Source of the DNA: Justusliebigvirus alia
DNA length: 64,000 nucleotides
Sequence record: OZ035799.1
Direction: 5' to 3' (one strand)
In this document: positions 1-64,000 of the stretch, in pieces
How the letters are laid out: every line of letters begins with the position of its first letter
Numbering within the stretch: the first letter of the stretch is position 1
The notes under the pieces: model-generated
Database searches by the model: none
Seen by the model: only the letters and a program-made list of their open reading frames with translations
What the model was told of the DNA's origin: nothing
Made by a program: the position numbers and the translations under genes

Positions 1-907
1 AACCGTCAACTTGAGTTTCCCAAGTGCCATGAATATTTCGGAACAATGTTGTTACACCTTTTGGTTCATTAATAATGATTGCCATAACAAGTTTAGGATC
101 GATAACAGACATAATCTTTTCCTCAATACCCTCTGTAATAACATTATTGCGCACAATATTAATTGCATCTTCTTGTACAGTAAGAGCACTTACGTTCTTA
201 AGAGTATATACCTGCTGCGTAGTGTAAATGATACGAACATAACTTACAGAACGAGTAGGCACAGGTTTACGCGGTCGGCGAAAACGTGGTTTTGGTGAAG
301 ATTCAGTCTTACTTTCATTTTTTGAATAATACTCCTCAAACAGTTTAGTAAATGTTTTTACATCAACTACAAACCGATCTTTCCTATATGGAGAATTCTT
401 ATGTGCACCATTAATACCACTGTTTTCATCGAAGAAAGTAATGTTTTCTTCAGTTGAATACATTAGATAATGATCTGCATTTTTCCAATGTGGTTGTGGA
501 CAATGAGGATTACAAACGGAAAGCAAGTAATTAATATTTTCTTCCGTGGCCTCAGTATCCAGGAAGCACGTATTATGCACAGTCAGTTGTACTTTTTCAG
601 CCATATCTTTTTCTTTATCCTCTTTAGCAAGATATTCAGTACGAATAATCTCCAGAAAACCTTCAGGTGTTACTTCCATAAATTTATATTCAGGATGAAG
701 CTCCATATATTCAAATCCACAACCATCTAATTGCTGTAGGAAGTTAGGGTAGAAGAACAAATCATTAACACTGTGAATCAGATCATTGATTTCTGCTTCA
801 GTTGTGTAACCAAAACTCTTGTGAATTGCTTCGTTAAGAATATGCAGGATACCCATCTCTTCTGCTGCTTTTTTAACTTCCAGTTTATTAGCGTAAAATG
901 CAATCAT
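1..907 (-). CDS. hypothetical protein (partial; 3' end lies beyond window start)
   Basis: Open minus-strand frame from ATG at 907-905 (MIAFYANKLEVKK...) running to position 1 without stop; not in ORF track because it has no stop in window; no recognisable motif. Confidence 0.4.
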   Translation of the reverse strand, partial: MIAFYANKLEVKKAAEEMGILHILNEAIHKSFGYTTEAEINDLIHSVNDLFFYPNFLQQLDGCGFEYMELHPEYKFMEVTPEGFLEIIRTEYLAKEDKEKDMAEKVQLTVHNTCFLDTEATEENINYLLSVCNPHCPQPHWKNADHYLMYSTEENITFFDENSGINGAHKNSPYRKDRFVVDVKTFTKLFEEYYSKNESKTESSPKPRFRRPRKPVPTRSVSYVRIIYTTQQVYTLKNVSALTVQEDAINIVRNNVITEGIEEKIMSVIDPKLVMAIIINEPKGVTTLFRNIHGTWETQVDG

Positions 908-924
908 TATGTTCTCCTTCTAAA

Positions 925-1359
925 TTAGTTTAAAATTTCTTTTGCAATGGTAGAAGCAAGTTTTCCATCATATTGATTCGGATACTCTGCTTTAAGGTGT
1001 TTCATCATATCTGGCATTTTCTTGCCTGTCAAGGCAAATTCTTCAGCAATAGCTCGAAGATCATCTTCAGATAGCATTTCTGGCAAATATTTTTCCAGAG
1101 TGGTGATATCACGCATAGCTCGCTCACACTTGCTAATGGAGGCATTAACTTTCTTAAGCGAGTCTAGTTCCTCTTTAGCGTGTGCAATACCAATCTTAAC
1201 AATGTTAATCATAATATCGTCTTCTGATTTGTTTAGATTTGCCTTTTGAGTACGAGCAAGGTCAAACTCACCAATAATATTAGTTAACAAAGCAAAAGCA
1301 CCCTTATCGGTTGTACGTGCTAAGATACGATCTGCTTTCATTTGTGTCACAATAGACAT
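925..1359 (-). CDS. GatB/YqeY domain-containing protein
   Basis: 144 aa; C-terminal ...LEKYLPEMLSEDDLRAIAEEFA...GKLASTIAKEILN resembles the YqeY/GatB C-terminal tRNA-binding-type domain. Confidence 0.55.
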   Translation of the reverse strand: MSIVTQMKADRILARTTDKGAFALLTNIIGEFDLARTQKANLNKSEDDIMINIVKIGIAHAKEELDSLKKVNASISKCERAMRDITTLEKYLPEMLSEDDLRAIAEEFALTGKKMPDMMKHLKAEYPNQYDGKLASTIAKEILN

Positions 1360-1371
1360 TCTATTCTCCTC

Positions 1372-1944
1372 TTATTTGCTAATGCTTTGAGTCTTGTTTA
1401 CAACACGATTTATTGCCAGTGAAGCCCTAGGCTCTGCAATACCTGTTGCATAGATATAAGGATGACCTCTTGGAGACTCCCTCATACCGAATGAACCTAA
1501 TTCTAAACCATATTCATCCTCTATGTCAACCCCAATATTAGTGGGTACTAAATATGTTTTAACTCCATAATAAGTAGAGAAGAAACAGCGCATAGAGTTA
1601 GCATACTCTTCAATTGTAGCATCAGGGTAGAACTCAATCAACTCCAATTTCAAGAAAATATTGAAATGAGTATCATCTAAATTTTCTTCTGTACGGTAAC
1701 ATGGTGTTAGTGCCATATAAGGATTACCTGCTGCAAATTCAAAACCATCCTTCTCCATTTGCAGGAAAGATTGTTCTGCACTAGCTACATAGTATTTACC
1801 GTTAGGATGACCTAATGGGCGATCCTCTTTATTTTCTGGTAGTGTGTACGCCAGTATATCAGCATCCACGAGGTATGGAACTTCTAACATTTGTGCAAAC
1901 CGACCATAGTAATCAATAGCTTGAGCTATTACTTCAACATTCAT
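1372..1944 (-). CDS. class II aminoacyl-tRNA synthetase-like catalytic core protein (minimal, 190 aa)
   Basis: CYRTEENLDDTHFNIFLKLELIEFY resembles class II motif 2 (fRxE...EF) as in AspRS/AsnA-type cores; GLELGSFGMRE resembles motif 3; too short for a complete synthetase. Confidence 0.4.
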   Translation of the reverse strand: MNVEVIAQAIDYYGRFAQMLEVPYLVDADILAYTLPENKEDRPLGHPNGKYYVASAEQSFLQMEKDGFEFAAGNPYMALTPCYRTEENLDDTHFNIFLKLELIEFYPDATIEEYANSMRCFFSTYYGVKTYLVPTNIGVDIEDEYGLELGSFGMRESPRGHPYIYATGIAEPRASLAINRVVNKTQSISK

Positions 1945-2192
1945 GAGCGACCTCCATTGCGGAATGCACGTTTAGTAATGTTCGACATAGTGATCAAATC
2001 TTGAAGCGTCATATCAGGAAAATGCTGTTCAAGAACACCTTCAACAGCGCCTACAATATCTGATAACTCAATAAGTTGCATCAGCTTGCAATCTTGATCA
2101 ATAGCATCTTGAAGTTCATAAAGCTCTTCTTGAATCTTAGCAACAGAACCATATTCCTCTTTGCTAATCTCCTTCAAATGATACCCTGCCAC
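1941..2192 (-). CDS. putative MazG-like nucleotide pyrophosphohydrolase domain protein
   Basis: 83 aa; EELYELQDAI and ELSDIVGAVEGV match the EExxE / ExxD acidic helix motifs of the all-alpha NTP pyrophosphatase fold; weak. Confidence 0.35.
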   Translation of the reverse strand: MAGYHLKEISKEEYGSVAKIQEELYELQDAIDQDCKLMQLIELSDIVGAVEGVLEQHFPDMTLQDLITMSNITKRAFRNGGRS

Positions 2193-2346
2193 TTTAACCC
2201 CCTTAGTTTACCAGTTTATTTATGTCTGGTAAAAGATTTATTTCACCTAAAAAATCACCTTCACCTTCCTCTAACCAACTCTCATATGCTTGTGCATGAT
2301 TATAGTTACCATCAAAAGAATCTGCAACAAATTTTTCTACAGTTTT

Positions 2347-4977
2347 TCAATATCTGCCAGCGCCAAATACACCAAGTTTAATACCATTGATCGGTAAAGT
2401 GGTGCTTGTTGGTACTTTCTCTGTTGCAACACGGTTGATATCTATAATCTCCTGTACGGTTGTATTCCATTGTAAGCATTTAACACAACGGGTGTGCGCT
2501 ACATACAGTAGGTTTCGCTCTGCCTCTTCTAGTCCTACCCATTCACCAGTCTTTTTATCATAGTTGGAAGGAAAATCATTAGCAACAATAACCTGATCCC
2601 ACTCCAAACCTTTAGACTTGTGTGCTGTAGTCAGTGTGACTTTTGCTGTAGGGGAATTTCTATGCGTTCTAAGTGTATGTGCTATAGTGTTTGCCTTACC
2701 AGAAACTACGATGTTTAACAAGCGTTTAGCATCTGGATCAGCCTCTGCACACTCAACAAATTCATCCCAGTCTGCATAAGGTAATACAGTTTCATGTTTT
2801 ACTTTCTCAATATCTCCTCTCCGAAGAGCATTAACACTATCTACCATAGAGATAAAATCCCTGGTATCTACGTTAATAATAATTTCTTCCCCATCTGCAA
2901 TACGATCCATTGCCTCCATAAGCAAGGTTAAATTCTTGCGAAAGATGATAGTGTAAGGTTTTGTATAGTCTACAACATCTGATTTGTAGCTACCTACTAC
3001 AGTATCAAAGCCTTTACCAACCAAAGGATGACGCAAAGGTTCTTTATCACTTAAAATCATATTGGCAATGTTTGCCACTTTGGGGCCAAAACGGAAGCAA
3101 GCAGTTAATGGAAGCTCTGCCCCATACTTAGCTGTTTCAATCATCATATTAGAGCTACCTCTAAATTGATAAATACAGTTGTGGCTAAGAATTTCATTGC
3201 CAAAGAAGTTAGCAGTATCCTCTACTTCAATATCATAGTAGATACCCTCACTATCTACAATATCCACAATCTCTTCTGCTGTTACAGTATCACCATCTTT
3301 TACCAACACAGACATGCCTTTAAACAAACCCGCTGCCGGAATTAAGTTATATTTGGCAGTGTCTACAGAGGACATGCATTCTTTTAAAGATGCAAACGGA
3401 ACTATTTCAAGGATCTTTTGTGCAAAACTCAATGCTTCACAATAAGAATTGAAATATTTACGTACACGGTAACGACCTTCCAATTTAGCAACACTTACGC
3501 TTACACCTGCTTTAATGAGTGAAGCATAGATCGGCATTTCACTTTCTGTCCACTCAAAACTGACTTGTGTTCCTTTACAACCTTGTGCTCGCAAAGTCAC
3601 TGTTAACATTTTTCTTTCATCTACTGCACAATTGATGCTGTGCCAATGTGGATAAGCAAAATGATAGTCTTTATCCTCTAAAAGTTTAAAACCATTCTGT
3701 CCGAATTGTTCAAAGATGTTATTGATCCTTTCTTGATTAATGCCGCGTGAACTTGCTTCAAATACACAAGTAGGAATGCCATATTGTAAACTGTATGCCA
3801 TTTCTTTTTCCATAGCAGCTTCGCGATTTTCAACAATGTCCAACACCCATAATTTCTGTGCTTTTTCAGAACGTGTACGTTGCCCCAGTTTAGAAAAACC
3901 TTCTTTATCATCGAATTTGTTAGTGATCCCTACTCGGAAACCTAAATCTTTCCTCCACATTAGGTATACCACCATCTGGTCATCTTTCAGAACATAGGAT
4001 GAAGCCCAAATACGATGGTTATGTGTCATATCTAAAGTTTTACCTGTAGCAGTAATAATATTCCTACCTTTTGTACGTGTAGATAAAGTCTTATTTGTTA
4101 CTTTTCTAAATGTAACTTTACCATTAGAATAAGACTCTACCTTATCACCGATTTGCAGGTCTTTCATTGTAACCTGACCATTCTCGGTGTTAAGTACCGT
4201 GTTTTCCGACACACATTGGAATTCATCGCCAACTACCACAATTTGTTTTGCAGATTTAGCATTTCGCAGAATAGACAAGAATGCAGGGTTAACATCCTGG
4301 AATTCATCACCAAAAATAATATCATAACCAAGATCAGCACCAGATAATTCAAACAATTTTACATAGGTGTCATGCGTCATCAAAGTATCTGTGTTAGGAT
4401 CGATGCGCTCTCGCCACAATTGTTTTGCATACTTAACTACTTCTGTAATTAGTTTGTGTTCGTTAATACCTTTTCTTTTAATATCTGCAAGATGTACACC
4501 AGGAAAATGTTTACGGCTGATAAAAGGATCATCCGAAAATTCAAACTTACCTACGGTTTGCTTGATCATTAAACCAATCATAGCACGAGTTAAAAGTGTT
4601 TTCCCTCGTTTATCAATAAGATTATTAATCTTAAATTTCTTTGCTATCTCGCTACCTGTACCTGCAACGTTAACATACTGTCCTTCTGGTCGTGACAGTT
4701 TTGCACGTAAACGATGATCCAGGAATTGATAGCAAATAGAATGCAATGTACGGCATTCTACATTTAGTGGCATCTTACGTCGTGCTTCTTCTGCCATGCT
4801 TTTATTGAAAGCTAAGTAAAGAATGCGATCTTCTGTACTGTTAGCCAGCAAATAAAGTGTTGACGTTTTGCCTGATCCAGATTTAGCTTGGATAGTTAAA
4901 AAGCGATGGTCTGGAAAAGCCTCCTTAATAGCTGTTTGCTCTTCTGTTGGAGTGAAGCTCAACTCTTTCTTAGCCAT
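2347..4977 (-). CDS. SF1 (UvrD/PcrA-like) DNA helicase, intein-containing precursor
   Basis: Walker A AKSGSGKTST, motif II GDEFQD, motif III split as VVVGDEFQ / CIYQFRGSS by an inserted intein; start chosen at MAKKELSF (ATG 4977) directly after the upstream stop. Confidence 0.75.
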   Translation of the reverse strand: MAKKELSFTPTEEQTAIKEAFPDHRFLTIQAKSGSGKTSTLYLLANSTEDRILYLAFNKSMAEEARRKMPLNVECRTLHSICYQFLDHRLRAKLSRPEGQYVNVAGTGSEIAKKFKINNLIDKRGKTLLTRAMIGLMIKQTVGKFEFSDDPFISRKHFPGVHLADIKRKGINEHKLITEVVKYAKQLWRERIDPNTDTLMTHDTYVKLFELSGADLGYDIIFGDEFQDVNPAFLSILRNAKSAKQIVVVGDEFQCVSENTVLNTENGQVTMKDLQIGDKVESYSNGKVTFRKVTNKTLSTRTKGRNIITATGKTLDMTHNHRIWASSYVLKDDQMVVYLMWRKDLGFRVGITNKFDDKEGFSKLGQRTRSEKAQKLWVLDIVENREAAMEKEMAYSLQYGIPTCVFEASSRGINQERINNIFEQFGQNGFKLLEDKDYHFAYPHWHSINCAVDERKMLTVTLRAQGCKGTQVSFEWTESEMPIYASLIKAGVSVSVAKLEGRYRVRKYFNSYCEALSFAQKILEIVPFASLKECMSSVDTAKYNLIPAAGLFKGMSVLVKDGDTVTAEEIVDIVDSEGIYYDIEVEDTANFFGNEILSHNCIYQFRGSSNMMIETAKYGAELPLTACFRFGPKVANIANMILSDKEPLRHPLVGKGFDTVVGSYKSDVVDYTKPYTIIFRKNLTLLMEAMDRIADGEEIIINVDTRDFISMVDSVNALRRGDIEKVKHETVLPYADWDEFVECAEADPDAKRLLNIVVSGKANTIAHTLRTHRNSPTAKVTLTTAHKSKGLEWDQVIVANDFPSNYDKKTGEWVGLEEAERNLLYVAHTRCVKCLQWNTTVQEIIDINRVATEKVPTSTTLPINGIKLGVFGAGRY
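3178..4215 (-). other. intein (about 346 aa) inserted in helicase motif III
   Basis: Block A CVSENTVL at insertion start, block B MTHNHRIW, C-terminal blocks YDIEVEDTANFFGNEILSHN followed by +1 Cys; flanking exteins rejoin to GDEFQ-CIYQFRG. Confidence 0.75.
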
Positions 4978-4978
4978 T

Positions 4979-5455
4979 TCAACCTCTCTTAATTTGTTTA
5001 ACAAGCATAGGAACAAAATCTCGTTTTAAAATTTGTTCAATAATATGATCAGGTAGCTGTTGGAAATTATAATTAAAAGCTACTGTCTCACCTTTAGGTG
5101 TTTCTACCCGCACATATAACATGTTACGAAGTTTATCCACTTGTGCTGTATATTCTAAACCATGTAATTGATGCATTGCAAACATCAAATCATCAGTTTC
5201 AGTTTGGAATCTATCATTTGCTTGCATTAAGGACAAGGTAAAAGGTAGATTTTCCCTAAGAGCCACCTTCTTAGGAACTAGTGAAGGAAAATACTCACCA
5301 ATAACTTCCTGTGTAAGCTGGATACACTCTTTTTCAATTTGGTTTTGTTCCTTAAGTTCACAAACACTTTTTTGTAAAGTGTTAACCTCTTTTTGCAAAG
5401 CTGCTAGTTGAGCACTTAACTTTCTTTTTTGATTACGACCAAAACGTTTAGACAT
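4979..5455 (-). CDS. hypothetical protein
   Basis: 158 aa ORF, basic N-terminus with predicted coiled-coil character; no recognisable motif. Confidence 0.5.
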   Translation of the reverse strand: MSKRFGRNQKRKLSAQLAALQKEVNTLQKSVCELKEQNQIEKECIQLTQEVIGEYFPSLVPKKVALRENLPFTLSLMQANDRFQTETDDLMFAMHQLHGLEYTAQVDKLRNMLYVRVETPKGETVAFNYNFQQLPDHIIEQILKRDFVPMLVKQIKRG

Positions 5456-5463
5456 ATTTCCCC

Positions 5464-5979
5464 CTAGTAAAACCCTTTAACAATCTGTATTAACTCGGCA
5501 CAACGGTTGACCAACTTTTCCTCATACAATACACGTTGTGGCATATGTTGTATAATATACTCCATTTGCTCATGCCATGTCCACTTTTCTTTTTTGTCTG
5601 GGATAACATCACTAGCACGAGAATTATCTTTTAATGTTTGTATAATCCAATTGCTTGGAAAGTGCTCTCCACCTTTCTTAAATGGTTTATAGTGGCCTAG
5701 AGTGAATTGAGAATCCCCTGTTAGAGCACCCAATTTATTTAGATGGATAATCAAACTACGAAACACGTAGTATTCATAGATGTTATCCACCGTATAGCAA
5801 GCATAATATTTCAAGATGCCCTTATCTCGCGGATACTTACCAACATCCAGATTGCACCAGTTGACATTTTCTGGATCATAGTGGTGTTCCTTAAGCCATA
5901 TTTCTCTTTCATCAAAGTCTGGATATATTACCGCTCTGCTTACAGAGTCAACAAGTGGAGATTGAGCATCAAAAAACAT
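5464..5979 (-). CDS. hypothetical protein
   Basis: 171 aa ORF in operon context; no recognisable motif. Confidence 0.5.
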   Translation of the reverse strand: MFFDAQSPLVDSVSRAVIYPDFDEREIWLKEHHYDPENVNWCNLDVGKYPRDKGILKYYACYTVDNIYEYYVFRSLIIHLNKLGALTGDSQFTLGHYKPFKKGGEHFPSNWIIQTLKDNSRASDVIPDKKEKWTWHEQMEYIIQHMPQRVLYEEKLVNRCAELIQIVKGFY

Positions 5980-6000
5980 TATATTTTCCTTATTGGTTTG

Positions 6001-6366
6001 TTAAACGTTTTCTAAATCTTTTAAGGCATTACCCAACGTTAAAACAATAACATCGTTTGCTGCCTCTTCCCCATTAATATTGGTGAAATTTGGTGTGACA
6101 AAAGTAACCATATAAAACTCGTCCACCTGGAAGACAGCAATAACACCGTCCATCTTAACATCTTGACGAAATGAAAAACCAAGCATCTTCTCTTGCAAAG
6201 GCATATCCCCTTCCTTCATTACTGCCAGGGAGTTTTCAGGAATGTTATATTTATCTGCTCCGATGTAGATGTACGTAATGTTATCTTTATCGTGATGATA
6301 CAGGGTTGCTTTTTCCATATCTAAACCTGACAGATCAAATACGTTAATTTCTTGTGTAGTCTTCAT
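6001..6366 (-). CDS. hypothetical protein
   Basis: Start moved to ATG 6366 (MKTTQEINVF) preceded by GGAGAAT SD; longer track ORF would overlap the upstream gene by about 100 nt. Confidence 0.45.
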   Translation of the reverse strand: MKTTQEINVFDLSGLDMEKATLYHHDKDNITYIYIGADKYNIPENSLAVMKEGDMPLQEKMLGFSFRQDVKMDGVIAVFQVDEFYMVTFVTPNFTNINGEEAANDVIVLTLGNALKDLENV

Positions 6367-6730
6367 AAATATTCTCCCAAATCCAATAATCATCTGTGTA
6401 AGTAGGATGCCTTTTATCCCACTCTGTTCTAGCCCAAGCAACCGCTGCTACCAACACATCACCATGACAAGGTTGAGGTGCGCAGAAGCAAACTAAGTCT
6501 TTCCCTTCTAATTCTAACAAATCCTCAAGAGTGATTTTACCACAACGAATTTGTTCCCACAACCACTCTTTATATCTTTGTATAGTTGATCCTCGTGGTT
6601 CATCATCCTTTAACTTAAAAGGATTTGCAAACTTTGAGGCTTTTAACCCCATATGAGGCATAGCTCTGCCAATGTACACTGCACCTTCAGGTATTACTTT
6701 ACCTAAGTGGTAAAAATTTAATACTTTCAT
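6344..6730 (-). CDS. DUF4326-like protein
   Basis: YIGRAMP...GLKASKFANPF ... GKDLVCFCAPQPCHGDVL pattern typical of the DUF4326 family common in phages; start at MKVLNFY. Confidence 0.55.
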   Translation of the reverse strand: MKVLNFYHLGKVIPEGAVYIGRAMPHMGLKASKFANPFKLKDDEPRGSTIQRYKEWLWEQIRCGKITLEDLLELEGKDLVCFCAPQPCHGDVLVAAVAWARTEWDKRHPTYTDDYWIWENIYEDYTRN

Positions 6731-6731
6731 A

Positions 6732-7082
6732 TTAACCCAAACACATCTGTGCAATCAAGCCCTGTATAAATTTATTAGCTTCTTTACTGTCGTAGTCAGT
6801 CTCTTCTGGATATCCATCTTCATCGTACACAACTGTACCTTCAATATACCCTGCCTCAATTAAGGCGCGGATCATATCAAATTGCCAGCATGAGTTACCA
6901 AATGGACGTTTACCATTAAAACACTCTTCTTCTCTCCATAACGTAGAGAGTAGTTGTCGGAAATATTCCCGTACAGTGACAGTACCAAGATCTGAATCCT
7001 CAAACATAACATCCAGGGCATCAGGATTGCTTTTCTCTACATAAGGGATATATTTAACACCATTAATAGTTACATCAAGCAT
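6732..7082 (-). CDS. hypothetical protein
   Basis: 116 aa acidic ORF; no recognisable motif. Confidence 0.5.
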   Translation of the reverse strand: MLDVTINGVKYIPYVEKSNPDALDVMFEDSDLGTVTVREYFRQLLSTLWREEECFNGKRPFGNSCWQFDMIRALIEAGYIEGTVVYDEDGYPEETDYDSKEANKFIQGLIAQMCLG

Positions 7083-7445
7083 TTATTTCTCCTTATCATC
7101 ATATTCTAAGAACATATCTGCACGATATGCTTTACGCTCTTCAAACTTAGCAGGATCTACAACAATAAGCAATACAAGGTTAACATCTAAATACTTCTTA
7201 ACAAATAGAAATAAATCTTTTCCACAGTTAAAACCTACACCAGTATAGGCATCCCCATATTGATCTACTGATTTAATCTTCTTACTAACCGTACATTCTA
7301 TGCTATTCTTTTCTTCTTGGTATAAGGCTTTCCCACCCCAATATGTAAAGAATTTAGTACCGTCAGCACCAAGTTTAAAACCTTCTGTTGCATGCCCAGC
7401 AAATGAAAGTAAACATAACCAAGTGATCATCAGGTACTTTAGCAT
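7083..7445 (-). CDS. putative secreted protein
   Basis: Start at MLKYLMITWLCLLSFAGHA gives an N-terminal signal-peptide-like hydrophobic segment ending AGHA. Confidence 0.5.
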   Translation of the reverse strand: MLKYLMITWLCLLSFAGHATEGFKLGADGTKFFTYWGGKALYQEEKNSIECTVSKKIKSVDQYGDAYTGVGFNCGKDLFLFVKKYLDVNLVLLIVVDPAKFEERKAYRADMFLEYDDKEK

Positions 7446-7446
7446 T

Positions 7447-7929
7447 TTAACCACCCAATTGCAAATGTTTAGAAAGAACAATATCCCACTGATCACCACA
7501 ACCGTTATCTATGCGGAACATAATGTACGTATCATCTTCTTCTACGACATATAACACCTCATAGGAATTACAACAGCCTTCCCAATTTTTAACAGCCTCT
7601 GGTGTATCATGTGTAAAAATTTCATTACCATCATATGACCAAAACAAAGGGGTGAGGTTTTCGAACGTCAGTGAAGTAGGGTTTACTTCATCTTTAACTG
7701 CTTCCTCGTATTCTTTATGCGTTTGTACTGCTTTAGTTAGTGTACTCATGTCTATCTCCTTTTCTCCTTCTTGACTATGGAGGATAGCGAACTCTCTAAA
7801 CTCCACTTCACGCCATGTTTTCAGGTAGTGCTTTATAATTTTATCAACATCTACCTGTTCAACATTACTTTTCAAGCAATAGTAATCATGGTCTTCGCCC
7901 ATTCTACCCCATATGCTGTACATTGTCAT
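7447..7929 (-). CDS. hypothetical protein
   Basis: 160 aa ORF; no recognisable motif. Confidence 0.5.
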   Translation of the reverse strand: MTMYSIWGRMGEDHDYYCLKSNVEQVDVDKIIKHYLKTWREVEFREFAILHSQEGEKEIDMSTLTKAVQTHKEYEEAVKDEVNPTSLTFENLTPLFWSYDGNEIFTHDTPEAVKNWEGCCNSYEVLYVVEEDDTYIMFRIDNGCGDQWDIVLSKHLQLGG

Positions 7930-8197
7930 CTGATTGATCCTTTACATTGCTCTTGGTATACACAGGAATAACATCGTCGTGATCTTTATTACTTTCATCT
8001 GTTAAAGCCCAAAACAATTTACCTGCTGGATGTTTAAAGATGTAAGCAATAGGTTCCTTTTCCTGGGCTTCTTTGCTACGGATACCATCCCGCCAGGCAA
8101 GCCAAGTGTAGATCATCATTTCTTGACGCTCTTCTTCGTTAGGCCACATATGTGGTGGGAAGTTTTTATCAAACCATTGCTTAAATTCTTCAGTCAT
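7904..8197 (-). CDS. hypothetical protein
   Basis: 97 aa ORF with AAGGAG SD upstream of ATG 8197. Confidence 0.5.
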   Translation of the reverse strand: MTEEFKQWFDKNFPPHMWPNEEERQEMMIYTWLAWRDGIRSKEAQEKEPIAYIFKHPAGKLFWALTDESNKDHDDVIPVYTKSNVKDQSDDNVQHMG

Positions 8198-8207
8198 AAT
8201 CTACTCC

Positions 8208-8372
8208 TTAGCGTACAAAGTTAACTTCTGCTTCTTTCAGTTTTGACACTTCTACATAACCACCATGATCATCTTTAATCCATTCTTTTCCTTTACGGAT
8301 GATAACAGGATATGTAGAGTGAGTAAGTTTAGGTACAGATCTTTTTGTTTTAGTGATAGAAATGTTTTGCAT
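8208..8372 (-). CDS. hypothetical small protein
   Basis: 54 aa ORF (MQNISITKTKRS...) not in track (under 60 aa); AAGGAG SD 8 nt upstream of ATG 8372. Confidence 0.35.
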   Translation of the reverse strand: MQNISITKTKRSVPKLTHSTYPVIIRKGKEWIKDDHGGYVEVSKLKEAEVNFVR

Positions 8373-8432
8373 AGTAGTCTCCTTAGTAAATTTTACATAG
8401 AGTCTAGATTATTTAGTAGATAGAGTCAATAA

Positions 8433-8699
8433 CTAATTACTGTTAGATCTGTATTCTGTCTTCCATTCACAATGGTAAACTTCAACAGGTTCTAACTTCC
8501 AATGTTCAGGAACTAGTTCAGGACAATATCTACAAAAGAGAAATAGATAGATAACTAAGACAGGTATTAAATAGTAAAATGGTATACGATCATAACCATA
8601 CTTACGAGATAACATGTAGACATATAGATAGGGTATAACAATTAATCCTATAACTATAAGTAAGAAGAGAAGTATAAACCTTAGTGTAGTAACATCCAT
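8433..8699 (-). CDS. putative membrane protein
   Basis: 88 aa; hydrophobic segments FILLFLLIVIGLIVIPYLYVYML and YYLIPVLVIYLFLF; GGAG SD. Confidence 0.5.
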   Translation of the reverse strand: MDVTTLRFILLFLLIVIGLIVIPYLYVYMLSRKYGYDRIPFYYLIPVLVIYLFLFCRYCPELVPEHWKLEPVEVYHCEWKTEYRSNSN

Positions 8700-8730
8700 A
8701 GTATTCTCCTATACAGTAATATACTCTGTT

Positions 8731-8760
8731 CCTGCCCCTCCATGAGTGACAGGAACAATA
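8731..8760. repeat. inverted repeat / stem-loop in intergenic region
   Basis: tgttcctg ... caggaaca arms separated by about 12 nt. Confidence 0.4.
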
Positions 8761-8778
8761 TCTATAGAGAATACTAAC

Positions 8779-8830
8779 TCGCTTCGCTCGTCACCTTTCA
8801 GGTTTAGGGTAGCATGTTTTTCTGAAAAAG
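8779..8830 (+). promoter_or_regulatory. conserved intergenic motif (copy 1): CTCGCTNCGCTCG ... TTAGGGTAGCATGTTTTTC-NN-GAAAAAG
   Basis: Near-identical to motif at 36622-36672; contains TTTTTC/GAAAAA inverted repeat. Confidence 0.4.
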
Positions 8831-8863
8831 TCAATACTCTCCACAAAACTTTACAAAATACTT

Positions 8864-9136
8864 TTACATAGGTACAACAGAGTCTGTTTTGAAGTCGTAC
8901 ATATGATTTACACCTGTGATTTTTGACATAGAGATTGCACGTTTAGCACCTGCAATTACCTGGTCTGTCTTCTTAATCTCTTCACGGAACTTACGTACAG
9001 TTAAAGAGAAGAAACGATGATCCATCCATTGACGATTCACACGATCACGCTTGAAGTGACGGAAATCTTCAATCTGTTTATTGCGCAATCGGCGCAGTAC
9101 ATGCAATAGTTGATAGTAAGGGTGTTTATTTTTCAT
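8864..9136 (-). CDS. hypothetical protein
   Basis: 90 aa basic ORF with GGAGAATAA SD. Confidence 0.5.
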   Translation of the reverse strand: MKNKHPYYQLLHVLRRLRNKQIEDFRHFKRDRVNRQWMDHRFFSLTVRKFREEIKKTDQVIAGAKRAISMSKITGVNHMYDFKTDSVVPM

Positions 9137-9139
9137 AAA

Positions 9140-9568
9140 TTATTCTCCAAATCGAAAGTCGTCAATATCATCAAACCATACACAATGGCGAGTCCTTTCT
9201 TTTTCTGTTGCAGATATTGTTTCAACAGCTTTAGGACTAAGCACAACAGGAATGTAACGAATAGGTCGTTCATAATAGTAGCCATACTTTTCTGTATTAG
9301 CTGCCTCAAAGACTTTACGGCGTTCTTCAAGATCTTCTATGGTGAATCCTACCATATAACCATCATGTTTGCTACCCCATCCTTCCTCACTTTCAACAAT
9401 TGGGATATAAAAGCCGTTACGCGTCCCTGACGCTGGTTTTTCTTGAGCCTGAAGGCAAGCCTCCCATCCTGCTTTAAAGACGTTATAGAGCGATTTACGC
9501 ACGTTATGAGTGCCGCTTTCGCTTGCTGGATAGAGTTCATTAAATTTATCTTGGATTTGTTGTGTCAT
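9140..9568 (-). CDS. hypothetical protein
   Basis: 142 aa ORF; no recognisable motif. Confidence 0.5.
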   Translation of the reverse strand: MTQQIQDKFNELYPASESGTHNVRKSLYNVFKAGWEACLQAQEKPASGTRNGFYIPIVESEEGWGSKHDGYMVGFTIEDLEERRKVFEAANTEKYGYYYERPIRYIPVVLSPKAVETISATEKERTRHCVWFDDIDDFRFGE

Positions 9569-9711
9569 ACTCGCCCCTTAGTGATTATTTGACCAGCTAA
9601 ACAAATAGCTTGTAGTACAATAAAGAAGTAGCCTAATTTTACACTACCCAATACCCAGAATGCAATGTTTGCAAACAAACAAAAAGCAATATTAAGTCTA
9701 AAGAATAACAT
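9565..9711 (-). CDS. hypothetical small hydrophobic protein
   Basis: 48 aa ORF (MLFFRLNIAFCLFANIAFWVLGSV...) filling gap; stop overlaps downstream ATG; not in track. Confidence 0.25.
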   Translation of the reverse strand: MLFFRLNIAFCLFANIAFWVLGSVKLGYFFIVLQAICLAGQIITKGRV

Positions 9712-9912
9712 TTAATCCCCTTCATATTTAGGTAAAGGCATATATGCCACAATAGGAGGGTAATCAAAGTGAAAATGATGGTTCACCACAATAATCTTAC
9801 CAGACATACTTTTATGCACTTCACAATACCCTTTTTCACCATCTTCCATTACCACCACATACTCACCTAGTGGGATATCGTATGGATCTTCTACTTTTAC
9901 CCATTCTGTCAT
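9712..9912 (-). CDS. hypothetical protein
   Basis: 66 aa ORF; 4-nt overlap with upstream gene. Confidence 0.45.
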   Translation of the reverse strand: MTEWVKVEDPYDIPLGEYVVVMEDGEKGYCEVHKSMSGKIIVVNHHFHFDYPPIVAYMPLPKYEGD

Positions 9913-10178
9913 TTTGGAAACACCTCTTGTCCATCTTCATGCATTTGTAGTAAAGTTTCACAGATTTCATACACATCTTGATATGTTACAACTGAGAGAT
10001 CAGATTCTTGATCTTCGACAAGCATAGCACAAAGAGCTTTAATGTCAATACCTTTACAATGTTCCGTAGCTATACGGTACATTTCACCATCCTCCCAAAC
10101 AATTGGTTGCGGAAGCAAAACGTCTGTACCATCTTCACAAGTTACAATGTAGTCTGCAATATTATCACGAATTTTCAT
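9909..10178 (-). CDS. hypothetical protein
   Basis: 89 aa acidic ORF; overlapping start/stop with neighbours. Confidence 0.5.
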   Translation of the reverse strand: MKIRDNIADYIVTCEDGTDVLLPQPIVWEDGEMYRIATEHCKGIDIKALCAMLVEDQESDLSVVTYQDVYEICETLLQMHEDGQEVFPK

Positions 10179-10432
10179 TGTACTACCCCCTTAAATCCAG
10201 ATGTGCTGCCAGTTTTAACTTTTGCTTTAAGATGTTCCAACTCTACCATAGGTGTTGCTACTTGTATAGGATTTTCCTCAACCTCATGAATATAATATTC
10301 ATAATAAGCATACTTACCAATAGAGTGCAGATACTTAATGGCATGTTCAGGCGAATCTGCTTCGACATACCCTAAATCTTTTGTGGTACGACCTTCACAA
10401 TCACCTTCGGTAGTTACATGATAAAGTGTCAT
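10175..10432 (-). CDS. hypothetical protein
   Basis: 85 aa ORF. Confidence 0.5.
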   Translation of the reverse strand: MTLYHVTTEGDCEGRTTKDLGYVEADSPEHAIKYLHSIGKYAYYEYYIHEVEENPIQVATPMVELEHLKAKVKTGSTSGFKGVVQ

Positions 10433-10581
10433 AAAACCTCCTCATAGTAAGGTAAAGCCTTGATCAGTTGTTCTGAAGTGCCATTTTGTACCCACGTAAC
10501 ACCATTGTCAACAGAAACATACCCTTTTTTGTCAATAAATTTACGCAGACAGCCAGTGAACTTATTTTTGTAGATAACCAT
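10429..10581 (-). CDS. hypothetical small protein
   Basis: 50 aa ORF (MVIYKNKFTGCLRKF...) with GGAG SD; stop overlaps next ATG; not in track. Confidence 0.3.
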   Translation of the reverse strand: MVIYKNKFTGCLRKFIDKKGYVSVDNGVTWVQNGTSEQLIKALPYYEEVL

Positions 10582-10593
10582 CTTTACTCCTTG

Positions 10594-10947
10594 TTACATC
10601 CACAGATTATGGAAATACTTAGCAAACAAAATGCGACCTTCTAAACGATCTTGCCGCTGCTTTTCATTAACTTCTTCTGGTGGAGTTGAGTCCTTAAAAG
10701 AAGACTCCATTTTTTCAAGAATTTCTAACCAGTGCTCTGATGCTCGTTCTTCCATATAAGGTAGATAGTCACCTTTAGCGTGTGGGTACATCCGACGAAG
10801 TAACCCACTAGGAATTTTAACATTATTTGTGGCTATCACTTTTGCACGATATGCAGAAAGTGCATTGTAGATCAGTTTACTTAGTGTCACATCTAAATCA
10901 AGAAGATCACTCTCTTCAAATTGAATTTCATCGTGTACAATTTTCAT
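10594..10947 (-). CDS. hypothetical protein
   Basis: 117 aa ORF. Confidence 0.5.
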   Translation of the reverse strand: MKIVHDEIQFEESDLLDLDVTLSKLIYNALSAYRAKVIATNNVKIPSGLLRRMYPHAKGDYLPYMEERASEHWLEILEKMESSFKDSTPPEEVNEKQRQDRLEGRILFAKYFHNLWM

Positions 10948-10958
10948 ATCACTCTCCT

Positions 10959-11249
10959 TTATAGTAAAACACGTTTTGCACTGCTTGGTGCATTGTCGAA
11001 CATGTTTATCACTTTGTCAAGTTTGTGTATTAACTCGTTCGTAATGTTCCACTCTTTGTATGATCTCCATTGTTTCTTATTCTCACCTACCTGGTGTAAA
11101 ACTTTGATTGGTGCATTCAAACGTACATTGCGTTCTTTGTCCTCTTCAAAAGAGGCTAACCATTTTTCGTTATGCCCATGAACAGCAATAATAATGCCAA
11201 AACCATCAAAAGTTTCTGTAATATTCTTAGTTGCTAGTGTGATGTTCAT
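10959..11249 (-). CDS. hypothetical protein
   Basis: 96 aa ORF with GAGG SD; first gene of the minus-strand block (divergent from 11374). Confidence 0.5.
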   Translation of the reverse strand: MNITLATKNITETFDGFGIIIAVHGHNEKWLASFEEDKERNVRLNAPIKVLHQVGENKKQWRSYKEWNITNELIHKLDKVINMFDNAPSSAKRVLL

Positions 11250-11373
11250 ATCTAACCTCTTTTGTTACGATACACACACACAGAGTACCAGAAATTAATT
11301 TCAGATCAAGTATTGACATACTGTTTTATTGTGCTAATCTTAATGCATACACAAATGAGAGGAGATAAACGAA

Positions 11374-11924
11374 TGCAAAACATCGATCTTACTTGGATAG
11401 AAGCCAAAGAAGCAATGTTAAAAGGCAAACGCGTTAAACATAAATACTTCTGCGAAGGAGAATGGTTTGAAATGCGTAACCGATCCATTGTAGATGAAAA
11501 AGGGAATGACATGCAACAATGGTTCAAAAATGAAATTTGGCAGGGAACAGGTTGGTCTGTAGTTGAAGAGCAGCCTAGCTCAAGCGCACTGTTTAGCCCT
11601 ACTATGTATCGCGTTATCGGTGCTTTAGTTGTTGATCACGGAATTGCAGTGGAAAAAGAATGCTGGGAAGAGGTATCTTTTTTCAACCTGGCTTCTTATG
11701 CAAAAAGCCATATGCACTTGTTTGAAGAAGGGGATGAATTTGTTCTTCGTATGCGATACGGCAAAGAATTCAGATTACCACTTGATAACGATGTAGACAC
11801 TGTTGTAAAATGGTTAGCAGAGCATTATGCTTACGATGCAATTTGTGGTCGCAGCTTCGGCAACGAACGCTGGGACATGATTTGTGAAAAATATGATTTT
11901 GAGCCGGAGTACGGAGTTTTATAA
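11374..11924 (+). CDS. hypothetical protein
   Basis: Start at MQNIDLTWIEAK with GAGAGGAG SD (11358-11365); track ORF starts further upstream without SD. Confidence 0.5.
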
Positions 11925-12175
11925 TGTTAAGTATCAAACCTAAAATGATAACAGAAGACGAAGCAGACTTTATTTTCAAATGTGGACGTGTATGGAGAGA
12001 ATTCACAAAAGGGAATGAAGTAGTGGTTGTTGTCGAACACAAGATATCTATTCAGGATCTGTTTGGACAATATGTTGATGTTATTAAATTAGGTATTGAC
12101 AAGGGTTTAGTTGAGGTGTTAACATTAGATCAAGTTGAAGCAGAGCACCTCGATAAAGTGGTGGTTGAATTTTAA
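11924..12175 (+). CDS. hypothetical protein
   Basis: 83 aa ORF, ATG overlaps previous stop. Confidence 0.5.
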   Translation: MLSIKPKMITEDEADFIFKCGRVWREFTKGNEVVVVVEHKISIQDLFGQYVDVIKLGIDKGLVEVLTLDQVEAEHLDKVVVEF

Positions 12176-12195
12176 AATACAGACGGGAGAAAGGT

Positions 12196-12369
12196 ATGAG
12201 TTTCTTTGTTACAGTATTTATGGCTATCTGGATTGTAGTCTCACTCGTTCTTTTCCTGGTGGGTTGTCTGGAAGAGATTAAGAAAGCGGTTATTTGCGGT
12301 TTCTTTGGCTTTATTATCTCTCCTGCCTGGATGTGGTTCTTCATTATGATTGGTTTCCTTAAAAGGTAA
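12196..12369 (+). CDS. hypothetical small membrane protein
   Basis: 57 aa, two hydrophobic segments (FFVTVFMAIWIVVSLVLFLVG; FGFIISPAWMWFFIMIGF); GGGAGAAAGG SD; not in track. Confidence 0.4.
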   Translation: MSFFVTVFMAIWIVVSLVLFLVGCLEEIKKAVICGFFGFIISPAWMWFFIMIGFLKR

Positions 12370-12383
12370 GTGAGGAATAAAGA

Positions 12384-12821
12384 ATGAGTAAAACAAACGC
12401 AATCGCAGATAAAGCAACGGATGTACTTCTGAACATGGTTAACGTCACTATTCAAACAATGAGTGATGTTGTGGAGTTTGGAAAACAACAAATTCCAGAA
12501 GTAATCCATCAATTATTAGTGTGGAAAGCAGTATCCGCAGGTTTATGGCAACTTTTTAGTATTTGCTTTATGGTTATTACTTTTATTGCTGTGCGGAACC
12601 TCGTAAAAGCAATTAAAGATAAAGAATGCCTGTGGTCACGAGATCGCTATGGTGAAGTATCTGCTTTACCTATTGTTGGCCTTGTTGTCTGTGCTTTCTT
12701 TTTCTTTTTAGGATTTGTTATTTTCTTTTCGAATTTTGATTGGCTAAAAATCATTATTGCACCAAAAGTGTATCTGATTGAATTTGCTGCTGATTTAATT
12801 CGTTCATCTCAACAAAAATAA
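12384..12821 (+). CDS. putative membrane protein
   Basis: 145 aa with hydrophobic segments (AVSAGLWQLFSICFMVITFIAV; LPIVGLVVCAFFFFLGFVIFF). Confidence 0.5.
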   Translation: MSKTNAIADKATDVLLNMVNVTIQTMSDVVEFGKQQIPEVIHQLLVWKAVSAGLWQLFSICFMVITFIAVRNLVKAIKDKECLWSRDRYGEVSALPIVGLVVCAFFFFLGFVIFFSNFDWLKIIIAPKVYLIEFAADLIRSSQQK

Positions 12822-12832
12822 AAGGGGTTAAA

Positions 12833-13960
12833 ATGAAATACACGATTTATGGTGATATTGTAAGTGTAAATAAAGATATGGGCGTGGAATCTAACTATCT
12901 TCCACCTGGATTCTATACTGTTAGTCGTGATCCCCTTGGCAATTACTTTTTAAGCCGTGGTAATCTAACAGGTGTACCGGATGTTCTGTATGGTGAAACA
13001 GAAAAACGAGCAAATCACGTTATTCGTACATTCCATCGCCGGAGTGCACAAGGTAAAAATACAGGTTTGCTCCTGACAGGCACTAAGGGCAGTGGTAAAA
13101 CTATGTTAGCCAAACTCATTAGTCGTGACCTTGTAGAAGAAGGTATTCCAACTATTATGGTTACTCAAGCCTACAGTGATGCTAATTTCATTGAGCTTAT
13201 TAGCAAGATCACCGACAAAGCAGTGATTATTTTTGACGAGTTTGATAAAGTATATGAGAAGAAACAAGATCAAGAAGCACTTCTCACTTTGTTAGATGGT
13301 ACTGGCAGTGGTAATAAACTGTTTATTCTGACTAAAAACAGTGGTTTTATCTCTGAATTCTTTTTAAATCGTCCTAGTCGTGTGTTTTATAATTTTAATT
13401 ATGATAAAATCTCACTAGAAACTATGATTGACTATTTAGATAAAAACCTGGATAACAAAGCACACTTTGATAATTTCCAAAGACTTTGGGATGTAAGTTT
13501 AGAGTTGTCCTTTGATGTGATCCAAGGTATAGTAGAAGAACTTAATTTCTACCCTGATTTATCCTTTAAAGAATGCATCTCTATGATGGGCGTTTCTTTG
13601 GGTGGTGGTAATAAGTGGGATATCAGCAGCGTTGTTATTAATGGGAAACTTCAGAAAGTTAGCTGGGTATCTAGTTGGCATAACTTCACACCTGCAATCT
13701 TTTTAGGTGGCTCGTGCACACTAGACGTGTACTTGTCATCTCCAAGTGATGCAGACTCTAAAGAAGCCCTTGCTAATAGCTCTTACGTGGTTTTTGATGA
13801 TGAAGGAGATGCTCGAATTCCATTGAATGCGACAAAAATGAAAGCAGATCTTATTACAGGCGGTAAAATCGTTGTGTTTAGTGATGATCCAGAAGATTCT
13901 TTCCGTATTGTTCTGGAACCAACTATCACCAATGGTGCAACTTTGGCAAGCGTGTTTTAA
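12833..13960 (+). CDS. AAA-family ATPase
   Basis: Walker A LLLTGTKGSGKTMLAK, Walker B AVIIFDEFD; function not assignable. Confidence 0.65.
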   Translation: MKYTIYGDIVSVNKDMGVESNYLPPGFYTVSRDPLGNYFLSRGNLTGVPDVLYGETEKRANHVIRTFHRRSAQGKNTGLLLTGTKGSGKTMLAKLISRDLVEEGIPTIMVTQAYSDANFIELISKITDKAVIIFDEFDKVYEKKQDQEALLTLLDGTGSGNKLFILTKNSGFISEFFLNRPSRVFYNFNYDKISLETMIDYLDKNLDNKAHFDNFQRLWDVSLELSFDVIQGIVEELNFYPDLSFKECISMMGVSLGGGNKWDISSVVINGKLQKVSWVSSWHNFTPAIFLGGSCTLDVYLSSPSDADSKEALANSSYVVFDDEGDARIPLNATKMKADLITGGKIVVFSDDPEDSFRIVLEPTITNGATLASVF

Positions 13961-13975
13961 GTAAGCCAGCAAATA

Positions 13976-14002
13976 AAAACCCGCTCCGGCGGGTTTTCTT
14001 GT
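13976..14002 (+). terminator. rho-independent terminator
   Basis: AACCCGCTCCGGCGGGTT hairpin followed by TTCTTGTATT; near-identical element at 40219. Confidence 0.6.
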
Positions 14003-14034
14003 ATTGATGCCAGATTTAATAAGAGGAGTAATAG

Positions 14035-15207
14035 ATGACAGCACCAAAATCATGGGAACAATATAAAGAAGAATTAACACCCCTTGCTAAAAATCGCAAT
14101 ATTCAAATCCTGGGTTATGTTGGTGAATGGAAAGGGAACAAGACTAAACTTAAGCTATCTTGCCCTAAACATGGAGAGTGGAACACCACGAACATTAATG
14201 ATTTTAAGAAGGGACGTGGTTGTCCTATCTGTTCTGGTAAGAAGCCGTTAACATGGGAAACAGAATTGCCGATCTTGGAAGAGATAGCACAGAAGAGGGG
14301 GTATCAGGTGTTAGGGTACGTGGGAGAATGGAAAGGGAATAAAACAAAACTTGATTTGTTGTGTCATTGTGGTAATAAATGGGATACTACAAGTATTAAC
14401 AATTTTAAACGTGGTAGCGGTTGTCCACAATGTAAGAGGGAGAGACAAACAATGTCCGACGATCAACATATTGCAGATTTCTTTTCTACAGGGGAATTTA
14501 AGGAAGGCACTATCTTCACCAATACAGGGAAACGTAACAAGCGTGATGCAGTATGGATGGTTGAGTGTCCTGTTTGCTCCCATGATGAATATGTTCAAGC
14601 AGGTGTTTGTGATGGTAAATTTTACTCTGCAGGACATAACCTTAAACAAGGGTATATTCCGTGTCGTTGTGGGAACTATCAGTATACAGAAGACCAGATC
14701 ACCTATAGGGTAAAAAAGGAAGTAGAAGGGAAAGGGTATGTCTGGGTAGATTGGATTACCAAACCCTCTTCTATAGGTAAGTTTAAATATCTTTGTCTTG
14801 TGCATGGTGATCAGATAGGGAGTGCTCGTAATTTATTAAGCCTCGGTCAAGGTTGTCCACAGTGTGCTGGTCATAATCAACAGCAATTATATATTAATAT
14901 TGTTAAAGATAATGATATTATAGTTGCTCTTAAGTTTGGTATATCTAAAGATAGCGATAGACGATTAAACGGTCAAAATAGCCGTAATCTGTTTTTTATG
15001 GAGCGTATTTGTTTATATGATTTTAGCACAGTGAAACAATGTAAGGCTGCTGAAAGAGCTATAAAGAAAAAATTAAAAACTGGTATTTTAACGGAAAGAG
15101 AGTTGAAAGACGGTTATACAGAAACAGTAAGTGTTTCTGATTTGGAAAATCTTCAAAAAATTATTACACAATATGGTGGCAAATTAGTATACAGTAAGGA
15201 GATGTAA
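14035..15207 (+). CDS. putative homing-endonuclease-like protein (tandem zinc-ribbon repeats + T5orf172/GIY-YIG-like C-terminal domain)
   Basis: Repeated LGYVGEWKGNKTKL...C..HG.W.....F..G.GCP.C modules (four Cys pairs); C-terminal ALKFGISKDSDRRLNGQN resembles the T5orf172 family motif. Confidence 0.45.
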   Translation: MTAPKSWEQYKEELTPLAKNRNIQILGYVGEWKGNKTKLKLSCPKHGEWNTTNINDFKKGRGCPICSGKKPLTWETELPILEEIAQKRGYQVLGYVGEWKGNKTKLDLLCHCGNKWDTTSINNFKRGSGCPQCKRERQTMSDDQHIADFFSTGEFKEGTIFTNTGKRNKRDAVWMVECPVCSHDEYVQAGVCDGKFYSAGHNLKQGYIPCRCGNYQYTEDQITYRVKKEVEGKGYVWVDWITKPSSIGKFKYLCLVHGDQIGSARNLLSLGQGCPQCAGHNQQQLYINIVKDNDIIVALKFGISKDSDRRLNGQNSRNLFFMERICLYDFSTVKQCKAAERAIKKKLKTGILTERELKDGYTETVSVSDLENLQKIITQYGGKLVYSKEM

Positions 15208-15759
15208 ATGCGGATTACTGATAAGTATGTGTTCTTCTTTTCAGCAAAAGATGAATTTAGCAACTGGTATCTATCATCTTTTATTGAACCTTTAGCACCC
15301 AAGTATAATAATTCTATTACAAGTTCTGTTGAATTTACTTGTGTGGAACAATATATGATGTGGAGAAAAGCATGTTTGTTTTATGATTACAGTATTGCAT
15401 CTTCTATTTTAACCGGAGATCTAAGATATACAGGAGAAAAAGAACAAGCATATTATAAACGACTAGGCAGATTAGTTAAAGATTATGATGAAGATACCTG
15501 GGCTTCTTTACGGGAGAAGATTGTCAAGCGTGGTTTGTATCTTAAATACACACAAAATGAAGATCTCAAAAATAAACTTATCGCTTACGCAGATAAGGAG
15601 TTCGTAGAGGCAAGCCCTTATGATTCTATTTATGGTATCAAAATGGGGATGTGGGATCGTGACGTGGAAAATAAGGACTGTTGGAAAGGACAAAATCTTT
15701 TAGGAAAATGGCATACAGACCTTGCTGTTTATCTAAAAGCACAATCTGATATTTCCTGA
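15208..15759 (+). CDS. NADAR (YbiA-like) domain protein
   Basis: FFFSAKDEFSNWY ... VEQYMMWRKACLF ... SPYDSIYGIKMG pattern matches NADAR family. Confidence 0.6.
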   Translation: MRITDKYVFFFSAKDEFSNWYLSSFIEPLAPKYNNSITSSVEFTCVEQYMMWRKACLFYDYSIASSILTGDLRYTGEKEQAYYKRLGRLVKDYDEDTWASLREKIVKRGLYLKYTQNEDLKNKLIAYADKEFVEASPYDSIYGIKMGMWDRDVENKDCWKGQNLLGKWHTDLAVYLKAQSDIS

Positions 15760-15974
15760 TATTTTGAAAATTTTTATTTTTATAAAAAGGGGTGTGGGTT
15801 TCATGTACGGAAATTCACCCTCTGAATAATATATCCAGAGTAAGTATTATTTTGTACTCTGTTAATAAATTATTTAATTTGTTTGTTGGAATATGTTATC
15901 TGGTTTTTAAAAGGCATACTATCTCTTAACTACTACTTATAACAGAACAGTAAAATCATTTTTATAAAAAGGAC

Positions 15975-16182
15975 AAAATTATTTAAAGTTTTTACAGATT
16001 TTTGGGTACAAATTTAGAAAATGAAAAGTTCAAGTTTGGTCAAAATTATTTAAAGTTTTTGTACGTATTTCTATCCAGATTTTGAAAATGAAAACTTCAA
16101 TTTTTTAAAAATTCCCCAGTTTATTTAAAGTTTTTTTGCCTTTTTCCGTAGAAAAATCAAAAATGAAAAGTTCAATTTCGTG
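15975..16182. repeat. three imperfect tandem repeats of about 65-75 bp
   Basis: Each unit begins (a)aaattatttaaagttttt and ends gaaaatgaaaa(g/c)ttcaa. Confidence 0.6.
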
Positions 16183-16195
16183 TTTTTATGGGTGT

Positions 16196-16295
16196 GCGTA
16201 TGATAATCATTTTCATTTGTAAATGAGAATCATTATCATTTAAGTATGTAAGTGATAATCATTCTCACTAAGAGAATGAGAATCATTAGCAAATG
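16196..16295. promoter_or_regulatory. cluster of Fur-box-like palindromes
   Basis: gtaaatgagaatcattatc and gagaatgagaatcattagc each match 16/19 of the Fur consensus GATAATGATAATCATTATC; flanked by gataatcatt half-sites. Confidence 0.35.
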
Positions 16296-16573
16296 AGAAT
16301 TTTTCTCATTTAGAGAATAACGCGCAGGGGTGGTGTTTGTCTCGCGCTCCCGTGTCCCCTCGCCATACAATAAGAATAGCATAACCAACAACAAAAGCAA
16401 GCGATTATTTTTATCTTTACATTTCTTTACAAATTTATTTTAGACGAGCTACCGGCGATCAACCTTCCAACCAGTAGTGCCCTGGTATGTTAGCCCCGCC
16501 TTTACGCCGTGGGGGTGGCGTTTCCTCTTCTGTATGTAAAACAGTATAAGCCCGATCCCTGGGCTTGTCAAGA

Positions 16574-16840
16574 TTATTTTTTGTTTTCTTGCCAGGATAG
16601 GACACCTAACCAAAAATACATGTCGCCCCGCGCCCCTGGCGGGATCTTGCTTTCCCCGCCGCCACTGCAAGCCCATAGATAACCATTTACGAACGTATCA
16701 AAGTGATCTATCTCTTCCACCTTATGATTGCCCAGGTTGAGAACGGTTTCAACCTTTAAGCCCGTTGCGCTTGCTACCTGGTGCACCGTGCCGCCTTGCC
16801 AGCCCAATGAGTGCATGAGATGTAAAGGAGTATTTGTCAT
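16574..16840 (-). CDS. hypothetical protein in GC-rich island
   Basis: 88 aa ORF (MTNTPLHLMHSLGWQGGTVHQVA...) with AAAGGG SD; sits in locally GC-rich segment unlike the rest of the window. Confidence 0.3.
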   Translation of the reverse strand: MTNTPLHLMHSLGWQGGTVHQVASATGLKVETVLNLGNHKVEEIDHFDTFVNGYLWACSGGGESKIPPGARGDMYFWLGVLSWQENKK

Positions 16841-17104
16841 GGTATCGCCCTTTCTTTGATGTGCGCCCTGGTTGGCGCGGTAGAAAGATAATAGCCGTTT
16901 CCTTTATAGATAGCAAGCAAAAAAGAAATGAAAAAAGATTAAAAAAATGGTTGACGTTCCTCACCTGGTAGCGTAGTATTCATCTTGTCGAGGGGGCGAG
17001 GCACAACGACAATAAACAAAAGGAGGGCGCAATGTAGGACGGGCAAAGGTGAGGATCTCCACAATCCACCGTCACAATAACATTACTTATAAAAGGTTGA
17101 TAAC

Positions 17105-17200
17105 GATGATCAAGAAAGAAAACAGCTTGACGGTTGGAACGATTAACGCTATCATTCTTGCCGTTCCATTTTGGGTTGTAGTAGCGGTTATTATTTTTTA
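17105..17200 (+). CDS. hypothetical small hydrophobic peptide
   Basis: 31 aa (MIKKENSLTVGTINAIILAVPFWVVVAVIIF); TTGACG-17-TAGTAT promoter-like sequence about 150 nt upstream; speculative. Confidence 0.2.
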
Positions 17201-17209
17201 AAAATATTC

Positions 17210-17267
17210 TTGACAACGTTTTTTAATCTGATAAGATGTATCACATAGGGCGGCAATAGTGCCGCTC
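17210..17267 (+). promoter_or_regulatory. promoter + 5' GC hairpin cassette
   Basis: TTGACA (17210-17215), spacer, CACATA, hairpin GGGCGGCAATAGTGCCGCTC (17248-17267), then AGAGAGA SD and ATG 17290. Confidence 0.5.
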
Positions 17268-17289
17268 ATAACAGAAGAGAGAAATAATC

Positions 17290-17562
17290 ATGGCATCATA
17301 TAGCGCATCAATGATTGTAATGGGTATCACTGGTAAACCTATGCGCGGTGGCGGATCTTTCGCTAACATCAATATTGATGGACGTTTATCCCTGGACGCA
17401 GCGATCACAGTGGCACGGGAAACGTTTAAAAAAGAATGTAATTTCAATAAACAAGATTATCTCGGCTTCGTTATTGAAAAAACCGCGCGCTTTGTTGATT
17501 ATAAAAGCCCGAAAATGATCGACACTACACTAAAGGCGCAAGATGTAGCTTTTTTGCTTTAA
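17290..17562 (+). CDS. hypothetical protein
   Basis: 90 aa ORF behind cassette. Confidence 0.5.
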   Translation: MASYSASMIVMGITGKPMRGGGSFANINIDGRLSLDAAITVARETFKKECNFNKQDYLGFVIEKTARFVDYKSPKMIDTTLKAQDVAFLL

Positions 17563-17570
17563 GGCTTGAC

Positions 17571-17625
17571 ACTGAAAAATAATTTGGTAATATATACCAC
17601 ATAAGGCGGGAAATGGTTTCCCGCC
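17571..17625 (+). promoter_or_regulatory. promoter + 5' GC hairpin cassette
   Basis: TTGACA ... TATATACCACATAA ... hairpin GGCGGGAAATGGTTTCCCGCC (17605-17625). Confidence 0.5.
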
Positions 17626-17647
17626 AAATCAAAGAAAGGGTAACACA

Positions 17648-18010
17648 ATGAGCAAGCAAATCAATACTATCATGTTAAACCTGGTATCTTTCCGTGATGA
17701 CGTGAAAAATCTTTCGCGTGATGCAGTGGATGCACGGATCGAAAGCTATCGCACACAGATCGCAACATTACCGTTAAAACGTGATCAACATGCCGCTAAT
17801 ATGATGCTTGATGCTATGATTAAAAAGATGATTCAGTGTGATCTTACCCTGGCTTATGAATATGCTGGCGATCTCTTTGTAACGTATAATAAGCCCGTTC
17901 CAGGTATGAGCACCACGGAAGAATTGCATGCCTTAAATCTGCGACAAGATGCATGGGATAACATGCGCCGTGTTATGGTATGGGCCGAAAGCGGTAAAAT
18001 TTACGAATAA
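17648..18010 (+). CDS. hypothetical protein
   Basis: 120 aa ORF behind cassette. Confidence 0.5.
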   Translation: MSKQINTIMLNLVSFRDDVKNLSRDAVDARIESYRTQIATLPLKRDQHAANMMLDAMIKKMIQCDLTLAYEYAGDLFVTYNKPVPGMSTTEELHALNLRQDAWDNMRRVMVWAESGKIYE

Positions 18011-18017
18011 AAACGGT

Positions 18018-18070
18018 TGACATTGCACGAAAACCTGATAAGCTATCTTAAAGCGGGAATAGTTCCCGCT
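18018..18070 (+). promoter_or_regulatory. promoter + 5' GC hairpin cassette
   Basis: TTGACA then hairpin AGCGGGAATAGTTCCCGCT (18052-18070). Confidence 0.5.
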
Positions 18071-18088
18071 TACATAGGATAAAACTTT

Positions 18089-18235
18089 ATGAAACAATAT
18101 GTAATGAGTATTCACACCAAAAACGGCGCTACTGTTACGACTCCGGCACGGTTTGCACTTGTAAACCGTTGCAAGAGACTAAAACGAGAGCTAAAAAATA
18201 ACCGTGCAACCGGTTTTAAACGCTGGGGAGGATAA
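18089..18235 (+). CDS. hypothetical small basic protein
   Basis: 48 aa (MKQYVMSIHTKNGATVTTPARFALVNRCKRLKRELKNNRATGFKRWGG); not in track. Confidence 0.35.
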   Translation: MKQYVMSIHTKNGATVTTPARFALVNRCKRLKRELKNNRATGFKRWGG

Positions 18236-18237
18236 TC

Positions 18238-18498
18238 TTGTTTTTTCTAAAAGTTTTTGATAATGTGATCGCTTTTGAACATGCTACGACGTTCGACCTG
18301 GCGAGATACGCTATCAGGTTTAAAGATAATGTTTATCCCCGTGCTGGCGGCGGTTACACTATTTTTAATCATCGTAATGCGCAACTAACAGATATAACGA
18401 ATCCAGATCCTGGAGTGTATCGCATAGGCTGGCTACCGTCAAAAGACGCTGCAAGCATGTTTAAGGTATGTAAACTACTAACAGAAGAGGCGAACTAA
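18238..18498 (+). CDS. hypothetical protein (TTG start)
   Basis: Track ORF begins at TTG 18238 preceded by GGGGAGGA SD. Confidence 0.4.
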   Translation: MFFLKVFDNVIAFEHATTFDLARYAIRFKDNVYPRAGGGYTIFNHRNAQLTDITNPDPGVYRIGWLPSKDAASMFKVCKLLTEEAN

Positions 18499-18499
18499 C

Positions 18500-19054
18500 A
18501 TGGGGCGTGAATATGTGATCCAGTCCTGGGTAAAGCATGATGCTAATGATCCGCGCATAATACCAGATGACATGATCGATCACATGGTAGGGTATAGCGG
18601 GGAGCAGATAGGAAATCGAGCGGCAAAGAGCAACGGCAACACCAGGACGCGATCCGTTCGCCCTGGATGGCTGGCGAATGGTAACGCTGACATTGCAAGC
18701 GCCGCAGATCCAAGCGATGACGCTAAAAATAATCCCTTATACAGCATTGATCCGGCTTTTAAGGTGTTGGAAGAGTATCCCGCTAAATTAGCCGCACTAG
18801 ATAAGGCATACGAAGAAAAGCGCATGGCATGGACTGTATACAACACCGCTAAAATGGTGCTAGATGCAAAATTGATTAAAGCCCAGGAGAAGATCAATAA
18901 ACTTGTTGCAGTAGCGCAAGAGGAAGACCAGGGCGACCAGGAGGAAGAGGAAGAAATCATGCCTACCCTGGAAGAGGAAGAGATCCAGCCATACATGCCG
19001 ACGGAAGAGGAAAAAAGACAAGCCTTAAAAAATTATGAAAATTGCATTGTGTAA
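18500..19054 (+). CDS. hypothetical protein with acidic C-terminal tail
   Basis: 184 aa; C-terminus EEDQGDQEEEEEIMPTLEEEEIQPYMPTEEE. Confidence 0.5.
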   Translation: MGREYVIQSWVKHDANDPRIIPDDMIDHMVGYSGEQIGNRAAKSNGNTRTRSVRPGWLANGNADIASAADPSDDAKNNPLYSIDPAFKVLEEYPAKLAALDKAYEEKRMAWTVYNTAKMVLDAKLIKAQEKINKLVAVAQEEDQGDQEEEEEIMPTLEEEEIQPYMPTEEEKRQALKNYENCIV

Positions 19055-19133
19055 GGCTTGACATATGCAAACAAGCCCCGTAATATATACCACATAGAGC
19101 GGGGCAACGCCTCAAAGGTGAAATAAAAATCAC

Positions 19134-19161
19134 TTGACACCTGAAATCAGTAAGCTATAAT
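19134..19161 (+). promoter_or_regulatory. sigma70-type promoter (consensus -35/-10)
   Basis: TTGACA (19134-19139), 16-nt spacer, TATAAT (19156-19161); drives ORF at 19199. Confidence 0.5.
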
Positions 19162-19198
19162 GCTTATATAGATTGAAACATTACTAAGGAATAAAAGC

Positions 19199-19378
19199 AT
19201 GGCTATTATTGCAAAGACTGAGATCGTAGGTTTAGATTCTATCATCCTGGCATATGAGGAAGCTATAGAAATGTATGTGGTTTCCTATGGTGATTATATC
19301 CGTGAATATAAATTTATTGATCTAGCTTTTGAATGTTATATTCACCAGGTCAATAAAGCCTATGATGATTATCGTTAA
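19199..19378 (+). CDS. hypothetical small protein
   Basis: 59 aa (MAIIAKTEIVGLDSIILAYEEAIEMYVVSYGDYIREYKFIDLAFECYIHQVNKAYDDYR); AAGGAATAA SD. Confidence 0.4.
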   Translation: MAIIAKTEIVGLDSIILAYEEAIEMYVVSYGDYIREYKFIDLAFECYIHQVNKAYDDYR

Positions 19379-19473
19379 AAGTTTTAGTCTTGTGCTATTG
19401 ACAACGAACGATAGTACAAGCATAATAACTTTTATCGGGAATACTCCTAACTAATCAAAAGAGATTAAAGACT

Positions 19474-19839
19474 ATGGCTAAAAATATCAATGTTTCTGCT
19501 TATGCTACCCTGGCTAACACTGCTAAAATTGAACTATCCAGCATTGAAGCGGTACATATTAGCGCCCGTCGCTGGTTTCAAAAGTCTTATGGTAATACTT
19601 ATTTCTCTTTGATGGTTGACGTTGAGATCGGCGGTAAACTGATTGAAGTCGTTAACGTTCCGTTTCATTATGGTTATGGTGATCATTTTGATACCGTTGC
19701 CCTGGAAGAGTTTAGCAAGGTTATCAACCTGGAAGGTAAAGACTTTTCAAATTATGCTTACCTTTCCCGTTTTTGCCGTGACAATGGGATCGCTGTATAC
19801 AGTCATGCAAGCGATGTTAAACGTAAAAAAGATTTATAA
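19474..19839 (+). CDS. hypothetical protein
   Basis: 121 aa ORF. Confidence 0.5.
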   Translation: MAKNINVSAYATLANTAKIELSSIEAVHISARRWFQKSYGNTYFSLMVDVEIGGKLIEVVNVPFHYGYGDHFDTVALEEFSKVINLEGKDFSNYAYLSRFCRDNGIAVYSHASDVKRKKDL

Positions 19840-19849
19840 AAAGCATTGA

Positions 19850-19904
19850 CAGCACGAATAAAAAGCATATAATACTTATATCGAGAGCGGGAATAGTTCC
19901 CGCC
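19850..19904 (+). promoter_or_regulatory. promoter + 5' GC hairpin cassette
   Basis: TTGACA-16-TATAAT then hairpin AGCGGGAATAGTTCCCGCC (19886-19904). Confidence 0.5.
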
Positions 19905-19927
19905 TCACTGAAAAAGAGATTAACATC

Positions 19928-20167
19928 ATGGCTAAATCTAAAATGTACAACGGTCACAAAAACAAAACTCATTGGAATGTAAGCCTTTGGATTAATAACG
20001 ATGAATCGTTATACTTATACGCTGTAGGTTTAATAAATGAGTGTGGTAATAAAGATAAAGCGGCGGATCTAATGTGCTACAGATTAAAACAGGACGGAAT
20101 CACTCATACACCTGATGGTTTCAAGTATAGTAAAACTGCAATCCGTGCCGCTATGGTTGGAATGTAA
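19928..20167 (+). CDS. hypothetical protein
   Basis: 79 aa ORF behind cassette. Confidence 0.5.
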   Translation: MAKSKMYNGHKNKTHWNVSLWINNDESLYLYAVGLINECGNKDKAADLMCYRLKQDGITHTPDGFKYSKTAIRAAMVGM

Positions 20168-20180
20168 AGGAGACATAAAA

Positions 20181-20261
20181 ATGAAACATCGTTCGACCTA
20201 TCTCACAAAACGTTTTAGCTTAGATCATAAATTGGGCTATTACGGAAGAAATAGAAAATAA
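20181..20261 (+). CDS. hypothetical very small protein
   Basis: 26 aa ORF with strong AAAGGAGA SD; speculative. Confidence 0.25.
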   Translation: MKHRSTYLTKRFSLDHKLGYYGRNRK

Positions 20262-20262
20262 T

Positions 20263-20322
20263 TTGACACTGTTTAAAATTCTGGTATAGTTTATCACATA
20301 GGGCGGGAAATGGTTTCCCGCC
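20263..20322 (+). promoter_or_regulatory. promoter + 5' GC hairpin cassette
   Basis: TTGACA (20263-20268), TATAGT (20285-20290), hairpin GGGCGGGAAATGGTTTCCCGCC (20301-20322). Confidence 0.5.
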
Positions 20323-20344
20323 AAATCAAAGAAAGGTTATCATT

Positions 20345-20572
20345 ATGGCTATCGTTATTGTTCGCGTATCCGGTACGGTTGGAATCTCTCAGGTAGTAGC
20401 AGTTATCACAGAGAAGAAAGGGGATGATCTTCACTCCTCCTTGAATAGCTGGGCGGTCGCTAACTTTGGGCAATGGTCGAGCGTTGAGTACATCGAAGCC
20501 TACCAGGTGCCAACGATTAGCCTAACCGATCTGAATGTTGATCGCTTGTTGTGCCTGGATCAATTAAATTAA
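20345..20572 (+). CDS. hypothetical protein
   Basis: 75 aa ORF behind cassette. Confidence 0.5.
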   Translation: MAIVIVRVSGTVGISQVVAVITEKKGDDLHSSLNSWAVANFGQWSSVEYIEAYQVPTISLTDLNVDRLLCLDQLN

Positions 20573-20580
20573 AAATAATA

Positions 20581-20638
20581 TTGACAAGATAACTAAAATC
20601 AGTAAAATGTAATGCATAGGGCGGCAATAGTGCCGCTC
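20581..20638 (+). promoter_or_regulatory. promoter + 5' GC hairpin cassette
   Basis: TTGACA (20581-20586), hairpin GGGCGGCAATAGTGCCGCTC (20619-20638). Confidence 0.5.
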
Positions 20639-20659
20639 CTAGTGAGAGAGATTATCAAA

Positions 20660-20875
20660 ATGACTAATATCCGCACCTTGTTAAAAAATGCAAAGCAAGT
20701 TTTATTTTCAGATGACGAATATTTTAATAAAGATATTACAGGCGTGAAAAATTTAAAAGACGTGAAGGATGTTATCGGTATCCGTGGATCTTTACGTAAA
20801 GGTGACATATACGGTAACAAGGTGCAATATAAACTGTCAAAAGATTATGATTTTACTTTGACATTTATTTCATAA
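20660..20875 (+). CDS. hypothetical protein
   Basis: Start at MTNIRTLLKNAKQ (ATG 20660) after hairpin; the longer track ORF would begin inside the hairpin. Confidence 0.5.
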   Translation: MTNIRTLLKNAKQVLFSDDEYFNKDITGVKNLKDVKDVIGIRGSLRKGDIYGNKVQYKLSKDYDFTLTFIS

Positions 20876-20920
20876 AACCGCTTGCAATACTGCAAAAATA
20901 AAGTAAACTGTACTCATCAA

Positions 20921-20942
20921 GGCGGTGGAATAGCCCACCGCC
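20921..20942 (+). promoter_or_regulatory. 5' GC hairpin (variant)
   Basis: GGCGGTGGAATAGCCCACCGCC; compensatory stem changes relative to other copies. Confidence 0.45.
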
Positions 20943-20965
20943 TAACAAAGAGAAGAGGAAACATC

Positions 20966-21136
20966 ATGATCACTTTCGCTACCCGTGAAGCCGCTCGCAA
21001 CGTTGCACGTAAAGTTAACGCCGCCAACCTGGGCGCTACGCTTAAAGCCCCGGTAAAAGATGAATCAGGTAAATGGATCTTCCCTGGTCTGCGTCACGCT
21101 GATAAGCTGGGAACGTTAACGCTAAAAAATAAATAA
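20966..21136 (+). CDS. hypothetical protein
   Basis: 56 aa (MITFATREAARNVARKVNAANLG...), GAGGAAACATC-ATG. Confidence 0.45.
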   Translation: MITFATREAARNVARKVNAANLGATLKAPVKDESGKWIFPGLRHADKLGTLTLKNK

Positions 21137-21181
21137 AATCCGCTTGACAGTAGCATCATTTATAAGTAAAGTAACAACAAC

Positions 21182-21202
21182 GGCGGGAAATGGTTTCCCG
21201 CC
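21182..21202 (+). promoter_or_regulatory. 5' GC hairpin
   Basis: GGCGGGAAATGGTTTCCCGCC after TTGACA at about 21143. Confidence 0.5.
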
Positions 21203-21222
21203 ATCAATAAAGAGATAAGATC

Positions 21223-21582
21223 ATGAAATCAGTAAAAGCAATTAAAACTTACATTGTGTCGGCTATTTCTTTTGATGGTACTACAACCGAAAAAGAAAAG
21301 ATCACCGAACTGATGCGCCGTTTTAACTCTGAATACTGGTATCCCGATAATCAAAAACGTTACAATTATAACGTGATCAAGGCGATAGCCTCATGGTTAC
21401 AAGGTTTACCGTCAGAAATCAATATTGCTTTTGATTATAACGAGATCGATCACTTGTTAATTGAATGGAAGTACATAAAAGAAACAAGCAAAGAAACAAC
21501 CGTTACCCGTGAGCGGGAAAATTATTGGTTATATATTGCAAGCATGATCGTAATCCTGGCAAAACAGCATAACGTGGCGTAA
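21223..21582 (+). CDS. hypothetical protein
   Basis: 119 aa ORF. Confidence 0.5.
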   Translation: MKSVKAIKTYIVSAISFDGTTTEKEKITELMRRFNSEYWYPDNQKRYNYNVIKAIASWLQGLPSEINIAFDYNEIDHLLIEWKYIKETSKETTVTRERENYWLYIASMIVILAKQHNVA

Positions 21583-21597
21583 TTAAGAGGAAGAAAC

Positions 21598-21735
21598 ATG
21601 AACGCATCACAGCAGATCGAAAAATTCAACCGCAGCAAGGCGCGTAAAGATTGGAACGAAGAGATCACCAAAAAAGGCGACAAGCGGAACAAAACAAAGA
21701 GAGATCGCAGCACAAAAAGATACTGGAACGAATAA
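21598..21735 (+). CDS. hypothetical small basic protein
   Basis: 45 aa, Lys/Arg-rich; AAGAGGAAGAAAC SD; not in track. Confidence 0.4.
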   Translation: MNASQQIEKFNRSKARKDWNEEITKKGDKRNKTKRDRSTKRYWNE

Positions 21736-21740
21736 CAAAA

Positions 21741-21766
21741 AAGGGCGCAATAAGCGCCCTTTTAGC
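21741..21766 (+). terminator. rho-independent terminator
   Basis: GGGCGCAATAAGCGCCC hairpin + TTTTAG; same hairpin family at 25952 and 27124. Confidence 0.6.
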
Positions 21767-21853
21767 TTATATAGAGGCTTGTTACCCATAGGCAATGGTA
21801 ATGCCAGGATAAGCCTATAAACCACGTTAGACAGCTTTACAGGAGCTTTAAAA

Positions 21854-22036
21854 ATGAAATTAGAAGAAATAAGCAAGGCACTAGCCCAGGGGCAAAGGTT
21901 AAACGCCCGTTATCGTGATCAATATGGCTTCATAACCAGCGGCGTGATCCTGGGGATTGAAGGCAATAAGATTTTTATTGACACGTTGAAAAACGTTGTA
22001 TATAGTGACAATATAATCTCAATAAAACATATATGA
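21854..22036 (+). CDS. hypothetical protein
   Basis: 60 aa ORF. Confidence 0.4.
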   Translation: MKLEEISKALAQGQRLNARYRDQYGFITSGVILGIEGNKIFIDTLKNVVYSDNIISIKHI

Positions 22037-22044
22037 GGCAAGAA

Positions 22045-22446
22045 ATGAAAAAATTATTGATCGCTGGTTTAATCTCTTTTGGCATGGTTGGAACATCTAG
22101 CGCGGCGATATCCTCCACAGTAGCAGAATTAAGCGCCGTTGATGCAATGGAAAACGTCATGCTTATTAATAATGCGATCCCCGATGAAATCATGGAGGAT
22201 TCACACATGATCGCTTATGGTGCTGTTACACAACTAACGGCAAAAATAGATAAATCTATTGTTAATGGCTTAAATGAAGATGTACCATGTGAAATTATTA
22301 CCAGTGTGCTCACTACTCAAAATTTTACGCCGTGGTTAAAAAGTATTCAAAAAGTACACAGTACAGCCGCAGATCGTAGCAATGAAAAACTAGTGTCAGC
22401 ACTTGCAACGTATACCCTAGCAAAATGTACCGAGATAAAAGATTGA
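22045..22446 (+). CDS. putative secreted/periplasmic protein
   Basis: N-terminal MKKLLIAGLISFGMVGTSSAA signal-peptide-like segment. Confidence 0.5.
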   Translation: MKKLLIAGLISFGMVGTSSAAISSTVAELSAVDAMENVMLINNAIPDEIMEDSHMIAYGAVTQLTAKIDKSIVNGLNEDVPCEIITSVLTTQNFTPWLKSIQKVHSTAADRSNEKLVSALATYTLAKCTEIKD

Positions 22447-22493
22447 CAATATAGAAAGCACGTTATAAGATACACACAACAAAGGAGAACTAC

Positions 22494-22796
22494 ATGAACG
22501 GCATAGCTAAAACGTTTTTTCTTTTTTCTGGTGTAAATGATCCATCAATAAAAGTCGATAGTGTAAAAGAAAACAATACTATCACAGCTAAATTGTCTCA
22601 AGATGAAACAAATAACGTGCTAATCATTAATCTTAAAGAAATAACAAAAGGTTATTACACTATTGCTTACCATGCGATCTATAATGCTGGTACTAGTGAG
22701 GAAGTGCAAACAAGCAACAACGAAAGCGCGGCGCTACCTGGTGATCTGGTGCTGGGCGTTATCAGTTTAATTGTCAATGATTTTTTTAAGGAGTAA
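22494..22796 (+). CDS. hypothetical protein
   Basis: 100 aa ORF; TTGACA promoter-like sequence at 22443. Confidence 0.45.
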   Translation: MNGIAKTFFLFSGVNDPSIKVDSVKENNTITAKLSQDETNNVLIINLKEITKGYYTIAYHAIYNAGTSEEVQTSNNESAALPGDLVLGVISLIVNDFFKE

Positions 22797-22800
22797 AACC

Positions 22801-22896
22801 ATGCCCTATTTACATTTATTTTTCGGTATCTTATTGACAGGATCTTTTTTCTTCTGTATGCTTGTTTCTATTGTAAACCACGTTTTAAGACATTAA
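22801..22896 (+). CDS. hypothetical small membrane peptide
   Basis: 31 aa (MPYLHLFFGILLTGSFFFCMLVSIVNHVLRH); not in track. Confidence 0.3.
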   Translation: MPYLHLFFGILLTGSFFFCMLVSIVNHVLRH

Positions 22897-22905
22897 GGAA
22901 ACAGC

Positions 22906-23025
22906 ATGAAAATTATTCCCGTACAGTATAGCGTAATAAATCCAGCATATGAGGAAGGAAGGAAAACAAGCATGGCTTTATGTTGTATTGCTACTATAGC
23001 CATGTTATTATATATTGTGTTTTAA
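22906..23025 (+). CDS. hypothetical small membrane peptide
   Basis: 39 aa with C-terminal hydrophobic stretch ALCCIATIAMLLYIVF. Confidence 0.3.
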   Translation: MKIIPVQYSVINPAYEEGRKTSMALCCIATIAMLLYIVF

Positions 23026-23119
23026 TAGGTTTTATAGTTGTACGCTTTAAAGGCTTGACAATTTTTTGTTATGCTTTAAAATATATCTTGAAAACGGCAA
23101 AGGCCGCAAACAAAAGGGT

Positions 23120-23449
23120 AAAATTATGAAATCTGTGATCGGTGTTTATTTGGATAACTCTGATTTTTTCTATCATCGTGCGCGTTTCCTTGATGCGATT
23201 GAAATGATAGAATCAGGCTTTAAAGAGTATCGCCTTGCACATGATGACCTGGAAGCATTACAGGGCAATAGTGTTTTTACATTGCAAGCTAAAGCACTAT
23301 GCAAAAGCCGGATCGACATTGCAAGCAAAAAGATAGAACGCGGCATGTCCTGGTTGCGCACCGCAGAAATCAACATGGGGCAATGGTACGGCGAAAACTT
23401 AGAAAATAAACACACTTTTGTAAATGTAGAAAATATTAAAGATTATTGA
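23120..23449 (+). CDS. hypothetical protein
   Basis: Start at MKSVIGVYLD with AAAGGGTAAAA SD. Confidence 0.5.
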   Translation, partial: KIMKSVIGVYLDNSDFFYHRARFLDAIEMIESGFKEYRLAHDDLEALQGNSVFTLQAKALCKSRIDIASKKIERGMSWLRTAEINMGQWYGENLENKHTFVNVENIKDY

Positions 23450-23450
23450 T

Positions 23451-23502
23451 TGACAGCACACCTGATAAGTAATATATTGTATCTCATAGAGCGGGGAAAT
23501 GG
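23451..23502 (+). promoter_or_regulatory. promoter + 5' GC hairpin cassette
   Basis: TTGACA (23451), TATATT, hairpin GCGGGGAAATGGTTTCCCCGC (23481-23501). Confidence 0.5.
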
Positions 23503-23531
23503 TTTCCCCGCCTTAACAGAAGAGATAAGAT

Positions 23532-23816
23532 ATGAAGATCACAAAAGCACTTTCCAACTATGCAGCACGTCGCGGCTTATGCTTAACCGTTGAAAACTTA
23601 GGGAAAGAAGATTTTTTGTGCTTTTGGGAGCTTGAGAATGATAATGAGTGGATCTTCTCTTATTCTATCTGCAAAGATCAAAATGGTTGCTTGTTAACAT
23701 GGCGAGGTAATATCTATTTACCGGAAGAAATAAAACAAGAATTACCAGGCACGATCATGACTGAGAAACAGCTTAAGGAAGTGATCAATTTTGTAGGGCA
23801 AAACATTAAAAAATAA
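23532..23816 (+). CDS. hypothetical protein
   Basis: 94 aa ORF behind cassette. Confidence 0.5.
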   Translation: MKITKALSNYAARRGLCLTVENLGKEDFLCFWELENDNEWIFSYSICKDQNGCLLTWRGNIYLPEEIKQELPGTIMTEKQLKEVINFVGQNIKK

Positions 23817-23817
23817 T

Positions 23818-23877
23818 TTGACAGTAGGCAAACAACGTAGTAAAGTTTATCACATAGGGCGGGAAATGGTTTCCCGC
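23818..23877 (+). promoter_or_regulatory. promoter + 5' GC hairpin cassette
   Basis: TTGACA (23818), hairpin GGGCGGGAAATGGTTTCCCGC (23857-23877). Confidence 0.5.
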
Positions 23878-23900
23878 TCACAACAAAAGAGAAACAAATC

Positions 23901-24071
23901 ATGATCCCGACTATGTTTTACGTATCGCGCAAAGGTCACAATATTTTTTGGTCTGAAGATTTAAATGAAGCCATGACGTTTGCCCGTGATCGTGTTGCTA
24001 TCGGTGGCGTTAATATTACCGTAACCGATGAAAACGGCATTGAATACTACAACGGCGACGATGAAGAGTAA
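23901..24071 (+). CDS. hypothetical protein
   Basis: 56 aa (MIPTMFYVSRKGHNIFWSEDLNEAMTF...); not in track. Confidence 0.4.
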   Translation: MIPTMFYVSRKGHNIFWSEDLNEAMTFARDRVAIGGVNITVTDENGIEYYNGDDEE

Positions 24072-24078
24072 TTAATAA

Positions 24079-24100
24079 GGCGGGGGGAGTATTCCCCGCC
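24079..24100 (+). promoter_or_regulatory. 5' GC hairpin without upstream -35 box
   Basis: GGCGGGGGGAGTATTCCCCGCC starts 8 nt after the preceding stop codon; no TTGACA upstream. Confidence 0.45.
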
Positions 24101-24119
24101 ATCAATAAAGAGATAAATC

Positions 24120-24389
24120 ATGAAAATATCATTGGACGTTGCAATCAAGGCCATCGAATCCGGTTACACCCTGGTAAAAGATGATAAGGCTAAAATAGTG
24201 CATCATGTTAACAAGGAAACAGGCGAAAGCATGATCACATATAAAGCCGCCTACTTTCTCCAATCAGTAGCAGATCCGCGCGTACAGCGCCAGGTCACGG
24301 CGGCTATTGCTAAAAAATTATGTGCTTTACAGGGCACAAGTTTTAACGAGATCCCGCCGTGTTTTGACTGGTCGAGCTTGAAAAAATAG
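24120..24389 (+). CDS. hypothetical protein
   Basis: 89 aa ORF. Confidence 0.5.
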   Translation: MKISLDVAIKAIESGYTLVKDDKAKIVHHVNKETGESMITYKAAYFLQSVADPRVQRQVTAAIAKKLCALQGTSFNEIPPCFDWSSLKK

Positions 24390-24391
24390 TT

Positions 24392-24448
24392 TGACAAAAA
24401 TTATAAATCGGGTAGAATGTATTTCGTAGGGCGGCAATAGTGCCGCTC
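24392..24448 (+). promoter_or_regulatory. promoter + 5' GC hairpin cassette
   Basis: TTGACA (24392), hairpin GGGCGGCAATAGTGCCGCTC (24429-24448). Confidence 0.5.
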
Positions 24449-24469
24449 GCAACTAAAAGAGAAATCATC

Positions 24470-24664
24470 ATGGCGCTTAAAAAACTAACAAGCAATACTC
24501 GTTGGGATGAAATCGACGGGGAAGTATACATTTTCGCCCGTAAACCAGGTGATCAAAAATGGTCAAAGGCTTTTACTTGTCACCCTGCAACAATAGATCT
24601 AATAAAAAGTAAAGGTTTACGTGAAGCAGTAGCGAGAAGTTTACTGATTCCTTGTAAAAAATAG
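24470..24664 (+). CDS. hypothetical protein
   Basis: Start at MALKKLTSNTRW (ATG 24470) after hairpin. Confidence 0.45.
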   Translation: MALKKLTSNTRWDEIDGEVYIFARKPGDQKWSKAFTCHPATIDLIKSKGLREAVARSLLIPCKK

Positions 24665-24727
24665 TTTGACAATATGCGGTTATCTGGTAAAGTGTACCAC
24701 GTAGGGCGGGGCAATAAGGCAACGCCC
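24665..24727 (+). promoter_or_regulatory. promoter + 5' GC hairpin cassette (variant)
   Basis: TTGACA (24665), hairpin GGGCGGGGCAATAAGGCAACGCCC (24704-24727). Confidence 0.45.
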
Positions 24728-24745
24728 ACTAATGAGGGTAAAATC

Positions 24746-24850
24746 ATGTTAGAGAAAATTTTCACGGTTGTAATAGTGGGCCTGGCGTTATCGGTTGGAG
24801 TGATTGCAACTATGGCTAACATGATCCTATCTTCCCACGGTATTGGATAA
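24746..24850 (+). CDS. hypothetical small membrane peptide
   Basis: 34 aa (MLEKIFTVVIVGLALSVGVIATMANMILSSHGIG); not in track. Confidence 0.3.
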   Translation: MLEKIFTVVIVGLALSVGVIATMANMILSSHGIG

Positions 24851-24860
24851 GGTGAATCAA

Positions 24861-25076
24861 ATGATCACGAATAAGACAGGTAAAACGGAATTTTTACGCG
24901 GCTTGCAAATAGGTAAACCTGAGATCTGGCATTGCACTAAAAGACCACGTGACGAAATGAAAGATTTCACCGCTACTTTACAACGTGTTAAAATATCTAT
25001 CACACAGAAAAAAGCCTTGTTAGTAGTAGAAAACGAGATCCCGCAAACCATTATTATTGTCGAGCGTACAGCATGA
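24861..25076 (+). CDS. hypothetical protein
   Basis: First ATG (MITNKTGKTE) of a track ORF whose listed start is TTG. Confidence 0.45.
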   Translation: MITNKTGKTEFLRGLQIGKPEIWHCTKRPRDEMKDFTATLQRVKISITQKKALLVVENEIPQTIIIVERTA

Positions 25077-25459
25077 AAACTGAAATCATTAACGAAATGA
25101 TCAACGGCTATAAAGAAGCCTTTATTTTTGCCGAACCAGCGACGGATCACAATGGGGAATATATTGAGAATCTAGACGATTATGATTTTTCTCCTAGCGC
25201 CCTGAAACGTATTACCAGCGATGTGACCGCCTTTTGTAGTGCCAATGTTGCCGCTATCTCTGAGGCAATGAGCGACGGCGCAACAGCAAACCAGATCGGG
25301 AATGACTTACATTTCACCCGTAACGGTCACGGCGTAGGCTTTTGGGATCGCCCTGAAATATACACTACTAACACCGCCAACCGCCTAACAAATGCAGCTA
25401 AATTAATGCCATCGGTGCATGCTTACATTGGTGAAGATAATTTGATTTATATTGAATAA
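25073..25459 (+). CDS. hypothetical protein
   Basis: 128 aa ORF, ATGA overlap with previous gene. Confidence 0.5.
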   Translation: MKTEIINEMINGYKEAFIFAEPATDHNGEYIENLDDYDFSPSALKRITSDVTAFCSANVAAISEAMSDGATANQIGNDLHFTRNGHGVGFWDRPEIYTTNTANRLTNAAKLMPSVHAYIGEDNLIYIE

Positions 25460-25465
25460 AAGTAT

Positions 25466-25523
25466 TGACACCGATCCCCAGTATGGTATTATTTACCACG
25501 TAGGCGGGAAATGGTTTCCCGCC
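25466..25523 (+). promoter_or_regulatory. promoter + 5' GC hairpin cassette
   Basis: TTGACA (25466), hairpin GGCGGGAAATGGTTTCCCGCC (25503-25523). Confidence 0.5.
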
Positions 25524-25546
25524 AGGTAATCAAAAAGGTAAATACT

Positions 25547-25936
25547 ATGCGCAACCTGGTTTCTGTTTCTAACGTTGAAAAATTCCAATCTTTACAGGGT
25601 ATCGTTAACAACGTAGCGCCTTTTTTAGTCAATGGCTTGATTGCAAAGATGAAGAATAAACATCATGCCGCATGGTCTGCTTACTGCTTTGACAATGATG
25701 AAAAAGCGGCTGAAATGATGTTAAATATGCTGTTAGACAGTGTAGAATCATCTTTACCGGAAAACATCGCAGAAGAGATCACCTATCGTTATAATATGGC
25801 GATCACTTACCAGGAGGTTGCGCAATTTAATATGATGGATGATGACGAACAACAGGATCAGGAAATTTTCTGGGAGTATGCTGATCGCCAATCGGCTTTT
25901 GATGAAAAATTAGCGATGTATTATAATGAATATTAA
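25547..25936 (+). CDS. hypothetical protein
   Basis: Start at MRNLVSVSNV with AAAAAGG SD; track ORF begins inside hairpin. Confidence 0.5.
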   Translation: MRNLVSVSNVEKFQSLQGIVNNVAPFLVNGLIAKMKNKHHAAWSAYCFDNDEKAAEMMLNMLLDSVESSLPENIAEEITYRYNMAITYQEVAQFNMMDDDEQQDQEIFWEYADRQSAFDEKLAMYYNEY

Positions 25937-25951
25937 TACACGGTAAAAGAA

Positions 25952-25977
25952 AGGGGCGCACTAAGCGCCCTTTTTTG
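25952..25977 (+). terminator. rho-independent terminator
   Basis: GGGGCGCACTAAGCGCCC hairpin + TTTTTTG. Confidence 0.65.
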
Positions 25978-26399
25978 TATTCTTTTTTCACAATGGAAGC
26001 GACACGTAAAGAATAGGCGTAAAGGTGGCGTAAAACCATCTAAAACCGACTGTAACCGCTTAAACAAGGTAGGAATGATTAATCACCTTACCAGGATGAA
26101 AAAGCCGTTATAAAGCTATCTAGAGCGTTTAAAGCACATAGGAAATAATTTGCTTTTTATCTTGCCTTTTATTCTGCTTTTGATTATTATTATGGAACGG
26201 GCGGCACCTGGGGACAGGGGGAAGATAATCACCGGACGACCCCGCTATATATTGATAGCTAACATCTATCAAACAACAAAACATCAAAGAAATAAACTAT
26301 CAAATCTTTACAATCTCATCTATTGACCGATAAATCATAGCAGTTTAATATTGTTTTTAGAGGGTAGAACATACCCAAAACGAAAACAGGAAAAAGAAA

Positions 26400-26636
26400 A
26401 TGAAAGAAGTCATGATCCTCAAAAAATCACCTATTTTACGTGGTGGCTTTATCGCTTACTCTGATGATCTGTTAATTGCAACGGTTGCAAAAATACTAAA
26501 ATCAGAAGAGGATAGTAAAAACGGCGTTTATCGTATCTGTTTCACCCGTGGGAAATTGCAAGGCAAGATCGCCTATGCTTTTGATTTACAAGATGTAAAT
26601 GATAAAATCTGCGCTGTTATTGATTATGCAAAATAA
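26400..26636 (+). CDS. hypothetical protein
   Basis: 78 aa ORF preceded by TTGACC-17-TAATAT promoter-like sequence. Confidence 0.5.
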   Translation: MKEVMILKKSPILRGGFIAYSDDLLIATVAKILKSEEDSKNGVYRICFTRGKLQGKIAYAFDLQDVNDKICAVIDYAK

Positions 26637-26723
26637 TTAACTTTCTTATTGACACCGGATCACGCTTACATTATTATTTATCACGTAGGGCAAATCATTT
26701 TAAACGGTAAACGAGGAAACACC

Positions 26724-27107
26724 ATGAGCAATATCATCAACCTGGCAGCGACTGTAAACGGTAAAGACTTTAACGGCGCTGTAGACCGTGATCCTATGTG
26801 GTGCTTATCAGTGTTTAAAGGCGACCTGGTTGAAGTTAGAACAACCGAAGGGTATAGCGATGATTATAAATGCGAGATCCATTTACATAACTGGTACACG
26901 GGTAAAACTTATGCGCTGAATCACGCGTTTATCGGGAAAATTGAATATCGCGAAATGATCGACGAAGAAACGGGGCAAGATTTTAGCGATTATGTTTATA
27001 TTCGTTCCGAAACATTAGCCGAACGGTTGATCGAGAAAATGAAAGCAAAAAATAAAATTAATTTATCTCATTGGATTGATATAACAAACGATCCAGCTTA
27101 TCAGTAA
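26724..27107 (+). CDS. hypothetical protein
   Basis: Start at MSNIINLAATVNGK with GAGGAAACACC SD. Confidence 0.5.
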   Translation: MSNIINLAATVNGKDFNGAVDRDPMWCLSVFKGDLVEVRTTEGYSDDYKCEIHLHNWYTGKTYALNHAFIGKIEYREMIDEETGQDFSDYVYIRSETLAERLIEKMKAKNKINLSHWIDITNDPAYQ

Positions 27108-27123
27108 ATAACATTCCATACAA

Positions 27124-27149
27124 GGGCGCAATAAGCGCCCTTTCTTTTT
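27124..27149 (+). terminator. rho-independent terminator
   Basis: GGGCGCAATAAGCGCCC hairpin + TTTCTTTTT; closes the plus-strand small-gene array. Confidence 0.65.
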
Positions 27150-27429
27150 ACCTCAATAAAGATGATAGCTTTTACCTATCAAAAACGTTCACCGAAAAAA
27201 GTGAATAGATCGCGGTATCGAGCTAATCAAGGAGCAGATGAACAACCATACCATGAAGATCATAAGGCGCTTACAACGTGTTTTAGACCGCTTATTTTTA
27301 ATTTCTTCATGCAACTATCTGGCAAAAACAGCCTTTTTCTTGTCTTTCCTCTTAAATGATAATCATTCTTATTTATAGCTGATTATTTATGCAATAAACT
27401 GCATAATGCAATAATGATAATCATTCTTA

Positions 27430-27780
27430 ACTTATGACCATCTAACCTATAAAATAATAAGTTATCTAACTAAATTAAAACTAATTATCTTACTTTTATT
27501 TATAACTTACTGTTACTATCTCATTGATAACCTTATATTAAACAACAATAACTAATATAAATCATTACTAAGCTAAATATAATCTATCTAACCTTTAAAA
27601 CTATAACTATAATCTATTGAATTATTGCACAAAGTAACTATTAAATCGTTAGTAACATTACTAAATAATTAATATCCTATTTATTTATGATCTAATCTTT
27701 ACCTTACTATCTATTACCTAAATAATCATTTTATACCGTAATCATTTCATACAATAATTATAACAAGAAATATAATTAGC
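27430..27780. other. G-poor, extremely AT-rich noncoding tract (strand-asymmetric composition)
   Basis: Top strand almost devoid of G over about 350 bp (cta/taa-rich); no ORFs. Confidence 0.4.
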
Positions 27781-27816
27781 AAGCGTATCATTAGCAGCCT
27801 ATGCCGGACACATAGG

Positions 27817-27965
27817 CGGCTAATAATAACGCAACTACACACCCCACATAATAACCATCACCGATAGTTATTATTTGTGCTTATGTAGCTTGCAACAACT
27901 GCAAGCGCAACAATATACATGGTATATTGTATTCCCTTACATTGTTGCGGTGCGTTATTATTAGC
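27817..27965. repeat. long-range inverted repeat (15-bp perfect arms) enclosing a palindrome
   Basis: GCTAATAATAACGCA (27818-27832) and TGCGTTATTATTAGC (27950-27964); internal GCTTGCA-acaac-TGCAAGC palindrome near 27890. Confidence 0.5.
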
Positions 27966-27984
27966 TAATGTTTAGAACATTGGC

Positions 27985-28062
27985 TATAATATAAGCTATC
28001 CAATAATATAAGCTATCCAATAATAATAAGCTATACAATAATAATAAGCTATACAATAATAA
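27985..28062. repeat. iteron-like direct repeats (4 copies, 17-18 bp)
   Basis: ataagctatccaataat x2 followed by ataagctatacaataata x2 in tandem. Confidence 0.6.
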
Positions 28063-28944
28063 ACATCGTGAATAATGATGCTGATGATCATAATGCGCCA
28101 CCTTCCAGGGCGGCGCTATGTGAACACAAAGAAATCTTTCTTGTCAAGAAAAATATTAACACTATTGCGCAAAATTATTTATATATGAATAGATGGTTTT
28201 TCATACTATTGCCCCTATAACATACCTCATTTGTTGCAATGTACCTTCCTATTTGTTGAGTATAGTTATAGCCTATTTGTTGAGCCTACTTTCTTAAAAG
28301 CGCAATAAAGTAGAAATATCTTGATTTTTAGTCGGTTTTATAGTACAGAAAGTATGCAAATGATAATCATTATCAGCTATCTTCCACGGGTAGCACTATT
28401 TCACGCCAGATCATTTCATTTGGCAAGGTGTATATAGATGTTTAGACTTGCCAAGCCATTGATTTACTTAGAATTTATCTGTTTTGTTGTGAGTAGTACC
28501 TTTCTTGCTCAGAAAATAATCAAAAGTCTTATAAGTCATTGAATGATAATGCAAATGATAATTATTCTCATTGATATTTGAGGGGGACGGTCGGCAGAAA
28601 TCGGGGGGCGCTGAAAATCGCGTTAAGCACCTCTCGCAAGCGAGCAGTATTTTGCGGCAAGTTATTGATATTATTGACTTTACGCTTATGAAAAGGGGGT
28701 GTGTCGAAATAAATCGGGTATACCGGAAAATTTTTGTGGCATAGATATTTATTTGTCTATATTATGTACAAAGGGGTGTGTTAAAAATATTAGGTATATA
28801 TAGAATAATTGATAGGGAAATCCTATGCTAATCCCTCCATTAATGATGTTCCTATGTTACTGTTCTTGTAATAGATGAAAAGACGCTGTATGATGTGTGG
28901 CATGAAACGTAAACTTACAACGTAAACTTATAAAGGAGTCTGAT

Positions 28945-29322
28945 ATGTGTGTTCCTCTTAGCAGTCCACTGCTGTTAGAATTTTACAAAGCATGGATGCA
29001 AGATCATTCCTCAATGCATCGTGAGAATGTTGGTTTGTGTATTTGCCTTATGGATTATCTGGCAACCACTATGTCAAAGAAAAAACCTACGCGAGAAGAT
29101 ATAGAACATTTCAAAATGGTTCGCAGTAAAACGCTGGAAGAGATGAAATTGCAATTCACGTGTGCTGGGCTATCCTCCTTCCTGCCCTTTAATGATGATC
29201 TTCTGTGTTATGAAGATGAAGGTAAGAAACATTCTTGCCATACTAACCCAGAGAGATTGCAGTGGGTGAAAGATCGTATTGCCGATTCATGTTTGGTGTT
29301 AGGGGGTGATAATGAAAAGTAA
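28945..29322 (+). CDS. hypothetical protein, paralog family A (copy 1)
   Basis: Shares L..FY.AW, GLC.CL.DY, QFTCAGL...LPFN, CHTN..RLQWVKDRI with ORFs at 29312, 31604, 32596. Confidence 0.5.
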   Translation: MCVPLSSPLLLEFYKAWMQDHSSMHRENVGLCICLMDYLATTMSKKKPTREDIEHFKMVRSKTLEEMKLQFTCAGLSSFLPFNDDLLCYEDEGKKHSCHTNPERLQWVKDRIADSCLVLGGDNEK

Positions 29323-29680
29323 TATTCCGTTGAGTAGTGCAGCTTTAATACGATTCTATAAAGCATGGATTGCCAACCATCCGGCAATGAATCGCACAAC
29401 GAGTGGCTTGTGTGGTTGTCTGGTAGATTATGTAGATGATTTTGTTGGTGAGGTAACTAGAGAAGAAGATAAAAGATGGCGTGATCGTTTGTTGGATAGT
29501 TTGAAATACGAAATGAGGAAACAATTTACATGTGCAGGACTGGACTACAATCTTCCGTTCAATGCAGATTGCATGGATTACCTTTCAGAATGTATAGACT
29601 TGGCGTGTCATACCAACACGTTACGTCTTCAATGGGTGAAAGACAGAATCGAAGATGCAAATAATGCTTGCATTGAATAG
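29312..29680 (+). CDS. hypothetical protein, paralog family A (copy 2)
   Basis: Same motif set as copy 1; start could also be 29306. Confidence 0.5.
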   Translation: MKSNIPLSSAALIRFYKAWIANHPAMNRTTSGLCGCLVDYVDDFVGEVTREEDKRWRDRLLDSLKYEMRKQFTCAGLDYNLPFNADCMDYLSECIDLACHTNTLRLQWVKDRIEDANNACIE

Positions 29681-29751
29681 AAATGCCTGTACACTGTGTT
29701 CCATAAGATATGCAATATCGCGCATAACAAAACTACTAATGAGAGGTGTAA

Positions 29752-30210
29752 ATGAAAACTGTATCTTTGTATCTTGCTAACACGGAGCGTGTACATAATC
29801 TTGTAAAAGAATGCGGTGTGAGTGTTCAATTTAACATAGGAACGCCTTCCGTGGTGACAGGCAGCGAGATGTGTGTTATTGATTTCATCAATGAATATTT
29901 TCGTGGGAAGCCTATTGCTCGTCACTTCATTCGAGAAATGCGAGATGTACAACAGGATTATGAATTCTACCCAGAAATTTGTGAACGCTATGAAACTATT
30001 CTTAGTTCTGTAGAAGATCCAGATACCAGTGAAACAGGTGTTTCCCACTTACTGTGGATGTTGAATGAAATCCAGGATGGGTGTAATGATATGTCTGAAA
30101 CCAAACGCCATCGTTGGCTAGGCTATATTCAGGGTGTTATGGTTATGAAAAACCTTATTACAGTTGATGATGAACGTAACGCTACGCGCCCCGTCTTTAA
30201 TGGAGCATAA
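29752..30210 (+). CDS. hypothetical protein
   Basis: 152 aa; no secure motif. Confidence 0.5.
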   Translation: MKTVSLYLANTERVHNLVKECGVSVQFNIGTPSVVTGSEMCVIDFINEYFRGKPIARHFIREMRDVQQDYEFYPEICERYETILSSVEDPDTSETGVSHLLWMLNEIQDGCNDMSETKRHRWLGYIQGVMVMKNLITVDDERNATRPVFNGA

Positions 30211-30211
30211 C

Positions 30212-30427
30212 ATGAAAAGCATCCAGGTGTGTATTGAAAATAATTGTGGTTATCTGGGATTGACACACGTTGCTTTCCCTCTTATGTTAGATGCCGATAT
30301 CGCTTACAGCGGAGTTGCTTATGTGTCATTCAAGACAATGAGCCAAGTACCTGGCTGGAAGTGGGAAGTAGTTGATGTTGTTGAAGGAGAAGACTATGTT
30401 TTCCTTCCACACGAATATACTGTTTAA
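30212..30427 (+). CDS. hypothetical protein
   Basis: Start at MKSIQVCIENN with GGAG SD directly after upstream stop. Confidence 0.45.
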   Translation: MKSIQVCIENNCGYLGLTHVAFPLMLDADIAYSGVAYVSFKTMSQVPGWKWEVVDVVEGEDYVFLPHEYTV

Positions 30428-30441
30428 AAGAGGAAAAGAAG

Positions 30442-30618
30442 ATGGATAAACAAACTACTGTGTACTTAGTAACAAAGAATACCCCAGGCTGGAGCCAATG
30501 CAGCACTGTACCTTACAAAATCTGTGCAACATTAGAACTAGCACAACGTGCAGAAGCAGAAGTGAATGCCATGCAATACAGCTATGGTGAAATCATTCCT
30601 TTTACTCTTGAACAATAA
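30442..30618 (+). CDS. hypothetical small protein
   Basis: 58 aa (MDKQTTVYLVTKNTPGWSQCSTVPYKICATLELAQRAEAEVNAM...); AGAGGAAAAGAAG SD; not in track. Confidence 0.35.
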   Translation: MDKQTTVYLVTKNTPGWSQCSTVPYKICATLELAQRAEAEVNAMQYSYGEIIPFTLEQ

Positions 30619-30629
30619 GGAGTTGTGTA

Positions 30630-31082
30630 ATGTTTGAAATTGGTAAAGTGTATCGTTTTAAAAACCCATCTTATATCCGTAAGTTTGCTAACGTGTCTGA
30701 GTGCAATAGCAGGATTGCTTCTTTTTTAGGTGATTCCTATTTTCGTGTATTAGATGTGGATGACTGGTATGGTGTCACTGCTTTGCAATCCTTAGCAGGA
30801 GAACAAGAAATTATCGCTCAAAATGAAGGAGACTTTCTTCAGTGTTACACGTTGCTTGCAAAAAGTGAGTTTGAGTATTTTGTAGAAGTCTTAGAGGAAG
30901 CACCAAAAAGTAAACACGAAGAGAAATACCTGCTTGTAGTGGATGGAGTTCCGATCATGGAAACCATCTCCCGTGAGGAAGTTGAAAAAGAGGCGAAACG
31001 TTACAAACTGGATCGTACACAGAGTGTAGTTGAAGTCTATTCTCTTGTTGGTGTTGCAGATATTCATGTGAACATTGTATAA
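30630..31082 (+). CDS. hypothetical protein
   Basis: 150 aa ORF. Confidence 0.5.
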   Translation: MFEIGKVYRFKNPSYIRKFANVSECNSRIASFLGDSYFRVLDVDDWYGVTALQSLAGEQEIIAQNEGDFLQCYTLLAKSEFEYFVEVLEEAPKSKHEEKYLLVVDGVPIMETISREEVEKEAKRYKLDRTQSVVEVYSLVGVADIHVNIV

Positions 31083-31085
31083 TAT

Positions 31086-31298
31086 ATGTGTAATGACAGA
31101 TACATTCTTCGTGTATCTGATAAGTCTCCTATGTTTGACTGGCGGGGCTGGTGGCTACTGGCTCCGATGCAAGGTCTGACTGACGTGGAAAAGGAGGCTT
31201 ATGTGTATACAAAAGAAGATATAGAAGATAACCTTTATTTGACAGATAACATTAAGAATGGTATCTTTGAGTGTAAATTGAAAGGAGAGGAAGAATGA
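31086..31298 (+). CDS. hypothetical protein
   Basis: 70 aa ORF. Confidence 0.4.
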   Translation: MCNDRYILRVSDKSPMFDWRGWWLLAPMQGLTDVEKEAYVYTKEDIEDNLYLTDNIKNGIFECKLKGEEE

Positions 31299-31594
31299 CT
31301 GTTACAGAAAAACTGCGTTGTATTGCAAAGCAAAGTGGAGAAGGCTTATGGTTTCCTATTGATGAAGTTATTCAGGACTGTTATGATCAGGCTAAGACTG
31401 GCAAATATTCCAAAGCATTTAAACCATCTGTTTTCGGTTTGGATGACTATCCGACAAATGAACAAGCAAGGAAACGCCAAGTTGATTTGATTGATCTTGC
31501 TATGGAAGCACTACGAGAGCGTGGGCTTAGTAAGGTGTATGCTTTAAACACCAAAGAGGGTTTTGTAGATTCAGTGATCGTAGATTGGCATTAA
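31295..31594 (+). CDS. hypothetical protein
   Basis: 99 aa ORF, ATGA overlap. Confidence 0.5.
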   Translation: MTVTEKLRCIAKQSGEGLWFPIDEVIQDCYDQAKTGKYSKAFKPSVFGLDDYPTNEQARKRQVDLIDLAMEALRERGLSKVYALNTKEGFVDSVIVDWH

Positions 31595-31603
31595 GGAGAA
31601 GCC

Positions 31604-31972
31604 ATGCAAGAAAATAATAAAGTGTGTAACATGAAAAGCAGCCCCTATTTGCTACAATTTTATGAGTGGTGGTTAGAACAAGAAGATACAAACTTTAGCA
31701 AAAAGCATTATGGTCTTTGCACGTGTCTTGTAGACTTCTTATACAATATTGCTTGGATAAAAGATGTTGAGAATGTATCAAAGCTCCAATCCTCTGTACG
31801 AGAGGAAATGAAGGAACAATTTAAGAAAGCGGGTTTGAACCATTTACATCCGTTTAATACGGATTTCTCGCACTACTTTACGGAAACAGAGCTAGGCATT
31901 GCACACCTTAATAAAGAACGTGTACAATGGGTGATTGATCGTATTCGTGATATGGAGGAATACAATGGTTAA
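31604..31972 (+). CDS. hypothetical protein, paralog family A (copy 3)
   Basis: LLQFYEWW, GLCTCLVDF, QFKKAGL..LHPFN, RVQWVIDRI. Confidence 0.5.
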   Translation: MQENNKVCNMKSSPYLLQFYEWWLEQEDTNFSKKHYGLCTCLVDFLYNIAWIKDVENVSKLQSSVREEMKEQFKKAGLNHLHPFNTDFSHYFTETELGIAHLNKERVQWVIDRIRDMEEYNG

Positions 31973-32183
31973 GTTTAAAACTTTCTGTGCAATCACTGTT
32001 TGTCTTATTCTTGCATACGTGTTATTCTCTGGTATCGTTCGTTTAGGTGAGTATATGGCAAGAGAAGCTCGTGCAAGCGAAGCTAAAAAAGAACAGTGTA
32101 TTGTGTTCAAGCATCAAAGAGATGCTGAAAAGTTTCTCGCACTTGATTGCAATCGTTATGTATCTTATCAAATGTATGAGTAA
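31965..32183 (+). CDS. hypothetical membrane-anchored protein, paralog family C (copy 1)
   Basis: N-terminal TM helix then KEQCIVFKHQRDAEKFL..DCNRY, similar to ORF 36047; GGAGGAATACA SD. Confidence 0.45.
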   Translation: MVKFKTFCAITVCLILAYVLFSGIVRLGEYMAREARASEAKKEQCIVFKHQRDAEKFLALDCNRYVSYQMYE

Positions 32184-32192
32184 GGAGGGTTT

Positions 32193-32417
32193 ATGGTAAA
32201 ACGTCTAGAATGGGATGCGTGTACTGCTCACGCTTGTCACTGTGATATTGTTGAAGATCCTAACGGAGAGATGGTGTATTATGAGGATTACGAAGCATTG
32301 CACAATGCTGTGATTGCTTTGCTGGATGATATTAGCTCACGCTATCCAGGACAACAATTCACGTGTCCACATATCCAACTATTAGCCGAACTTACGGAGT
32401 ATCCAAGTGTTCCATAA
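32193..32417 (+). CDS. hypothetical protein, paralog family B (copy 1)
   Basis: MVKRLEWDACTAHACHCDIVEDPNGEMVYYEDYEAL resembles ORF 36953 (CDIVPDPEGDYVLLADYNKL). Confidence 0.45.
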   Translation: MVKRLEWDACTAHACHCDIVEDPNGEMVYYEDYEALHNAVIALLDDISSRYPGQQFTCPHIQLLAELTEYPSVP

Positions 32418-32418
32418 T

Positions 32419-32586
32419 ATGGGTGTCCCTGAACAACTCCTCTTTATTGTAGGATTAGTAGGCTTATTGGCGGCTGGAGCTAAAGCCGCTTCTCACACGC
32501 ATCACATAATGTTAAGATTTCTATTCCTGCTCCCTTCTATCCTCGTACTACTAGTCATACTGATCGATAACATTTTTCACAATTAA
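32419..32586 (+). CDS. hypothetical small membrane protein
   Basis: 55 aa with two hydrophobic segments; not in track. Confidence 0.3.
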   Translation: MGVPEQLLFIVGLVGLLAAGAKAASHTHHIMLRFLFLLPSILVLLVILIDNIFHN

Positions 32587-32595
32587 GGAGAGGCT

Positions 32596-33180
32596 ATGAG
32601 TAAAATTATACCAAGCAGTTATGAATTATTGCAGTTTTATGTATATTATATAGACTGGGTTAATAGATCGAATGTTAAAGACAATGCGATGTTTAGTAAA
32701 AACATCTGTTTAACAGAAAGTATCTTCCGTTATTGGCACACAGGCAGAAAGTGTACACACAGTGAAGCTATGCGTATTGTAGGTGAATACCTGGAGCAAT
32801 TGCAAAAAGCAGAACTTCCTGTCCTTCACCCATTCAATGAATCTAAAGAAGAATTAGAACAAGAGTGTAGAGAAGGTAAGTGCCATCTGAATGAAAAACG
32901 TATCGAATGGGTGAGGCAACGTTTAGCCGATGCAGGAAATCCTCCTAGTGACTCTGACTATACGTGGTATGATGTAGAGGGTTTAGTTCAAGGTTTTGAG
33001 GCTTGTGCTATAGATAATACCAACTTTGCCAAAGTTTTATGCGAGGCTTATGACCTGGCAGATAAAATCCGAAATCACGGATGGAAACAAGAGCATAAAG
33101 AATCATATGAACGCCTTGACAAGATTTTCAAACAGATCTATTCTAACCACAAGAAGATGTTCCAAATGGAGGATGTGTAA
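32596..33180 (+). CDS. hypothetical protein, paralog family A (copy 4, extended C-terminus)
   Basis: LLQFYVYYIDW, LPVLHPFN, RIEWVRQRL plus about 80 extra C-terminal residues. Confidence 0.5.
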   Translation: MSKIIPSSYELLQFYVYYIDWVNRSNVKDNAMFSKNICLTESIFRYWHTGRKCTHSEAMRIVGEYLEQLQKAELPVLHPFNESKEELEQECREGKCHLNEKRIEWVRQRLADAGNPPSDSDYTWYDVEGLVQGFEACAIDNTNFAKVLCEAYDLADKIRNHGWKQEHKESYERLDKIFKQIYSNHKKMFQMEDV

Positions 33181-33246
33181 TGAAAGAGATTATGTTTGAA
33201 GGGCATCGCATTGAATTGCTAAAACACGTTAAATAAGGAGAGTAAT

Positions 33247-33651
33247 ATGTGGTCTGTTAAAATCAAATATAATGCGCAGTATTATGGTGGAAAGCCTTAC
33301 GAAGTTGTTATTTGTGACTGTATCTCTAAAGAAGTTGCACAGCTTTGTGGTGCTGGTGTTAGTGAAGCTATGAACAAAATGCATAACTCGACTGTGCGTT
33401 ACCTGGATCAAGATATTCCAGAAGATGTAAATGACTATGCTTACGAAGTTATTTACAGTGAAGGTAAGAAGCTCTCTATTGAAGATGCACTTAAAGCACT
33501 ACCTGCTATGTGCAGCCCAACACCAGAAGCAGTTAAAGAGATTTTACCAGAATCCAACCCCGATGAATATGCCTCTATGGTTGCTTCAGATATGTGGAAT
33601 CTCTGTCGAGAAACTATGATTAAAAATCTTGTGGAAATGGCACATGAGTAA
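33247..33651 (+). CDS. hypothetical protein
   Basis: 134 aa ORF with AAGGAGAG SD. Confidence 0.5.
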   Translation: MWSVKIKYNAQYYGGKPYEVVICDCISKEVAQLCGAGVSEAMNKMHNSTVRYLDQDIPEDVNDYAYEVIYSEGKKLSIEDALKALPAMCSPTPEAVKEILPESNPDEYASMVASDMWNLCRETMIKNLVEMAHE

Positions 33652-33862
33652 AACGCACTTTATACATCCGTTTGATCCAAAGAACAAAGAGGTTATACAC
33701 CGCCGTTGGACTGAAACGCGCATTACAAAATGTCCTGTGCCAGCAGCACAGGAATATAACAAAACATATAAAGCAGAATTTGTGGAGTACACCTTTGTGA
33801 ATAACAAAGGGAAGGAGGTTTATGTTCCAGAATACTGCCTTTGGATAAAATGGGAGGAATAA
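33644..33862 (+). CDS. hypothetical protein
   Basis: Start at MSKTHFIHPF; overlaps upstream stop. Confidence 0.4.
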   Translation: MSKTHFIHPFDPKNKEVIHRRWTETRITKCPVPAAQEYNKTYKAEFVEYTFVNNKGKEVYVPEYCLWIKWEE

Positions 33863-34029
33863 TGCAAACATTTTTTATCGACAAGTTCAATAAAAGTATG
33901 AACACGTGGATGGCAACATTCACTATGCAATTTGCGTCATTTAAAGAAGCTCAAGAATGGTGCGATCAACACAAGGATTTTGATTTTTACTATCAAGTTA
34001 ATGCAAACCTTTCTCCAGAGGAGAAATAA
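33862..34029 (+). CDS. hypothetical protein
   Basis: Start at MQTFFIDKF with GGGAGGAATA SD; track ORF start is TTG. Confidence 0.35.
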   Translation: MQTFFIDKFNKSMNTWMATFTMQFASFKEAQEWCDQHKDFDFYYQVNANLSPEEK

Positions 34030-34030
34030 T

Positions 34031-34375
34031 ATGTTAGCTGATATTGAAATCCTTATGTACCGACAAGGTATGATCAAAATGTGGCTAGATTCTTTTAGCA
34101 ACATATACTGCACAGTACGATCAGCAGACGAGCGTAAAACGCTTATTTTATCTGCTATTGTTGATAAACAACGTTTCTTCAAAGAAATTTTGCAAACAGG
34201 CTTCTCCGATGCAGGAGTAGAGATTGCAACGCTTAGTCTTGGAGTGCTGTCTTACTTGGAATCCGTTGTTTTATATGTCTTCTCTTTAGAAGAACACTTG
34301 CAATTTGAAGCATTAAAACTTATCTTAGATGCTGCAATTGACATAGAACAAAATCGAATTGATTCTTTTGAATAA
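34031..34375 (+). CDS. hypothetical protein
   Basis: Start at MLADIEILMY with GGAGAAATAAT SD. Confidence 0.45.
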   Translation: MLADIEILMYRQGMIKMWLDSFSNIYCTVRSADERKTLILSAIVDKQRFFKEILQTGFSDAGVEIATLSLGVLSYLESVVLYVFSLEEHLQFEALKLILDAAIDIEQNRIDSFE

Positions 34376-34391
34376 AAATAAGGAGGAAACT

Positions 34392-34850
34392 ATGCAAGAG
34401 GTTAAACATTATCCACATGGTCGTAGTTTTGTAGCTGTATGGCATGTTCCTGCTCGTAATGAACTATTTTGTGCATCTTTTCATTACAAAGATGGACAAT
34501 ATTTCACCTATGACGAAACGATGGATGATTTTATCCCAGAGTGCGATCATGGGTATACACCAATGTTCTTTAAACGTATGAAAGCTCGTTTCTTCGTTAC
34601 AGATGTTGATGGTGAACCTACTTGGCACATCGAAGAAGATTGGCAAGATTCTGTGGATATTAAAGAAGCCCCAGAATGGGCTACATTACTGGTACACGTC
34701 AAAACCCCTACTCTTGACGTTATGGCGTGGGTTAATCATGATGATACCCATTACCAATACATAAATGGTAGCACAGAGATTTCTGGTGAGATTATTGGTC
34801 GTTGGAAGCCTACGAATCAGGTTGCTATTGTCGGGTATAAGACAGTATAA
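34392..34850 (+). CDS. hypothetical protein
   Basis: Start at MQEVKHYPHG with AAGGAGGAAAC SD. Confidence 0.5.
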   Translation: MQEVKHYPHGRSFVAVWHVPARNELFCASFHYKDGQYFTYDETMDDFIPECDHGYTPMFFKRMKARFFVTDVDGEPTWHIEEDWQDSVDIKEAPEWATLLVHVKTPTLDVMAWVNHDDTHYQYINGSTEISGEIIGRWKPTNQVAIVGYKTV

Positions 34851-34851
34851 T

Positions 34852-35046
34852 ATGAAAAATAGTGTAGATTGGGATGATTTATCCGATTTTGAAAAATGGT
34901 TCTTAGGTAGTGGTTGTTATGCAGATGGGGATCTCGAAAGAGATCCTTCTGGAAACTACACTATGCCATTAACCCAAGGTTTTTATGAGTGCTGGTGCGC
35001 AGCACAAAACAACGTACTGAATAAGGAGACAACACAATGCAATTAA
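34852..35046 (+). CDS. hypothetical protein
   Basis: Start at MKNSVDWDD. Confidence 0.4.
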   Translation: MKNSVDWDDLSDFEKWFLGSGCYADGDLERDPSGNYTMPLTQGFYECWCAAQNNVLNKETTQCN

Positions 35047-35276
35047 ACATCGGACAACCCATTTTTGATGCAGATACTGGTCAATATGCAGTGATTGTTG
35101 CTCGTATGAGCGGTGATGACCTTATTGTTTCAGAACTACTCGGATCAGATCCACAACTGCGCGTAGTATGTGACCTATATCTTCGAGACGAAAGTGATCG
35201 CATTGCACTGAAAGAAGATGGTATGCTCTACTATACCTGGACTAGAGATCCTGGGGTAACGGAGGTAGAGGTATAA
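35037..35276 (+). CDS. hypothetical protein
   Basis: 79 aa ORF. Confidence 0.45.
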   Translation: MQLNIGQPIFDADTGQYAVIVARMSGDDLIVSELLGSDPQLRVVCDLYLRDESDRIALKEDGMLYYTWTRDPGVTEVEV

Positions 35277-35575
35277 TGGTAAGGAATAGGGGTTTACATA
35301 AAAGAAGACACCTTACTTACTGGCATCGTAAAGTACATGAACCTGTATCAAAGAAAGAATGGCAGTATCTGCCTTATGGGAAGGAGCGAAGAAAGTATTT
35401 GTTAGCTCATTTAAGGGTACATGGTTCTCTTCCTGTTAACAGTAAGTGGCAATTGCAAACAGCTTATGACGAAGATATGAAATATCTGTTAAAGAGGGGC
35501 ATTATTTGCCTTGTTAAGATCGGACGATGGAAATCTCGTCAATCTTATATCGTACTTAAACAGGAGAAACGATGA
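35276..35575 (+). CDS. hypothetical basic protein
   Basis: 99 aa, Lys/Arg/His-rich. Confidence 0.45.
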   Translation: MVRNRGLHKRRHLTYWHRKVHEPVSKKEWQYLPYGKERRKYLLAHLRVHGSLPVNSKWQLQTAYDEDMKYLLKRGIICLVKIGRWKSRQSYIVLKQEKR

Positions 35576-35823
35576 ATATCAAAGATGTTGTAGCATACGT
35601 AGAAGATGAAGTTAAAAACCATACAAGTTTACTGAAAGTAATGGTTGTGGTTAAAGATGGTATTGGACAAGTAAACGTACAACATGTCTTATCTGACACT
35701 GTATATAATGTGTTTGAATGTAAAGAAACACCTCATGGAGTACGTGTGGTTTATATTGATAACAATTTCAAAGAATGTGTGAGACATACCTTAGAAAATG
35801 AACTAAGGATCACAATCTTATGA
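35572..35823 (+). CDS. hypothetical protein
   Basis: 83 aa ORF, ATGA overlap. Confidence 0.45.
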   Translation: MNIKDVVAYVEDEVKNHTSLLKVMVVVKDGIGQVNVQHVLSDTVYNVFECKETPHGVRVVYIDNNFKECVRHTLENELRITIL

Positions 35824-35993
35824 GTTATTATGTTGTACCTTATGCCAATAAGTGGAGAGTAAGAGAAACTTGTTTTCTATTCTCCTGGTGGGCTACGTTC
35901 GGAGATGGTTGTGGGAATGATACAGGAAAGCCTGTAGAGTACGACACAAAAGAAGAATGTGAACAGTGGATAAAATTAACACAAAGATGTTGA
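35820..35993 (+). CDS. hypothetical small Cys-rich protein
   Basis: 57 aa (MSYYVVPYANKWRVRETCFLFSWWATFGDGCGND...ECEQWIKLTQRC); not in track. Confidence 0.3.
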   Translation: MSYYVVPYANKWRVRETCFLFSWWATFGDGCGNDTGKPVEYDTKEECEQWIKLTQRC

Positions 35994-36046
35994 CACGATC
36001 TTAACTTCTTGTTAGTATCAATGTGTACTAACGATAAGGAGGGTTT

Positions 36047-36271
36047 ATGAAGTCTGTAAACAAGTTGCAACAATTTTTGTTATCAACAGCAATCTTTTTG
36101 CTTTTGTTAATTGGTATTCTGTATGGTGCATCTAATTTGTACAATCTACATAATGATGTAGAACAGAACAAAGAGAAGTGCATCATTCTAAAACACAATA
36201 AACAAGCAGAAGATTTCTTAAAGAATAAGTGTTACAACTACATTGATTATGAGGAGACAAACAATGATTAA
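36047..36271 (+). CDS. hypothetical membrane-anchored protein, paralog family C (copy 2)
   Basis: TM helix then KEKCIILKHNKQAEDFLKNKCYNY; AAGGAGGG SD. Confidence 0.45.
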   Translation: MKSVNKLQQFLLSTAIFLLLLIGILYGASNLYNLHNDVEQNKEKCIILKHNKQAEDFLKNKCYNYIDYEETNND

Positions 36272-36506
36272 AGAATTAGGTATGCGAGTATACAGTGAGT
36301 GGACTCCAAGCAATGGCCCAGGAGTTGTTGCAGCTAAATGTATCAATGGTCGTATTGAGTACCTGGAAGGGTATGAAGATAATGAAGAGTTAGTAGATTA
36401 TGCTAAATCTTTTATTGAAGATGATACAGACTTTATTGTATTATATGATACAGGAGAGTTAGAGTATGGATATGATGGAGATGGGGATATCTTTGAACTT
36501 CAATAA
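36264..36506 (+). CDS. hypothetical protein
   Basis: Start at MIKELGMRVY with GAGGAGACAAAC SD (track start is TTG). Confidence 0.45.
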   Translation: MIKELGMRVYSEWTPSNGPGVVAAKCINGRIEYLEGYEDNEELVDYAKSFIEDDTDFIVLYDTGELEYGYDGDGDIFELQ

Positions 36507-36507
36507 G

Positions 36508-36553
36508 AGTAGTAAGTAAGATATAAAGAGTAGTAAGTAAGATATAAAGAGTA
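36508..36553. repeat. tandem direct repeat, 21 bp x 2
   Basis: gagtagtaagtaagatataaa repeated back to back. Confidence 0.5.
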
Positions 36554-36621
36554 TATAGTTAGTTATAGAGTTAGTAACATTACATATACTCTTTCCATGT
36601 ATAACATGGAATATTCTCTAC

Positions 36622-36672
36622 CTCGCTATCGCTCGGTATATAAGATTAGGGTAGCATGTTTTTCACGAAAAG
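36622..36672 (+). promoter_or_regulatory. conserved intergenic motif (copy 2)
   Basis: CTCGCTATCGCTCG ... TTAGGGTAGCATGTTTTTCACGAAAAG; about 65 nt upstream of ORF 36735. Confidence 0.4.
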
Positions 36673-36734
36673 TAAAACTGTTTATACCGATTGATAGCAG
36701 GTTTTTAATAGATTCTATCTATGAGGAGTAGAAA

Positions 36735-36953
36735 GTGTACAAATTATATAAAGGAAAAGATAAGTTTACGGGTAATACATCTGGTTTCTATGTAACACCA
36801 CGTGGTGTTGCTGTATTTGATTGGATTCCTGGTACTCCAGATCGTGAAATGATCTCTCTTGTAAAACTGTCGGAACAAGAATATACTTATGGTGACATTA
36901 CAACATTCTATTCTCGTGCAGAAAATCCAAAACTGATCGCGGAGTGGGAATAA
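36735..36953 (+). CDS. hypothetical protein (GTG start)
   Basis: GAGGAG SD 7 nt before GTG 36735. Confidence 0.4.
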   Translation: MYKLYKGKDKFTGNTSGFYVTPRGVAVFDWIPGTPDREMISLVKLSEQEYTYGDITTFYSRAENPKLIAEWE

Positions 36954-37216
36954 TGGTTACACGATATGGTTTAGAGGTGTACAGCCAAGGTGCTGCTGGT
37001 CAATGTGATATTGTACCAGATCCAGAAGGAGACTATGTTCTTCTTGCTGATTACAACAAGCTAGAAGAAAGACTTCTGGCTGTGTATGCTAAAGAGAACA
37101 AAACAATCTGTCCTTATTGCAATGGAATGGGTTGGGTGGTTGCAGATGTTGGACAAATGTATGAATGTGTACCTTGTAAAACCACAGGCTTTATTGAAAA
37201 GGATACTGACAAATGA
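36953..37216 (+). CDS. hypothetical protein, paralog family B (copy 2) with zinc-ribbon-like C-terminus
   Basis: CDIVPDPEGDYVLLADY...ICPYCNGMGWV...CVPCKTTG. Confidence 0.45.
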   Translation: MVTRYGLEVYSQGAAGQCDIVPDPEGDYVLLADYNKLEERLLAVYAKENKTICPYCNGMGWVVADVGQMYECVPCKTTGFIEKDTDK

Positions 37217-37461
37217 CTGTAGCAGATAAAATGAGAGAACTGGCAGAAAACGCAGAACTTAACAAAGCAAAGGAGAGTTTACAAAACATCTACGCGTATA
37301 TTGAAAGAGCAGCTAAAGATGGAGACAGAGAAGCTGCTATATACACGCTTTATCCAACTTTTGTAAAAGTTAGCTTGGATGCTGAAGGTTTTTCAACTTT
37401 TATTGATACAGAAACATCTCATTACGATGAAAACTTTACTCGAATAGTTATTCGATGGTAA
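37213..37461 (+). CDS. hypothetical protein
   Basis: 82 aa ORF. Confidence 0.45.
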   Translation: MTVADKMRELAENAELNKAKESLQNIYAYIERAAKDGDREAAIYTLYPTFVKVSLDAEGFSTFIDTETSHYDENFTRIVIRW

Positions 37462-37566
37462 ATTTCTGATATTTATGCGCCCTGGCTACCTGGGCGTAAT
37501 AAATTCAGCTTATATTTGATCCGCGCCTTCGGCGCTTAGGCAAAGCCACGCCACACAGGAGAGTTT

Positions 37567-37977
37567 ATGTTCAAATGGTTAAAAGAGTTTCTAACATCTT
37601 TGGTAGAACCTAAGCAAGACGTTATTAAAAGCTCTATCACAGGAAAACCGCTTGTTATAGTTACAGGCGGCTTTGGTCATGGGTTTTCTCTTAAACAAAC
37701 AGATATAGGTTTACAGGGATCTTTGATTAGTTTTAGAATCACTCAATTAGGAGATAATAGACAAACAATCTTAGACCTTTTCAATGGGGAATTTGATGAC
37801 TATTTATCCAAGAGTGGTAAAGAACGTCTGATCGAGCATATAAAACACCGCTATGAGCATGGTGGTTACTACTTAGATACAAAACGTAATGCACAAGGTG
37901 ATCTTGACATAGTTCGTATAGCGTGGGATAATGAATTTAAAACTAAACTTGGTAAACTTCTGGAGGAGTTATGGTAA
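37567..37977 (+). CDS. hypothetical protein
   Basis: 136 aa ORF with GGAGAG SD. Confidence 0.5.
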   Translation: MFKWLKEFLTSLVEPKQDVIKSSITGKPLVIVTGGFGHGFSLKQTDIGLQGSLISFRITQLGDNRQTILDLFNGEFDDYLSKSGKERLIEHIKHRYEHGGYYLDTKRNAQGDLDIVRIAWDNEFKTKLGKLLEELW

Positions 37978-38153
37978 ATATTAAAACAGGTGATATTGTA
38001 CGTCTTGCTAGTGAAGAAATGTTAATGACTGTAATGGTATCTACCTACGATACTTGCGAAGTGGTGTGGTTTGATGTTAATGAACAACTACAGAAAGCTA
38101 CATTTGATAAACGTATGCTTCGTAAAGTTGAAGAAGTGAAGGAGGAAGAATAA
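37971..38153 (+). CDS. hypothetical protein
   Basis: 60 aa ORF. Confidence 0.4.
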   Translation: MVNIKTGDIVRLASEEMLMTVMVSTYDTCEVVWFDVNEQLQKATFDKRMLRKVEEVKEEE

Positions 38154-38154
38154 T

Positions 38155-38367
38155 ATGACAATGTTGCTTCGTATGTTTGTGTTTCTTATGTTCTGGATTA
38201 TCGTTGGTAACGGTATTGTGTTTTTGATTTTTCCTGAAGTAATGACAGGTAATGAAAATAAGGCAGTGCCTTACATTATGCTTATCGGTTACGGTATTGG
38301 TACACTCGGATTACTGTTTGCTGACTGGTTAGTCAATACTTTGTTCTCTAAGTACAGGAACAACTAA
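38155..38367 (+). CDS. putative membrane protein
   Basis: Two hydrophobic helices (LLRMFVFLMFWIIVGNGIVFLIF; IMLIGYGIGTLGLLFADWLV). Confidence 0.45.
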   Translation: MTMLLRMFVFLMFWIIVGNGIVFLIFPEVMTGNENKAVPYIMLIGYGIGTLGLLFADWLVNTLFSKYRNN

Positions 38368-38368
38368 T

Positions 38369-38641
38369 ATGTCGGAAAAATTACCTAATGTTTTCTTTTG
38401 TTTTGTAGATTGTGTTACACAAGAAATTATAGTTGACGAAGAAGGTATGTTTACTTATTTTGCATCTGAAGAAGAGGCAAAACTGTCAGCTATGAAATGT
38501 ATAAGCCAATTGTCAGTACCTGCTGTCAACAGGTTCGGTATTGCACAGGTGTATAAAACAGTGACAGAGTTTACACCAGATCGAAAACTAACTTTTCTTA
38601 ACGTTCACTTTATTTGTAAGTTTAGTGAACTACGACATTAA
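38369..38641 (+). CDS. hypothetical protein
   Basis: 90 aa ORF. Confidence 0.45.
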   Translation: MSEKLPNVFFCFVDCVTQEIIVDEEGMFTYFASEEEAKLSAMKCISQLSVPAVNRFGIAQVYKTVTEFTPDRKLTFLNVHFICKFSELRH

Positions 38642-38654
38642 ATCAGGAGTAAAA

Positions 38655-39254
38655 ATGAAAGAATATTGGAGTGGTGAGAAGGGCTTACTAAAGCCAGGAA
38701 TGCTTTTGCGAGTGAAGAACATGTTGATCACACAAGATTACATAATGCCTAATCCTGGAGCATTAGTAGAATTCCTTACTGCGCGAGATCAACCTGGGGT
38801 TGGTGAAATGTGGATAGTAACGTGGATATCTCTCGATGGTAAATTGCGCGTTGCTCCTATTGACCCAAAACACCTAGAATCTCCTTACGCCAGTATTGAT
38901 CCTCGGATCATAGATTTGGCTAGAGTTTATAAAGCTCGTACTGGTGTAGAATTAAATGTGGAAATTTTAAATCAATGTATTGACTTCTTACCGGAAAAAG
39001 TGCATAATGCACAACAAGAAGGTAACGGTTTAGAAGTTGTTCTTCTTAATGATGGGATGTTCTCTGGTTTGGCATCCGTAGATTTTCCAATAACATTAAG
39101 ATTGTTACCTGGAGAATATGTACTGGATGAAGATACTATTGCTATATCCTCTAAAATTTTAGAACTCATTCCAGGTGCAAGGTGTGTTGGTGATACATCT
39201 TCCTTGCTGTTTACTCTGAATGAAGAAGCCATTATAGTTAAAAAGGAGAAGTAA
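38655..39254 (+). CDS. hypothetical protein
   Basis: Start at MKEYWSGEKG with AGGAGTAAAA SD. Confidence 0.5.
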   Translation: MKEYWSGEKGLLKPGMLLRVKNMLITQDYIMPNPGALVEFLTARDQPGVGEMWIVTWISLDGKLRVAPIDPKHLESPYASIDPRIIDLARVYKARTGVELNVEILNQCIDFLPEKVHNAQQEGNGLEVVLLNDGMFSGLASVDFPITLRLLPGEYVLDEDTIAISSKILELIPGARCVGDTSSLLFTLNEEAIIVKKEK

Positions 39255-39359
39255 ATGATGACGTTTATTGTTGGTGTTGTTGTTGGTTATTTTGGTCACA
39301 AGTACCAGGATGTTATCATCGCTAAAGTTGACGAAGTAATCGAAAAATTTAAACACTAA
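39255..39359 (+). CDS. hypothetical small membrane peptide
   Basis: 34 aa (MMTFIVGVVVGYFGHKYQDVIIAKVDEVIEKFKH); AAAAGGAGAAG SD. Confidence 0.3.
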   Translation: MMTFIVGVVVGYFGHKYQDVIIAKVDEVIEKFKH

Positions 39360-39410
39360 TTTTTTAAAAGGCTGTACTGCTGTGCAGCCTATCTTTCAAA
39401 GGAGAGTAAA

Positions 39411-39584
39411 ATGTTCAAAGATACCAATTATAAATGTGTACATTGTGGTAAATCTTTTGGTGATCACAAAGCTAAAACATTCAATTGTCCACGAAAAGGG
39501 CGGGGTAGCTTTAAAGGTTTTAATCCATCCCACGTTTATTCTCCCAACTACGAGAAACCAGAAGAAGAAAAATTTGTAATCTGA
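39411..39584 (+). CDS. hypothetical small zinc-ribbon protein
   Basis: 57 aa with CVHC...NCPRK motif; AAAGGAGAG SD; replaces the track ORF 39382..39579 in another frame. Confidence 0.4.
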   Translation: MFKDTNYKCVHCGKSFGDHKAKTFNCPRKGRGSFKGFNPSHVYSPNYEKPEEEKFVI

Positions 39585-39593
39585 GGAGGCAAT

Positions 39594-39881
39594 ATGGAAC
39601 TAGTGCAAGAAGTTTATGAAAAACTGAAAGAAGAGAATCTTGATTGGCCTGAACATGCTCTTATTGTCGTCAAAGATACTAATGGTGAAATAAAATTCTC
39701 AAGTGTAAGTGAAGATGATGTTGTTTTAAGTCCTACAGGATATTATATGAGAGGTGTTACGTGTCTATTCAACACCAAAGTGTATCCTGAAATTAAACTT
39801 AGTTACGGTGAACCTGATCATCCAGAAATCGTTACACGTAATGAATATGAAAATTATTATTTTGCTCGTGAAAGCAAATAA
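39594..39881 (+). CDS. hypothetical protein
   Basis: 95 aa ORF with GGAGG SD. Confidence 0.5.
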   Translation: MELVQEVYEKLKEENLDWPEHALIVVKDTNGEIKFSSVSEDDVVLSPTGYYMRGVTCLFNTKVYPEIKLSYGEPDHPEIVTRNEYENYYFARESK

Positions 39882-39889
39882 GGAAAACT

Positions 39890-40213
39890 ATGCAAAAAAT
39901 AAACACTGGTTCTCGTTATAAACAGAAGCAAACAAAAGCAAGGGTATCTTATGTTGACAACTCTTGTTATAATTTCAAAAATGTTAAAGAAGTTATCATT
40001 GATGAAAAAGAAGGTTTGATTCACATTTCATCTGAACGTTTGAAAGGTAGTGTTACTCTTCGTGAGAATGTATCTATACCTATGAAAGTTGTGGCTACAC
40101 TCTGTGTTGATAAACCAGATGTTGTTAACTACTATGTGTTCCGTGATAGTTGTATTTCATTACATAATAAGATTTTTAAATCTTCGCACGTTAAAACAAA
40201 ACACATTGTATAA
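39890..40213 (+). CDS. hypothetical protein
   Basis: 107 aa ORF. Confidence 0.5.
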   Translation: MQKINTGSRYKQKQTKARVSYVDNSCYNFKNVKEVIIDEKEGLIHISSERLKGSVTLRENVSIPMKVVATLCVDKPDVVNYYVFRDSCISLHNKIFKSSHVKTKHIV

Positions 40214-40218
40214 CACAT

Positions 40219-40242
40219 AAACCCGCTCCGGCGGGTTTTCTT
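40219..40242 (+). terminator. rho-independent terminator
   Basis: ACCCGCTCCGGCGGGT hairpin + TTTCTTG; same element as 13976. Confidence 0.6.
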
Positions 40243-40287
40243 GTATGTGTGTTTTTATTTGTCTTAGCATAAACAATAGGAGGTATT

Positions 40288-40509
40288 ATGTCTGTAGTTG
40301 TAGAAGGTAGTATTGGTTTCTTAGTAGATAACCCTCACCCTTTCGTGGTTAAGGTTCATATTCAAGAAAAGGTAAGCAACAATACGTGGTTGTGCTTGTT
40401 AGATAGTAAGATACACTCTTATACAGAGGTTTATCTTCACACTTGGCAAATTGGTACGATAACAGCAGAGGATGAATTGATAATTGAACTATATGAACGA
40501 GATCTATAG
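40288..40509 (+). CDS. hypothetical protein
   Basis: 73 aa ORF with AGGAGG SD. Confidence 0.45.
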   Translation: MSVVVEGSIGFLVDNPHPFVVKVHIQEKVSNNTWLCLLDSKIHSYTEVYLHTWQIGTITAEDELIIELYERDL

Positions 40510-40579
40510 ATGACTTTATTAGAGAGTATTGTAGTGTTAATCATCTTTATCGTTGTTGTCATAGGATATTTTACAGAAG

Positions 40580-40612
40580 ACTAAAATAAAGCCCCTAGAA
40601 GCGATTCTAGGG
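40580..40612. terminator. bidirectional rho-independent terminator
   Basis: AAAATAAAGCCCCTAGAAGCGATTCTAGGGGCTTTTGTTTG: A-run, hairpin, T-run; separates convergent plus and minus blocks. Confidence 0.65.
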
Positions 40613-40684
40613 GCTTTTGTTTGCATTAGATAGGGAAACGTATTACTAAAATAAAAAGTGCGTTAGAATGCGTTACAGGAGGTT

Positions 40685-40942
40685 TTAAGAATGCATAAAA
40701 TCTTCTTCAGGGCAGGTTGAGAGATAAGAGATGCACGTTGGGACAACAACAACATTATCTTTAAGGTTTGCAACCAAGCCTTTTGTAATTCCAGCCACTG
40801 CCCCGTTAATATCTGCTTGACGGATACCAAAACCTTGTTGTGCGGATAGATAACAAAATCCCTCACCTTTCTGTTGATTATTATTGAAGTAATAAACGTA
40901 GTGCATCATAAAATGGTCTTTAACGATTTGTTCTGTGGTCAT
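40685..40942 (-). CDS. hypothetical protein
   Basis: 85 aa ORF with GGAGAATATT SD; follows a minus-strand terminator hairpin (40957-40975). Confidence 0.4.
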   Translation of the reverse strand: MTTEQIVKDHFMMHYVYYFNNNQQKGEGFCYLSAQQGFGIRQADINGAVAGITKGLVANLKDNVVVVPTCISYLSTCPEEDFMHS

Positions 40943-40985
40943 AATATTCTCCTATAAGAAAAGGGGCTTTCGCCCCTTGGTCAAG

Positions 40986-41798
40986 TTACTTAGTCAAATG
41001 ATCTTCTATCATTTTTATGAAAGCAGGATTGCTAAAAGCATCTGCTGCCTTTTCTCTATAAACAAAGACTCCTCTATCTTCGTAAAGAAGAGTTTCTTCG
41101 TAATTAATTCCTGGGTTAACAACAATCATTTTTGTACCCATACTAAGTGCAGGGAATAATTCCCAATTAAAATTGATAACTTGGTTTGAACATCCTACTA
41201 CAACAACCAAATCTTGCATGGTCAAAGTATCAAACAAGTGAGCCATATCTGCATACAAAGGTGCAGCCTCACCAAAAAATACAACATTAGGCTTCACCCA
41301 ATTATAATCATCTATGTTTATACTATTGTAACCAATGTCTACCAGTGTTTTGTAATCTCCAGGATGCATACGGTAAACTACTTCAGGAAGATACCCGTGC
41401 ACGTGAATAACAGAATCCCTGTCCACACCTGCTCGCTCTAGTAGATCATCAACGTTTGTTGTCAAGTTTACTACTTGGTTAGGATATTCCTTAAACCACT
41501 TTGCTATTTGAATATGTGCAGCATTAGGTTGTACATCTTTAAGCTCAACACGTCTTTTGTTATAAAATTCGTGTGTTTTGGCATACAAGTCCATACCGTT
41601 CTCGTCTACACCACCGACCACTGGAAGATCTGGTGATGTTCTCACACGATAACCTGCTTGGAAAGCTCCAATATCGCAGATCTCTTCTAAATCCCATTCT
41701 TCCCATAAGGCACGACCACTATCTGTGTCTGTTCGGAATGTTCGAATCCCACTGTCTGCACTTAAACCAGCTCCACTAACAAAAATTACTCTTCGCAT
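40986..41798 (-). CDS. Sir2 (sirtuin)-family protein, apparently lacking the zinc-ribbon module
   Basis: VIFVSGAGLSADSGIRTFR (GAGxS..SGIxxFR), catalytic His in VIHVHGYL, VVVVGCSNQV (GTS-like); no CxxC pairs seen. Confidence 0.7.
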   Translation of the reverse strand: MRRVIFVSGAGLSADSGIRTFRTDTDSGRALWEEWDLEEICDIGAFQAGYRVRTSPDLPVVGGVDENGMDLYAKTHEFYNKRRVELKDVQPNAAHIQIAKWFKEYPNQVVNLTTNVDDLLERAGVDRDSVIHVHGYLPEVVYRMHPGDYKTLVDIGYNSINIDDYNWVKPNVVFFGEAAPLYADMAHLFDTLTMQDLVVVVGCSNQVINFNWELFPALSMGTKMIVVNPGINYEETLLYEDRGVFVYREKAADAFSNPAFIKMIEDHLTK

Positions 41799-42355
41799 TC
41801 AATATCCTCTTCGTAATCATCATCCCAAGAAGATGCATCGTAACGCTCTTCCTCTTCGAAATCCCAATTAATTTCTACTCCAAAATCTAAAAACAATTTA
41901 ACAATGTTTTCTGTAGAATAGTATTTATCATAAGCGTTAGCTAGTTCCCAATACTTGTCACTCAATTTTTTATAAGTAGGATCATTATAGTCATAATCTA
42001 CTTTATAACCATAGTCATACATCTCTTGTTCAGCTTTAAGCATAGCTTCTGGTGTAAGAAGATTAGGGAACGGACGATTTCTTTCTTTTAACTTAGAAGC
42101 GATCCAGTTTGCAACATTCACCACTTCACCATCTCGATTATCACCTAAACAACTTGCATAATCTCCATCTTCGTAAGTGCCTAAATCCCCACTAACTTCA
42201 TGTACAATAGACGAATACGATCCACACGTTTCACAATCTGAAAAAGTGTCTACTGTTGTAATATCAACAGATAAAACTGGTAAAGCCATAGCTTCTTTCA
42301 CACAAGCCTCCTCATATAATAACATGTCATCAAAACCCATATATCCTCCAGACAA
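41786..42355 (-). CDS. hypothetical acidic protein
   Basis: 189 aa, Asp/Glu/Tyr-rich, C-terminus DDDYEEDIECEE; overlaps Sir2 start by 13 nt. Confidence 0.5.
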   Translation of the reverse strand: MSGGYMGFDDMLLYEEACVKEAMALPVLSVDITTVDTFSDCETCGSYSSIVHEVSGDLGTYEDGDYASCLGDNRDGEVVNVANWIASKLKERNRPFPNLLTPEAMLKAEQEMYDYGYKVDYDYNDPTYKKLSDKYWELANAYDKYYSTENIVKLFLDFGVEINWDFEEEERYDASSWDDDYEEDIECEE

Positions 42356-42358
42356 ATA

Positions 42359-42380
42359 AAGCCCCTGCTTGGGGGCTTTG
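42359..42380 (-). terminator. rho-independent terminator (minus strand)
   Basis: AAATAAAGCCCCTGCTTGGGGGCTTT; A-run on top strand precedes the hairpin. Confidence 0.5.
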
Positions 42381-42395
42381 GTTAAGTTTTACGGA

Positions 42396-43004
42396 TTATA
42401 CCAGACTTTTAAGGTACTTGTCAAGGGCTTCTTGATCACCTTGACAAACATAGCAACGGAAGTCTTGAGCAGAAGGTTCTTTGTCTTCGTCCCAATCCCA
42501 ATAGACAGTACCTTTATAGCGTGAACCTGGGAACTCGAAATATGCTGTATGAGTAATATGATGTGGGCCACCCCAAAACTGTGTAAAAGTAAATTGAGGA
42601 TACGCTGCTTTAACTGTATTTTCAAACCAAGTTTTACGATCTAATGCTTCGTTTATAAAATAAGCATGGCGTTCCATTTCATCCCAGTTTTTCCAAACGC
42701 ATTTTTCATCCAGAGAAAAAACAAAATCTTCACTGTTGAATTCATCTGTATCTTCCAAAATATCATAATCATGTGCACTAGGTATCCACCATCCAGCTTC
42801 TAGTAGTGCTTTCACGGGTACAAAACCTTTTTCAGCATATTGATCAAATTCTTTTACTCTACGTACAGTGCAGTATTCATCTTCACCACCAATGTCCAGT
42901 AGACAAGCACCTTTGCGTCTTGCTGCAAGACCATGTGTATCAAAAACTACAACACTACCTTCACCGTCTTCACGATCTACTTGATATGCAACTTTTTGAG
43001 TCAT
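42396..43004 (-). CDS. hypothetical protein
   Basis: 202 aa ORF; no recognisable motif. Confidence 0.5.
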   Translation of the reverse strand: MTQKVAYQVDREDGEGSVVVFDTHGLAARRKGACLLDIGGEDEYCTVRRVKEFDQYAEKGFVPVKALLEAGWWIPSAHDYDILEDTDEFNSEDFVFSLDEKCVWKNWDEMERHAYFINEALDRKTWFENTVKAAYPQFTFTQFWGGPHHITHTAYFEFPGSRYKGTVYWDWDEDKEPSAQDFRCYVCQGDQEALDKYLKSLV

Positions 43005-43127
43005 ATTACCCCCAATGTATATGGGAAATTAACCAAAAGATAAATTCCCAAAAACACCAACCAAGAAAAGTTAATGGAATTATAAAAGCTATCAGAGCAG
43101 TCTTCCAGCCTTTCCACAATGTTTCCA

Positions 43128-44117
43128 CTATTCCTCCATACATTTAAGAATATGTGCAATGACAGGTATAGTCCAACCGTTACCTAACATCTTATATGCT
43201 TGTGTATTACTACTCACTTTAAAGTAGTCATCTGGCACACCTTGCAAACGGCAACACTCTTTAACGGTTAACTTTCTATAATGTACGCCTTCACTCAATT
43301 TTTCAAAAGCATCTAAATATCTTCCAGGTGGAATGTAAGCTAATAGTACGTCTTTCGGCACAGTCGTGAGGCAACGAGTTTTTTCACTGTCCTGAACTTC
43401 CAAACAATGTACCAAACGATCAGTTTTAGATGTACTACGTTTGCCATTTTCATTAATTCTACGCCCATATATTGCTGCTGGATAAAAAACCAGTTGTCTG
43501 CGACTCTTTTCAAAATACTGTTCTATATTACCACCTTTGGCATAATTTGCATCTATGCAATAAGCCTTATCTCTGTCTACAATACTATCATCTTCAATGA
43601 TATCTTGCAACACTTCATTGGTAATATCCCAGGGTTTTATTTCCCAGTTGCACCAGTATAAACGTTGTCTATTCTGTGCCGTGAAATCTGCGGAGTTAAT
43701 GAATACGGGATCAACACCTAAGTAACTTGTGATCACGTTTTCCCACTCCACTTTCATCTTAACGTTTTCGAGCATGAACTTAACATTAGGGTTAAACTTT
43801 TTAATATGTTCAAGAATCTCAACATATTCGAAGAATAGCTTAGATCGCGGATCTTGAAAGTTCAAACCCTTACCAGAAGAAGAGAAGCCTTGACACGGAC
43901 TACCACCTAACAAAAGATCAATTTCTCCCCACGGAATATCCCATTCTCTCCATTTTGTAACATCGCCTAACTGAATAATATCTGGAAAATTTGCTTGGCT
44001 TTCAGCTATGGCGAATTTGTCTAATTCTGAAGCATAATATGTATCTACTTCAATACCTGCACTTTTTAGCGCAAGCATTCCTCCTGACATACCATCAAAA
44101 AGACTTAAAACTTTCAT
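43128..44117 (-). CDS. DNA (cytosine-5)-methyltransferase
   Basis: Motif I LSLFDGMSGG, motif IV GGSPCQGFS, motif VI FMLENV, motif VIII QNRQRLYW, C-terminal GNGWTIPV. Confidence 0.85.
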   Translation of the reverse strand: MKVLSLFDGMSGGMLALKSAGIEVDTYYASELDKFAIAESQANFPDIIQLGDVTKWREWDIPWGEIDLLLGGSPCQGFSSSGKGLNFQDPRSKLFFEYVEILEHIKKFNPNVKFMLENVKMKVEWENVITSYLGVDPVFINSADFTAQNRQRLYWCNWEIKPWDITNEVLQDIIEDDSIVDRDKAYCIDANYAKGGNIEQYFEKSRRQLVFYPAAIYGRRINENGKRSTSKTDRLVHCLEVQDSEKTRCLTTVPKDVLLAYIPPGRYLDAFEKLSEGVHYRKLTVKECCRLQGVPDDYFKVSSNTQAYKMLGNGWTIPVIAHILKCMEE

Positions 44118-44530
44118 TATTGCTTCTTCTCCTTAACACTAGCTGGTAATTCTGCCTTGAGGCAGAAGTTTAAACGGTAAGCCTCATTTTCATTTAAAAG
44201 TACAGATTCACACGATAACCAGAACAAGAGATCCTCAATACCAGGGCTGTTAAGCCAACAGTGCAGAAGAGAATGTTGTTCTATATCAATGTAATTTAGT
44301 AACAAGGCTTGTAAGGCGTAACTAGTTCCTGTCGTTTTTGCTTTTTCAAGGATGATATTGTGTTTACTAACAACTTTCTTCCTAAGACCAAACCATTTAT
44401 TAACAACAACAGTCTCCTCTTGTAGTTGTTTTCTTATTTTCTCACATTCTTTAACTACAATCTGCATCTTATCCACTGCCGATTGAAGTTGTTCTTTTGT
44501 TGGGTTTACAAAATAATCACTATAATACAT
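44117..44530 (-). CDS. hypothetical protein
   Basis: 137 aa ORF immediately upstream of the C5-MTase, 1-nt overlap. Confidence 0.5.
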   Translation of the reverse strand: MYYSDYFVNPTKEQLQSAVDKMQIVVKECEKIRKQLQEETVVVNKWFGLRKKVVSKHNIILEKAKTTGTSYALQALLLNYIDIEQHSLLHCWLNSPGIEDLLFWLSCESVLLNENEAYRLNFCLKAELPASVKEKKQ

Positions 44531-44585
44531 GCTAATCTCCTCTTCTGTTTTTCTGTAGTTTATTCGAAAAAACTGGTGTTGTCAA

Positions 44586-44612
44586 CAAAAAACCCGCCGA
44601 AGCGGGTTTATA
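44586..44612. terminator. bidirectional rho-independent terminator
   Basis: AAAAAACCCGCCGAAGCGGGTTTATATT. Confidence 0.6.
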
Positions 44613-44870
44613 TTATTCTACAGGAACTTCTTCACCAAGAGAGACTTCTAAACGGAATGCTTTACTTTCAATACACTCACTACCTTTTAGAAAATCAAAT
44701 TGCACTATAGACTGACTTAATAGGATAGATAGAATCACATCGCAATCTTCACTAGGAGCTAGATGTTTGTATTCTTCCTTCAAGGTAACATCATAAAAAC
44801 ATAAATCCCCTACTCCTAGTTCATCCCATCCTTCCCACGCATCTACAAAGTTAAATTCTAAACCTTTCAT
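44613..44870 (-). CDS. hypothetical protein
   Basis: 85 aa ORF. Confidence 0.45.
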   Translation of the reverse strand: MKGLEFNFVDAWEGWDELGVGDLCFYDVTLKEEYKHLAPSEDCDVILSILLSQSIVQFDFLKGSECIESKAFRLEVSLGEEVPVE

Positions 44871-45391
44871 ACAACCTCCTCGTAGTTGTTATTGTGTTTT
44901 ACTGTCTCAACATACAATAAAGATTCCATCTGTAATACATTACCAGAAATAATAAACCCATAGGCCATTTCAGATGTGTCTATATCATATGCCCCGTCTT
45001 CCGGTTTAGCAAAGTGTAAAACTATTTCATCTGGGTTTTCTTCATCCCATAGTTTAGAAATTTTCCGAACCAGAATGTTCGCTAAAATAGTTGACATTCG
45101 GGATAAAGCTGTATCCTCATATCTTTTAAAACCTAGCCAATAGAGGTTAAGAATTTCTACTTCTTCTTGTGTTAAGTTTTTGTCTAAAGTAATCAGATCT
45201 GTAGAGCACGGCGTTTTTGTTGAACCTACTGTTACAAAACCTGGGGTGTTATGAAAAACAATCTTAACTTTATCACGTATAAAGTTTAAACCTTGTGCCT
45301 CAACTATATATTGTATTGTAGGTACAATATCGTTTGTTACATCAATAAAACTATCTTTAATGACGCTTATATTATTTCTGGACAAGACCAT
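44867..45391 (-). CDS. hypothetical protein
   Basis: 174 aa ORF. Confidence 0.5.
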   Translation of the reverse strand: MVLSRNNISVIKDSFIDVTNDIVPTIQYIVEAQGLNFIRDKVKIVFHNTPGFVTVGSTKTPCSTDLITLDKNLTQEEVEILNLYWLGFKRYEDTALSRMSTILANILVRKISKLWDEENPDEIVLHFAKPEDGAYDIDTSEMAYGFIISGNVLQMESLLYVETVKHNNNYEEVV

Positions 45392-45953
45392 TCTCCTCTA
45401 AAATAGGCTTAATAAATTCGAAAATTTGTTTTTTACTTTTACCTCGAATATTAAAACAAGGAACATTAAACTTTTTAGCCAACATCCAAGCTGTTCTTGT
45501 ACCACCTAAAGGATCTCCATTTTTATCTGTATTTGCACAAGCTAAAAGAAAACAAGATGGTTTTGGATTCTCAAGATCTCTTCCAAGAACTTGGTGGATA
45601 TTTCTTTGATGTAATTTTTTAGCACCTTGAGATAATCTGTCCCAAGCTGGATGCAATTCTTTTGCATATTGCAAGGTTAAAGCATAGTTTACACTATCTG
45701 GTCTATCAAGAACAATAACCTCTCCCTCTATCTCATTACCTTTAAACGAGAGCCAAGGAATGTATATTTCTTTCTTTGTATTGTTCCCACTCTCATATAC
45801 CCCGCATTCAAATGCGGAATCTGCACCTTCTGCTTTACCAGATCGCAAAATGAACCATGTAGATAACCATTTTGCAACAGATACCATAGTATCCCATTCT
45901 TCGTCTGTAATATCTCTGCTACCAACACCTGTGTAGAATAAATCGCTCATGGT
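45372..45953 (-). CDS. DprA/SLOG-like Rossmann-fold protein (putative nucleotide-binding)
   Basis: YTGVGSRDITDEEW ... ILRSGKAEGADSAFE resembles the GSR...SG.A.GAD signature of DprA/SMF-type Rossmann domains; start set to MSDLFY. Confidence 0.4.
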   Translation of the reverse strand, partial: TMSDLFYTGVGSRDITDEEWDTMVSVAKWLSTWFILRSGKAEGADSAFECGVYESGNNTKKEIYIPWLSFKGNEIEGEVIVLDRPDSVNYALTLQYAKELHPAWDRLSQGAKKLHQRNIHQVLGRDLENPKPSCFLLACANTDKNGDPLGGTRTAWMLAKKFNVPCFNIRGKSKKQIFEFIKPILEENGLVQK

Positions 45954-45960
45954 TTTCTCC

Positions 45961-46281
45961 TTAACAAGTAATATTGGGAGTAACAATTGGATTAACAATT
46001 GGAGTGATAGGGTACGTAAACCAAGGGCTTCCAATTTCCCAAGGATTATAAGGTCTACGAGGATCAAATGGAGGAGTTACTTCAGGCTTTTTCCAAATCT
46101 CCGCTAGTTGTTTCTTCCATTTATCCCTTGCTGTCTCATTATCTTCATCCAACTGTTCATCATTATCTTTTATTTCTGGTTTTGGAAATAAAAGCTCTTT
46201 GACTAACTCAACATCTTCCGTCTCAATAGTAGTTTCTTTCGTAAGTTCTCCTACTGTTTCTTTAATTGTGATTTTATACAT
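45961..46281 (-). CDS. hypothetical Pro-rich protein
   Basis: 106 aa, C-terminal PPFDPRRPYNPWEIGSPWFTYPITPIVNPIVTP. Confidence 0.45.
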   Translation of the reverse strand: MYKITIKETVGELTKETTIETEDVELVKELLFPKPEIKDNDEQLDEDNETARDKWKKQLAEIWKKPEVTPPFDPRRPYNPWEIGSPWFTYPITPIVNPIVTPNITC

Positions 46282-47027
46282 TAGTCCTCCTCTAAAGTAG
46301 AATAAAATTGTAACGTATTTGAATCATCAAAATATGCAAAGGTTAAATTACCATTGAAGCAAGATCCTGTGTCCATATATACCCTATTACTGCTAATTAC
46401 AGGCTTAGGAACATAAGAATGCCCGTGAAATACATAATCTACTCCTGAAACTCTAGGAAGAAGAATCCCTTCAAGTGCGCAATCTATCATATCACGATCC
46501 CACATTAAAGATTCTGTGAATCGAGAAACTTGCTCTTTATTCATATTCAAACAAAATGGCAAAACTTCTGTCACTGGTAAATGTTCCAAAACTGAAGGAT
46601 ACCCACCGTGAATAAAGCCTAGTTTCATATTACGATAATTGACAACAAGTACAACAGGTAAATCTTCTAGCATCAAAGCAAGAGCAGTTGCACCCTCTTC
46701 TCCACACTCGTCTAGAACTGTATGGCCTCCGTTCTGAAACCAACATTCGTAATATCGTCTATCACCTTCTAGCAACCCTTTAATCATCATATCTTCATGA
46801 TTTCCACGAATACCATAACGATTTAGCTTTCTGGTGAATTCAACAACACAACGAAAATTCTGCTTGCCGCGATCTGTAAGATCTCCTAGAGATACAACAA
46901 CATCTTGATCTCGGATACCTAAAGTATTAACACCTTTCTGGTACAAATCAAAGCAACCATGTAAATCACCAATAATAAACAGGTCTTGATCATCTTTTAC
47001 ACTAATTTCTTGATATACTAACATCAA
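46281..47027 (-). CDS. Ser/Thr protein phosphatase (calcineurin-like metallophosphatase)
   Basis: IIGDLHGC, SLGDLTDRG, GNHE metallophosphatase motifs. Confidence 0.8.
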   Translation of the reverse strand: MMLVYQEISVKDDQDLFIIGDLHGCFDLYQKGVNTLGIRDQDVVVSLGDLTDRGKQNFRCVVEFTRKLNRYGIRGNHEDMMIKGLLEGDRRYYECWFQNGGHTVLDECGEEGATALALMLEDLPVVLVVNYRNMKLGFIHGGYPSVLEHLPVTEVLPFCLNMNKEQVSRFTESLMWDRDMIDCALEGILLPRVSGVDYVFHGHSYVPKPVISSNRVYMDTGSCFNGNLTFAYFDDSNTLQFYSTLEED

Positions 47028-47350
47028 CTCTCCTCAAAATCCATAAGTATAAAGATATTAACTTTACCTTCTATATTATGTTCTACAACAAGATCTGCAA
47101 ATTCTTTGTAGGCTTTTTCTTCTATTTGTTCAATGTGAGACGCTACATCTTTGTATATAGCGTCACCATCTACTTTAACAAGGAGGAATAGAGATCTTAC
47201 TTCAATCTCTTTATTTTTACGGGGTAGAAAATCGACGGCTTCTTGTATACGCCAGCCGAGATACCCTGGAGTCCTTTGAATATCCTCCAAATGACTTTCT
47301 AAGATTTCCCTTCCTTTGTCTATTAAAGCCTGTTCTGTCGTTATTTTCAT
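47024..47350 (-). CDS. hypothetical protein
   Basis: 108 aa ORF. Confidence 0.5.
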   Translation of the reverse strand: MKITTEQALIDKGREILESHLEDIQRTPGYLGWRIQEAVDFLPRKNKEIEVRSLFLLVKVDGDAIYKDVASHIEQIEEKAYKEFADLVVEHNIEGKVNIFILMDFEES

Positions 47351-47360
47351 CCCCTTCTCC

Positions 47361-47933
47361 TTAATGTGTTAATGAAACTGCGTAGCTAAACACAGGTTCA
47401 GATATTACATCGGCTACAGTAATAAAAACGTCTTCGTCTTGAGTTGTTTCTACACGACATACAGTTACACCATTCACCACGAATTCAACGCAATGTGGAA
47501 TATCTTCACAAACGAAGGTAGTGTAAGTAACACCCAAAGCATCATACAAAGATTTAACAGTGTTTGCAAGTGCCGCAGTTTCTTCTTTTTCTGAGACAAT
47601 GAATGCTGTAACAACAAGATTGTTTGCATAGTTTAGACTGTCCTCTATAGCCAATGATTTACAAGGTAGTAATGCAAAATATTTACCTGGTTTAATCAGA
47701 CCTGCTTCCCATTGATTCAAAATTGCCTGGGATGGTTTAGTAATATAAAACAGATTTTCACTTGGGTTATCAATATTACTTCTGGCGATACAACGTGAAG
47801 GATTATTAATATCAAATACATGATCAAAATCTACACAAACAGGTAAACTGAAAGGTGTGAATTTTTTACCTAATAATCCTATGGCTGATAATATGTTTGC
47901 TGTGCTTATCTTCCCGTTAAAAGCTAAACGCAT
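47361..47933 (-). CDS. hypothetical protein
   Basis: 190 aa ORF. Confidence 0.5.
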   Translation of the reverse strand: MRLAFNGKISTANILSAIGLLGKKFTPFSLPVCVDFDHVFDINNPSRCIARSNIDNPSENLFYITKPSQAILNQWEAGLIKPGKYFALLPCKSLAIEDSLNYANNLVVTAFIVSEKEETAALANTVKSLYDALGVTYTTFVCEDIPHCVEFVVNGVTVCRVETTQDEDVFITVADVISEPVFSYAVSLTH

Positions 47934-47944
47934 ATTTAACTCCT

Positions 47945-48148
47945 TTAACTAGCAACCGTAACTTCCGAACTTTCTTCTTTCGTACTGTCTACGATATGCC
48001 TGGTGGCAATATACGAGACTTGCCAGTTACCATCTGGTGTAGTCTCAATAAGTACCCTATCTACTTCGAGAAAATGCAAAAATTCAACCATCGCTCGCTT
48101 CGATAGGAATTGTTTTTTAACAGTCTCCTCAAAAGATTGAACTGCCAT
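47945..48148 (-). CDS. hypothetical protein
   Basis: 67 aa with AAGGAGGAAA SD. Confidence 0.45.
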   Translation of the reverse strand: MAVQSFEETVKKQFLSKRAMVEFLHFLEVDRVLIETTPDGNWQVSYIATRHIVDSTKEESSEVTVAS

Positions 48149-48157
48149 GTTTCCTCC

Positions 48158-48820
48158 TTATTTAATATTCAATTTTGCACAAAGACGTTGTACCGCTTTG
48201 GCATCGAACAAACTCCCACGAATAGTTCTCTTTCCTGATTCATTCAGATGCTTTGCAATCGTCATATATGGCGTTCTACAAGCTCTGTATGCAACTAAAG
48301 AATCTTTTAAAGAAAGCGCAAACTCTCTTGAGCGTTTTGCTTCTTCCGTTTTCGTATAATCTGTTCTTTTGTATTTAGGGTTTGCTGCACCAAGAAGCGT
48401 TCCCTTCGCTTTTGCTACCTTAAGGCTCTTCTTAACACGATCAGATATTGCACGAGCCTCTTCTTCTGCCAGAACTGCTAAAATATTTATTATCATATTT
48501 TCAGCGGAGGGCATAGTTGCAATCCGTACATTAATCATCTCTAACAAGGTTGCAACAGAAGCTGTGTTACGTCCAAGACGGTCAACCTTAGCAACAACAA
48601 GTGTAGCACCTGTTTCTTTGCAAAGATTAACAGCTTTTACAAGCTCTCTACGTTGCTTCCAATCGCCTTTACCAGAATAAAACTCTGCAAAGCTACCTAC
48701 AATAGTATAATTTTCTTGTGAATCCAGGAAGCGTTGGATATCTGCTTCCTGTGATTCTATACCATACTGGTTGCCTTGTTGTTTCTTCTTAGAAAGTCGA
48801 TGATACAGTACAAACTTCAT
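48158..48820 (-). CDS. serine recombinase (resolvase/invertase family)
   Basis: N-terminal VLYHRLSKKKQ with catalytic Ser context, GIESQ, VAKVDRLGRN; C-terminal helix-turn-helix-like segment; AGGAGG SD. Confidence 0.75.
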   Translation of the reverse strand: MKFVLYHRLSKKKQQGNQYGIESQEADIQRFLDSQENYTIVGSFAEFYSGKGDWKQRRELVKAVNLCKETGATLVVAKVDRLGRNTASVATLLEMINVRIATMPSAENMIINILAVLAEEEARAISDRVKKSLKVAKAKGTLLGAANPKYKRTDYTKTEEAKRSREFALSLKDSLVAYRACRTPYMTIAKHLNESGKRTIRGSLFDAKAVQRLCAKLNIK

Positions 48821-48877
48821 AATACCCTCCTGTTCTGTTGCAGGAAGTATGCACTACCTTAATGTTAAAGTCAACAG

Positions 48878-49081
48878 TTAAGTAGTGGTAATATCATCCT
48901 CTTGAATAGCAGGGTCAACTTCTGCAAAGATAGCCTCTACAGGAATTTCTTCACCTGCTATTCTAGAAAGAAGCACTGAACCAATAGCTTTTGCGTGTTC
49001 TTCGGATTCCGCATAAACATTAGTTCCTGTGTCTTTTTTCTTAGTTTCGTTAAAATATACCAGATAGTAATTGTATGCCAT
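48878..49081 (-). CDS. hypothetical protein
   Basis: Start at MAYNYYLVYF (track start is TTG). Confidence 0.4.
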   Translation of the reverse strand: MAYNYYLVYFNETKKKDTGTNVYAESEEHAKAIGSVLLSRIAGEEIPVEAIFAEVDPAIQEDDITTT

Positions 49082-49332
49082 TATTCTTCCCAATCGTTGT
49101 TACGAGCACTTTCAAGAACCTTGACAACTTCTGCATACTCTACAGCTAAACCAGCACACACTTCAGCTTGTTTTGCAATTGCTTGTTTAAAGAACATAGC
49201 GATTGCAACACTCTGTGTTGTGTGAATGTTATCTGCTTTAGTTGATACATGAAGATCAAAATCTTCTTCATCAAAGGTGAGTTCCATAGTAACAATAAAT
49301 TTCTCGGTCATAAAAATGCTCCTCTTAAACAA
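49081..49332 (-). CDS. hypothetical protein
   Basis: 83 aa ORF. Confidence 0.45.
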   Translation of the reverse strand: MFKRSIFMTEKFIVTMELTFDEEDFDLHVSTKADNIHTTQSVAIAMFFKQAIAKQAEVCAGLAVEYAEVVKVLESARNNDWEE

Positions 49333-49834
49333 AATAGAAAGGTTGAGTTAAACCCAGCCTGTTTTTTGGGTCGTAGACGTACCAAGCATATGCTGTCTTG
49401 TCAGTACCACCTGCAACAAAAGATGGTCGTTCAGAAAGAACGATCAAATTTGTTGGTGGATTCTGTTTATGGAATTCCCTTCGTTTAATAGACTCTAGGA
49501 ACCCAAGACGCAACAAGTATATGCAAACGTCTGCTTCTTTTAAGCTCTTTTGCAAGAACTCAAGTGCAAGTCTGAATGGTGGATTTGTGATTATAATATC
49601 CGGCTTAGTATGCCATTCGTGGTTAAAATAATCCTTCCCTTCTTCTAACTCACAATATTCTGATCCTTCTGGAAAATGTTGATAAATTGCAGCAGCAGCG
49701 CCTTTACACGGTTCTGCAAAAATAAAACCTTCTTCTTTAAGGTTATTAAAATCTATTACACTAAATAATGCATTTATACATTTTTGTGGAGTAGGATAGT
49801 AATCAGTTGGTGGACGATCATACTTATTTGCCAC
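49325..49834 (-). CDS. DNA methyltransferase (amino-MTase, likely N6-adenine)
   Basis: Motif IV IIITNPPF and SAM-binding-like FAEPCKGAAA. Confidence 0.6.
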   Translation of the reverse strand: MANKYDRPPTDYYPTPQKCINALFSVIDFNNLKEEGFIFAEPCKGAAAAIYQHFPEGSEYCELEEGKDYFNHEWHTKPDIIITNPPFRLALEFLQKSLKEADVCIYLLRLGFLESIKRREFHKQNPPTNLIVLSERPSFVAGGTDKTAYAWYVYDPKNRLGLTQPFYFV

Positions 49835-50252
49835 TACTTAAAATCTCCTCTTTTGTGATTTCAGGGTCTTCTTCAAAAACCATAATATCTCTTAAGAACG
49901 TTAATTCTTCCATAGATACTGGTATTGTATCTTCTTCTGTTTTTCGTTTACATAAATCGTCAAGAAAGTTTTTAAAGTTTTCTGACAAATCATAAAATTT
50001 CAACAGTTGATAATCACAGGAGGAGATCCTATCTAGTTCTAACATTCTTTCTAAGATATTTTCTGTGTTGCCGTACAACACACGAACTTCTCCAAAAGGG
50101 TTGACTGAATATTGTGAAGTTCTGAACCATCCCTTTTTAGATACAGTGTAACGCTGTTCTGCTAAACTTTCAATAAAATTTTTAGCTCTTTTACAGTTTT
50201 GTTCTAAAGAGTAGTAGGCTTTTTCTACAAAGGTTACAGGTACTGGTAACAT
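49824..50252 (-). CDS. hypothetical protein
   Basis: 142 aa ORF with GGAGGAGA SD. Confidence 0.5.
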   Translation of the reverse strand: MLPVPVTFVEKAYYSLEQNCKRAKNFIESLAEQRYTVSKKGWFRTSQYSVNPFGEVRVLYGNTENILERMLELDRISSCDYQLLKFYDLSENFKNFLDDLCKRKTEEDTIPVSMEELTFLRDIMVFEEDPEITKEEILSSGK

Positions 50253-50265
50253 ATCTCCTCCTAAT

Positions 50266-50285
50266 AACCCCCCTTGAAGGGGGTT
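50266..50285 (-). terminator. rho-independent terminator (minus strand)
   Basis: AACCCCCCTTGAAGGGGGTT hairpin preceded on top strand by TAATAA. Confidence 0.5.
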
Positions 50286-50294
50286 TATACTAGA

Positions 50295-50948
50295 TTAATT
50301 ATCAGAGGACACTTTATCAAGTTTTTCAGAGACTGTCAATACTTTTTCTTGTGATTCTTTCATTTCTGCTAAAATACTTTCAGCTTCATCACTATCAGGA
50401 TCACCAGTCAACAGCATACTAATTAGTTGCTCCTTGCTGAAGTTCAGAATATCTTCCGCTGTTAGCTCCAGTTGTTCTTCGATCTCTTCGATAAAAGTTT
50501 CACCGCCGGAAAAAGCATCTCGTAGTTTTGCAACTTCCATCGCTTCTTCTGGAGTTGCCCCTGCATCTAAAGCTGCTAAAGCAAAATCTGCCCCACTACC
50601 AACAGCATAATAATCTTCAGTTAAAGGATATGCTCGCGTGGGATTATTACCCTCGTGCATATAAATTTTACCGTCTGGGTGAACAACCAATGCCACAAAC
50701 TCTTCATCTTCTTTATCAGGATCTGACTGGATCACCAAACCTGGGATTGTCTCTTGTGCTGCTTGGCATTGTAAGTTTTGTTCGAACCAAGAAAAGAAAG
50801 TCAGGATAGAAGACAGACGTCCTGCACCACCAACAAGGTAATCCCCAATTTTACGCACTTTCTTGAAATTTAAAGTGTCTACACGACTACCTACTGTTAC
50901 TTTACCGTCAGACAGAATTTTGTTACGTGTTGCAATAATTGTTGTCAT
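50295..50948 (-). CDS. HslV/proteasome-beta-like Ntn-hydrolase with acidic C-terminal extension
   Basis: N-terminal MTTIIATRN (Thr after Met), YAVGSGADFALAAL resembling the HslV GSG motif. Confidence 0.5.
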   Translation of the reverse strand: MTTIIATRNKILSDGKVTVGSRVDTLNFKKVRKIGDYLVGGAGRLSSILTFFSWFEQNLQCQAAQETIPGLVIQSDPDKEDEEFVALVVHPDGKIYMHEGNNPTRAYPLTEDYYAVGSGADFALAALDAGATPEEAMEVAKLRDAFSGGETFIEEIEEQLELTAEDILNFSKEQLISMLLTGDPDSDEAESILAEMKESQEKVLTVSEKLDKVSSDN

Positions 50949-51439
50949 TGTACTTCCTCCTGTAGTGTTTTAAGGACTGCTTTACCACCGCTTACATATT
51001 TACGGAGGTAATCAATAGCTCTTAGTGTTTCTTTATCCACAAGAATTTTATTAGTTCTTGTTAGTGGATGATTTAGTAAATCACTGCAATTTCTTACTAA
51101 CATAGATTTCTTGTGAAAGATACTGCTAAGAAAAAGAAGTTTAGAATCTTCTTCATCAATCAGGAGTAATTCTGAATTAGACCCAGCTATATTTATTATA
51201 CACTCAAACAAGCCTTCTTGACTATCAGATAATTCCTGGTAATATTTAGTTAGCCAATCCTCGCCTTTTAACCAACTAAAAAACATCTGAACTTTTTGCA
51301 AAGTTGTCATGTTCTCTAAACGAAGAGATATTTCTTTTTCAATCTTGTCAATATAAATCTGTCTAAACTCATTCGGCTTAACTAAGCCAGCTTGATAGCA
51401 TTCATCAATACCATTGCGATCAATCTCAATTAGCGTCAT
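50945..51439 (-). CDS. hypothetical protein
   Basis: 164 aa ORF. Confidence 0.5.
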   Translation of the reverse strand: MTLIEIDRNGIDECYQAGLVKPNEFRQIYIDKIEKEISLRLENMTTLQKVQMFFSWLKGEDWLTKYYQELSDSQEGLFECIINIAGSNSELLLIDEEDSKLLFLSSIFHKKSMLVRNCSDLLNHPLTRTNKILVDKETLRAIDYLRKYVSGGKAVLKTLQEEVQ

Positions 51440-51475
51440 TTAACCTCCATAACAGGCATCCTTGCCTTGTAATTA

Positions 51476-52228
51476 TTAATATACTTCCGTAATGAACTGA
51501 GACAAACGGGAACGTTGGTTATCAGCAGTTGTCATTTCAACATAACCAATAAAATCCACAATAGCTTCCCTTTCTCCTTCTTCATTAATAGGAACAACAC
51601 GATCTAACAAATCACCTAACCCGTTAGCTCTTCGTTTAATTGCATATGTTTGATTAACATCACCCATAATGACAATACGTGTATTAAGACCTGCTCGCTC
51701 AAGGAGAAGTTTTACTGTATTTGGTGACATAAGTTGAACTTCATCAATAAGAATAATGCTGTTATCCCACGTAGCACCTAGTGCATAGTTTGGAATATTA
51801 AGTTCAATTTTGCCACTTGCAATATCGTTTTCCAATTTATTTGCAGTCATAAACTGTTGGAAAATTCTTTTAGTTGATTCATAGTGTGCTGCTAGTTTAT
51901 CAGTCTTATCTCCAGATAAGAAACCAATTTGATCATCACCTACTTCTGTCGGGTTTTTAAGGAAAATCAACTTTCTGAAATCACCAGCTTTAAGCATTTG
52001 CAATGCTTTCCATAGTGCTGTTGTTGTTTTTCCTGTTCCTGCTGGGGCATTAACAATGGTTAAATCATTCCAAACCATGCTTCTTACAATAGCTTCTTGA
52101 TTCCCAACAGGGGTAAATTCATCAAGACGGTAATCATCATTTCCTACTGCTTTAGCCGCATAACGACTGGCACGTTTGTCATCATTGGCTGCTGATTGAC
52201 GACGAGCCTTTGCGGTTTTGTTTCCCAT
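51476..52228 (-). CDS. phoH: PhoH-like ATPase
   Basis: Walker A NAPAGTGKTTTA, Walker B ILIDEVQ. Confidence 0.8.
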   Translation of the reverse strand: MGNKTAKARRQSAANDDKRASRYAAKAVGNDDYRLDEFTPVGNQEAIVRSMVWNDLTIVNAPAGTGKTTTALWKALQMLKAGDFRKLIFLKNPTEVGDDQIGFLSGDKTDKLAAHYESTKRIFQQFMTANKLENDIASGKIELNIPNYALGATWDNSIILIDEVQLMSPNTVKLLLERAGLNTRIVIMGDVNQTYAIKRRANGLGDLLDRVVPINEEGEREAIVDFIGYVEMTTADNQRSRLSQFITEVY

Positions 52229-52243
52229 GTTTGCACTCCTTAT

Positions 52244-52263
52244 AAAAGGGGCTTTCGCCCCTT
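52244..52263. terminator. bidirectional rho-independent terminator
   Basis: ATAAAAGGGGCTTTCGCCCCTTTGTTT. Confidence 0.6.
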
Positions 52264-52266
52264 TGT

Positions 52267-52767
52267 TTAGTTATAAGCGTCTAATGTTCCAGTTTTAAGT
52301 ACCTGAATTACACGCTCTGCGCGATTAGGCGTTTGGCGATACCATTTACTTTTACGTAAATTTATAGAGGCTTGAGTATAATATGAATTACTCACTAAAG
52401 TCAAGCTATTTTTGAAAGATTCTGCACCTTTCAACCCCATTTGAAATACCATATTAATAATAGCCATTTTACGATTAGGACTTACTTTATCGTAAATAGG
52501 AGATAGTATGGTACTTGAATGGATTTGTTGTATCGCTTTCTTTACATCACTCTCAAAGATTTTTCTAACTTCCGCTTCAGTAATAACTCCATTGGTTTTT
52601 CTACCTACTAAGTTATCAAGAATGCGTATAGCTTCTGCTTTATCTTTGCGTTTTGTCAGAAGGTGTCCAATACCAACTGTCCAATACCCTTCGGTATCAG
52701 GATATACAGTTAGCTTTAGTCCTTCATCAAAACGTAACATATCAAACACATCAACTACTTTAGCCAT
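52267..52767 (-). CDS. T4-type lysozyme (endolysin, glycoside hydrolase family 24-like)
   Basis: FDMLRFDEGLKLTVYPDTEGYWTVGIGHLLT ... INMVFQMG ... SKWYRQTPNRAERVI closely parallels T4 lysozyme including catalytic Glu/Asp/Thr region. Confidence 0.85.
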   Translation of the reverse strand: MAKVVDVFDMLRFDEGLKLTVYPDTEGYWTVGIGHLLTKRKDKAEAIRILDNLVGRKTNGVITEAEVRKIFESDVKKAIQQIHSSTILSPIYDKVSPNRKMAIINMVFQMGLKGAESFKNSLTLVSNSYYTQASINLRKSKWYRQTPNRAERVIQVLKTGTLDAYN

Positions 52768-52779
52768 GTTTTCCTTATA

Positions 52780-52923
52780 TCAGTCGCCCTCCCCATGATC
52801 TAGCTCTTGAAACAGTAGGTGTTCAGGAGACATTTCACGTTTAGGCTTCGTCTTTTTAGTTTGGGACTTAAGCTCTGTTGCCAAAGCACGAGAAAAGATC
52901 TTACGTTTCTGTTTACCTTTCAT
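52780..52923 (-). CDS. hypothetical small basic protein
   Basis: 47 aa (MKGKQKRKIFSRALATELKSQTKKTKPKREMSPEHLLFQELDHGEGD); GGAG SD; not in track. Confidence 0.3.
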   Translation of the reverse strand: MKGKQKRKIFSRALATELKSQTKKTKPKREMSPEHLLFQELDHGEGD

Positions 52924-52927
52924 ATTG

Positions 52928-53194
52928 TTACTCCGCAATCTGAGCCATGAATTCACGTAGTTCAGAAAAACCTCCTACGTGGGTTAGCTGTTCACCATCT
53001 TCCACAAAAATCTGAGGAAATGTGCGTGGTAGAACACCTGTTTTCTCTAAAACCAGATTCTGAATCTGATCTAAAGAATAGTCTTCATCTAAGGTAAGAT
53101 ATTTAAAATCCTGTTCACGCTGTTCTAGTAGAATCTTAGCGTTAGTGCAGAAAGGACAATTTGGTTTACCGTAGATAATAAAATTCATTTTCAC
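52928..53194 (-). CDS. glutaredoxin (NrdH/Grx-like redoxin)
   Basis: IIYGKPNCPFCTNAK active-site CPFC motif. Confidence 0.75.
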   Translation of the reverse strand: MKMNFIIYGKPNCPFCTNAKILLEQREQDFKYLTLDEDYSLDQIQNLVLEKTGVLPRTFPQIFVEDGEQLTHVGGFSELREFMAQIAE

Positions 53195-54021
53195 TCCTTG
53201 TTTAAAAGTATAGTTAAAGTTCTTACAATACCGCTATCAACACTTCGCGGATTTAAAGTAGGATCTGTTTTTAAATAAGATGTTGCTGGTCTGACTGCTT
53301 TGGAATTATAGGTTGAAGCAGATACAGGATTAACTGTAACAGATAAATCTATAACAAGAAATATCTTTCGTGCAAAATCATACCAAGAAATATAATCTGC
53401 ACCTGCATAGTGTACAATTTTACTATTTACACCATCTTTTACAAGTTTAAAAATTGTTTCTGCAAGATCAGGTGCATAAGTAGGACATGACAAATGATCA
53501 CATACTACATTAAATTCTTTTTGACCACCGTTGTAGCGTTCCAACATAGTTTTCAAAAAGTTATGTCCAAATTCACTATAAACAGAAGCTGTTCTGATAA
53601 TAAGTGCTGTAGGACAAACTGTTTGTACTAAAGTTTCACCTAATTGTTTACTGTAACCGTAGGTGTTCAAGGGGTTTGTTTTACTATCTTCTGTGCCAGC
53701 AACACGCCCATCAAAAACATAGTCTGTTGAAATATGTACAAACTGTATCAGTAAATCATTACATGCTTTGGCAATGTTTGTTGCACCGTATGCATTAACA
53801 TTTATACAGGTGTTAACATCTTCTTCAGCTTTATCTACTGCCGTGTAAGCCGCACAATTCACAACAACATCAGGCACATGCTGTACAAGACTATTCATAA
53901 CATCTTTAAAGTTGGTAATGTCTACATCACTTGCTTCAATCAAAATAACATCTTCGGGCGCAACTTTTGCCAAAGACTGTCCTAATTGACCTTTTGAACC
54001 AAAGATTAAAAATTTTGTCAA
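53191..54021 (-). CDS. rmlD: dTDP-4-dehydrorhamnose reductase
   Basis: FGSKGQLGQ N-terminal NAD(P)-binding motif, STDYVFDG, YGYSK. Confidence 0.8.
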   Translation of the reverse strand: MTKFLIFGSKGQLGQSLAKVAPEDVILIEASDVDITNFKDVMNSLVQHVPDVVVNCAAYTAVDKAEEDVNTCINVNAYGATNIAKACNDLLIQFVHISTDYVFDGRVAGTEDSKTNPLNTYGYSKQLGETLVQTVCPTALIIRTASVYSEFGHNFLKTMLERYNGGQKEFNVVCDHLSCPTYAPDLAETIFKLVKDGVNSKIVHYAGADYISWYDFARKIFLVIDLSVTVNPVSASTYNSKAVRPATSYLKTDPTLNPRSVDSGIVRTLTILLNKE

Positions 54022-54572
54022 AATATGATCTCCTTTAGTGTTTTGGCTTGCTGATCTTTTTGTGACAAGATAGGTTTAAAATTAATATCATTAAAGATTA
54101 AATCAAAACCCCAATCAATATTGATATCTGGATCATTCCACGCAAGACTACATTCTGAAGTCGGATCGTAATATTCTGTACATTTATATTCAAAATCAGC
54201 AATGTCACTAATCACAACAAAGCCATGAGCGAAACCAGGAGGAATCCAAAATTGTGTTTTATTCTTTTCAGATAAGAGAACACCTACCCATTCTCCAAAT
54301 GTTGGACTACCAACCCTAATATCTACAGCAACATCATAAACTTCACCACGAACACAACGTACTAACTTCCCTTGTGGGTTTTTCTTTTGAAAATGAAGCC
54401 CACGTAGAACTCCTCGAATAGAACGTGAATGGTTATCTTGGACAAAGTTTTGTTTACCTATGTATTGATCATATAAAGCCTGATTAAAACTTTCTAAGAA
54501 AAAACCACGTTCATCTCCGTAAACGTCAGGTTGAATGATCAACAAATCTTCGATTTTTGTTGCTTGAATCAT
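54018..54572 (-). CDS. rmlC: dTDP-4-dehydrorhamnose 3,5-epimerase
   Basis: GDERGFFLESFN ... RGLHFQ ... KLVRCVRGEVYDVAVDIR cupin-type RmlC motifs. Confidence 0.85.
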   Translation of the reverse strand: MIQATKIEDLLIIQPDVYGDERGFFLESFNQALYDQYIGKQNFVQDNHSRSIRGVLRGLHFQKKNPQGKLVRCVRGEVYDVAVDIRVGSPTFGEWVGVLLSEKNKTQFWIPPGFAHGFVVISDIADFEYKCTEYYDPTSECSLAWNDPDINIDWGFDLIFNDINFKPILSQKDQQAKTLKEIIF

Positions 54573-54584
54573 TTAATCTCCCCT

Positions 54585-55454
54585 TTATTTTAATTTAAGT
54601 AAATACTTGCCGTAGTCTGTTTTACTTAAAACCTCTCCAGAACTTTTTACGGAATCTAAAGTAATCCATTCATTTTTAAAAGCAATCTCTTCCAGGCATG
54701 CAACCTTCATACCTTGTTGCTTTTCTATTGCATGAACAAATTGAGATGCTTCCATAAGACTTTCATGTGTCCCTGTATCCAGCCAAGTGAAACCTCTTCC
54801 TAGTTTACAGACACGTAAAGCCTTTTCTTTCCAGTACATCTCATTTATATCTGTAATCTCTAACTCCCCTCTAGCAGAAGGTTTAACGCTTTTAGCTTTC
54901 TGTATAACAGAATTATCGTAAAAGTACAAGCCTGTGATTGCATAGTTGCTTTTTGGTGCTTTTGGTTTTTCTTCAATACTCACCACTGTACCTTCAGAAT
55001 CAAACTCAACAACACCAAATCTTTCAGGATCATTTACGTGATACCCAAAAATATTAGCTCCACCATTCTTCTCAATATGTTCTTTAGCAGAATCTAAAAT
55101 GCTACCAAAACTCTGACCAAAGAATAAATTATCACCTAGCACAAGTGCTACAGAATCTTCACCAATAAAGTTCTCACCAATAATAAATGCTTCTGCTAAA
55201 CCTTTTGGGCTGTTCTGTACTGCATACTGTAGGGAAATACCAAAAGAAGAACCATCACCTAGGAGATTTACAAAATTAATTTGATCTTCTGGTGTTGTAA
55301 TTATTAGTATTTCCCTAATTCCAGAAAGCATTAGGACAGAGAGTGGATAATAAATCATAGGCTTATCGTAAATTGGTAATAGTTGTTTACTAACCCCTTT
55401 AGTAACTGGGTAAAGTCTTGTTCCACTACCACCTGCTAAGATAATACCTTTCAT
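54585..55454 (-). CDS. rmlA: glucose-1-phosphate thymidylyltransferase
   Basis: [18 protein letters not shown] ... [16 protein letters not shown]; typical 289 aa length. Confidence 0.85.
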
Positions 55455-55462
55455 ACTCCTCC

Positions 55463-56452
55463 TTAAACTTTATTTTCCCACCACTCTTTGTTATCTACAT
55501 ACCAATCAATGGTTGAATAAAGTTTTTCTTCAAATGTGCCTTTAGCTTTCCACCCTAATTCCTTTTCAATCTTATAAGGATTCACTTCATATCTTAAATC
55601 ATGCCCAGGTCTATCTGTAACCATTTCAATGAGGCTACAAGCATCTGTTTCAGATGGATACACCGCATCCATATAATCACAAATCATATAGATTACATCA
55701 ATATTAGTTCTAGGGTTTCTGCTCCCAATATTATATGTTTCTCCAGATTTGCCTTTAGTTACTACTAGGTGTAATGCTTCTGCGTGATCGTCAACGTATA
55801 ACCAGTCTCTTACTTGAAGACCATTGCCATAAACAGGGATTGGTTTATGCATCAAGATATTTGTTATCGTTTTAGGTATTAGTTTTTCTGGATGATGATA
55901 CGCTCCAAAATTATTTGAACAATTTGTTATAACTGTCGGAATACCATAAGTACGATGCCACGCTCTTACCAAATGATCGCTTGCAGCTTTAGATGCAGCA
56001 TATGGACTACTTGGTTTATAAGGATTCTGTTCTGTAAACGGATAATCCCCTTCTTCCATATCACCATACACTTCATCTGTTGAAATATGATGAAACATTT
56101 TAAGATTTGATTTATCTCCCATTAAACGAACAGCTTCTAGAAGATTAAATGTTCCAACAATATTTGAATTTATAAAAACACTCGGTGATGCTATTGAATT
56201 ATCTACGTGACTTTCTGCTGCAAGATGCATTATATAATCTGGGTTAACATCTGCCACAATCTTAGCAGTTAACTGAGCATTTGTCAAGTCAACACGACAA
56301 AACTTTACATTAGGTGTTTCTGATAAATTTCTAGGGTCTGAAGCGTAACCCCATTTATCTATAACGTAAATATCATTCTTAGTATTTTTAGCCAGGAAAC
56401 GAACTACCGCACTTCCAATAAAACCTAAACCACCTGTTACTAAGTATTTCAT
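55463..56452 (-). CDS. rmlB: dTDP-glucose 4,6-dehydratase
   Basis: [10 protein letters not shown] Rossmann motif, [11 protein letters not shown] (YxxxK), HISTDEVYG. Confidence 0.85.
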
Positions 56453-56646
56453 TTAGTCTCCTTCCAATTATTCCCTTCAGTAAAAATAATACCTTCATAA
56501 AACAACCATCTGGAACCTTTTTCAACAGGAACAGGAAGCTCTTCTTCAGTAAAGTTATAAACCTCTCTAGCATCTTCTAAAAGTGACGCAAATGTTTTTG
56601 GACTTACTGTTACGCGAGGAGCATTGATCAGTTGATCTAGCATCAT
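56449..56646 (-). CDS. hypothetical protein
   Basis: Start set to MMLDQLINAP with AGGAGGATAG SD. Confidence 0.4.
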   Translation of the reverse strand: MMLDQLINAPRVTVSPKTFASLLEDAREVYNFTEEELPVPVEKGSRWLFYEGIIFTEGNNWKETK

Positions 56647-56659
56647 TCTACTATCCTCC

Positions 56660-56986
56660 TTACCAAACGTGTTGAGAAATAATAGTTTCCGTTTCAATGT
56701 TATATTTTTCAAGAAGTTGTGCGTAGGCTTCTTTTGCATTCTTATTTAGTTGCTCAAGATCTACAGCTACACTTCCTTCGCCACCTTCTAAATAAATCCC
56801 ATATATGCAATAAGATGCATCAGCGTCATAGAAAGGTGAGATACGGCTTAAATCAAGACCTTCTTGTAAGAACCAATTAAAATCTCCATCAAATTCTTCT
56901 TCAATTCTAGGATCTTCTCCTACAGCCTCTTCCCATTTATTAAAAGGTGCACCCTGTAACATACGCCATTCAGTGGCAACTCCCAT
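56660..56986 (-). CDS. hypothetical protein
   Basis: 108 aa acidic ORF with AGGAGGAAGATA SD. Confidence 0.5.
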   Translation of the reverse strand: MGVATEWRMLQGAPFNKWEEAVGEDPRIEEEFDGDFNWFLQEGLDLSRISPFYDADASYCIYGIYLEGGEGSVAVDLEQLNKNAKEAYAQLLEKYNIETETIISQHVW

Positions 56987-57122
56987 TATCTTCCTCCTCT
57001 TCTTTTTCTTCCGTGTGAACGAAGCCTAAACCGTTACAATTCCAACACGGAATAAATTGTTCCATACTAACAATAAAATTCCCAGTACCACCGCAGATAG
57101 GACAAATACTTACATCGTCCAT
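56970..57122 (-). CDS. hypothetical small zinc-ribbon protein
   Basis: 50 aa (MDDVSICPICGGTGNF...CWNCNGLGF...) with two CxxC pairs; GAGGAG SD; resembles the zinc-ribbon tail of ORF 36953; not in track. Confidence 0.35.
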   Translation of the reverse strand: MDDVSICPICGGTGNFIVSMEQFIPCWNCNGLGFVHTEEKEEEEDNGSCH

Positions 57123-57124
57123 TA

Positions 57125-57331
57125 TTAAAGCTCCTCAATCTTTTCTAACATCTGTTTTAACTCATTCTCTGTTAATAGAATTTCTGTGATACCATCATAA
57201 GTTTCTACCATCAGAGTAAAACATTTCTCTCCATCTGAACATATAAAAGCACCACCTTCATCTTCTGTTAAGTCAGAATTAATATCTACATCAACAAAAT
57301 CAATCATCTTTTTCTCCTTTGATAATTTCAA
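57125..57331 (-). CDS. hypothetical protein
   Basis: 68 aa acidic ORF. Confidence 0.45.
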   Translation of the reverse strand: MKLSKEKKMIDFVDVDINSDLTEDEGGAFICSDGEKCFTLMVETYDGITEILLTENELKQMLEKIEEL

Positions 57332-57518
57332 ACTTGGCTACACCATTAACTATAATATGACCGCAAGACATAACTCCTAGCCAATGATCACCATTCTTTT
57401 TTAAACGTTTGCCGTAAACATCACAGAAACCATTCTGTAATTCGGAAGCCTCATAAGAGGCTCCCTTTTCGAAAACGTCTTTGAAGTCAGAAATTAATCC
57501 AACACAAAGTAGTTTCAT
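57300..57518 (-). CDS. hypothetical protein
   Basis: 72 aa ORF. Confidence 0.45.
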   Translation of the reverse strand: MKLLCVGLISDFKDVFEKGASYEASELQNGFCDVYGKRLKKNGDHWLGVMSCGHIIVNGVAKFEIIKGEKDD

Positions 57519-58603
57519 TAGAAGTCTAACTCCTCGTCATCACTTACATCTTTATTTGCTGAATTCAGTTTGTAAGCTGTAATTTGGATCTCCTGTGCTG
57601 CTGCTTGAATTTGATCTGGATTTAACCAAACATCCATCCAAGGCAGTGGACTTTTCTTCGGTGCACGGAATTTGTGTTTCATTTTCAGTCTGCGATAGAT
57701 AGGCGCAGCATTGAAGTAAACCCAAAGTTTGAACAACTCTGCGTTACCACCAACGATAATCCTTCCTTCACTAAACAGATAGTCACACCAATCTTCCTCT
57801 TGTCCAACTACCGTGTCAAGAATTTCTGTCAGAACGTCGATATTATCTTCGTATACTTTTCTCCAGACAGGATCTTTCAGCAGTGCATCAATAATAGCAT
57901 AATCCATTTTAACGTGCAATAGTTCATCCAACATAATTTTTTGAATGAGTTTAGCTGCACCTACAAACAGTTGCTGCTCTGCTAAGGCAAATGTTGCAGC
58001 AAAAGATGATATGAATTGAATGCCTTCCAGACCGATAAGTGCAATCATTCCTTTCAGAATCAGTAGACGAAGATTATCATCCTTCTCAATCAGACCTAGA
58101 GCATATTTATGTCCTGCCTCTGCCAGATCACTCATTATCTCTTCAACTATACCCATCCTCTGGAAGATTCTTTCATTCTCCATGATCTGATCGATAACTT
58201 CATTTGGATTAGGGATACACTGACGAATAATTTCAGAATATGTCAAAGCGTGTAAAACTTCCATCTCTGATTGCTTCATCATCATTGCACATGCTTCGTT
58301 GTTGCTTAAAAATGGTGCAAACAAAGTGATGATTGATTTAGCAAGTGAATCATTTTCCCATTGGAAAGATAGGTTTTTGATCATAACATCATAGTTGCTT
58401 TTAGAACAAGCTACGAAATCTTTTCGTGTCTGATCTAAGTTTACTTCGTTTTCATCCCAATCTTGCTGTTTTTGTAGTTTGTACAGACGATGCATTTCTG
58501 GGTATGTTACATTAATAGAATCAAAAATACCTAACTGTTCTCCCAAAAATACAGGGTAGAAACCTTCTTTGTAAGTGTCGTTGTATAAGTTAATTGCTGC
58601 CAT
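57518..58603 (-). CDS. nrdB: ribonucleoside-diphosphate reductase beta subunit (class Ia)
   Basis: 361 aa; ferritin-like di-iron fold residues (E...H pairs) and NrdB-typical C-terminal acidic tail DDEELDF. Confidence 0.9.
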   Translation of the reverse strand: MAAINLYNDTYKEGFYPVFLGEQLGIFDSINVTYPEMHRLYKLQKQQDWDENEVNLDQTRKDFVACSKSNYDVMIKNLSFQWENDSLAKSIITLFAPFLSNNEACAMMMKQSEMEVLHALTYSEIIRQCIPNPNEVIDQIMENERIFQRMGIVEEIMSDLAEAGHKYALGLIEKDDNLRLLILKGMIALIGLEGIQFISSFAATFALAEQQLFVGAAKLIQKIMLDELLHVKMDYAIIDALLKDPVWRKVYEDNIDVLTEILDTVVGQEEDWCDYLFSEGRIIVGGNAELFKLWVYFNAAPIYRRLKMKHKFRAPKKSPLPWMDVWLNPDQIQAAAQEIQITAYKLNSANKDVSDDEELDF

Positions 58604-58925
58604 TTAAATCCTCCACAATATCACACATTGCTTTTATTGTATCAATGTGTTCTCTCTCCATACCATCCTCTAGGTAAGCCTTCTCTAATGCGTCCCATAC
58701 ACTCTTTGTGAGTAGTATAGTAACCTCTCCCTCATACCTTGCTCTGGTTAAAGCATACCAGGTAGCTATGGGATCATTGGAAGCCCATATTTCAACACTG
58801 GAAAATTGAAAACCTGCAATATAATGACAACACCAATCGAATGTAAAATCTTTACTATCTACCAGTGTATAATTTCCCCAGCGTCTTTGTGGTGTTGCCC
58901 CAGGTAATACAACTAATGTAGGCAT
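58590..58925 (-). CDS. hypothetical protein between nrdA and nrdB
   Basis: Start set to MPTLVVLPG with AAGGAGG SD; no motif recognised. Confidence 0.4.
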   Translation of the reverse strand: MPTLVVLPGATPQRRWGNYTLVDSKDFTFDWCCHYIAGFQFSSVEIWASNDPIATWYALTRARYEGEVTILLTKSVWDALEKAYLEDGMEREHIDTIKAMCDIVEDLNGSN

Positions 58926-58939
58926 ATTCCTCCTTAAGA

Positions 58940-58957
58940 AAGGGGGACAAAGCCCCC
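58940..58957 (-). terminator. putative attenuator/terminator hairpin
   Basis: AGGGGGACAAAGCCCCCT hairpin preceded on top strand by AAGAAA, located between nrdA stop and next start. Confidence 0.4.
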
Positions 58958-58965
58958 TAGTTTCA

Positions 58966-61227
58966 TTACATCTTACAAGCCTCACAACCGGATTCTTCAT
59001 CCTCTTGAGCGAGTGAGGTTGCCGATTTTGTTCTGCTATTTAGATAGTACAAAGATTTACCACCAAGTTTTGCAAACTGAAGAATATATTGCATTTCTGA
59101 TTTAATGGATAAACGACCACCTTCCATCTTAGAATAGTCAATCCACTTATCACATGATGCACCTTGATCTAAGAATTTAGTCAACAGTCCATATGCTTCA
59201 GCCATATCTTTATCTGGTGTATCCCAAGCCGATTGGTAAATATCTTTTAGTTTATCGTAGTCTGGCACAATAAACAGAACATTACCCTTTTGGCTTTGTT
59301 TATAAACTATAGTATCACGTACAGGATACACAGAGTTAGTCGTATTACTTACAAGACTACTGGACTCATTTGGAGCAATAGCTGCTAATACGCTATTTCG
59401 GATACCACCTTGTGCAATGATATCTTGTCGTAAACCTTCCCAATCCATTTTAAGTTTAAAATTGCCAATATCGTCTACAGCTTTAGCGTAGGTGTCAATA
59501 GGCAACCATCCTTCAGGCCATTTGGTTTTATGCATCCATTCTGCATTACCTTTCTCTTTTGCCAAACGAAGAGAAGCTCTTGCTAACCAATAATAATGTC
59601 TTTCTGCTAATTCGTGAATTAGTTTTTTGCCGTAAGGATCTGAATAAGTAACAAAATTACTTGCCAGATAATGTGCAAGGTTTGTAATACCTACACCGAT
59701 AGACCTACGTGCTTTAGCAGTGATTTCGTTATGTTTAAACGGATACTGCATTGTTTCAATAACATTATCAATAGTTAGAACGGTATAATATGCAACATCT
59801 TCATATTCTTCTGGTGTAACACGACCAGCTACAATAGAAGACAGGAAGCATAATGCCAATTCTTGATCTTCTGTATTCTCACCCGTGAAAAGATCAGTCA
59901 TATTGTGAAATGCTTTCGTAGGTAAGAAAATTTCTTGGCACAAGTTTGACTGATAAATAACATCCTTAAACGGAGTATGTTTATTAACATTGTCAGCAAA
60001 GAACATATAAATACGTCCTGTCTCTGCTCTTTGTGTAATAATTTCTGCCAGAAGATCTCGTGCTTTTACAAACTTCTTCTTAATTCGTTTGCGACTAACT
60101 TTTTCATATACTTCTTCAAACTCTTCCTCGCTTTTATAAAGCGCCTCATAGAGTTCTGGTGCTTCGTCATAACTGACTAGCATCCAATCTTTACCTTTTG
60201 CTGCACGACGCAGGAAAGCATTGTTTACTACGATAGAGTAATCAAGTTTATCTACTCGTTTTTCACTAACCGTAGTTGGGTTTTTCAAACGTACCAGATC
60301 TTCAAAGTCAGGCTCTAATATTGTGAACGTTACTGTTGCACTTCCACCACGACTTGCTTGTTTTGATGCTCCAACACTTGTTTCCATCCACTTCAGATAT
60401 GGTAAAAGACCACCGTGAACGATACGGTTGTTCTTAACACCTTGTCCTGTAGCACGGGTTTGGAGGTTAACACCAATACCTGCATTATTCAAGGTATATT
60501 CATGAGCAAGATAGTTAGCAATTGCTAAAGATTCTGCTGTATCATCTGCTCTAAACAGACAACAAGAAGCACTACCTTTAATCTTAGTACGCAAAGTTGT
60601 TAAATAAGGCGATGGTAAATTAATCTTAAGATCACTTACGTAGGTATATAGACGTTTAATGTCTTCTACTCTGCGATCTTTTGGTTGAATTTCCATTACC
60701 TTCATTGCTACACCAATGAATAAAAACTGTGGTGATTCAAAAACAACATCATTGATCGCATCTTTCACAAGATACTTATCAACCATCTGGCGCAGTACGG
60801 AATAACCATAAGTTAGGTTTTTATCGTGATTGACAATTTTACCAATCTCAATAATTTCTTCTTCTGTATAATCCATTTTTCCCCAATAGCCTTTACTTAC
60901 AGACATATTGTAGAAATCCAGGAGGGAGGGGATATTGTGATATCCCCCATGAGCCTGTTTATAAATCATACCAAGAAGTAACCGACCTGCCATATCACTA
61001 TATGCCTGATCTTTCTTATCAATACATGCTGCTATCATAGCTTTATGTAAATCACGAGTAGGCACACCGTCGTAACAACGTTTAACAGCTTCAAGTTCAA
61101 TTTCAGACCAATTTAATTTACCAGCAGCAAACTCTGACCATTTACGAAGTTTTTCTGGATTAAATTCTTCTTTCTTGCCGTTTGTTTTTGTTACATAACG
61201 GATAGATTTGCTTAGATACTGAGTCAC
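58966..61227 (-). CDS. nrdA: ribonucleoside-diphosphate reductase alpha subunit (class Ia)
   Basis: 753 aa; N-terminal ATP-cone-like region, active-site region NLCQEIFLP, C-terminal redox Cys pair (ESGCEACKM). Confidence 0.9.
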   Translation of the reverse strand: MTQYLSKSIRYVTKTNGKKEEFNPEKLRKWSEFAAGKLNWSEIELEAVKRCYDGVPTRDLHKAMIAACIDKKDQAYSDMAGRLLLGMIYKQAHGGYHNIPSLLDFYNMSVSKGYWGKMDYTEEEIIEIGKIVNHDKNLTYGYSVLRQMVDKYLVKDAINDVVFESPQFLFIGVAMKVMEIQPKDRRVEDIKRLYTYVSDLKINLPSPYLTTLRTKIKGSASCCLFRADDTAESLAIANYLAHEYTLNNAGIGVNLQTRATGQGVKNNRIVHGGLLPYLKWMETSVGASKQASRGGSATVTFTILEPDFEDLVRLKNPTTVSEKRVDKLDYSIVVNNAFLRRAAKGKDWMLVSYDEAPELYEALYKSEEEFEEVYEKVSRKRIKKKFVKARDLLAEIITQRAETGRIYMFFADNVNKHTPFKDVIYQSNLCQEIFLPTKAFHNMTDLFTGENTEDQELALCFLSSIVAGRVTPEEYEDVAYYTVLTIDNVIETMQYPFKHNEITAKARRSIGVGITNLAHYLASNFVTYSDPYGKKLIHELAERHYYWLARASLRLAKEKGNAEWMHKTKWPEGWLPIDTYAKAVDDIGNFKLKMDWEGLRQDIIAQGGIRNSVLAAIAPNESSSLVSNTTNSVYPVRDTIVYKQSQKGNVLFIVPDYDKLKDIYQSAWDTPDKDMAEAYGLLTKFLDQGASCDKWIDYSKMEGGRLSIKSEMQYILQFAKLGGKSLYYLNSRTKSATSLAQEDEESGCEACKM

Positions 61228-61238
61228 TTCCTCTCCTA

Positions 61239-61499
61239 TTAATTGTGCATGTTTAGAACATCTACATCATAACCGCCACGCATCTCATTATATAAGCCAT
61301 TTGCGTATAGAAAACCTTCAAAATGATCTATACCTTCAAAACCTTTTGCCTTTGCTTTGCGGTCTGCTTCTTGTCTTTTTGGGGATAATCTTTTAGATGT
61401 ATCAAGGATAACTGTTACATTGCAACCTAATGTTTCATCAAAATAGACTTCAATTTCACAGCCTTCATATTTATTACTTTCTGTCATTTGGCCTCTCAA
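61239..61499 (-). CDS. hypothetical protein
   Basis: 86 aa ORF. Confidence 0.45.
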   Translation of the reverse strand: MRGQMTESNKYEGCEIEVYFDETLGCNVTVILDTSKRLSPKRQEADRKAKAKGFEGIDHFEGFLYANGLYNEMRGGYDVDVLNMHN

Positions 61500-61910
61500 T
61501 TAGAATTCAGAATCATCATCTCGTGATGGATCATGTTCATTTCCGAAGTCTTCCATTTTGATATGAGAGCTACCCCAACCTGTAAAATCTTCTTCTCCAA
61601 AGTGCAAAATATCTACACCTTGATAGATTCGCTTATATTTATAGTCTTGTCGAACTGGGAAAGTATACAATGTAGTATTTGCAAACACCACACGTCGATT
61701 GTTGTTACTACGAATATTAACACCACGTTCTACTGTATAATGTCCATCGGTAGACATACCAAGCATTACTAATGCTGCTCGCAATGTAGTGTTATGATAC
61801 TCGTGAGGAATTTTTCCTCCGTGCTTTTTAGCCATTTCTTTCCAGATCGGTGTAGCCTTAATGGTAGACATACTTACGGTCGCCCAAATGGTTGTATTAA
61901 TTAGTGACAT
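61500..61910 (-). CDS. hypothetical protein
   Basis: 136 aa ORF. Confidence 0.5.
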   Translation of the reverse strand: MSLINTTIWATVSMSTIKATPIWKEMAKKHGGKIPHEYHNTTLRAALVMLGMSTDGHYTVERGVNIRSNNNRRVVFANTTLYTFPVRQDYKYKRIYQGVDILHFGEEDFTGWGSSHIKMEDFGNEHDPSRDDDSEF

Positions 61911-62007
61911 AAATTCTCCTTCTCTCTTTTAAGGAGAGCATAGCTCTCCTAACGTTAGCCTATACTACACGAATCTCAATTAAAAGTCAACTATAATTTT
62001 AAGTTGA

Positions 62008-62979
62008 TCACCATTTTGTATGGTTAGTCAAAAGTTGACGATGTTGAATCCAACCGCAGAAGTTTCCACTCCACAAACGATGTTTACGATCCATATGTGT
62101 AATACCTTCTTCCCAAGAAGTAGGGAACGGAGGAATATTAATACCACCTTTCTGTTGTTTTAATCCTGACAAATCCATTTCTTTCATTGGCGTTGCCTGG
62201 TGTTCAAACGGAGATGCATGTACCTTTTGTCCAGACAGCAAACGAGAATAGATATCCAATGCTTTATCTTTAGTATCATTCAACTTACGATAACTTACCT
62301 GAGCGCAACAAGAAGCTGAAATAGCTTTTGCTTCCTCTTCTGTCAACATTTTCTCGTTGGAGAAGGTTTCACCCAAGAAATAACGGATCATACCAGTTTC
62401 TGGATCTCGATCACGATTAACGTAAGGTGTATGCCATTCCCCTGGGAAAAGAAGATATGGTTCAGAAGATTCATACAGTTTTTTAATTTCTTTAGCAAGA
62501 GCCTCAATAGTAGGATCTGCATCAGCATCTACACGCAACCACAAGAAGTTTTCTAGCTCTGTAGTGGTTACTACAGTCTTCATACGCTGGAATGGTTCTA
62601 GTAGGCGGTTTGCAACCTGTTTATGATAACCAGCAAGGGCAAACTCTTCTGCAAAACGTGCAGCACTTAGTGCAGCCAAGTCCCACCATTCTTTTGCAGT
62701 GTAACCTGCATCAATCAGGGCATCGTGATCTGTGCCTTTATCTTGCATACCTGGTTGGTTAGCACCAAAACGATAAGGACGTGCTGGAGATTGCCGTACC
62801 ATTTCAATTAGAGTTTTAACAGGGATAGCTCGACTTGATGCGGCATTACGAGAAAACAAACGATGCGTCATCAATTCAGAGTGAATGATTCGAGGATATT
62901 CAAGTTCAAAGGTAACAATATCCTTACCTTCAGATGTTTGAGAGTGTGCAATAATTTTTGCTGAAATAGAGTTTGTCAT
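62008..62979 (-). CDS. thyX: ThyX-like (flavin-dependent) thymidylate synthase
   Basis: ELMTHRLFSRNAASSRAIP matches the ThyX RHR...S....S.R signature; longer (323 aa) than typical ThyX. Confidence 0.55.
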   Translation of the reverse strand: MTNSISAKIIAHSQTSEGKDIVTFELEYPRIIHSELMTHRLFSRNAASSRAIPVKTLIEMVRQSPARPYRFGANQPGMQDKGTDHDALIDAGYTAKEWWDLAALSAARFAEEFALAGYHKQVANRLLEPFQRMKTVVTTTELENFLWLRVDADADPTIEALAKEIKKLYESSEPYLLFPGEWHTPYVNRDRDPETGMIRYFLGETFSNEKMLTEEEAKAISASCCAQVSYRKLNDTKDKALDIYSRLLSGQKVHASPFEHQATPMKEMDLSGLKQQKGGINIPPFPTSWEEGITHMDRKHRLWSGNFCGWIQHRQLLTNHTKW

Positions 62980-62988
62980 TATTTCTCC

Positions 62989-63579
62989 TTAAGGTAGTAA
63001 AATACTTTCAATTTCTTCCCACTGATTATCTAAACCAGTGATAATTACATTAGGAAGTTTCTTTAACTCTTCCAAGTATGGATCTTCGTAAATAGTGTTG
63101 AAATATATTTTCAACGTTTCATCTGGAAATAGGACAAGATTTTCAGCCCTATCGTCAATAGTTACGTCGCAAGGTAATAAGTATTTTTCTTTTGTTGCGA
63201 AAAAGCCATTACCAGATGTTCTACTAAAGTCCACTTTATCTAAAGATCGTGTTACGTGTCTATATTTAGAACTAAGGTGTCCACCCTTAGTGTGGCTTGC
63301 TATAGATATATTAGCTCCATTTGCAATTATACGATGAACAACATCTGTACTATTAGGTACTACTCCCATAGTATCATATAGATGTTGGTTATCCCAAAAA
63401 GAGTAAGGATCTACACCAAATTGCTTTTTAAAATCAGGAAAATATTTCGTAATATCATAATGCACAGTCTTTTGTGTCTTATCAAACTTGATATTAGATC
63501 TACTTACCGCATTTAACCAACTCAACCATTCTATATCGGCAGGAGCTATTACTAAATCCCAATCACATACTAGACGCAT
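62989..63579 (-). CDS. putative 5'(3')-deoxyribonucleotidase (HAD superfamily)
   Basis: Start at MRLVCDWDLVIA gives an N-terminal DxD-type HAD motif I; later DVTIDDR motif. Confidence 0.5.
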   Translation of the reverse strand: MRLVCDWDLVIAPADIEWLSWLNAVSRSNIKFDKTQKTVHYDITKYFPDFKKQFGVDPYSFWDNQHLYDTMGVVPNSTDVVHRIIANGANISIASHTKGGHLSSKYRHVTRSLDKVDFSRTSGNGFFATKEKYLLPCDVTIDDRAENLVLFPDETLKIYFNTIYEDPYLEELKKLPNVIITGLDNQWEEIESILLP

Positions 63580-64000
63580 TTTTTCTCCTGTTATAACATT
63601 TTCTACACATTGTTTCGTAAATGTCTTCTCCTCCAATAACAATCTGTTCTTTAGAGTCGATAAGTCTAGCATTGAAAATAGCTTTTCTTCCACATTTACA
63701 AATGCTTTTCAATTCTGTAATTGAATCTGCTATGGCTAATAACCGTTCAGAACCTTCGAACAATTCTGTAGCAAAATCTGTTTTAAGCCCATAACAGAAT
63801 ACAGGAATATCGTAATTATCTACCACATCTCCAAGAATGTCAACCATATCTTTAGTTAGGAATTGTGATTCGTCCACAAATACTGCATCTACTGGATTTT
63901 CTTTAAGTTGTGTATAAATTTCCAGCATATCTTCTTTTGTTTTAACTGGTTTTGCTTCCTCTTTAATACCTATCCTAGAAGCAATAGCACAACCAGATCT
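63563..64000 (-). CDS. tdk: thymidine kinase (partial; N-terminus beyond window end)
   Basis: VFVDESQFL (TK motif), C-terminal zinc-ribbon Cys pairs CKCGRKA ... CRKCY. Confidence 0.7.
   Translation of the reverse strand, partial: RSGCAIASRIGIKEEAKPVKTKEDMLEIYTQLKENPVDAVFVDESQFLTKDMVDILGDVVDNYDIPVFCYGLKTDFATELFEGSERLLAIADSITELKSICKCGRKAIFNARLIDSKEQIVIGGEDIYETMCRKCYNRRKNASSM

Follow-up and report, generated by a model that had tools for sequence, protein, structure and literature searches.

Compact cassettes that couple a promoter with a stem-loop were described in T4-type phages as promoter-early stem-loops (PeSLs) and are known from RB49/phi1, PST, and nt-1 (Arbiol et al. 2010, PMC2839356; Comeau et al. 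2014, PMC4122927). The PeSL definition allows 5 positional subclasses of the stem-loop, one of them downstream of the −10 box (PMC2839356, PMC4122927), and the PeSLs of PST and nt-1 also differ in sequence from those of RB49/phi1 (PMC4122927). One PeSL stem-loop of RB49 that lacks a classical U-tract lowered lacZ expression to roughly the same extent as rrnB T1, and the authors speculated on the involvement of a DNA-binding recombination protein (PMC2839356). Stem-loops at the 5′ terminus are also described as stabilizers of E. coli mRNAs (Emory, Bouvet and Belasco 1992; Bouvet and Belasco 1992; as cited in PMC3997798). Morons and integron gene cassettes likewise are single genes with their own expression signals that are gained or lost as units; morons carry a promoter and a real terminator, and integrons use an integrase and attC. 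The lambdoid nut/boxB antitermination site, which is read by an N protein, combines boxA with a short stem capped by a GNRA-like pentaloop.

The window analyzed here, a 64,000-nucleotide stretch from the phi92-like coliphage Justusliebigvirus alia (OZ035799.1), carries on its plus strand an array of cassettes (17200..25549) standing 5′ of small ORFs, and the nearest known thing to these units is the PeSL. Of the features by which PeSLs are recognized, the following were found: the promoter with its AT-rich tract and the G/C stem-loop, which in both systems form with a strong sigma-70-like promoter, a Shine–Dalgarno (SD) site, and an ATG an intergenic motif of ~50–100 bp; the clustering in a variable region 5′ of small ORFs of unknown function; and indels or replacements among close relatives that break within the motif and leave chimeric motifs. 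A “CACATA”-like sequence past the −10 box is likewise common to both, and the spacer of RB49 ORF207 has the same geometry as the phi92-like cassettes. The two systems differ in that most RB49 hairpins lie inside the promoter, whereas all 13 clean hairpins here fall into the rare “downstream of −10” subclass and, being located about 8–14 nt 3′ of the −10 box, are predicted to lie inside the transcript. The covariance model R1 found no match with E < 1 in the 100–135 kb region of RB49. The lineages involved are Stephanstirmvirinae, Vequintavirinae, and the jumbo Asteriusvirus rather than Straboviridae; terminator activity and mini-circles are features demonstrated for PeSLs. The PeSL concept, so far confined to T4-type phages, is thus extended to at least 3 further groups of large coliphages, including the therapy-relevant phi92/phAPEC8-like phages, in a variant whose stem-loop is predicted to belong to the mRNA leader. 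A first-pass annotation of the region had rightly identified a conserved fold and a non-terminator motif but overlooked both the PeSL precedent and the recombination joints.

Cassette copies and terminators

Each unit is ~85 bases long, recurs every few hundred bases, and contains, in order, an A-rich tract, TTGACA, N16–17, a −10 box, (C)ACATA, a GC hairpin, an A-rich linker, an SD site, and an ATG. Between 17.2 and 25.6 kb, we counted 13 clean copies and about 4 that have decayed, matching the earlier count of at least 13 hairpin-bearing spacers. All previously listed hairpins were found in the sequence, most of them where they had been placed; GCGGGGAAATGGTTTCCCCGC begins at 23491 rather than at 23481, and the copy assigned to 20301 begins at 20302. 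Within the 148-kb genome, this hairpin class is confined to the array, save for 1 outlier beyond the window.

On the plus strand, the leftmost cassette (17210..17292) combines TTGACA (17210) and TAAGAT (ending at 17237) with a hairpin at 17248–17267 (GGGCGGCA-atag-TGCCGCTC) and an ATG at 17290. It is followed by cassette 17566..17650 (−35 box at 17566, −10 box ending at 17593, ATG at 17648), with a hairpin at 17605–17625 (GGCGGGAAA-tgg-TTTCCCGCC), and by cassette 18017..18091 (TTGACA at 18017, TAAGCT at 18039–18044, ATG at 18089), the hairpin of which (18051–18071) stands just 6 nt past the −10 box. Cassette 19846..19930 has a consensus promoter (19846–19873), a hairpin at 19886–19904 (GCGGGAA-tag-TTCCCGC), and an ATG at 19928, and cassette 20263..20347 has a promoter with a TG-extended −10 box (20263–20290), a hairpin at 20302–20322, and an ATG at 20345. 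Next come cassettes 20581..20662 (promoter 20581–20608, hairpin 20619–20638, ATG 20660), 20882..20968 (TTGCAA 20882, TAAACT 20904–20909, hairpin 20920–20943, AGGCGGTGG-aatagc-CCACCGCCT, ATG 20966), and 21144..21225 (promoter 21144–21172, hairpin 21182–21202, ATG 21223). Farther downstream, cassette 23450..23534 (promoter 23450–23478, ATG 23532) carries a hairpin at 23490–23512 with the core GCGGGGAAA-tgg-TTTCCCCGC from 23491. Cassette 23818..23903 (promoter 23818–23846, ATG 23901) has its hairpin at 23857–23879, where one had been reported; its sequence, which had been given differently, is GGGCGGGAAAtggTTTCCCGCTC, with a 3′ arm that ends in GCTC and includes a G·U pair. The remaining clean copies with intact promoters are 24391..24472 (promoter 24391–24418, hairpin 24429–24448, ATG 24470) and 25465..25549 (TG-extended promoter 25465–25492, hairpin 25503–25523, ATG 25547).

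The unit at 24040..24122 (plus strand) has a clean hairpin (24079–24100, GGCGGGGG-gagtat-TCCCCGCC) located 7 nt past a stop codon, with an ATG at 24120. This copy had been described as devoid of a −35 box; it indeed has no intact promoter, but in a MAFFT alignment the other promoters line up with TTGAAT (24040)-N18-AAGAGT (24064), which lies within the 3′-terminal part of the upstream ORF and looks like a decayed promoter. In other plus-strand cassettes, it is the hairpin that has degenerated. Cassette 19058..19201 (promoter 19058–19086, ATG 19199) retains the remnant CACATAGAGCGGGGCAACGCCTC at about 19098 and contains a second consensus promoter (19134–19161) without a hairpin; cassette 19398..19476 (ATG 19474) has the degenerate remnant CGGGAATACTCC at about 19435; in cassette 24666..24748 (ATG 24746) the hairpin is interrupted (GGGCG 24704–24708 … CGCCC 24723–24727); and in cassette 26649..26726 (ATG 26724) the promoter and CACGTAGGGC remain, but the hairpin is gone.

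In a terminator scan, no plus-strand cassette hairpin qualified: none is followed by a U-tract, the tails are A-rich, and, as first proposed, the hairpin is by its motif not an intrinsic terminator. The plus-strand intrinsic terminators detected are 25948..25976, which ends the main array, and 27122..27150, which lies 3′ of the last small gene, both with T-tracts. A terminator-type hairpin with flanking A/T runs (21739..21763, not assigned to a strand; AAAAGGGCGC-aataa-GCGCCCTTTT) is of a different class from the cassette hairpins. Annotation pipelines place many “terminators” directly 3′ of promoters in these genomes, which a stem-loop belonging, as predicted, to the mRNA leader would explain. 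The annotators of phages Paula and ASO2A labeled cassette hairpin sites terminators.

Promoter spacing and hairpin fold

The promoter consensus of the cassettes is AAAAAA-N4-TTGACA-N16–17-TAnAAT, and 21 of the 23 sites with a match of at least 10/12 lie on the plus strand. The distance to the ATG is 50–54 nt from the end of the −10 box and 17–24 nt from the end of the hairpin. Among 90 promoter-linked copies, the hairpin starts 8–14 nt past the −10 box (mode 10) and is therefore expected 2–5 nt from the mRNA 5′ end; promoter geometry predicts 2–5 unpaired nucleotides before the hairpin in 79 of the 90. Jumbo phages keep this spacing separately, with a mode of 12 and a different intervening motif. 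For 5′-terminal stabilizing stem-loops, the rule is a distance of at most 2–4 nt. When the predicted leaders of 6 cassettes were folded, the hairpin persisted in both the minimum free energy and centroid structures and the SD site stayed open. These results support a location fitting a 5′-proximal mRNA element, given the predicted start site. The arrangement resembles the ompA and papA leaders, in which a stable hairpin a few nucleotides from the 5′ end (predicted here) precedes an open ribosome-binding region; those are single-gene leaders with a measured half-life effect, whereas the phi92-like unit is a repeated, exchangeable cassette with a predicted 5′ end and half-life effect.

The hairpins do not occur at random. 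The 17200–25600 region contains 14 hairpins with a stem of at least 7 bp and at least 5 GC pairs, including the terminator at 21739, compared to 0.47 ± 0.64 (maximum 3) in 200 dinucleotide shuffles, and 13 of the 21 spacers of at least 45 nt carry one, compared to 0.14 expected. In the 4 lineages examined, 26–62% of spacers have the hairpin, 60–90 times more than by chance. The 13 clean copies have predicted stabilities of −12 to −19 kcal/mol. Stem covariation scores of 0.47 and 0.55, compared to 0.22 and 0.17 in shuffles, were reached in 0 of 500 shuffles, and the UE-S1 ortholog of cassette 19846..19930 differs by 2 compensatory double changes (G-C to U-A and C-G to G-C). The earlier proposal that compensating pairs preserve the fold is borne out by both results, which support conservation of the fold rather than of the sequence. 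In 38 of the 49 distinct copies, G·U pairs make the sense RNA fold more stably than the antisense RNA (sign test, 1.4e-4). Stems measure 7–10 bp and loops 3–6 nt, mostly UAG, UGG, or AUGG; UAG/UGG occurs in 29 of the 49 distinct hairpins, as (A)U(A/G)G closed by A-U pairs, and this bias persists in jumbo-phage copies with altered stems. A lambdoid nut/boxB site was considered and rejected on the basis of these loops and stems and a search in which no Rfam family matched the cassette hairpin.

Breakpoints and chimeric cassettes

The same architecture was found in Phapecoctavirus, Vequintavirus, and jumbo Asteriusvirus phages, and relatives match the array as a mosaic of multiple pieces. Of 47 unique homology breakpoints, 26 fall inside cassettes, which make up 14.5% of the region (P = 9e-11), and they are scattered across the whole cassette (−14 to +75). 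The single cassette of phi92 is a chimera, its left part corresponding to 23818..23903 and its right part to 24391..24472, as is that of muut (left, 20581..20662; right, 20882..20968). In Phapecoctavirus, cassette 17566..17650 is shared by the two junctions at which gene order is permuted, and in the jumbo phage 121Q a −10 box and hairpin core identical to those of 19846..19930 are joined to an unrelated gene. Judging from these genome comparisons, the repeated units double as recombination joints for gene swapping. Unlike morons, which have no conserved joint, and integrons, the array would use the promoter–hairpin unit itself as the joint, with no dedicated recombinase evident. Such chimeric joints would provide a concrete mechanism for ORFan shuffling within and between phage families. 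Endonuclease genes adjoin the upstream side of the array in phi92 and SKA64.

Role of the hairpin and gene cargo

We tentatively favor, with slightly less than even confidence, a reading of the units as PeSL-type early-gene expression cassettes in which the hairpin is a 5′-proximal mRNA stabilizer or insulator and the repeats double as recombination joints. The A-rich tract would be UP-like and adjoin a near-consensus sigma-70 promoter, from which host RNA polymerase would initiate at the purine of (C)AC-A/G-TA, 7–8 nt past the −10 box. In the mRNA that starts at the cassette itself, the hairpin would then fold 2–5 nt from the 5′ end without occluding the ribosome site, an unstructured A/G-rich linker separating the hairpin from the SD site and ATG. 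Its main job would be at the RNA level, restricting RppH and the 5′ sensor of RNase E, and it would provide unrelated ORFs with one identical insulated leader; in read-through transcripts, it may also serve the upstream message as a 3′-end barrier. With ~85 bp repeated at intervals of a few hundred bases, the cassettes would offer homology through which single ORFs could be deleted, inserted, permuted, or exchanged, even with unrelated coliphages. The unit would thus be a compact natural insulated expression part (promoter, 5′ hairpin, and ribosome-binding site), and the phi92-like variant permits a direct test of the role of PeSL-type hairpins. Some observations speak against a stabilizer: ~3 unpaired nucleotides may leave RppH access, making protection partial; simple stem-loops are bypassed by scanning RNase E (PMC9943677), so that the hairpin itself would be no roadblock; the hairpin-less cassettes at 19134, 21978, 22443, and 26649 suggest that expression does not require it; the UAG/UGG loop bias is more than a pure stability element calls for; and the 24079 copy lies internal to a transcript.

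The hairpin might instead mainly attenuate or terminate RNA polymerase arriving from upstream cassettes, a role put forward for PeSLs and tested there with a reporter, keeping the small genes as separate, dosage-limited units. The lacZ effect of the RB49 stem-loop without a U-tract (PMC2839356), the terminator names given in Paula and ASO2A, and the scarcity of true terminators in the array (3 only) are consistent with this role, but A-rich tails without a T-tract on every plus-strand copy, and the attenuation that the cassette's own transcript would also suffer about 25 nt past initiation, make it unlikely, if plausible. Recognition by a trans-acting factor, whether encoded by the phage (such as an RNA-binding repressor or endonuclease) or by the host, that jointly handles early mRNAs, for example in shut-off, would account for the fixed leader position and for A-U-closed (A)U(A/G)G loops kept in jumbo copies with changed stems. 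However, stem sequence, stem length, and loop size vary widely, the shared loops may reflect common descent and cassette exchange, and no candidate protein was found; we regard such a tag as unlikely. We consider quite unlikely its extension, in which a trans-acting factor reads the (A)U(A/G)G-loop hairpin as a shared tag in cis and the unit is a common exchange joint among phi92/phAPEC8-like, rV5-like, and 121Q-like jumbo phages; if true, this would amount to an integrase-free, pan-phage ORFan cassette system with coordinated post-transcriptional control.

It is improbable that the palindrome acts as DNA, either as an operator that spans +3 to +25 and is bound by a dimeric phage repressor or as a cruciform or hairpin target of a recombination nuclease. 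Although its location just 3′ of the start site is the classical one for operators, the PeSL authors proposed a DNA-binding recombination protein (PMC2839356), and endonuclease genes lie nearby in phi92 and SKA64, the half-sites change in compensating pairs that keep the fold and not a recognition sequence, the G·U pairs favor the sense RNA, and the hairpin receives 7 of the 26 breakpoints, no more than its length share. That the hairpin is functionless, hitch-hiking in a repeat spread by recombination or gene conversion whose mode of spread keeps the palindrome, would agree with its decay or loss without gene loss at 19058, 19398, 24666, and 26649 and with its presence in only part of the spacers. 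We find this highly improbable given the compensatory changes in orthologous and paralogous copies, the conserved −10 and ATG spacing across lineages with different stems, and the excess over chance frequency.

The cargo comprises about 30 plus-strand ORFs of 26–184 aa, the number first reported being right for that strand, and this shuffled ORFan repertoire, for which host-takeover or anti-defense roles were first suggested, is where anti-defense genes are sought. Of 29 ORFs, 26 match PHROG families, and apart from 1 membrane protein these families are all of unknown function.

The cassette array and its surroundings

The window corresponds to bases 64001–128000 of OZ035770.1 (100% identity), the genome of Justusliebigvirus alia, a phi92-like myovirus of the Stephanstirmvirinae. 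A database search found parts of the region to be common to about 290 phage records, many as mosaic multi-piece matches. Nineteen unannotated "Campylobacter phage" records (host C. jejuni; e.g., MG065656, MG065650, and MG065674) show ~90–92% identity to the region, and their host labels look doubtful.

The GC hairpins that the first-pass annotation had placed before small plus-strand genes were borne out by sequence reading and an exhaustive hairpin scan, which yielded 13 clean plus-strand copies starting at 17248, 17605, 18051, 19886, 20302, 20619, 20920, 21182, 23490, 23857, 24079, 24429, and 25503; one reported start, 23481, was wrong by 10 and should read 23491. The array also holds an interrupted copy (24704–24727, plus strand) and two further hairpin remnants, and a plus-strand promoter at 26649 retains CACGTAGGGC without a hairpin. 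Aligned copies give a consensus of an A-rich tract, TTGACA, N16–17 (often with a TG-extended −10), TAnAAT, ~4 nt, CACATA, the hairpin, an A-rich linker of ~8 nt, an AAGAG-type Shine–Dalgarno (SD) sequence, and ATG, with 50–54 nt from the −10 box to ATG. The plus strand carries 21 of the 23 promoter-like sites (match at ≥10 of 12 positions).

Between 17200 and 25600, 14 hairpins of this class were found versus 0.47 ± 0.64 expected from dinucleotide shuffles (maximum 3), and across the 148-kb genome the class is limited to the array, except for one outlier. This sole cassette-like element outside the array lies on the minus strand of a genome segment beyond the window (L003 6958–7007; genome 56958–57007), reads GACATAGA-GCGGAGGA-ttg-TCCTCCGC followed by an SD sequence and ATG, and was matched by R1, a covariance model derived from the 13 hairpin copies (E = 0.02). 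The cargo comprises about 30 ORFs of 26–184 aa; PHROG families were matched by 26 of 29 tested ORFs; one of these matches is a membrane protein, and the others have no assigned function. Within the 64 kb, there were no Rfam matches at gathering thresholds and no tRNAs were found.

Immediately 5′ of the array, a noncoding, AT-rich stretch (15860–16320) contains three ~70-nt direct repeats (15958–16178) and three ~40-nt TGAGAATCATT-type repeats, including an inverted pair (16199–16312). Phages muut and tuntematon have repeat_region annotations at the corresponding sites, and the stretch may serve as an origin or as a regulatory region of iterons. On the minus strand, a divergent promoter lies at 16571–16543.

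Evidence for selection on the hairpin fold

Searching the window and the loci of eight other phages with model R1 returned 125 matches, 124 of them on the coding strand. The hairpin is present in 107 matches, with 49 distinct stems (e.g., GGCGGGAAA/TTTCCCGCC, GGGCGGCA/TGCCGCTC, GGGGAGAA/TTCTCCCC, GGTGGGGAA/TTCCCCACT, and GGGAAGTA/TACTTCCC). Column-wise covariation in the Infernal alignment of the 125 matches (74.5% paired versus 70.9% in shuffles) was noisy because stems vary in length and register, and loop-centred, gap-free alignments were used in its place. Two such alignments upheld the earlier claim of compensating stem changes, with covariation scores of 0.47 and 0.55 versus 0.22 and 0.17 when shuffled (0 of 500 reached the observed values) and at most 0.21 when partners were slid; changes on both sides were seen in 6 of 9 and 8 of 9 pairs, respectively.

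Since the covariation set had been picked for folding, we also made a model-free count over all annotated spacers of at least 45 nt. Hairpins were borne by 13 of 21 spacers in the window, 10 of 23 in 121Q, 8 of 31 in UE-S1, and 9 of 23 in the rV5-like phage EmilHeitz, with ~0.15 expected in each. The cleanest single case is an orthologous cassette before the same gene, GGTGGGGAAtagTTCCCCACT in UE-S1 versus GCGGGAAtagTTCCCGC in alia, the stems of which differ by two compensatory double changes. A first count of G·U versus A·C pairs (25:2) was biased by the hairpin finder; after a symmetric recount, the ratio was 4:2 or 9:2 (p = 0.065, not significant), and the comparison was dropped as evidence. 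In an energy test, sense RNA was more stable than antisense in 38 of the 49 distinct copies, which are related to one another, and this favours a reading as RNA or single strand over a symmetric duplex palindrome. The cassette array is real, strongly nonrandom, and structurally constrained.

The observation that the hairpins lack a U-tract likewise held, as none of the plus-strand cassette hairpins passed a terminator scan. An intrinsic terminator on either strand was rejected, T-rich tails being found in just 2 of 13 copies, both on the minus strand. Database records for phages Paula and ASO2A label cassette hairpins as terminators, every one in ASO2A lying ~10 nt 3′ of an annotated promoter; the papers associated with these records merely count promoters and terminators. 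True terminators with a T-tract occur at 21739–21763, from 25948 (hairpin 25954–25970), and at 27122–27142. They constitute their own repeat family, AAGGGCGC-aataa/actaa-GCGCCCTT, and are probably bidirectional, because A and T runs flank both sides. Past the array terminator, a 460-nt ORF-free gap (25937–26399) without Rfam or tRNA matches includes a GC-rich segment (~26195–26250) and, 5′ of the ATG at 26400, a weaker promoter and a GGGTA-gaaca-TACCC hairpin. A second class of GC hairpins lies on the minus strand (40961–40978, 42358–42379, 50266–50285, 52245–52264, 58943–58957, and 61932–61950), often with a T-run. A strong SD sequence and the start codon (ATG) of the following gene, probably a late one, come within 2–12 nt, and in some copies a promoter is loosely matched on the 5′ side. 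Terminator/RBS junctions and leader hairpins of late genes are two candidate explanations for this class.

Recombination within cassettes

BLAST comparison of the array with six relatives placed 26 of 47 unique internal breakpoints in homology inside the hairpin cassettes (14.5% of the region; P = 9e-11). The breakpoints are scattered along the whole cassette with no focus on the hairpin, and site-specific cutting at the hairpin was therefore rejected. Chimeric cassettes show the recombination role directly. Phage phi92 lacks window positions 23901–24389 and has a single cassette that switches at TAGGGCGG from matching the left window cassette to matching the right one, and muut lacks the gene at 20660–20875, its cassette changing partner at the −10 box. 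Phapecoctavirus has a permuted gene order, both junctions of which contain the cassette 17566–17650, and in 121Q, a jumbo Asteriusvirus, an identical core of ~40 nt spanning the −10 box and hairpin precedes an unrelated gene. Cassette-like sequences also occur in relatives from Citrobacter, Enterobacter, Pantoea, Klebsiella, and Pectobacterium hosts. The recombination role could result from the repeats being present, without being the function under selection.

Recent exchange of single genes between phage families is indicated by two cargo genes: the 59-aa gene at 19199–19378 (window 19187–19380) has 92–94% DNA identity in many rV5-like Vequintavirus genomes with unrelated flanks, and the gene at 19928–20167, together with its cassette, is 77–84% identical in the jumbo phages PBECO4 and UE-S1.

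Predicted position in the transcript and possible function

Among 90 promoter-linked copies, the first paired hairpin base lies 8–14 nt 3′ of the −10 hexamer (mode 10; mode 12 in jumbo phages, where the intervening motif differs and is TTACATCAA). Initiation by sigma-70 takes place 7–8 nt past the −10 box, at a purine with a preceding pyrimidine, so that this spacing predicts 2–5 unpaired 5′ nucleotides in 79 of the 90 copies. Six predicted leaders folded into the ORF kept the hairpin in both the minimum free energy and centroid structures, with the SD sequence unpaired. For the phi92, rV5, phAPEC8, and 121Q groups, we found no experimental start sites, RNA-seq, or transcriptomes in the searchable literature, and no earlier description of the cassette beyond promoter and terminator counts.

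The closest counterparts are the promoter-early stem-loops (PeSLs) of the T4-type phages RB49 and phi1, intergenic motifs that pair a G/C stem-loop with a strong promoter of the sigma-70-like kind. In hyperplastic regions they precede ORFans, and modules are shuffled through them (PMC2839356, PMC4122927). When the PeSL-rich region of RB49 was analysed in the same way as the window, only the ORF207 spacer shared the alia geometry, which corresponds to a rare fifth subclass noted by the PeSL authors, and model R1 found no match or sequence homology there. The likeness is therefore one of architecture and evolutionary behaviour and does not extend to sequence or to where the hairpin usually lies. 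We consider the cassettes a PeSL variant that occurs in new lineages of phages and has its hairpin, by prediction, inside the transcript.

In the best-supported model, the cassettes would act as standardised early expression units, with the hairpin serving as a 5′-proximal mRNA element. Stem-loops at the 5′ terminus confer stability on Escherichia coli mRNAs (Belasco-lab papers listed in PMC3997798). Scanning RNase E bypasses simple stem-loops (PMC9943677), and any protection would therefore have to stem from proximity to the 5′ end and could be incomplete, as ~3 nucleotides are left free. An N4-type hairpin promoter was considered and set aside, since a canonical sigma-70 promoter lies 5′ of nearly every copy and no phage RNA polymerase gene is reported in Certrevirus, a Vequintavirinae relative (PMC7344957). 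Two other readings stay alive alongside the 5′-proximal element: the hairpin might act as a transcription attenuator, by analogy with the PeSL reporter result, or it might be read by a trans-acting factor, consistent with the loop bias toward UAG or UGG in 29 of the 49 distinct hairpins.

Follow-up and report, generated by a model that had tools for sequence, protein, structure and literature searches.

The analyzed window is a stretch of 64,000 nucleotides of Justusliebigvirus alia (record OZ035799.1), a phi92-like myovirus of 148 kb, and it shows a 100% match to OZ035770.1. It contains a non-coding gap of 1.8 kb, which is bordered by the end of a gp30.8-like gene at position 27107 (Pfam PF06019) and by an ATG at 28945 preceded by an AAGGAG ribosome-binding site. 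The gap occupies the same position throughout Stephanstirmvirinae, and in 46 related records the matching part amounts to 80% or more of the region. The flanking genes are either gp30.8-like or belong to PHROGs of unknown function, and the spacer matches these genes in conservation within the genus (0.9-1.0 identity per 25 bp). As the original prediction made from the letters alone had stated, no credible open reading frame (ORF) lies in the gap, where short ORFs alone are present. We discarded the best of them (27238-27378, with AAGGAG 3 nt upstream) as a gene for a small protein because the ORF is absent in Phapecoctavirus, in the Klebsiella phages and in Tr1. A search for tRNAs and tmRNA returned none.

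The upstream early-gene array, whose last member is the gp30.8-like gene, ends at an intrinsic terminator on the + strand. It was expected at 27124 and consists of a stem-loop at 27122-27142, whose stem has 8 pairs, and a T-run behind it; the records of Paula and phAPEC8 mark it as a terminator as well, and it is conserved across genera. Gene style changes at this point, as had been proposed: the upstream genes are spaced and most have a near-consensus sigma-70 promoter, and the downstream genes form a tightly packed operon. The accompanying claim that gene orientation also changes was wrong, since both flanks and the whole block from 11 to 41 kb lie on the + strand, with positive GC skew on either side. 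The gp30.8-like gene proved useless as an anchor to reach distant phages, because it matched around 1000 T4-like records and an unrelated gene takes its place in phAPEC8. Vequintavirinae (for example, rV5) were therefore left out of the cross-genus comparison. The map of rV5 shows a box labeled 'non-coding'.

Records of related phages place the chromosome ends inside the gap. In the genome record of phi92 (FR775895.2), a left and a right direct terminal repeat (DTR) of 343 bp are annotated (PHI92_DTR-L and PHI92_DTR-R); they align to 28283-28625 on the + strand of the window with differences at 8 of the 343 positions (approximately 98% identity). The assembly of alia is permuted and contains the repeat in a single copy. 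In BME3, the DTR determined by PhageTerm is 342 bp long (PMC12210895), and the end of the BME3 record matches the alia boundary to within one base. The suffix of the Schickermooser record equals its prefix over exactly 329 bp (328 bp according to the paper, PMC6563267), with boundaries homologous to those of alia, and several independent records were opened exactly at or near 28282. Overall, the same two boundaries are found, to within one base, in three independently sequenced phages (phi92, BME3 and Schickermooser), as is typical of unique, sequence-specific ends rather than of permuted headful packaging. The presence of identical sequence at both physical ends of the virion DNA is given by homology, through the DTR-L and DTR-R of phi92 and the duplication in Schickermooser. 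Homology with the three phages supports the location of the alia chromosome ends inside the gap, with a predicted DTR at 28283-28625. The packaging-site reading of the original prediction is thus supported, as the physical ends fall within the interval. A terminal repeat at this locus is already known for the phi92-like group, and locus, repeat and boundaries are the same as in phi92 and other Stephanstirmvirinae, with no difference in the repeat itself (FR775895.2; PMC12210895; PMC6563267). Neither conserved G-depletion nor Fur-like boxes are mentioned in the records and papers that we consulted for this group, and the same holds for the shared cut-site core and the structured element, all of which are described below.

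Among the features that had been cited for packaging, only the duplicated CCTATTTGTTGAG touches a terminus, where it forms the left cut-site motif; the G-poor tract, the inverted repeat and the supposed iterons sit 220-850 bp to the left of the repeat. The two copies of CCTATTTGTTGAG, expected within 28250-28285, start at 28248 and 28272 (28248-28284, + strand). The second copy spans the left DTR boundary, so that the cut falls between 28282 and 28283 (...TTTGTTG^AGCC...), and a partial third TTTGTTG lies approximately 20 bp upstream of the first copy. The left-boundary motif is also repeated in KP13-26 (three copies) and Tr1 (two copies). The left boundary motif TGTTG^AGC and the right one, CGCGTTA^AGCAC, are conserved in five aligned lineages, while the interior of the repeat is only around 70% identical; the longer boundary motif is one base off in the left copy of alia and in the right copy of Wec190. 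A core, GTTR^AGC, is common to both boundaries in four other aligned lineages. We rejected this core as a stand-alone signal, given that GTTRAGCMC occurs twice against 1.4 expected occurrences and that the left boundary of alia does not fit the 9-mer. Because the short core is not specific alone, recognition of the cut site must lie elsewhere, and the candidate cis-acting packaging signals beside the repeat are the structured element, repeated TGTTGAGC motifs and small GC hairpins. The DTR also contains a sigma-70-like sequence, TTGGCA-17-TAGACT (28420-28448).

The non-coding DNA to the left of the repeat begins with a conserved block (block A, 27143-27430) that holds the stretch TGAATAgATCGCGGTATCGAGCTAATCAA and a conserved inverted repeat, TTATGCA-N6-TGCATAA (27387-27406), flanked by two Fur-box-like motifs. 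The interval 27120-27469 is approximately 70% identical to Phapecoctavirus. Block A is followed by a G-poor, AT-rich tract on the + strand (27430-27780; A 42%, T 38%, C 16%, G 4%). Depletion of G from the top strand over about 350 bp had been noticed before: only 14 of the 351 nt are G, and no stretch of the window with at most 10 G is longer than 27462-27766. As + strand RNA the tract is almost unstructured, with 120-nt windows folding at only -3 to -9 kcal/mol. G-depletion is found at the same position in phAPEC8, Wec190, ZCKP1 and KP13-26, where the sequence has diverged: top-strand G-depletion is conserved as composition and not as sequence. The tract resembles a Rho loading site only moderately well, because it is depleted in G but not enriched in C (16%, compared to 19% overall).

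A structured element of approximately 170 nt and six helices, identified by folding and covariation, occupies 27797-27965. Hairpin H1 (27797-27803/27811-27817) is followed by a closing stem of 15 bp (27819-27833/27951-27965), which is the perfect inverted repeat of the original prediction, one base off the coordinates given there. The stem closes around three arms: a 4-bp stem (27835-27838/27885-27888) capped by hairpin H2 (27852-27859/27863-27870), hairpin H3 (27889-27894/27900-27905) and helix H4 (27906-27909/27947-27950). H3 is an invariant palindrome and corresponds to the GCTTGCA-acaac-TGCAAGC that had been pointed out, found at 27888-27906. The interval 27795-27975 folds with z-scores of -6.8 as + strand RNA, -7.7 as - strand RNA and -7.3 as DNA, and none of 200 shuffles folds as well. 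Elsewhere in the region, only the terminator is strongly structured. When 27 distinct sequences were analyzed with RNAalifold, 13 of the 44 pairs had compensatory changes, that is, changes on both sides, for a total of 87 compensated cells. Pairing is kept in 99.0% of cells, compared to 21-45% in slid controls, and none of 500 shuffles does as well. Base pairs are therefore kept by compensatory substitution beyond controls, which is the general mark of a structured RNA or single-stranded DNA. Across genera, the neighboring sequence has diverged too far for alignment, yet pairing in the element persists through independent states that number at least four for the closing stem, four for H1 and seven for H2.

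The covariance model of the element finds a single copy in the window (181.8 bits), and each genome has one copy, always just to the left of the terminal repeat. The element is upstream of the left cut site, and the distance between the two is always 200-460 bp. A search of the whole window against Rfam 15 at gathering thresholds gave no match. At E-values up to 10, the best hits in the region reached no more than 21 bits against thresholds of 40-95, which is at chance level. The 170-base folded element is strongly conserved and apparently undescribed.

The compensatory changes are compatible with an RNA structure and with a DNA structure alike. The element may be a non-coding RNA gene, most plausibly read leftward from the - strand, with a folded 5' domain (27965 to 27797) and a long C-poor tail corresponding to the opposite strand of the G-poor tract. 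The product would act in trans, for example in packaging, in controlling the switch from early genes or in counter-defense, and the terminal repeat would be its neighbor rather than its partner. We consider this reading unlikely. The quality of the covariation is normal for structured RNAs, and the - strand folds more stably than the + strand (-78.5 and -63.2 kcal/mol, respectively). In addition, the 12 non-standard cells of H2 are A.C on the + strand wherever the letters are listed and would be G.U wobbles on the - strand; for these two reasons an RNA is hinted at. The coding strand of the window has more G than C throughout, and within the G-poor tract it is the - strand that has more G than C. 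As read from the alignment, GCTTGC, GCAAGCG and CGCTT allow alternative pairings (H3 or a hairpin AAGCG...CGCTT), as in RNA switches. However, G.U pairs are nearly absent (six cells, all in one pair, on the + strand), which is unusual for RNA helices, and many GC to CG or AU to UA swaps keep both strands paired, as expected for DNA. The choice of a strand from wobble pairs was abandoned, since the 12 non-standard cells and the six G.U cells of the + strand are too few and contradict each other. Also against a non-coding RNA, neither a consensus scan nor the reading of the flanks found a conserved promoter or an intrinsic terminator for the element on either strand, Rfam gave no match even at E-values up to 10, and a search of the accessible literature for transcriptomes of Stephanstirmvirinae found nothing relevant. 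The packaging RNA (pRNA) of phi29 is a folded molecule of approximately 170 nt with a multi-helix junction, encoded near the chromosome end; phi29 itself lacks a terminal repeat and relies on a terminal protein. The alia element has no sequence or Rfam similarity to this pRNA, and its transcription is hypothetical.

The loop of H2 takes the forms ACC and GGT, and likewise GCC and GGC, each pair being reverse complements. We rejected a flip-flop inversion of H2 as a sign of hairpin-primed replication: the H2 of arall is identical to that of Phapecoctavirus, and patch recombination therefore explains the inversion equally well.

Between the element and the repeat, TRF detected an 18-bp tandem repeat with 4.4 copies and 96% matches (27986-28062). 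Four tandem iteron-like repeats had been proposed there; the repeats exist, but their reading as iterons gains no support from a copy number that is not conserved. There are four copies in alia and two in arall, Paula and phi92; the repeat is absent in KP13-26 and Tr1, and weak and different in Schickermooser. Within the genus it shows the lowest conservation of the region, and the copy numbers of both the tandem repeat and TTTGTTG vary freely among near-identical phages.

The repeats also figure in the alternative proposal that the region to the left of the DTR is, or is also, a replication origin. A strand-asymmetric, AT-rich tract would unwind next to a folded signal for single-strand initiation and to repeated sites for protein binding, an arrangement comparable with the secondary origins on either side of the T7 concatemer junction. 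We regard an origin as distinctly improbable. The proposal would account for 80% A+T with extreme strand asymmetry over 350 bp and for a multi-hairpin fold conserved by compensation, which resembles single-strand initiation signals such as the priming sites of G4 and phiX174. GTC, the core of the T7-type primase recognition site, is absent from the + strand of the tract and occurs once on its - strand. However, the AT-rich stretch (27430-27780) is not specific to origins. The approximately four tandem 18-bp units adjoining AT-rich DNA recall the iteron origins of lambda and plasmids, but conserved initiator-binding repeats are lacking, with 2-4 copies in some phages and none in the sister genera represented by KP13-26 and Tr1. 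No initiator gene lies in or beside the repeats, no DnaA box (TTWTNCACA) occurs in 27110-28944, and the total of such boxes in the window is at chance level. Cumulative GC skew, which had been suggested as a check, turns at around 11 kb and 41 kb together with flips in transcription direction, and not at this locus; skew follows transcription in these phages and is uninformative for the origin (PMC3606486). A second non-coding region, from 15760 to approximately 16600, contains 67-bp repeats and a dense motif array and is at least as good an origin candidate. Overall, we found no positive support for an origin at this locus.

Fur-box-like motifs occur in block A on either side of the inverted repeat (27355-27370 and 27413-27428) and inside the DTR (28356-28374 and 28551-28572). 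The core motif is found 21 times against 1.6 expected, and 17 of the 21 occurrences lie in two non-coding regions. The binding site of the iron regulator Fur in Escherichia coli, the Fur box, has the 19-bp consensus GATAATGATAATCATTATC. Allowing up to three mismatches, we found five matches to this 19-mer (0.02 expected), including 17/19 at 28356-28374 and 16/19 at 27410-27428. The positions are conserved in most aligned genera, although the first DTR box is missing in KP13-26 and the second in Tr1. The overlapping site arrays of alia resemble strongly Fur-regulated promoters; unlike E. coli Fur boxes, they lie in a virulent phage, inside a terminal repeat and non-coding hubs. A host origin of the array was excluded, with no matches in 5,426 E. 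coli genomes. A literature search for Fur boxes in lytic phages found nothing relevant. Judged by motif content, host Fur is the best-matching candidate to bind the predicted sites, and a phage protein is the alternative.

To the right of the repeat, the leader of the left-end operon (28626-28944, + strand) has a conserved block (28742-28832), the ribosome-binding site before the ATG and a conserved motif, AA(A/C/T)AG(G/A)G(G/T)GT. Two copies of AAAGGGGTGTG recurring at 15787 had been reported. Exact copies are present at 28770 and 15786, and the copy at 28693 reads AAGGGGGTGTG. We found no convincing promoter for the operon, the best consensus matches being 9/12, and the consensus scan of the region returned 14 promoter sites where 14 are expected. 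The left-end operon would have its promoter in the leader.

The view that, the terminal repeat apart, these features are AT-rich spacer, in which slippage makes the tandem repeats and template switching between arms keeps palindromes perfect in the absence of selection, agrees with the freely varying copy numbers and with the reverse-complement H2 loops as marks of DNA-level template switching or patch recombination, but is highly implausible given the conservation of the spacer within the genus, the 99% pairing maintained through all the stem and hairpin states next to unalignable sequence, and the Fur-like boxes at the same positions in most lineages.

Taken as a whole, the interval is probably, in our moderately confident assessment, the genome terminus (concatemer junction) and terminus control region of a phi92-like myovirus. 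In the concatemer, the proposed order is the last early gene, the terminator, approximately 1.15 kb of non-coding DNA, one 343-bp repeat (28283-28625), the 320-bp leader and the first gene of the left-end operon. Cuts at the left and right edges of the repeat, at sites with the core GTTR^AGC, would release mature chromosomes, and virion DNA would therefore start with AGCCTAC... and end with ...CGCGTTA, carrying the repeat at both ends. The non-coding DNA to the left of the repeat would act as a right-end subterminal control region. In this region, the terminator and the RNA-unstructured G-poor tract may insulate the junction from the approximately 25 strong, near-consensus sigma-70 early promoters that lie upstream and all face it, and by its composition the tract might serve for Rho loading, with the moderate fit noted above. 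The 170-nt element is a putative cis-acting signal that would fold when the DNA is single-stranded or extruded, and would serve terminase recognition, the duplication of the terminal repeat that every short-DTR phage requires, or both, with the T7 hairpin as a precedent. The Fur-box-like sites may recruit a dimeric regulator, possibly host Fur, to the junction and to the promoters of the leader. A possible packaging role for the element, the tract and the Fur-like sites is suggested only by their proximity to the repeat and by their conservation.

The proposed terminus control region shares several properties with known chromosome ends. In T7, the non-coding DNA with the hairpin and the repeats sits on the right-end side of the concatemer junction. 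T7 needs to duplicate its repeat, and a hairpin intermediate is involved (PMC4281155, summarizing Molineux 2006 and Chung & Hinkle 1990). Like the T7 group, the phages analyzed here have unique ends, a short exact repeat (160-235 bp in the T7 group and 321-344 bp here) and, beside it, non-coding DNA with repeats and hairpin-forming sequence (PMC4281155, PMC4283147). In contrast to T7, the alia junction has no phage RNA polymerase promoter or pause site, and the simple palindrome of T7 is replaced by a six-helix, 170-nt fold whose role in processing is putative. A kilobase-scale gene-free region near the terminal repeat, rich in repeats and palindromes and conserved among relatives, is also found in T5. 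The sub-terminal non-coding region of T5 is the area of the 'injection stop signal', has many direct and inverted repeats as well as DnaA boxes, and lies inside a 10-kb repeat, where it is tied to two-step DNA entry. The alia region differs in having no DnaA boxes and in lying outside a very short repeat.

In itself, locating the ends is bookkeeping, as it tells annotators how to orient alia-like assemblies. Applied to relatives whose deposited sequences are permuted, the simple boundary rule TGTTG^AGC/CGCGTTA^AGCAC further predicts terminal repeats of 321-344 bp. More useful are the testable cis elements that now stand out in a group of phages widely employed in therapy and host-range studies (phi92, the BASEL phages Bas60-62 and phAPEC8). 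The duplication of short repeats during packaging is still debated even for T7, and mutations that disrupt and then restore the stems of a compensated structure beside the repeat of a large myovirus make a clean genetic approach possible. If the boxes really bind Fur, they would be a clear case of a virulent coliphage that wires host iron sensing into its chromosome ends. More speculatively, and at a rather low probability, the element may represent a new class of phage functional nucleic acid across Stephanstirmvirinae. It could be a trans-acting non-coding RNA, produced beside the chromosome end, for packaging or takeover in a tailed phage with a classical terminase, or a folded-DNA signal that is read by the terminase or a resolvase for duplication of the repeat; in addition, the Fur boxes in the repeat may couple genome processing or early transcription to iron status, or titrate Fur as the phage DNA multiplies.

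The non-coding interval at 27110-28944 is, by homology, a terminus or junction region of the short direct terminal repeat (DTR) type. Justusliebigvirus alia belongs to the subfamily Stephanstirmvirinae and is a phi92-like myovirus with a 148-kb genome. The phi92 record (FR775895.2) has annotated left and right DTRs of 343 bp, which align to 28283-28625 of the window with eight of the 343 positions differing (approximately 98% identity). In this alignment, the right end of phi92 terminates exactly at ...GAAAATCGCGTTA, and its left end begins exactly at AGCCTACTTTC.... For BME3, repeats of 342 bp were reported with PhageTerm (PMC12210895), and the end of its record falls on the same DTR boundary within one base. 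Both record ends of the Phapecoctavirus Schickermooser carry an exact 329-bp duplication, published as 328 bp (PMC6563267). Since these three phages end on the same boundaries, the alia assembly is, judging by its relatives, a permuted representation with one DTR copy and with the interval as the concatemer junction. By the same homology, chromosome ends map inside the interval, which agrees with the packaging site proposed in the original prediction. This idea is a rediscovery, because annotations and publications already cover the DTR of these phages.

The left boundary reads ...TTTGTTG^AGCCTAC... in alia and phi92 and ...ATGTTG^AGCA... in Phapecoctavirus, while the right boundary is ...CGCGTTA^AGCAC... 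in all of them. Both boundaries share a GTTR^AGC core, which is kept in five lineages despite approximately 70% identity in the repeat interior; the right boundary of Wec190 (GTTC^AGCAG) is one base off. Pairing left and right motifs predicts repeats of 329 bp in phAPEC8, 344 bp in KP13-26 and 321 bp in Citrobacter phage Tr1. By itself the core is no more frequent than expected by chance, and recognition specificity must therefore reside in other sequences. The predicted duplicated CCTATTTGTTGAG, found at 28248 and 28272, is the left cut-site motif. Copies of this motif (TGTTGAGC) are repeated upstream of the DTR, 24 bp apart in alia and spaced 67-69 bp in Klebsiella phage KP13-26 (three, at 2502, 2569 and 2638 of L009) and in Tr1 (two, at 2919 and 2986 of L021). 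Phapecoctavirus has a single copy with a short GC-rich hairpin just before it. The repeated motifs may serve terminase binding, or they may be cut sites that are ancestral or used as alternatives.

The interval is matched at 100% identity by OZ035770.1 (J. alia; the window corresponds to record positions 64001-128000), and at least 80% of it is covered by 46 related phage records, mostly at 90-96% identity. Four of the matching records, at about 95% identity to the coliphage interval, are 'Campylobacter phage' entries (host C. jejuni; MG065639, MG065645, MG065656 and MG065689) with genome sizes typical of phi92-like phages, which suggests Justusliebigvirus genomes that were mislabelled or arose from contamination. 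The more distant Phapecoctavirus and unclassified Klebsiella and Citrobacter phages also lack genes over 1.5-1.9 kb at the equivalent position, and this gap aligns solely as islands of approximately 70-80% identity. Most of the predicted features were confirmed, including the terminator (27122-27142) and the lack of a credible ORF: the reading frame of the best candidate (27238-27378), which has AAGGAG as ribosome-binding site, is not preserved in other genera. The exceptions were one motif copy and the supposed change of gene orientation, as + strand genes lie on both flanks and throughout the 11-41 kb block. Gene style does change, from spaced small genes (approximately 85 bp apart) upstream to a tightly packed operon downstream.

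Apart from the terminator, the only strongly structured part of the interval in a sliding fold scan is a six-helix element of approximately 170 nt (27797-27965), which in all lineages checked precedes the left cut site by 200-460 bp. The predicted 15-bp inverted repeat is indeed perfect, at 27819 and 27951 rather than 27818 and 27950, and is the closing stem of this conserved fold. Hairpin H1 comes first, followed by the stem around three arms: a 4-bp stem capped by hairpin H2, the invariant palindrome H3 (27888-27906, as predicted) and helix H4. Compared to shuffles, the fold of 27795-27975 has z-scores of -6.8 as + strand RNA, -7.7 as - strand RNA and -7.3 as DNA. A covariance model detects one copy in the window, and no Rfam family matches the element. 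We gathered homologues from GenBank phages, IMG/VR and metagenomes and analyzed 27 distinct sequences, also with RNAalifold. The base pairs are kept through compensatory substitutions beyond controls: standard pairs occupy 99.0% of cells, versus 21-45% with the partners shifted by 1-3 columns, 13 of 44 pairs and 87 cells are altered on both sides, and none of 500 shuffles reached these pairing and compensation values. Variants occur in H1 (GCCTATG/CATAGGC, CGCTATG/CATAGCG, CGCTACG/CGTAGCG), in the closing stem (..AACGCA/TGCGTT.., ..AAGCCA/TGGCTT.., ..ACCGCA/TGCGGT.., ..AACACA/TGTGTT..) and in H2 (ATAACCATC/GATGGTTAT, CATTACTATT/AATAGTAAT, GTGACTATT/AATAGTCAC, CAACGATT/AATCGTT).

A DNA structure would fit the near absence of G.U pairs from the element and the many Watson-Crick swaps, which leave pairing intact on both strands. 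Against this reading count the more stable - strand fold and 12 non-standard cells in H2, which are A.C on the + strand wherever the letters are listed and hence G.U on the - strand; one H4 pair has the opposite strand pattern. No conserved promoter or terminator for the element was found on either strand, and a literature search returned no transcriptome data for the subfamily. We regard a new functional RNA or folded-DNA signal as a rather unlikely identity for the element. Among closely related phages, the 3-nt H2 loop (27860-27862) is ACC or GGT, and GCC or GGC, which are reverse-complement pairs. The H2 of the window is within one base of an exact inversion of that of Phapecoctavirus, and the arall H2 is identical to that of phAPEC8. 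These H2 states point to template switching that inverted the DNA, or to patches recombined between genera.

The predicted G-poor tract (27430-27780) contains 14 G in 351 nt, and no other stretch of the 64-kb window is as extremely low in G. Across genera its sequence is not conserved, but + strand G-depletion is. Upstream, approximately 25 near-consensus sigma-70 promoters (TTGACA-16/17-TATAAT-like, 10-12 of 12 matches) lie on the + strand of 17000-26700, roughly one per small gene and all directed at the right chromosome end; a scan of both strands of 11000-30000 returned 90 promoter-like sites versus 65 expected. Because the tract is nearly without structure as + strand RNA, follows an intrinsic terminator and faces many strong promoters, we infer a back-up Rho loading zone barring early transcription from the junction. 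The fit is moderate, because the tract is G-depleted and not C-rich.

The motif AAAGGGGTGTG is exact at 28770 and 15786, while the predicted copy at 28693 reads AAGGGGGTGTG. In the form AA(A/C/T)AG(G/A)G(G/T)GT, it is kept at 28693-28703 and homologous positions, approximately 70 nt past the right repeat boundary, in each of the five aligned lineages, apart from minor differences in the central G-run; the second copy is present in three of the five. Each copy lies approximately 7 nt after a -10-like hexamer and may therefore mark the start of a phage transcript class. Another motif, AATGATAATCATTCTC, was absent from the original prediction and has 21 matches with three or fewer mismatches versus 1.6 expected, 17 of them in two non-coding regions. 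It fits the 19-bp E. coli Fur consensus (five matches versus 0.02 expected; best, 17 of 19 positions). The sites in the interval are at 27355, 27413, 28359 and 28554, the last two within the DTR, and their positions are kept in most genera aligned; the first DTR box is missing in KP13-26 and the second in Tr1. Justusliebigvirus, Phapecoctavirus and KP13-26 all preserve the inverted repeat TTATGCA-N6-TGCATAA (27387-27406) between the two left boxes, and some regulator may use it as an operator.

The alternative of a replication origin has no positive evidence: the interval contains no DnaA boxes, has no initiator or other replication gene beside it, and shows no skew inflection, as skew turns at approximately 11 kb and 41 kb with transcription, which it likewise follows in rV5 (PMC3606486). 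The predicted iterons exist as a tandem repeat (27986-28062, 18 bp x 4.4 copies) but are not conserved, with four copies in alia, two in arall, Paula and phi92, a weak and unrelated repeat in Schickermooser, and none in KP13-26 and Tr1. The AT-rich asymmetric tract and the folded element could serve replication initiation; by its title, Chung & Hinkle 1990 (cited in PMC4281155) describes packaging during infection of a plasmid with an origin of T7 replication as well as the concatemer junction of T7. A second gene-free AT-rich region (15760-16600) is at least as good an origin candidate and could be a regulatory hub. Besides the AAAGGGGTGTG copy, it contains two tandem units of a 67-bp repeat (15974-16104) plus a third, diverged one, a dense array of approximately 11 overlapping Fur-box-like motifs (16196-16310), GC-rich hairpins (16496-16527) and a near-consensus leftward promoter (16571-16543); no homologue was found in E. 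coli genomes.

As for the DTR junction, the records and literature searched appear to contain no description of the shared cut-site core, the 170-nt element with its covariation support, the conserved G-depletion or the Fur-like boxes within the repeat. Judging by homology, two GTTR^AGC-type sites spaced 343 bp apart are where concatemers are cut, which yields unique ends carrying the DTR. In short-repeat phages, processing has to include a duplication of the repeat, and for the junction of T7 a hairpin intermediate has been observed (PMC4281155). By analogy, the conserved fold just left of the alia DTR is the best candidate cis signal for terminase binding and/or repeat duplication. The terminator and G-poor tract may insulate the junction, and the Fur-like boxes may recruit a dimeric regulator both to the junction and to the left-end operon's leader.

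Follow-up and report, generated by a model that had tools for sequence, protein, structure and literature searches.

Eight small genes of the E. coli phage Justusliebigvirus alia form three families of old paralogs (A, with four copies, and B and C, with two each) that diverged anciently and are each now under purifying selection. The best overall explanation, which we consider probable, is that these families are ancient and conserved and would act as early host-interaction modules. The window analysed here, the whole 64,000-nt stretch of record OZ035799.1, belongs to a lytic phi92-like phage and matches OZ035770.1 at 100%, with relatives at 96-98% identity. All three families lie within a plus-strand block of about 28 kb and about 90 small accessory genes, hypothetical in content and flanked by minus-strand nucleotide-metabolism genes. 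The block is probably early, judging from its position and because A-domain genes occupy early or accessory sites in other phages. Its control may lie in a gene-poor leader (Table 1), the sequence of which contains palindromes resembling Fur boxes as well as four tandem units of 18 bp. Each of the eight genes starts with ATG behind a Shine-Dalgarno motif and, with dN/dS well below 1 as further evidence, they are truly coding.

Table 1. Positions and properties of the paralogous genes and associated features in the window
Feature	Position	Strand	Length (aa)	Profile match	Ortholog dN/dS	Remarks
A1, family A copy 1	28945..29322	+	125	phrog_2510, 7e-22		SD + ATG
A2, family A copy 2	29312..29680	+	122	phrog_2510	0.20	
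A3, family A copy 3	31604..31972	+	122	phrog_2510, 1.4e-25	0.09	
A4, family A copy 4	32596..33180	+	194	phrog_27059, 1e-139; phrog_2510, 4.5e-17	0.10	
B1, family B copy 1	32193..32417	+	74	phrog_23083	0.03	pI 4.3; z 8.8
B2, family B copy 2	36953..37216	+	87	phrog_22955; phrog_13972, 3e-9	0.06	
C1, family C copy 1	31965..32183	+	72	phrog_15662	0.59	KD19 2.55
C2, family C copy 2	36047..36271	+	74	phrog_23204	0.26	KD19 2.41; architecture as C1
Stand-alone zinc-finger protein	56970..57122	-	50	family HMM, zinc-finger tail (56970-57134), E 2.7e-4		CPICGGTG-x11-CWNC
Gene-poor leader	27150..28940					in front of A1-A2 array; after terminator-like hairpin 27122-27142

Paralogy, age and selection

An earlier note on this DNA had proposed three duplicated families, and all eight members were found at the starts it gave, with a likeness that goes beyond composition and marks them as true paralogs. 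BLASTP comparisons within family A give E values of 7e-32 (A1-A2), 5e-25 (A1-A3), 6e-19 (A2-A3) and 1e-6 to 3e-9 (A4 with the others), with 2e-4 for B1-B2 and 4e-7 for C1-C2. Smith-Waterman scores set against shuffled sequences yield z values of 45.7, 37.9 and 28.0 for the A pairs, 11.9-15.3 for those that include A4, 8.8 for family B and 14.4 for family C (still 14.0 with the soluble tails alone), and for every pair the observed score was reached by 0 of 1000 shuffles. Apart from a match to the zinc-finger tail of B2 at 56970, scanning the 64-kb window with the family HMMs revealed no extra copy of A, B or C.

The repeated tandem duplication that had been suggested does not hold in the sense of recent events. 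Exact DNA runs shared by paralogs are at most 11 nt long, synonymous sites are saturated (pS 0.63-0.95), and A1 and A2 alone adjoin one another, the other copies being dispersed among unrelated genes. Diversifying selection, also proposed, is not supported by the ortholog comparisons. Calculated as pooled pairwise NG86 counts over 6-11 closely related genomes and with no phylogenetic site model, and therefore apt to miss a few positively selected sites, dN/dS is 0.03-0.20 in families A and B, as in 20 neighbouring genes (0.00-0.18), is elevated only in C1 and C2, where the changes are few and conservative (V/I, S/T, E/D and F/L in C1), and nowhere exceeds 1. The A2 protein is 98% identical to that encoded at 20705-21106 of phiWec181, that is, across two genera. 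A3, B1, B2, C1 and C2 are present in 11/11 genomes examined, as is A4, which phage cardinal has as two separate ORFs; copy-number variation among close relatives concerns A1/A2 only. A role in host range is unlikely because the proteins are soluble or inner-membrane and are encoded in a putatively early block.

The family A domain and its copies

Family A is a single portable, phage-specific, all-helical domain of ~110 aa, equivalent to phrog_2510/6418/27059, for which all four copies give full-domain profile matches (E 4.5e-17 to 1.4e-25) and for which Pfam and NCBIfam hold no model. The family profile retrieves 954 protein clusters (E<=1e-3), some with two or three tandem domains. Their sites include the left ends of Autographiviridae (T7-like) and Schitoviridae (N4-like) genomes, small-ORF blocks of a Skatevirus phage and of Bas80, T1-like phages, and the P22-like ea region, where the annotation is 'EaA protein'; in some proteins the domain is fused to DUF551. 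Members of the sister genus Phapecoctavirus carry 9-10 copies (phiWec181, PsgM04F), a tandem triple included, and phi92 carries two. In a neighbour-joining tree A1, A2, A3 and the first two genes of the phiWec181 array constitute one clade, A4 and several phiWec181 copies falling in different ones.

The family signature (FY / GLC / E..QF..AGL / PFN / H.N..R..WV) is complete in A1-A3, and the motifs quoted in the earlier note correspond to conserved alignment columns. Among 120 representatives P83, F84 and R106 are invariant (100%), followed by C39 and Y20 (119/120 each), W109 (117/120) and Q72 (116/120), and the fixed residue set is kept between Rhizobium T7-like phages and coliphages. In ~15% of representatives Tyr or Arg takes the place of His101, and A4 is without the cysteine that is invariant elsewhere; a single shared chemistry is therefore not guaranteed, and the conserved polar residues may serve the structure instead of binding or catalysis. 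The AlphaFold2 model of A3 (pLDDT 85.7) has six helices. Profile searches of PDB chains and structure searches found no solved relative, and matches in BFVD are to uncharacterised phage proteins only. The median pI of 5.3 argues against DNA binding.

Judged by its sequence, A4 is an A domain fused to a Phapecoctavirus-type neighbour module. The domain spans residues ~5-120 and retains the signature motifs other than the GLC triplet. The C-terminal extension noticed earlier is real and somewhat shorter than the 80 aa or so then estimated, at roughly 75 aa (194 vs ~122; 32950-33177); Phapecoctavirus encodes it next door as a gene of its own, and it matches L014 29174-29389 (E 1e-5), directly 3' of an A gene.

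A1 and A2, at the head of the block, form an array that is dispensable, recombines and is exchanged horizontally. The locus is polymorphic, holding both genes (in just 19/111 records), a hybrid gene, one gene or a remnant, which in phi92 is only ~50 nt of A2. Recombination between copies, which the earlier note had anticipated, is evident in KKE7M and EC.P2, where a single A1/A2 hybrid gene has its crossover junction inside a common 11-nt microhomology, TGGGTGAAAGA. The A2 cassette is common to Phapecoctavirus at 91-97% nucleotide identity, in flanking DNA that is 70-85% identical or unalignable, and the array head has three genes in that genus vs two in J. alia. Compared with ESCO8, A1 carries a deletion of 138 bp, and its final ~10 residues derive from the end of a small membrane ORF, now fused to it; ESCO8-type relatives have this ORF intact.

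Families B and C

Family B is the weakest of the three, with ~30 N-terminal residues in common and one aligned cysteine, supported by reciprocal cross-PHROG matches (B1 to phrog_22955, 4e-4; B2 to phrog_23083, 5e-4). B2 joins the N-terminal B module to a putative DnaJ-type zinc-finger unit, CPYCNGMG-x11-CVPC, at ~37109-37177. The recurrence of this tail in a minus-strand ORF at 56970, an observation of the earlier note, is upheld by the HMM match (Table 1), and in the window the motif CxxCxGxG-x13-CxxC occurs in these two ORFs only. Each carries one CxxCxGxG...CxxC unit resembling the DnaJ central domain (PF00684) and Anti-TRAP (PF15777), with weak Pfam matches (E 0.016 for B2 to PF00684, and 0.027); B2 has the PF00684 motif and scores 15.9 bits against a gathering threshold of 32.7. 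DnaJ itself has two zinc units, whereas B2 and the minus-strand ORF have one each and no J domain, and an AlphaFold2 model for the zinc finger was too poor to judge (pLDDT 50.7). The 'DNA ligase' label that some pipelines give B2 through phrog_13972 is not credible because the protein has 87 aa. Residues 2-48 of B1 give a borderline match (E 7.7e-4) to Lar-like restriction alleviation proteins (phrog_3592). B1 and B2 do not share the four cysteines of the zinc ribbon that defines Lar, and neither matches the Pfam Lar model; membership of the Lar group is not supported. The B proteins are acidic (pI about 4.3-4.4) and would be small and cytoplasmic, the zinc finger of B2 being most likely a protein-binding unit.

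C1 and C2 are single-pass membrane mini-proteins with one N-terminal hydrophobic helix of ~19 residues, followed by a short, soluble tail that has two conserved cysteines and in C1 is ~35 aa long; the start of C1 overlaps the A3 stop. They are probably anchored in the inner membrane, with a small tail predicted to be periplasmic and disulfide-bonded; envelope modification or superinfection exclusion is a candidate function. The order C then B is found twice, C1 and B1 being adjacent and C2 and B2 ~680 bp apart, and both families are confined to Stephanstirmvirinae.

Competing explanations and known systems

That chance composition explains the similarities, or that the ORFs are not genes, is hardly credible: family B does share only ~30 residues at a raw E of 2e-4, but the shuffling results, the reciprocal profile matches, the conservation under purifying selection in 11 relatives and the start signals throughout all speak otherwise. 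A gene accordion, in which recent tandem duplication is followed by fast divergence driven by host defences or receptors in an arms race, would fit the differing A1/A2 copy number of phages 96-98% identical, the Phapecoctavirus arrays with their tandem triple and the dN/dS of C1 and C2, the highest in the region. It is nevertheless distinctly improbable, given saturated synonymous sites and copies without DNA similarity, neighbour-like dN/dS in A and B, the identity of A2 across genera, conservative polymorphisms in C1, and six of the eight genes with no adjoining paralog. Somewhat more room must be left for the copies being separate imports of a common mobile domain through mosaic recombination, an origin we regard as rather doubtful. 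The A2 cassette within divergent flanks, the spread of family A over many unrelated phage groups and the scattered clades of A4 and several phiWec181 copies are all consistent with it, yet the single clade of A1, A2, A3 and two phiWec181 genes fits duplication within the subfamily; the restriction of B and C to Stephanstirmvirinae means that these pairs most simply arose within the lineage, and the C-before-B order at both sites hints at an old segmental duplication.

An anti-defence role of the families is possible. In its specific form, with family A an immune-signal sponge or defence-enzyme inhibitor whose copies cover different systems, we think it unlikely: early or accessory placement across phage types, the small proteins with their strongly conserved putative pocket, the dispensability of copies and expansion in large phages agree with it, but no likeness appears to solved structures in the PDB copy searched, published anti-defence structures included, and a domain so strongly conserved between Rhizobium and E. 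coli phages suits a universal target better than it does patchy defence systems. Searches with PADLOC, Pfam and NCBIfam gave no significant match, PADLOC returning one sub-significant hit, to Cas12d. Under the favoured explanation of early host-interaction modules, the conserved A residues would together make a single functional site for docking onto, or acting on, a conserved host protein or a small molecule shared by Proteobacteria. Specificity or localisation would be tuned by the variable segments (residues 24-36, 43-67 and 86-100 of A3) and by the partners in fusions (A4 tail, DUF551, Ead/Ea22 coiled coil), and several diverged copies would be kept because they are not redundant. A bolder proposal, which we hold to be improbable, gives family A a phage-specific fold not recognised before and a real active or ligand site (Cys39, Glu68, Gln72, Pro-Phe-Asn, Asn103, Arg106). 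It would then be an early phage effector of a new class, enzyme or small-molecule/protein binder, aimed at a Proteobacteria-conserved target, amplified in large phages to up to 10 diverged copies and built by temperate phages into mosaic proteins of the Ea22/EaA type.

Old paralog families are common in phage accessory regions and the finding is otherwise ordinary. A good part of large phage genomes consists of blocks of small genes without an assigned function, and here eight hypothetical proteins resolve into three defined families. Family A, broad, strongly conserved, variable in copy number and with no structural relative, is a good first functional target, and the natural A1/A2 allele series (two genes, hybrid, one, none) is usable for competition or host-panel experiments.

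Among known systems, phrog_2510/6418/27059 are the family A domain itself, PHROGs without function, structure or mention of multi-copy arrays. In EaA and Ead-Ea22-like mosaic proteins (IPR025153) the domain is an internal module of a 250-400-aa 'EaA protein', as in Salmonella phage SEN22, where the gene lies between recombination genes and the integrase; family A thereby links lytic phi92-like phages with the mosaic proteins of temperate phages and is, like DUF551, a portable domain of early, non-essential regions. The J. alia proteins, in contrast, are stand-alone (122-194 aa), begin with the A domain and lack the Ead/Ea22 N-terminal coiled coil; in a PHROG profile search the N-terminal phrog_60/660/3323 matches of P0138 and P0156 were absent from A1-A4. 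The C-terminal domain of lambda Ea22 has a different, mixed alpha-beta fold, and the role reported for Ea22 is pro-lysogenic (PMC10834534, PMC7093339), which is not transferable to J. alia because the phage is lytic. No family A match came from a profile search across all PDB chains, among which that domain should be present. Poxvirus-type 'genomic accordions', reportedly the subject of work by Elde et al. in 2012, are said to consist of near-identical, recent copies. The J. alia copies, unlike these, are without DNA identity and under purifying selection; like them, A1/A2 expands and contracts in copy number among close relatives.

Three paralog families and their age

The eight small plus-strand genes listed in the table form three old, constrained paralog families, A, B and C, in an accessory block that is headed by a dispensable, recombining and exchanged array. 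The coordinates and motifs first ascribed to these families in an earlier note are correct. BLASTP between copies gave E values of 7e-32 (A1-A2), 5e-25 (A1-A3), 6e-19 (A2-A3), 1e-6 to 3e-9 (A4 against the other A copies), 2e-4 (B1-B2) and 4e-7 (C1-C2). As a check against composition, the local alignment score of every pair exceeded all 1000 shuffles, with z values of 11.9-45.7 for A, 8.8 for B and 14.4 for C, the last still 14.0 with the hydrophobic helix taken out. All eight genes carry a Shine-Dalgarno motif and an ATG start and are conserved in relatives. Family HMMs run over the 64-kb window found no further A, B or C copy, the exception being the zinc-finger tail of B2, which does recur, as had been proposed, in a small minus-strand ORF (E 2.7e-4); CxxCxGxG-x13-CxxC occurs in these two window ORFs only. 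ORF 36264-36506 was rejected as a third B member (E 0.46), its apparent link through the metagenomic protein P0196 being a deletion chimera, and ORF 55966-56121(-) was likewise turned down as a further C copy (E 0.036, implausible sequence). Pfam, NCBIfam and PADLOC scans of the eight proteins yielded no usable match.

Features of the window discussed in the text
Feature	Position	Strand	Remark
A1	28945..29322	+	family A
A2	29312..29680	+	family A
A3	31604..31972	+	family A
A4	32596..33180	+	family A
B1	32193..32417	+	family B
B2	36953..37216	+	family B, zinc-finger tail
C1	31965..32183	+	family C, membrane-anchored
C2	36047..36271	+	family C, membrane-anchored
ORF matching B2 tail	56970-57134	-	
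Terminator-like hairpin	27122-27142		
Fur-box-like palindrome clusters	16196-16290, 27355-28570		sites at 16196, 16219, 16248, 16272, 27410, 28356, 28551
18-bp units	27991-28061		four, head-to-tail, spacing 17-18 bp
37-nt units	28075, 28354, 28549		three, in 28075-28600
Short similar stretches	~17525-18010, 20215-20650, 23714-24450	both	
Paralogous ORF pair	53191-54075, 55463-56452	-	

The longest stretch of identical DNA that two paralogs have in common measures 8-11 nt, and synonymous differences are saturated (pS 0.63-0.95), so that the dN/dS among paralogs suggested in the earlier note is not estimable. Pooled NG86 dN/dS among orthologs, taken from the window and ten related genomes, is 0.20 for A2, 0.09 for A3, 0.10 for A4, 0.03 for B1 and 0.06 for B2, against 0.00-0.18 for twenty neighbouring genes; C1 (0.59) and C2 (0.26) are the highest in the region, the C1 variants comprising a handful of conservative changes and two alternative C-termini. 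The short shared runs, the saturated synonymous sites and the low ortholog ratios thus identify the copies as ancient and individually constrained, with no recent accordion, and neither the repeated tandem duplication, in any recent form, nor the diversifying selection that had been read into the region is borne out. The paralogous ORF pair on the minus strand (29% identical across 128 residues; E 1e-4), probably two annotated dTDP-sugar pathway dehydratase/reductase genes by position relative to phage EmilieFrey, is ordinary paralogy outside these families.

Family A as a widespread domain

Family A corresponds to phrog_2510, 6418 and 27059, PHROGs without assigned function, and neither Pfam nor NCBIfam has a model for it. 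When 1.84 billion cluster representatives were searched exhaustively with HMMER, 954 family A clusters passed E<=1e-3 and 269 passed E<=1e-10; the matches are mostly single domains of 100-125 aa, with two or three tandem domains in proteins such as P0031, P0070 and P0081 (BcepSaruman) and others embedded in larger proteins; the 2115-aa match P0035 was discarded as a repetitive false positive. Across 120 representatives (A3 numbering) the conserved residues are S13, L16, F19, Y20, G37, L38, C39, N/C41, L42, E68, M69, Q72, F73, A76, G77, L78, P83, F84, N85, Y91, E94, H101, N103, R106, W109, V110 and R113; P83, F84 and R106 are invariant and C39 and Y20 are present in 119 of the 120, A4 being exceptional in that it is without GLC. 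The extension of 76 aa at the C-terminus of A4 has its match in a separate 75-aa gene (E 1e-5 and 8e-5) directly downstream of an A-domain gene in phages phiWec181 and PsgM04F, and therefore either A4 is a fusion or the Phapecoctavirus pair arose by fission; on either reading, domain and extension are functionally linked.

In other phages, A genes lie 2.3-2.9 kb from the left end of Rhizobium phage RHEph08 (Autographiviridae), 1.9-2.3 kb from the left end of Erwinia phage Kuerle (Schitoviridae), and in small-ORF blocks of Skatevirus SeSz-2 and Bas80. In the P22-like SEN22 the domain occupies the middle of an 'EaA protein' encoded between recombination genes and integrase, and further fusions join it to DUF551 or to Ead/Ea22-type N-terminal segments. 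The literature on Ea22 describes proteins of this type as built from portable domains and encoded in the non-essential part of lambdoid phage genomes that is transcribed first, and assigns them no biochemical role (PMC10834534; PMC7093339). Stephanstirmvirinae show an expansion of the family: the corresponding block contains nine copies in phiWec181 and ten in PsgM04F, including a tandem triple at the head-of-block position of A1-A2; phi92 has two only. In a neighbour-joining tree A1, A2 and A3 group with the first two phiWec181 array genes, and A4 and the remaining copies stand apart at 18-53% identity.

The A1/A2 locus and its surroundings

The three families lie in a plus-strand run of ~90 small genes (window ~12-40 kb, from annotated relatives such as EmilieFrey/Bas61 and Eryne), nearly all annotated 'hypothetical', with minus-strand nucleotide-metabolism gene blocks on both sides. 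Over 28900-37300 the window matches OZ035770.1 (Justusliebigvirus alia) at 100% identity and ~55 other phi92-like E. coli phages at 96-98%; the relatives compared come from an annotated phage collection, and scans of genome_contigs and viral_contigs gave 1-2 loci each. Four records of that collection, MG065639/645/656/689, bear the name 'Campylobacter phage' with C. jejuni as host; they match the alia region at ~97% identity and are likely mislabelled or contaminant genomes. A3, A4, B1, B2, C1 and C2 were found in 11 of 11 genomes compared, A4 being split into two ORFs in phage cardinal. Relatives have two extra genes: one of 687 bp directly 3' of A4 (EmilieFrey, L001 6050-6736; absent at window 33180-33247), which may be the source of the C-terminal part of the chimeras P0030 and P0197, and one of 249 bp that separates C1 from B1 (EmilieFrey, L001 4768-5016; absent at window 32183-32193).

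At least five structural alleles can be told apart at the A1/A2 locus, and the comparison of copy number among related phages found both genes, a hybrid, one gene or a remnant, only 19 of 111 records with a match having both A1 and A2. ESCO8 (L008 988-1143), EC_OE_11, AMO3598 and Eryne carry a 51-aa membrane ORF (MWELVGIVWLMIKAGFVGFGLLIILCMF...) between A1 and A2. In the window phage and EmilieFrey a 138-bp deletion took out this ORF and left its last residues fused to the A1 tail; the protein P0033 fuses it to an A2-like domain. A single A1/A2 hybrid gene is found in KKE7M, EC.P2, UAB_1, JLBYU50 and VEcB-OZ035773, A2 only in muut and most Phapecoctavirus or A1 only in ALITA, and just the last ~50 nt of A2 in phi92, PHB05, ESCO9 and others. 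The hybrid junction falls inside an 11-nt stretch common to A1 and A2, TGGGTGAAAGA, coding WVKD, and the paralogs therefore serve as recombination substrates, as anticipated, by way of microhomology. The A2 protein is 98% identical to one phiWec181 copy, and A2 DNA is 91-97% identical across Phapecoctavirus, whereas the DNA around it reaches 70-85% or does not align; the A2 cassette either was transferred between genera or is under exceptional constraint. Chimeric metagenomic proteins (P0017, A4 plus ORF 33932-34375; P0196, B1 plus ORF 36264-36506) point to frequent deletions in the block, though they may be assembly artefacts.

Upstream, the terminator-like hairpin is followed by a ~1.8-kb gene-poor leader and then by the first family A gene. 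Within the plus-strand block, Fur-box-like palindromes cluster in two stretches between genes: AATGATAATCATT occurs 12 times at <=1 mismatch (0.47 expected), and 10 19-mers lie within 4 mismatches of GATAATGATAATCATTATC, the E. coli Fur consensus (0.38 expected). The best site, GCAAATGATAATCATTATC at 28356 with 2 mismatches, precedes A1 by ~590 bp and is kept in EmilieFrey, Eryne and cardinal, and also upstream of the A arrays of the Phapecoctavirus-like phiWec181 and PsgM04F; the clusters could serve as early promoters responsive to iron/Fur, as titration sites for Fur or as targets of a phage regulator. The leader also holds the 18-bp units ATAAGCTATMCAATAATA, iteron-like in look (5 matches of this type, 0.37 expected), and the 37-nt units, each ATG-initial and overlapping a Fur-like site, which could be starts of tiny hydrophobic peptides (MQMIIIISYLPR..., MMLMIIMRHLPG...) or DNA elements; some relatives have 105-114-bp ORFs annotated there. 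The short similar stretches from all-against-all ORF comparison are probably repeated DNA elements, for example promoter/terminator modules, of the upstream part of the block.

Families B and C and possible roles

Families B and C are restricted to Stephanstirmvirinae, Phapecoctavirus having one C-like and three partial B-like genes. With a pI of 4.3-4.4, the small B proteins are acidic, and they have in common an N-terminal module of ~30 residues, C-D-I-V-x-D-P-x-G-x-x-V-x-x-x-D-Y-x-x-L, to which B2 adds one DnaJ-type zinc-finger unit with sub-threshold Pfam matches; the 'DNA ligase' label that some pipelines give B2 traces to phrog_13972, the Lar-like match of B1 is borderline, and the cysteines are not conserved between B1 and B2. 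The AlphaFold2 model of B2 (pLDDT 50.7) is too poor for a fold search. In C proteins a single, strongly hydrophobic helix at the N-terminus is followed by a tail of ~35 aa with two conserved cysteines (KE-x-C-I-x-x-K-H-x-x-x-A-E-x-F-L-x-x-x-C-x-x-Y), and lysines ahead of the helix suggest an N-in, C-out topology with a periplasmic disulfide. At both sites a C gene comes before a B gene, next to it in C1-B1 and with ~680 bp between C2 and B2, an order that hints at an old segmental duplication.

The most likely explanation casts family A as a cytoplasmic effector domain that acts early, with conserved residues that form a single site aimed at a target common to Proteobacteria and with variable segments and fusion partners that diversify specificity, which would explain why diverged copies are kept and each is under purifying selection. 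The C proteins would act at the envelope and the B proteins may be small binding proteins. An anti-defence role, which the earlier note had raised beside host range, is possible if rather doubtful, and a host-range role through receptor recognition is unlikely.

No paper on these families was found, literature searches on the PHROG ids, phi92-like phage paralogs and DUF551 gave no functional data on them, and a phage TnSeq paper covers PhiKZ only. Family A is worth pursuing for its wide distribution, its conservation and its lack of a structural assignment, as are its link to the EaA/Ea22 mosaic proteins and the natural A1/A2 allele series. The genes themselves already have database entries as hypothetical proteins and are sorted into PHROGs; paralog families in the accessory parts of phage genomes are of a known kind, and families A, B and C are a new and now well-described example of it.
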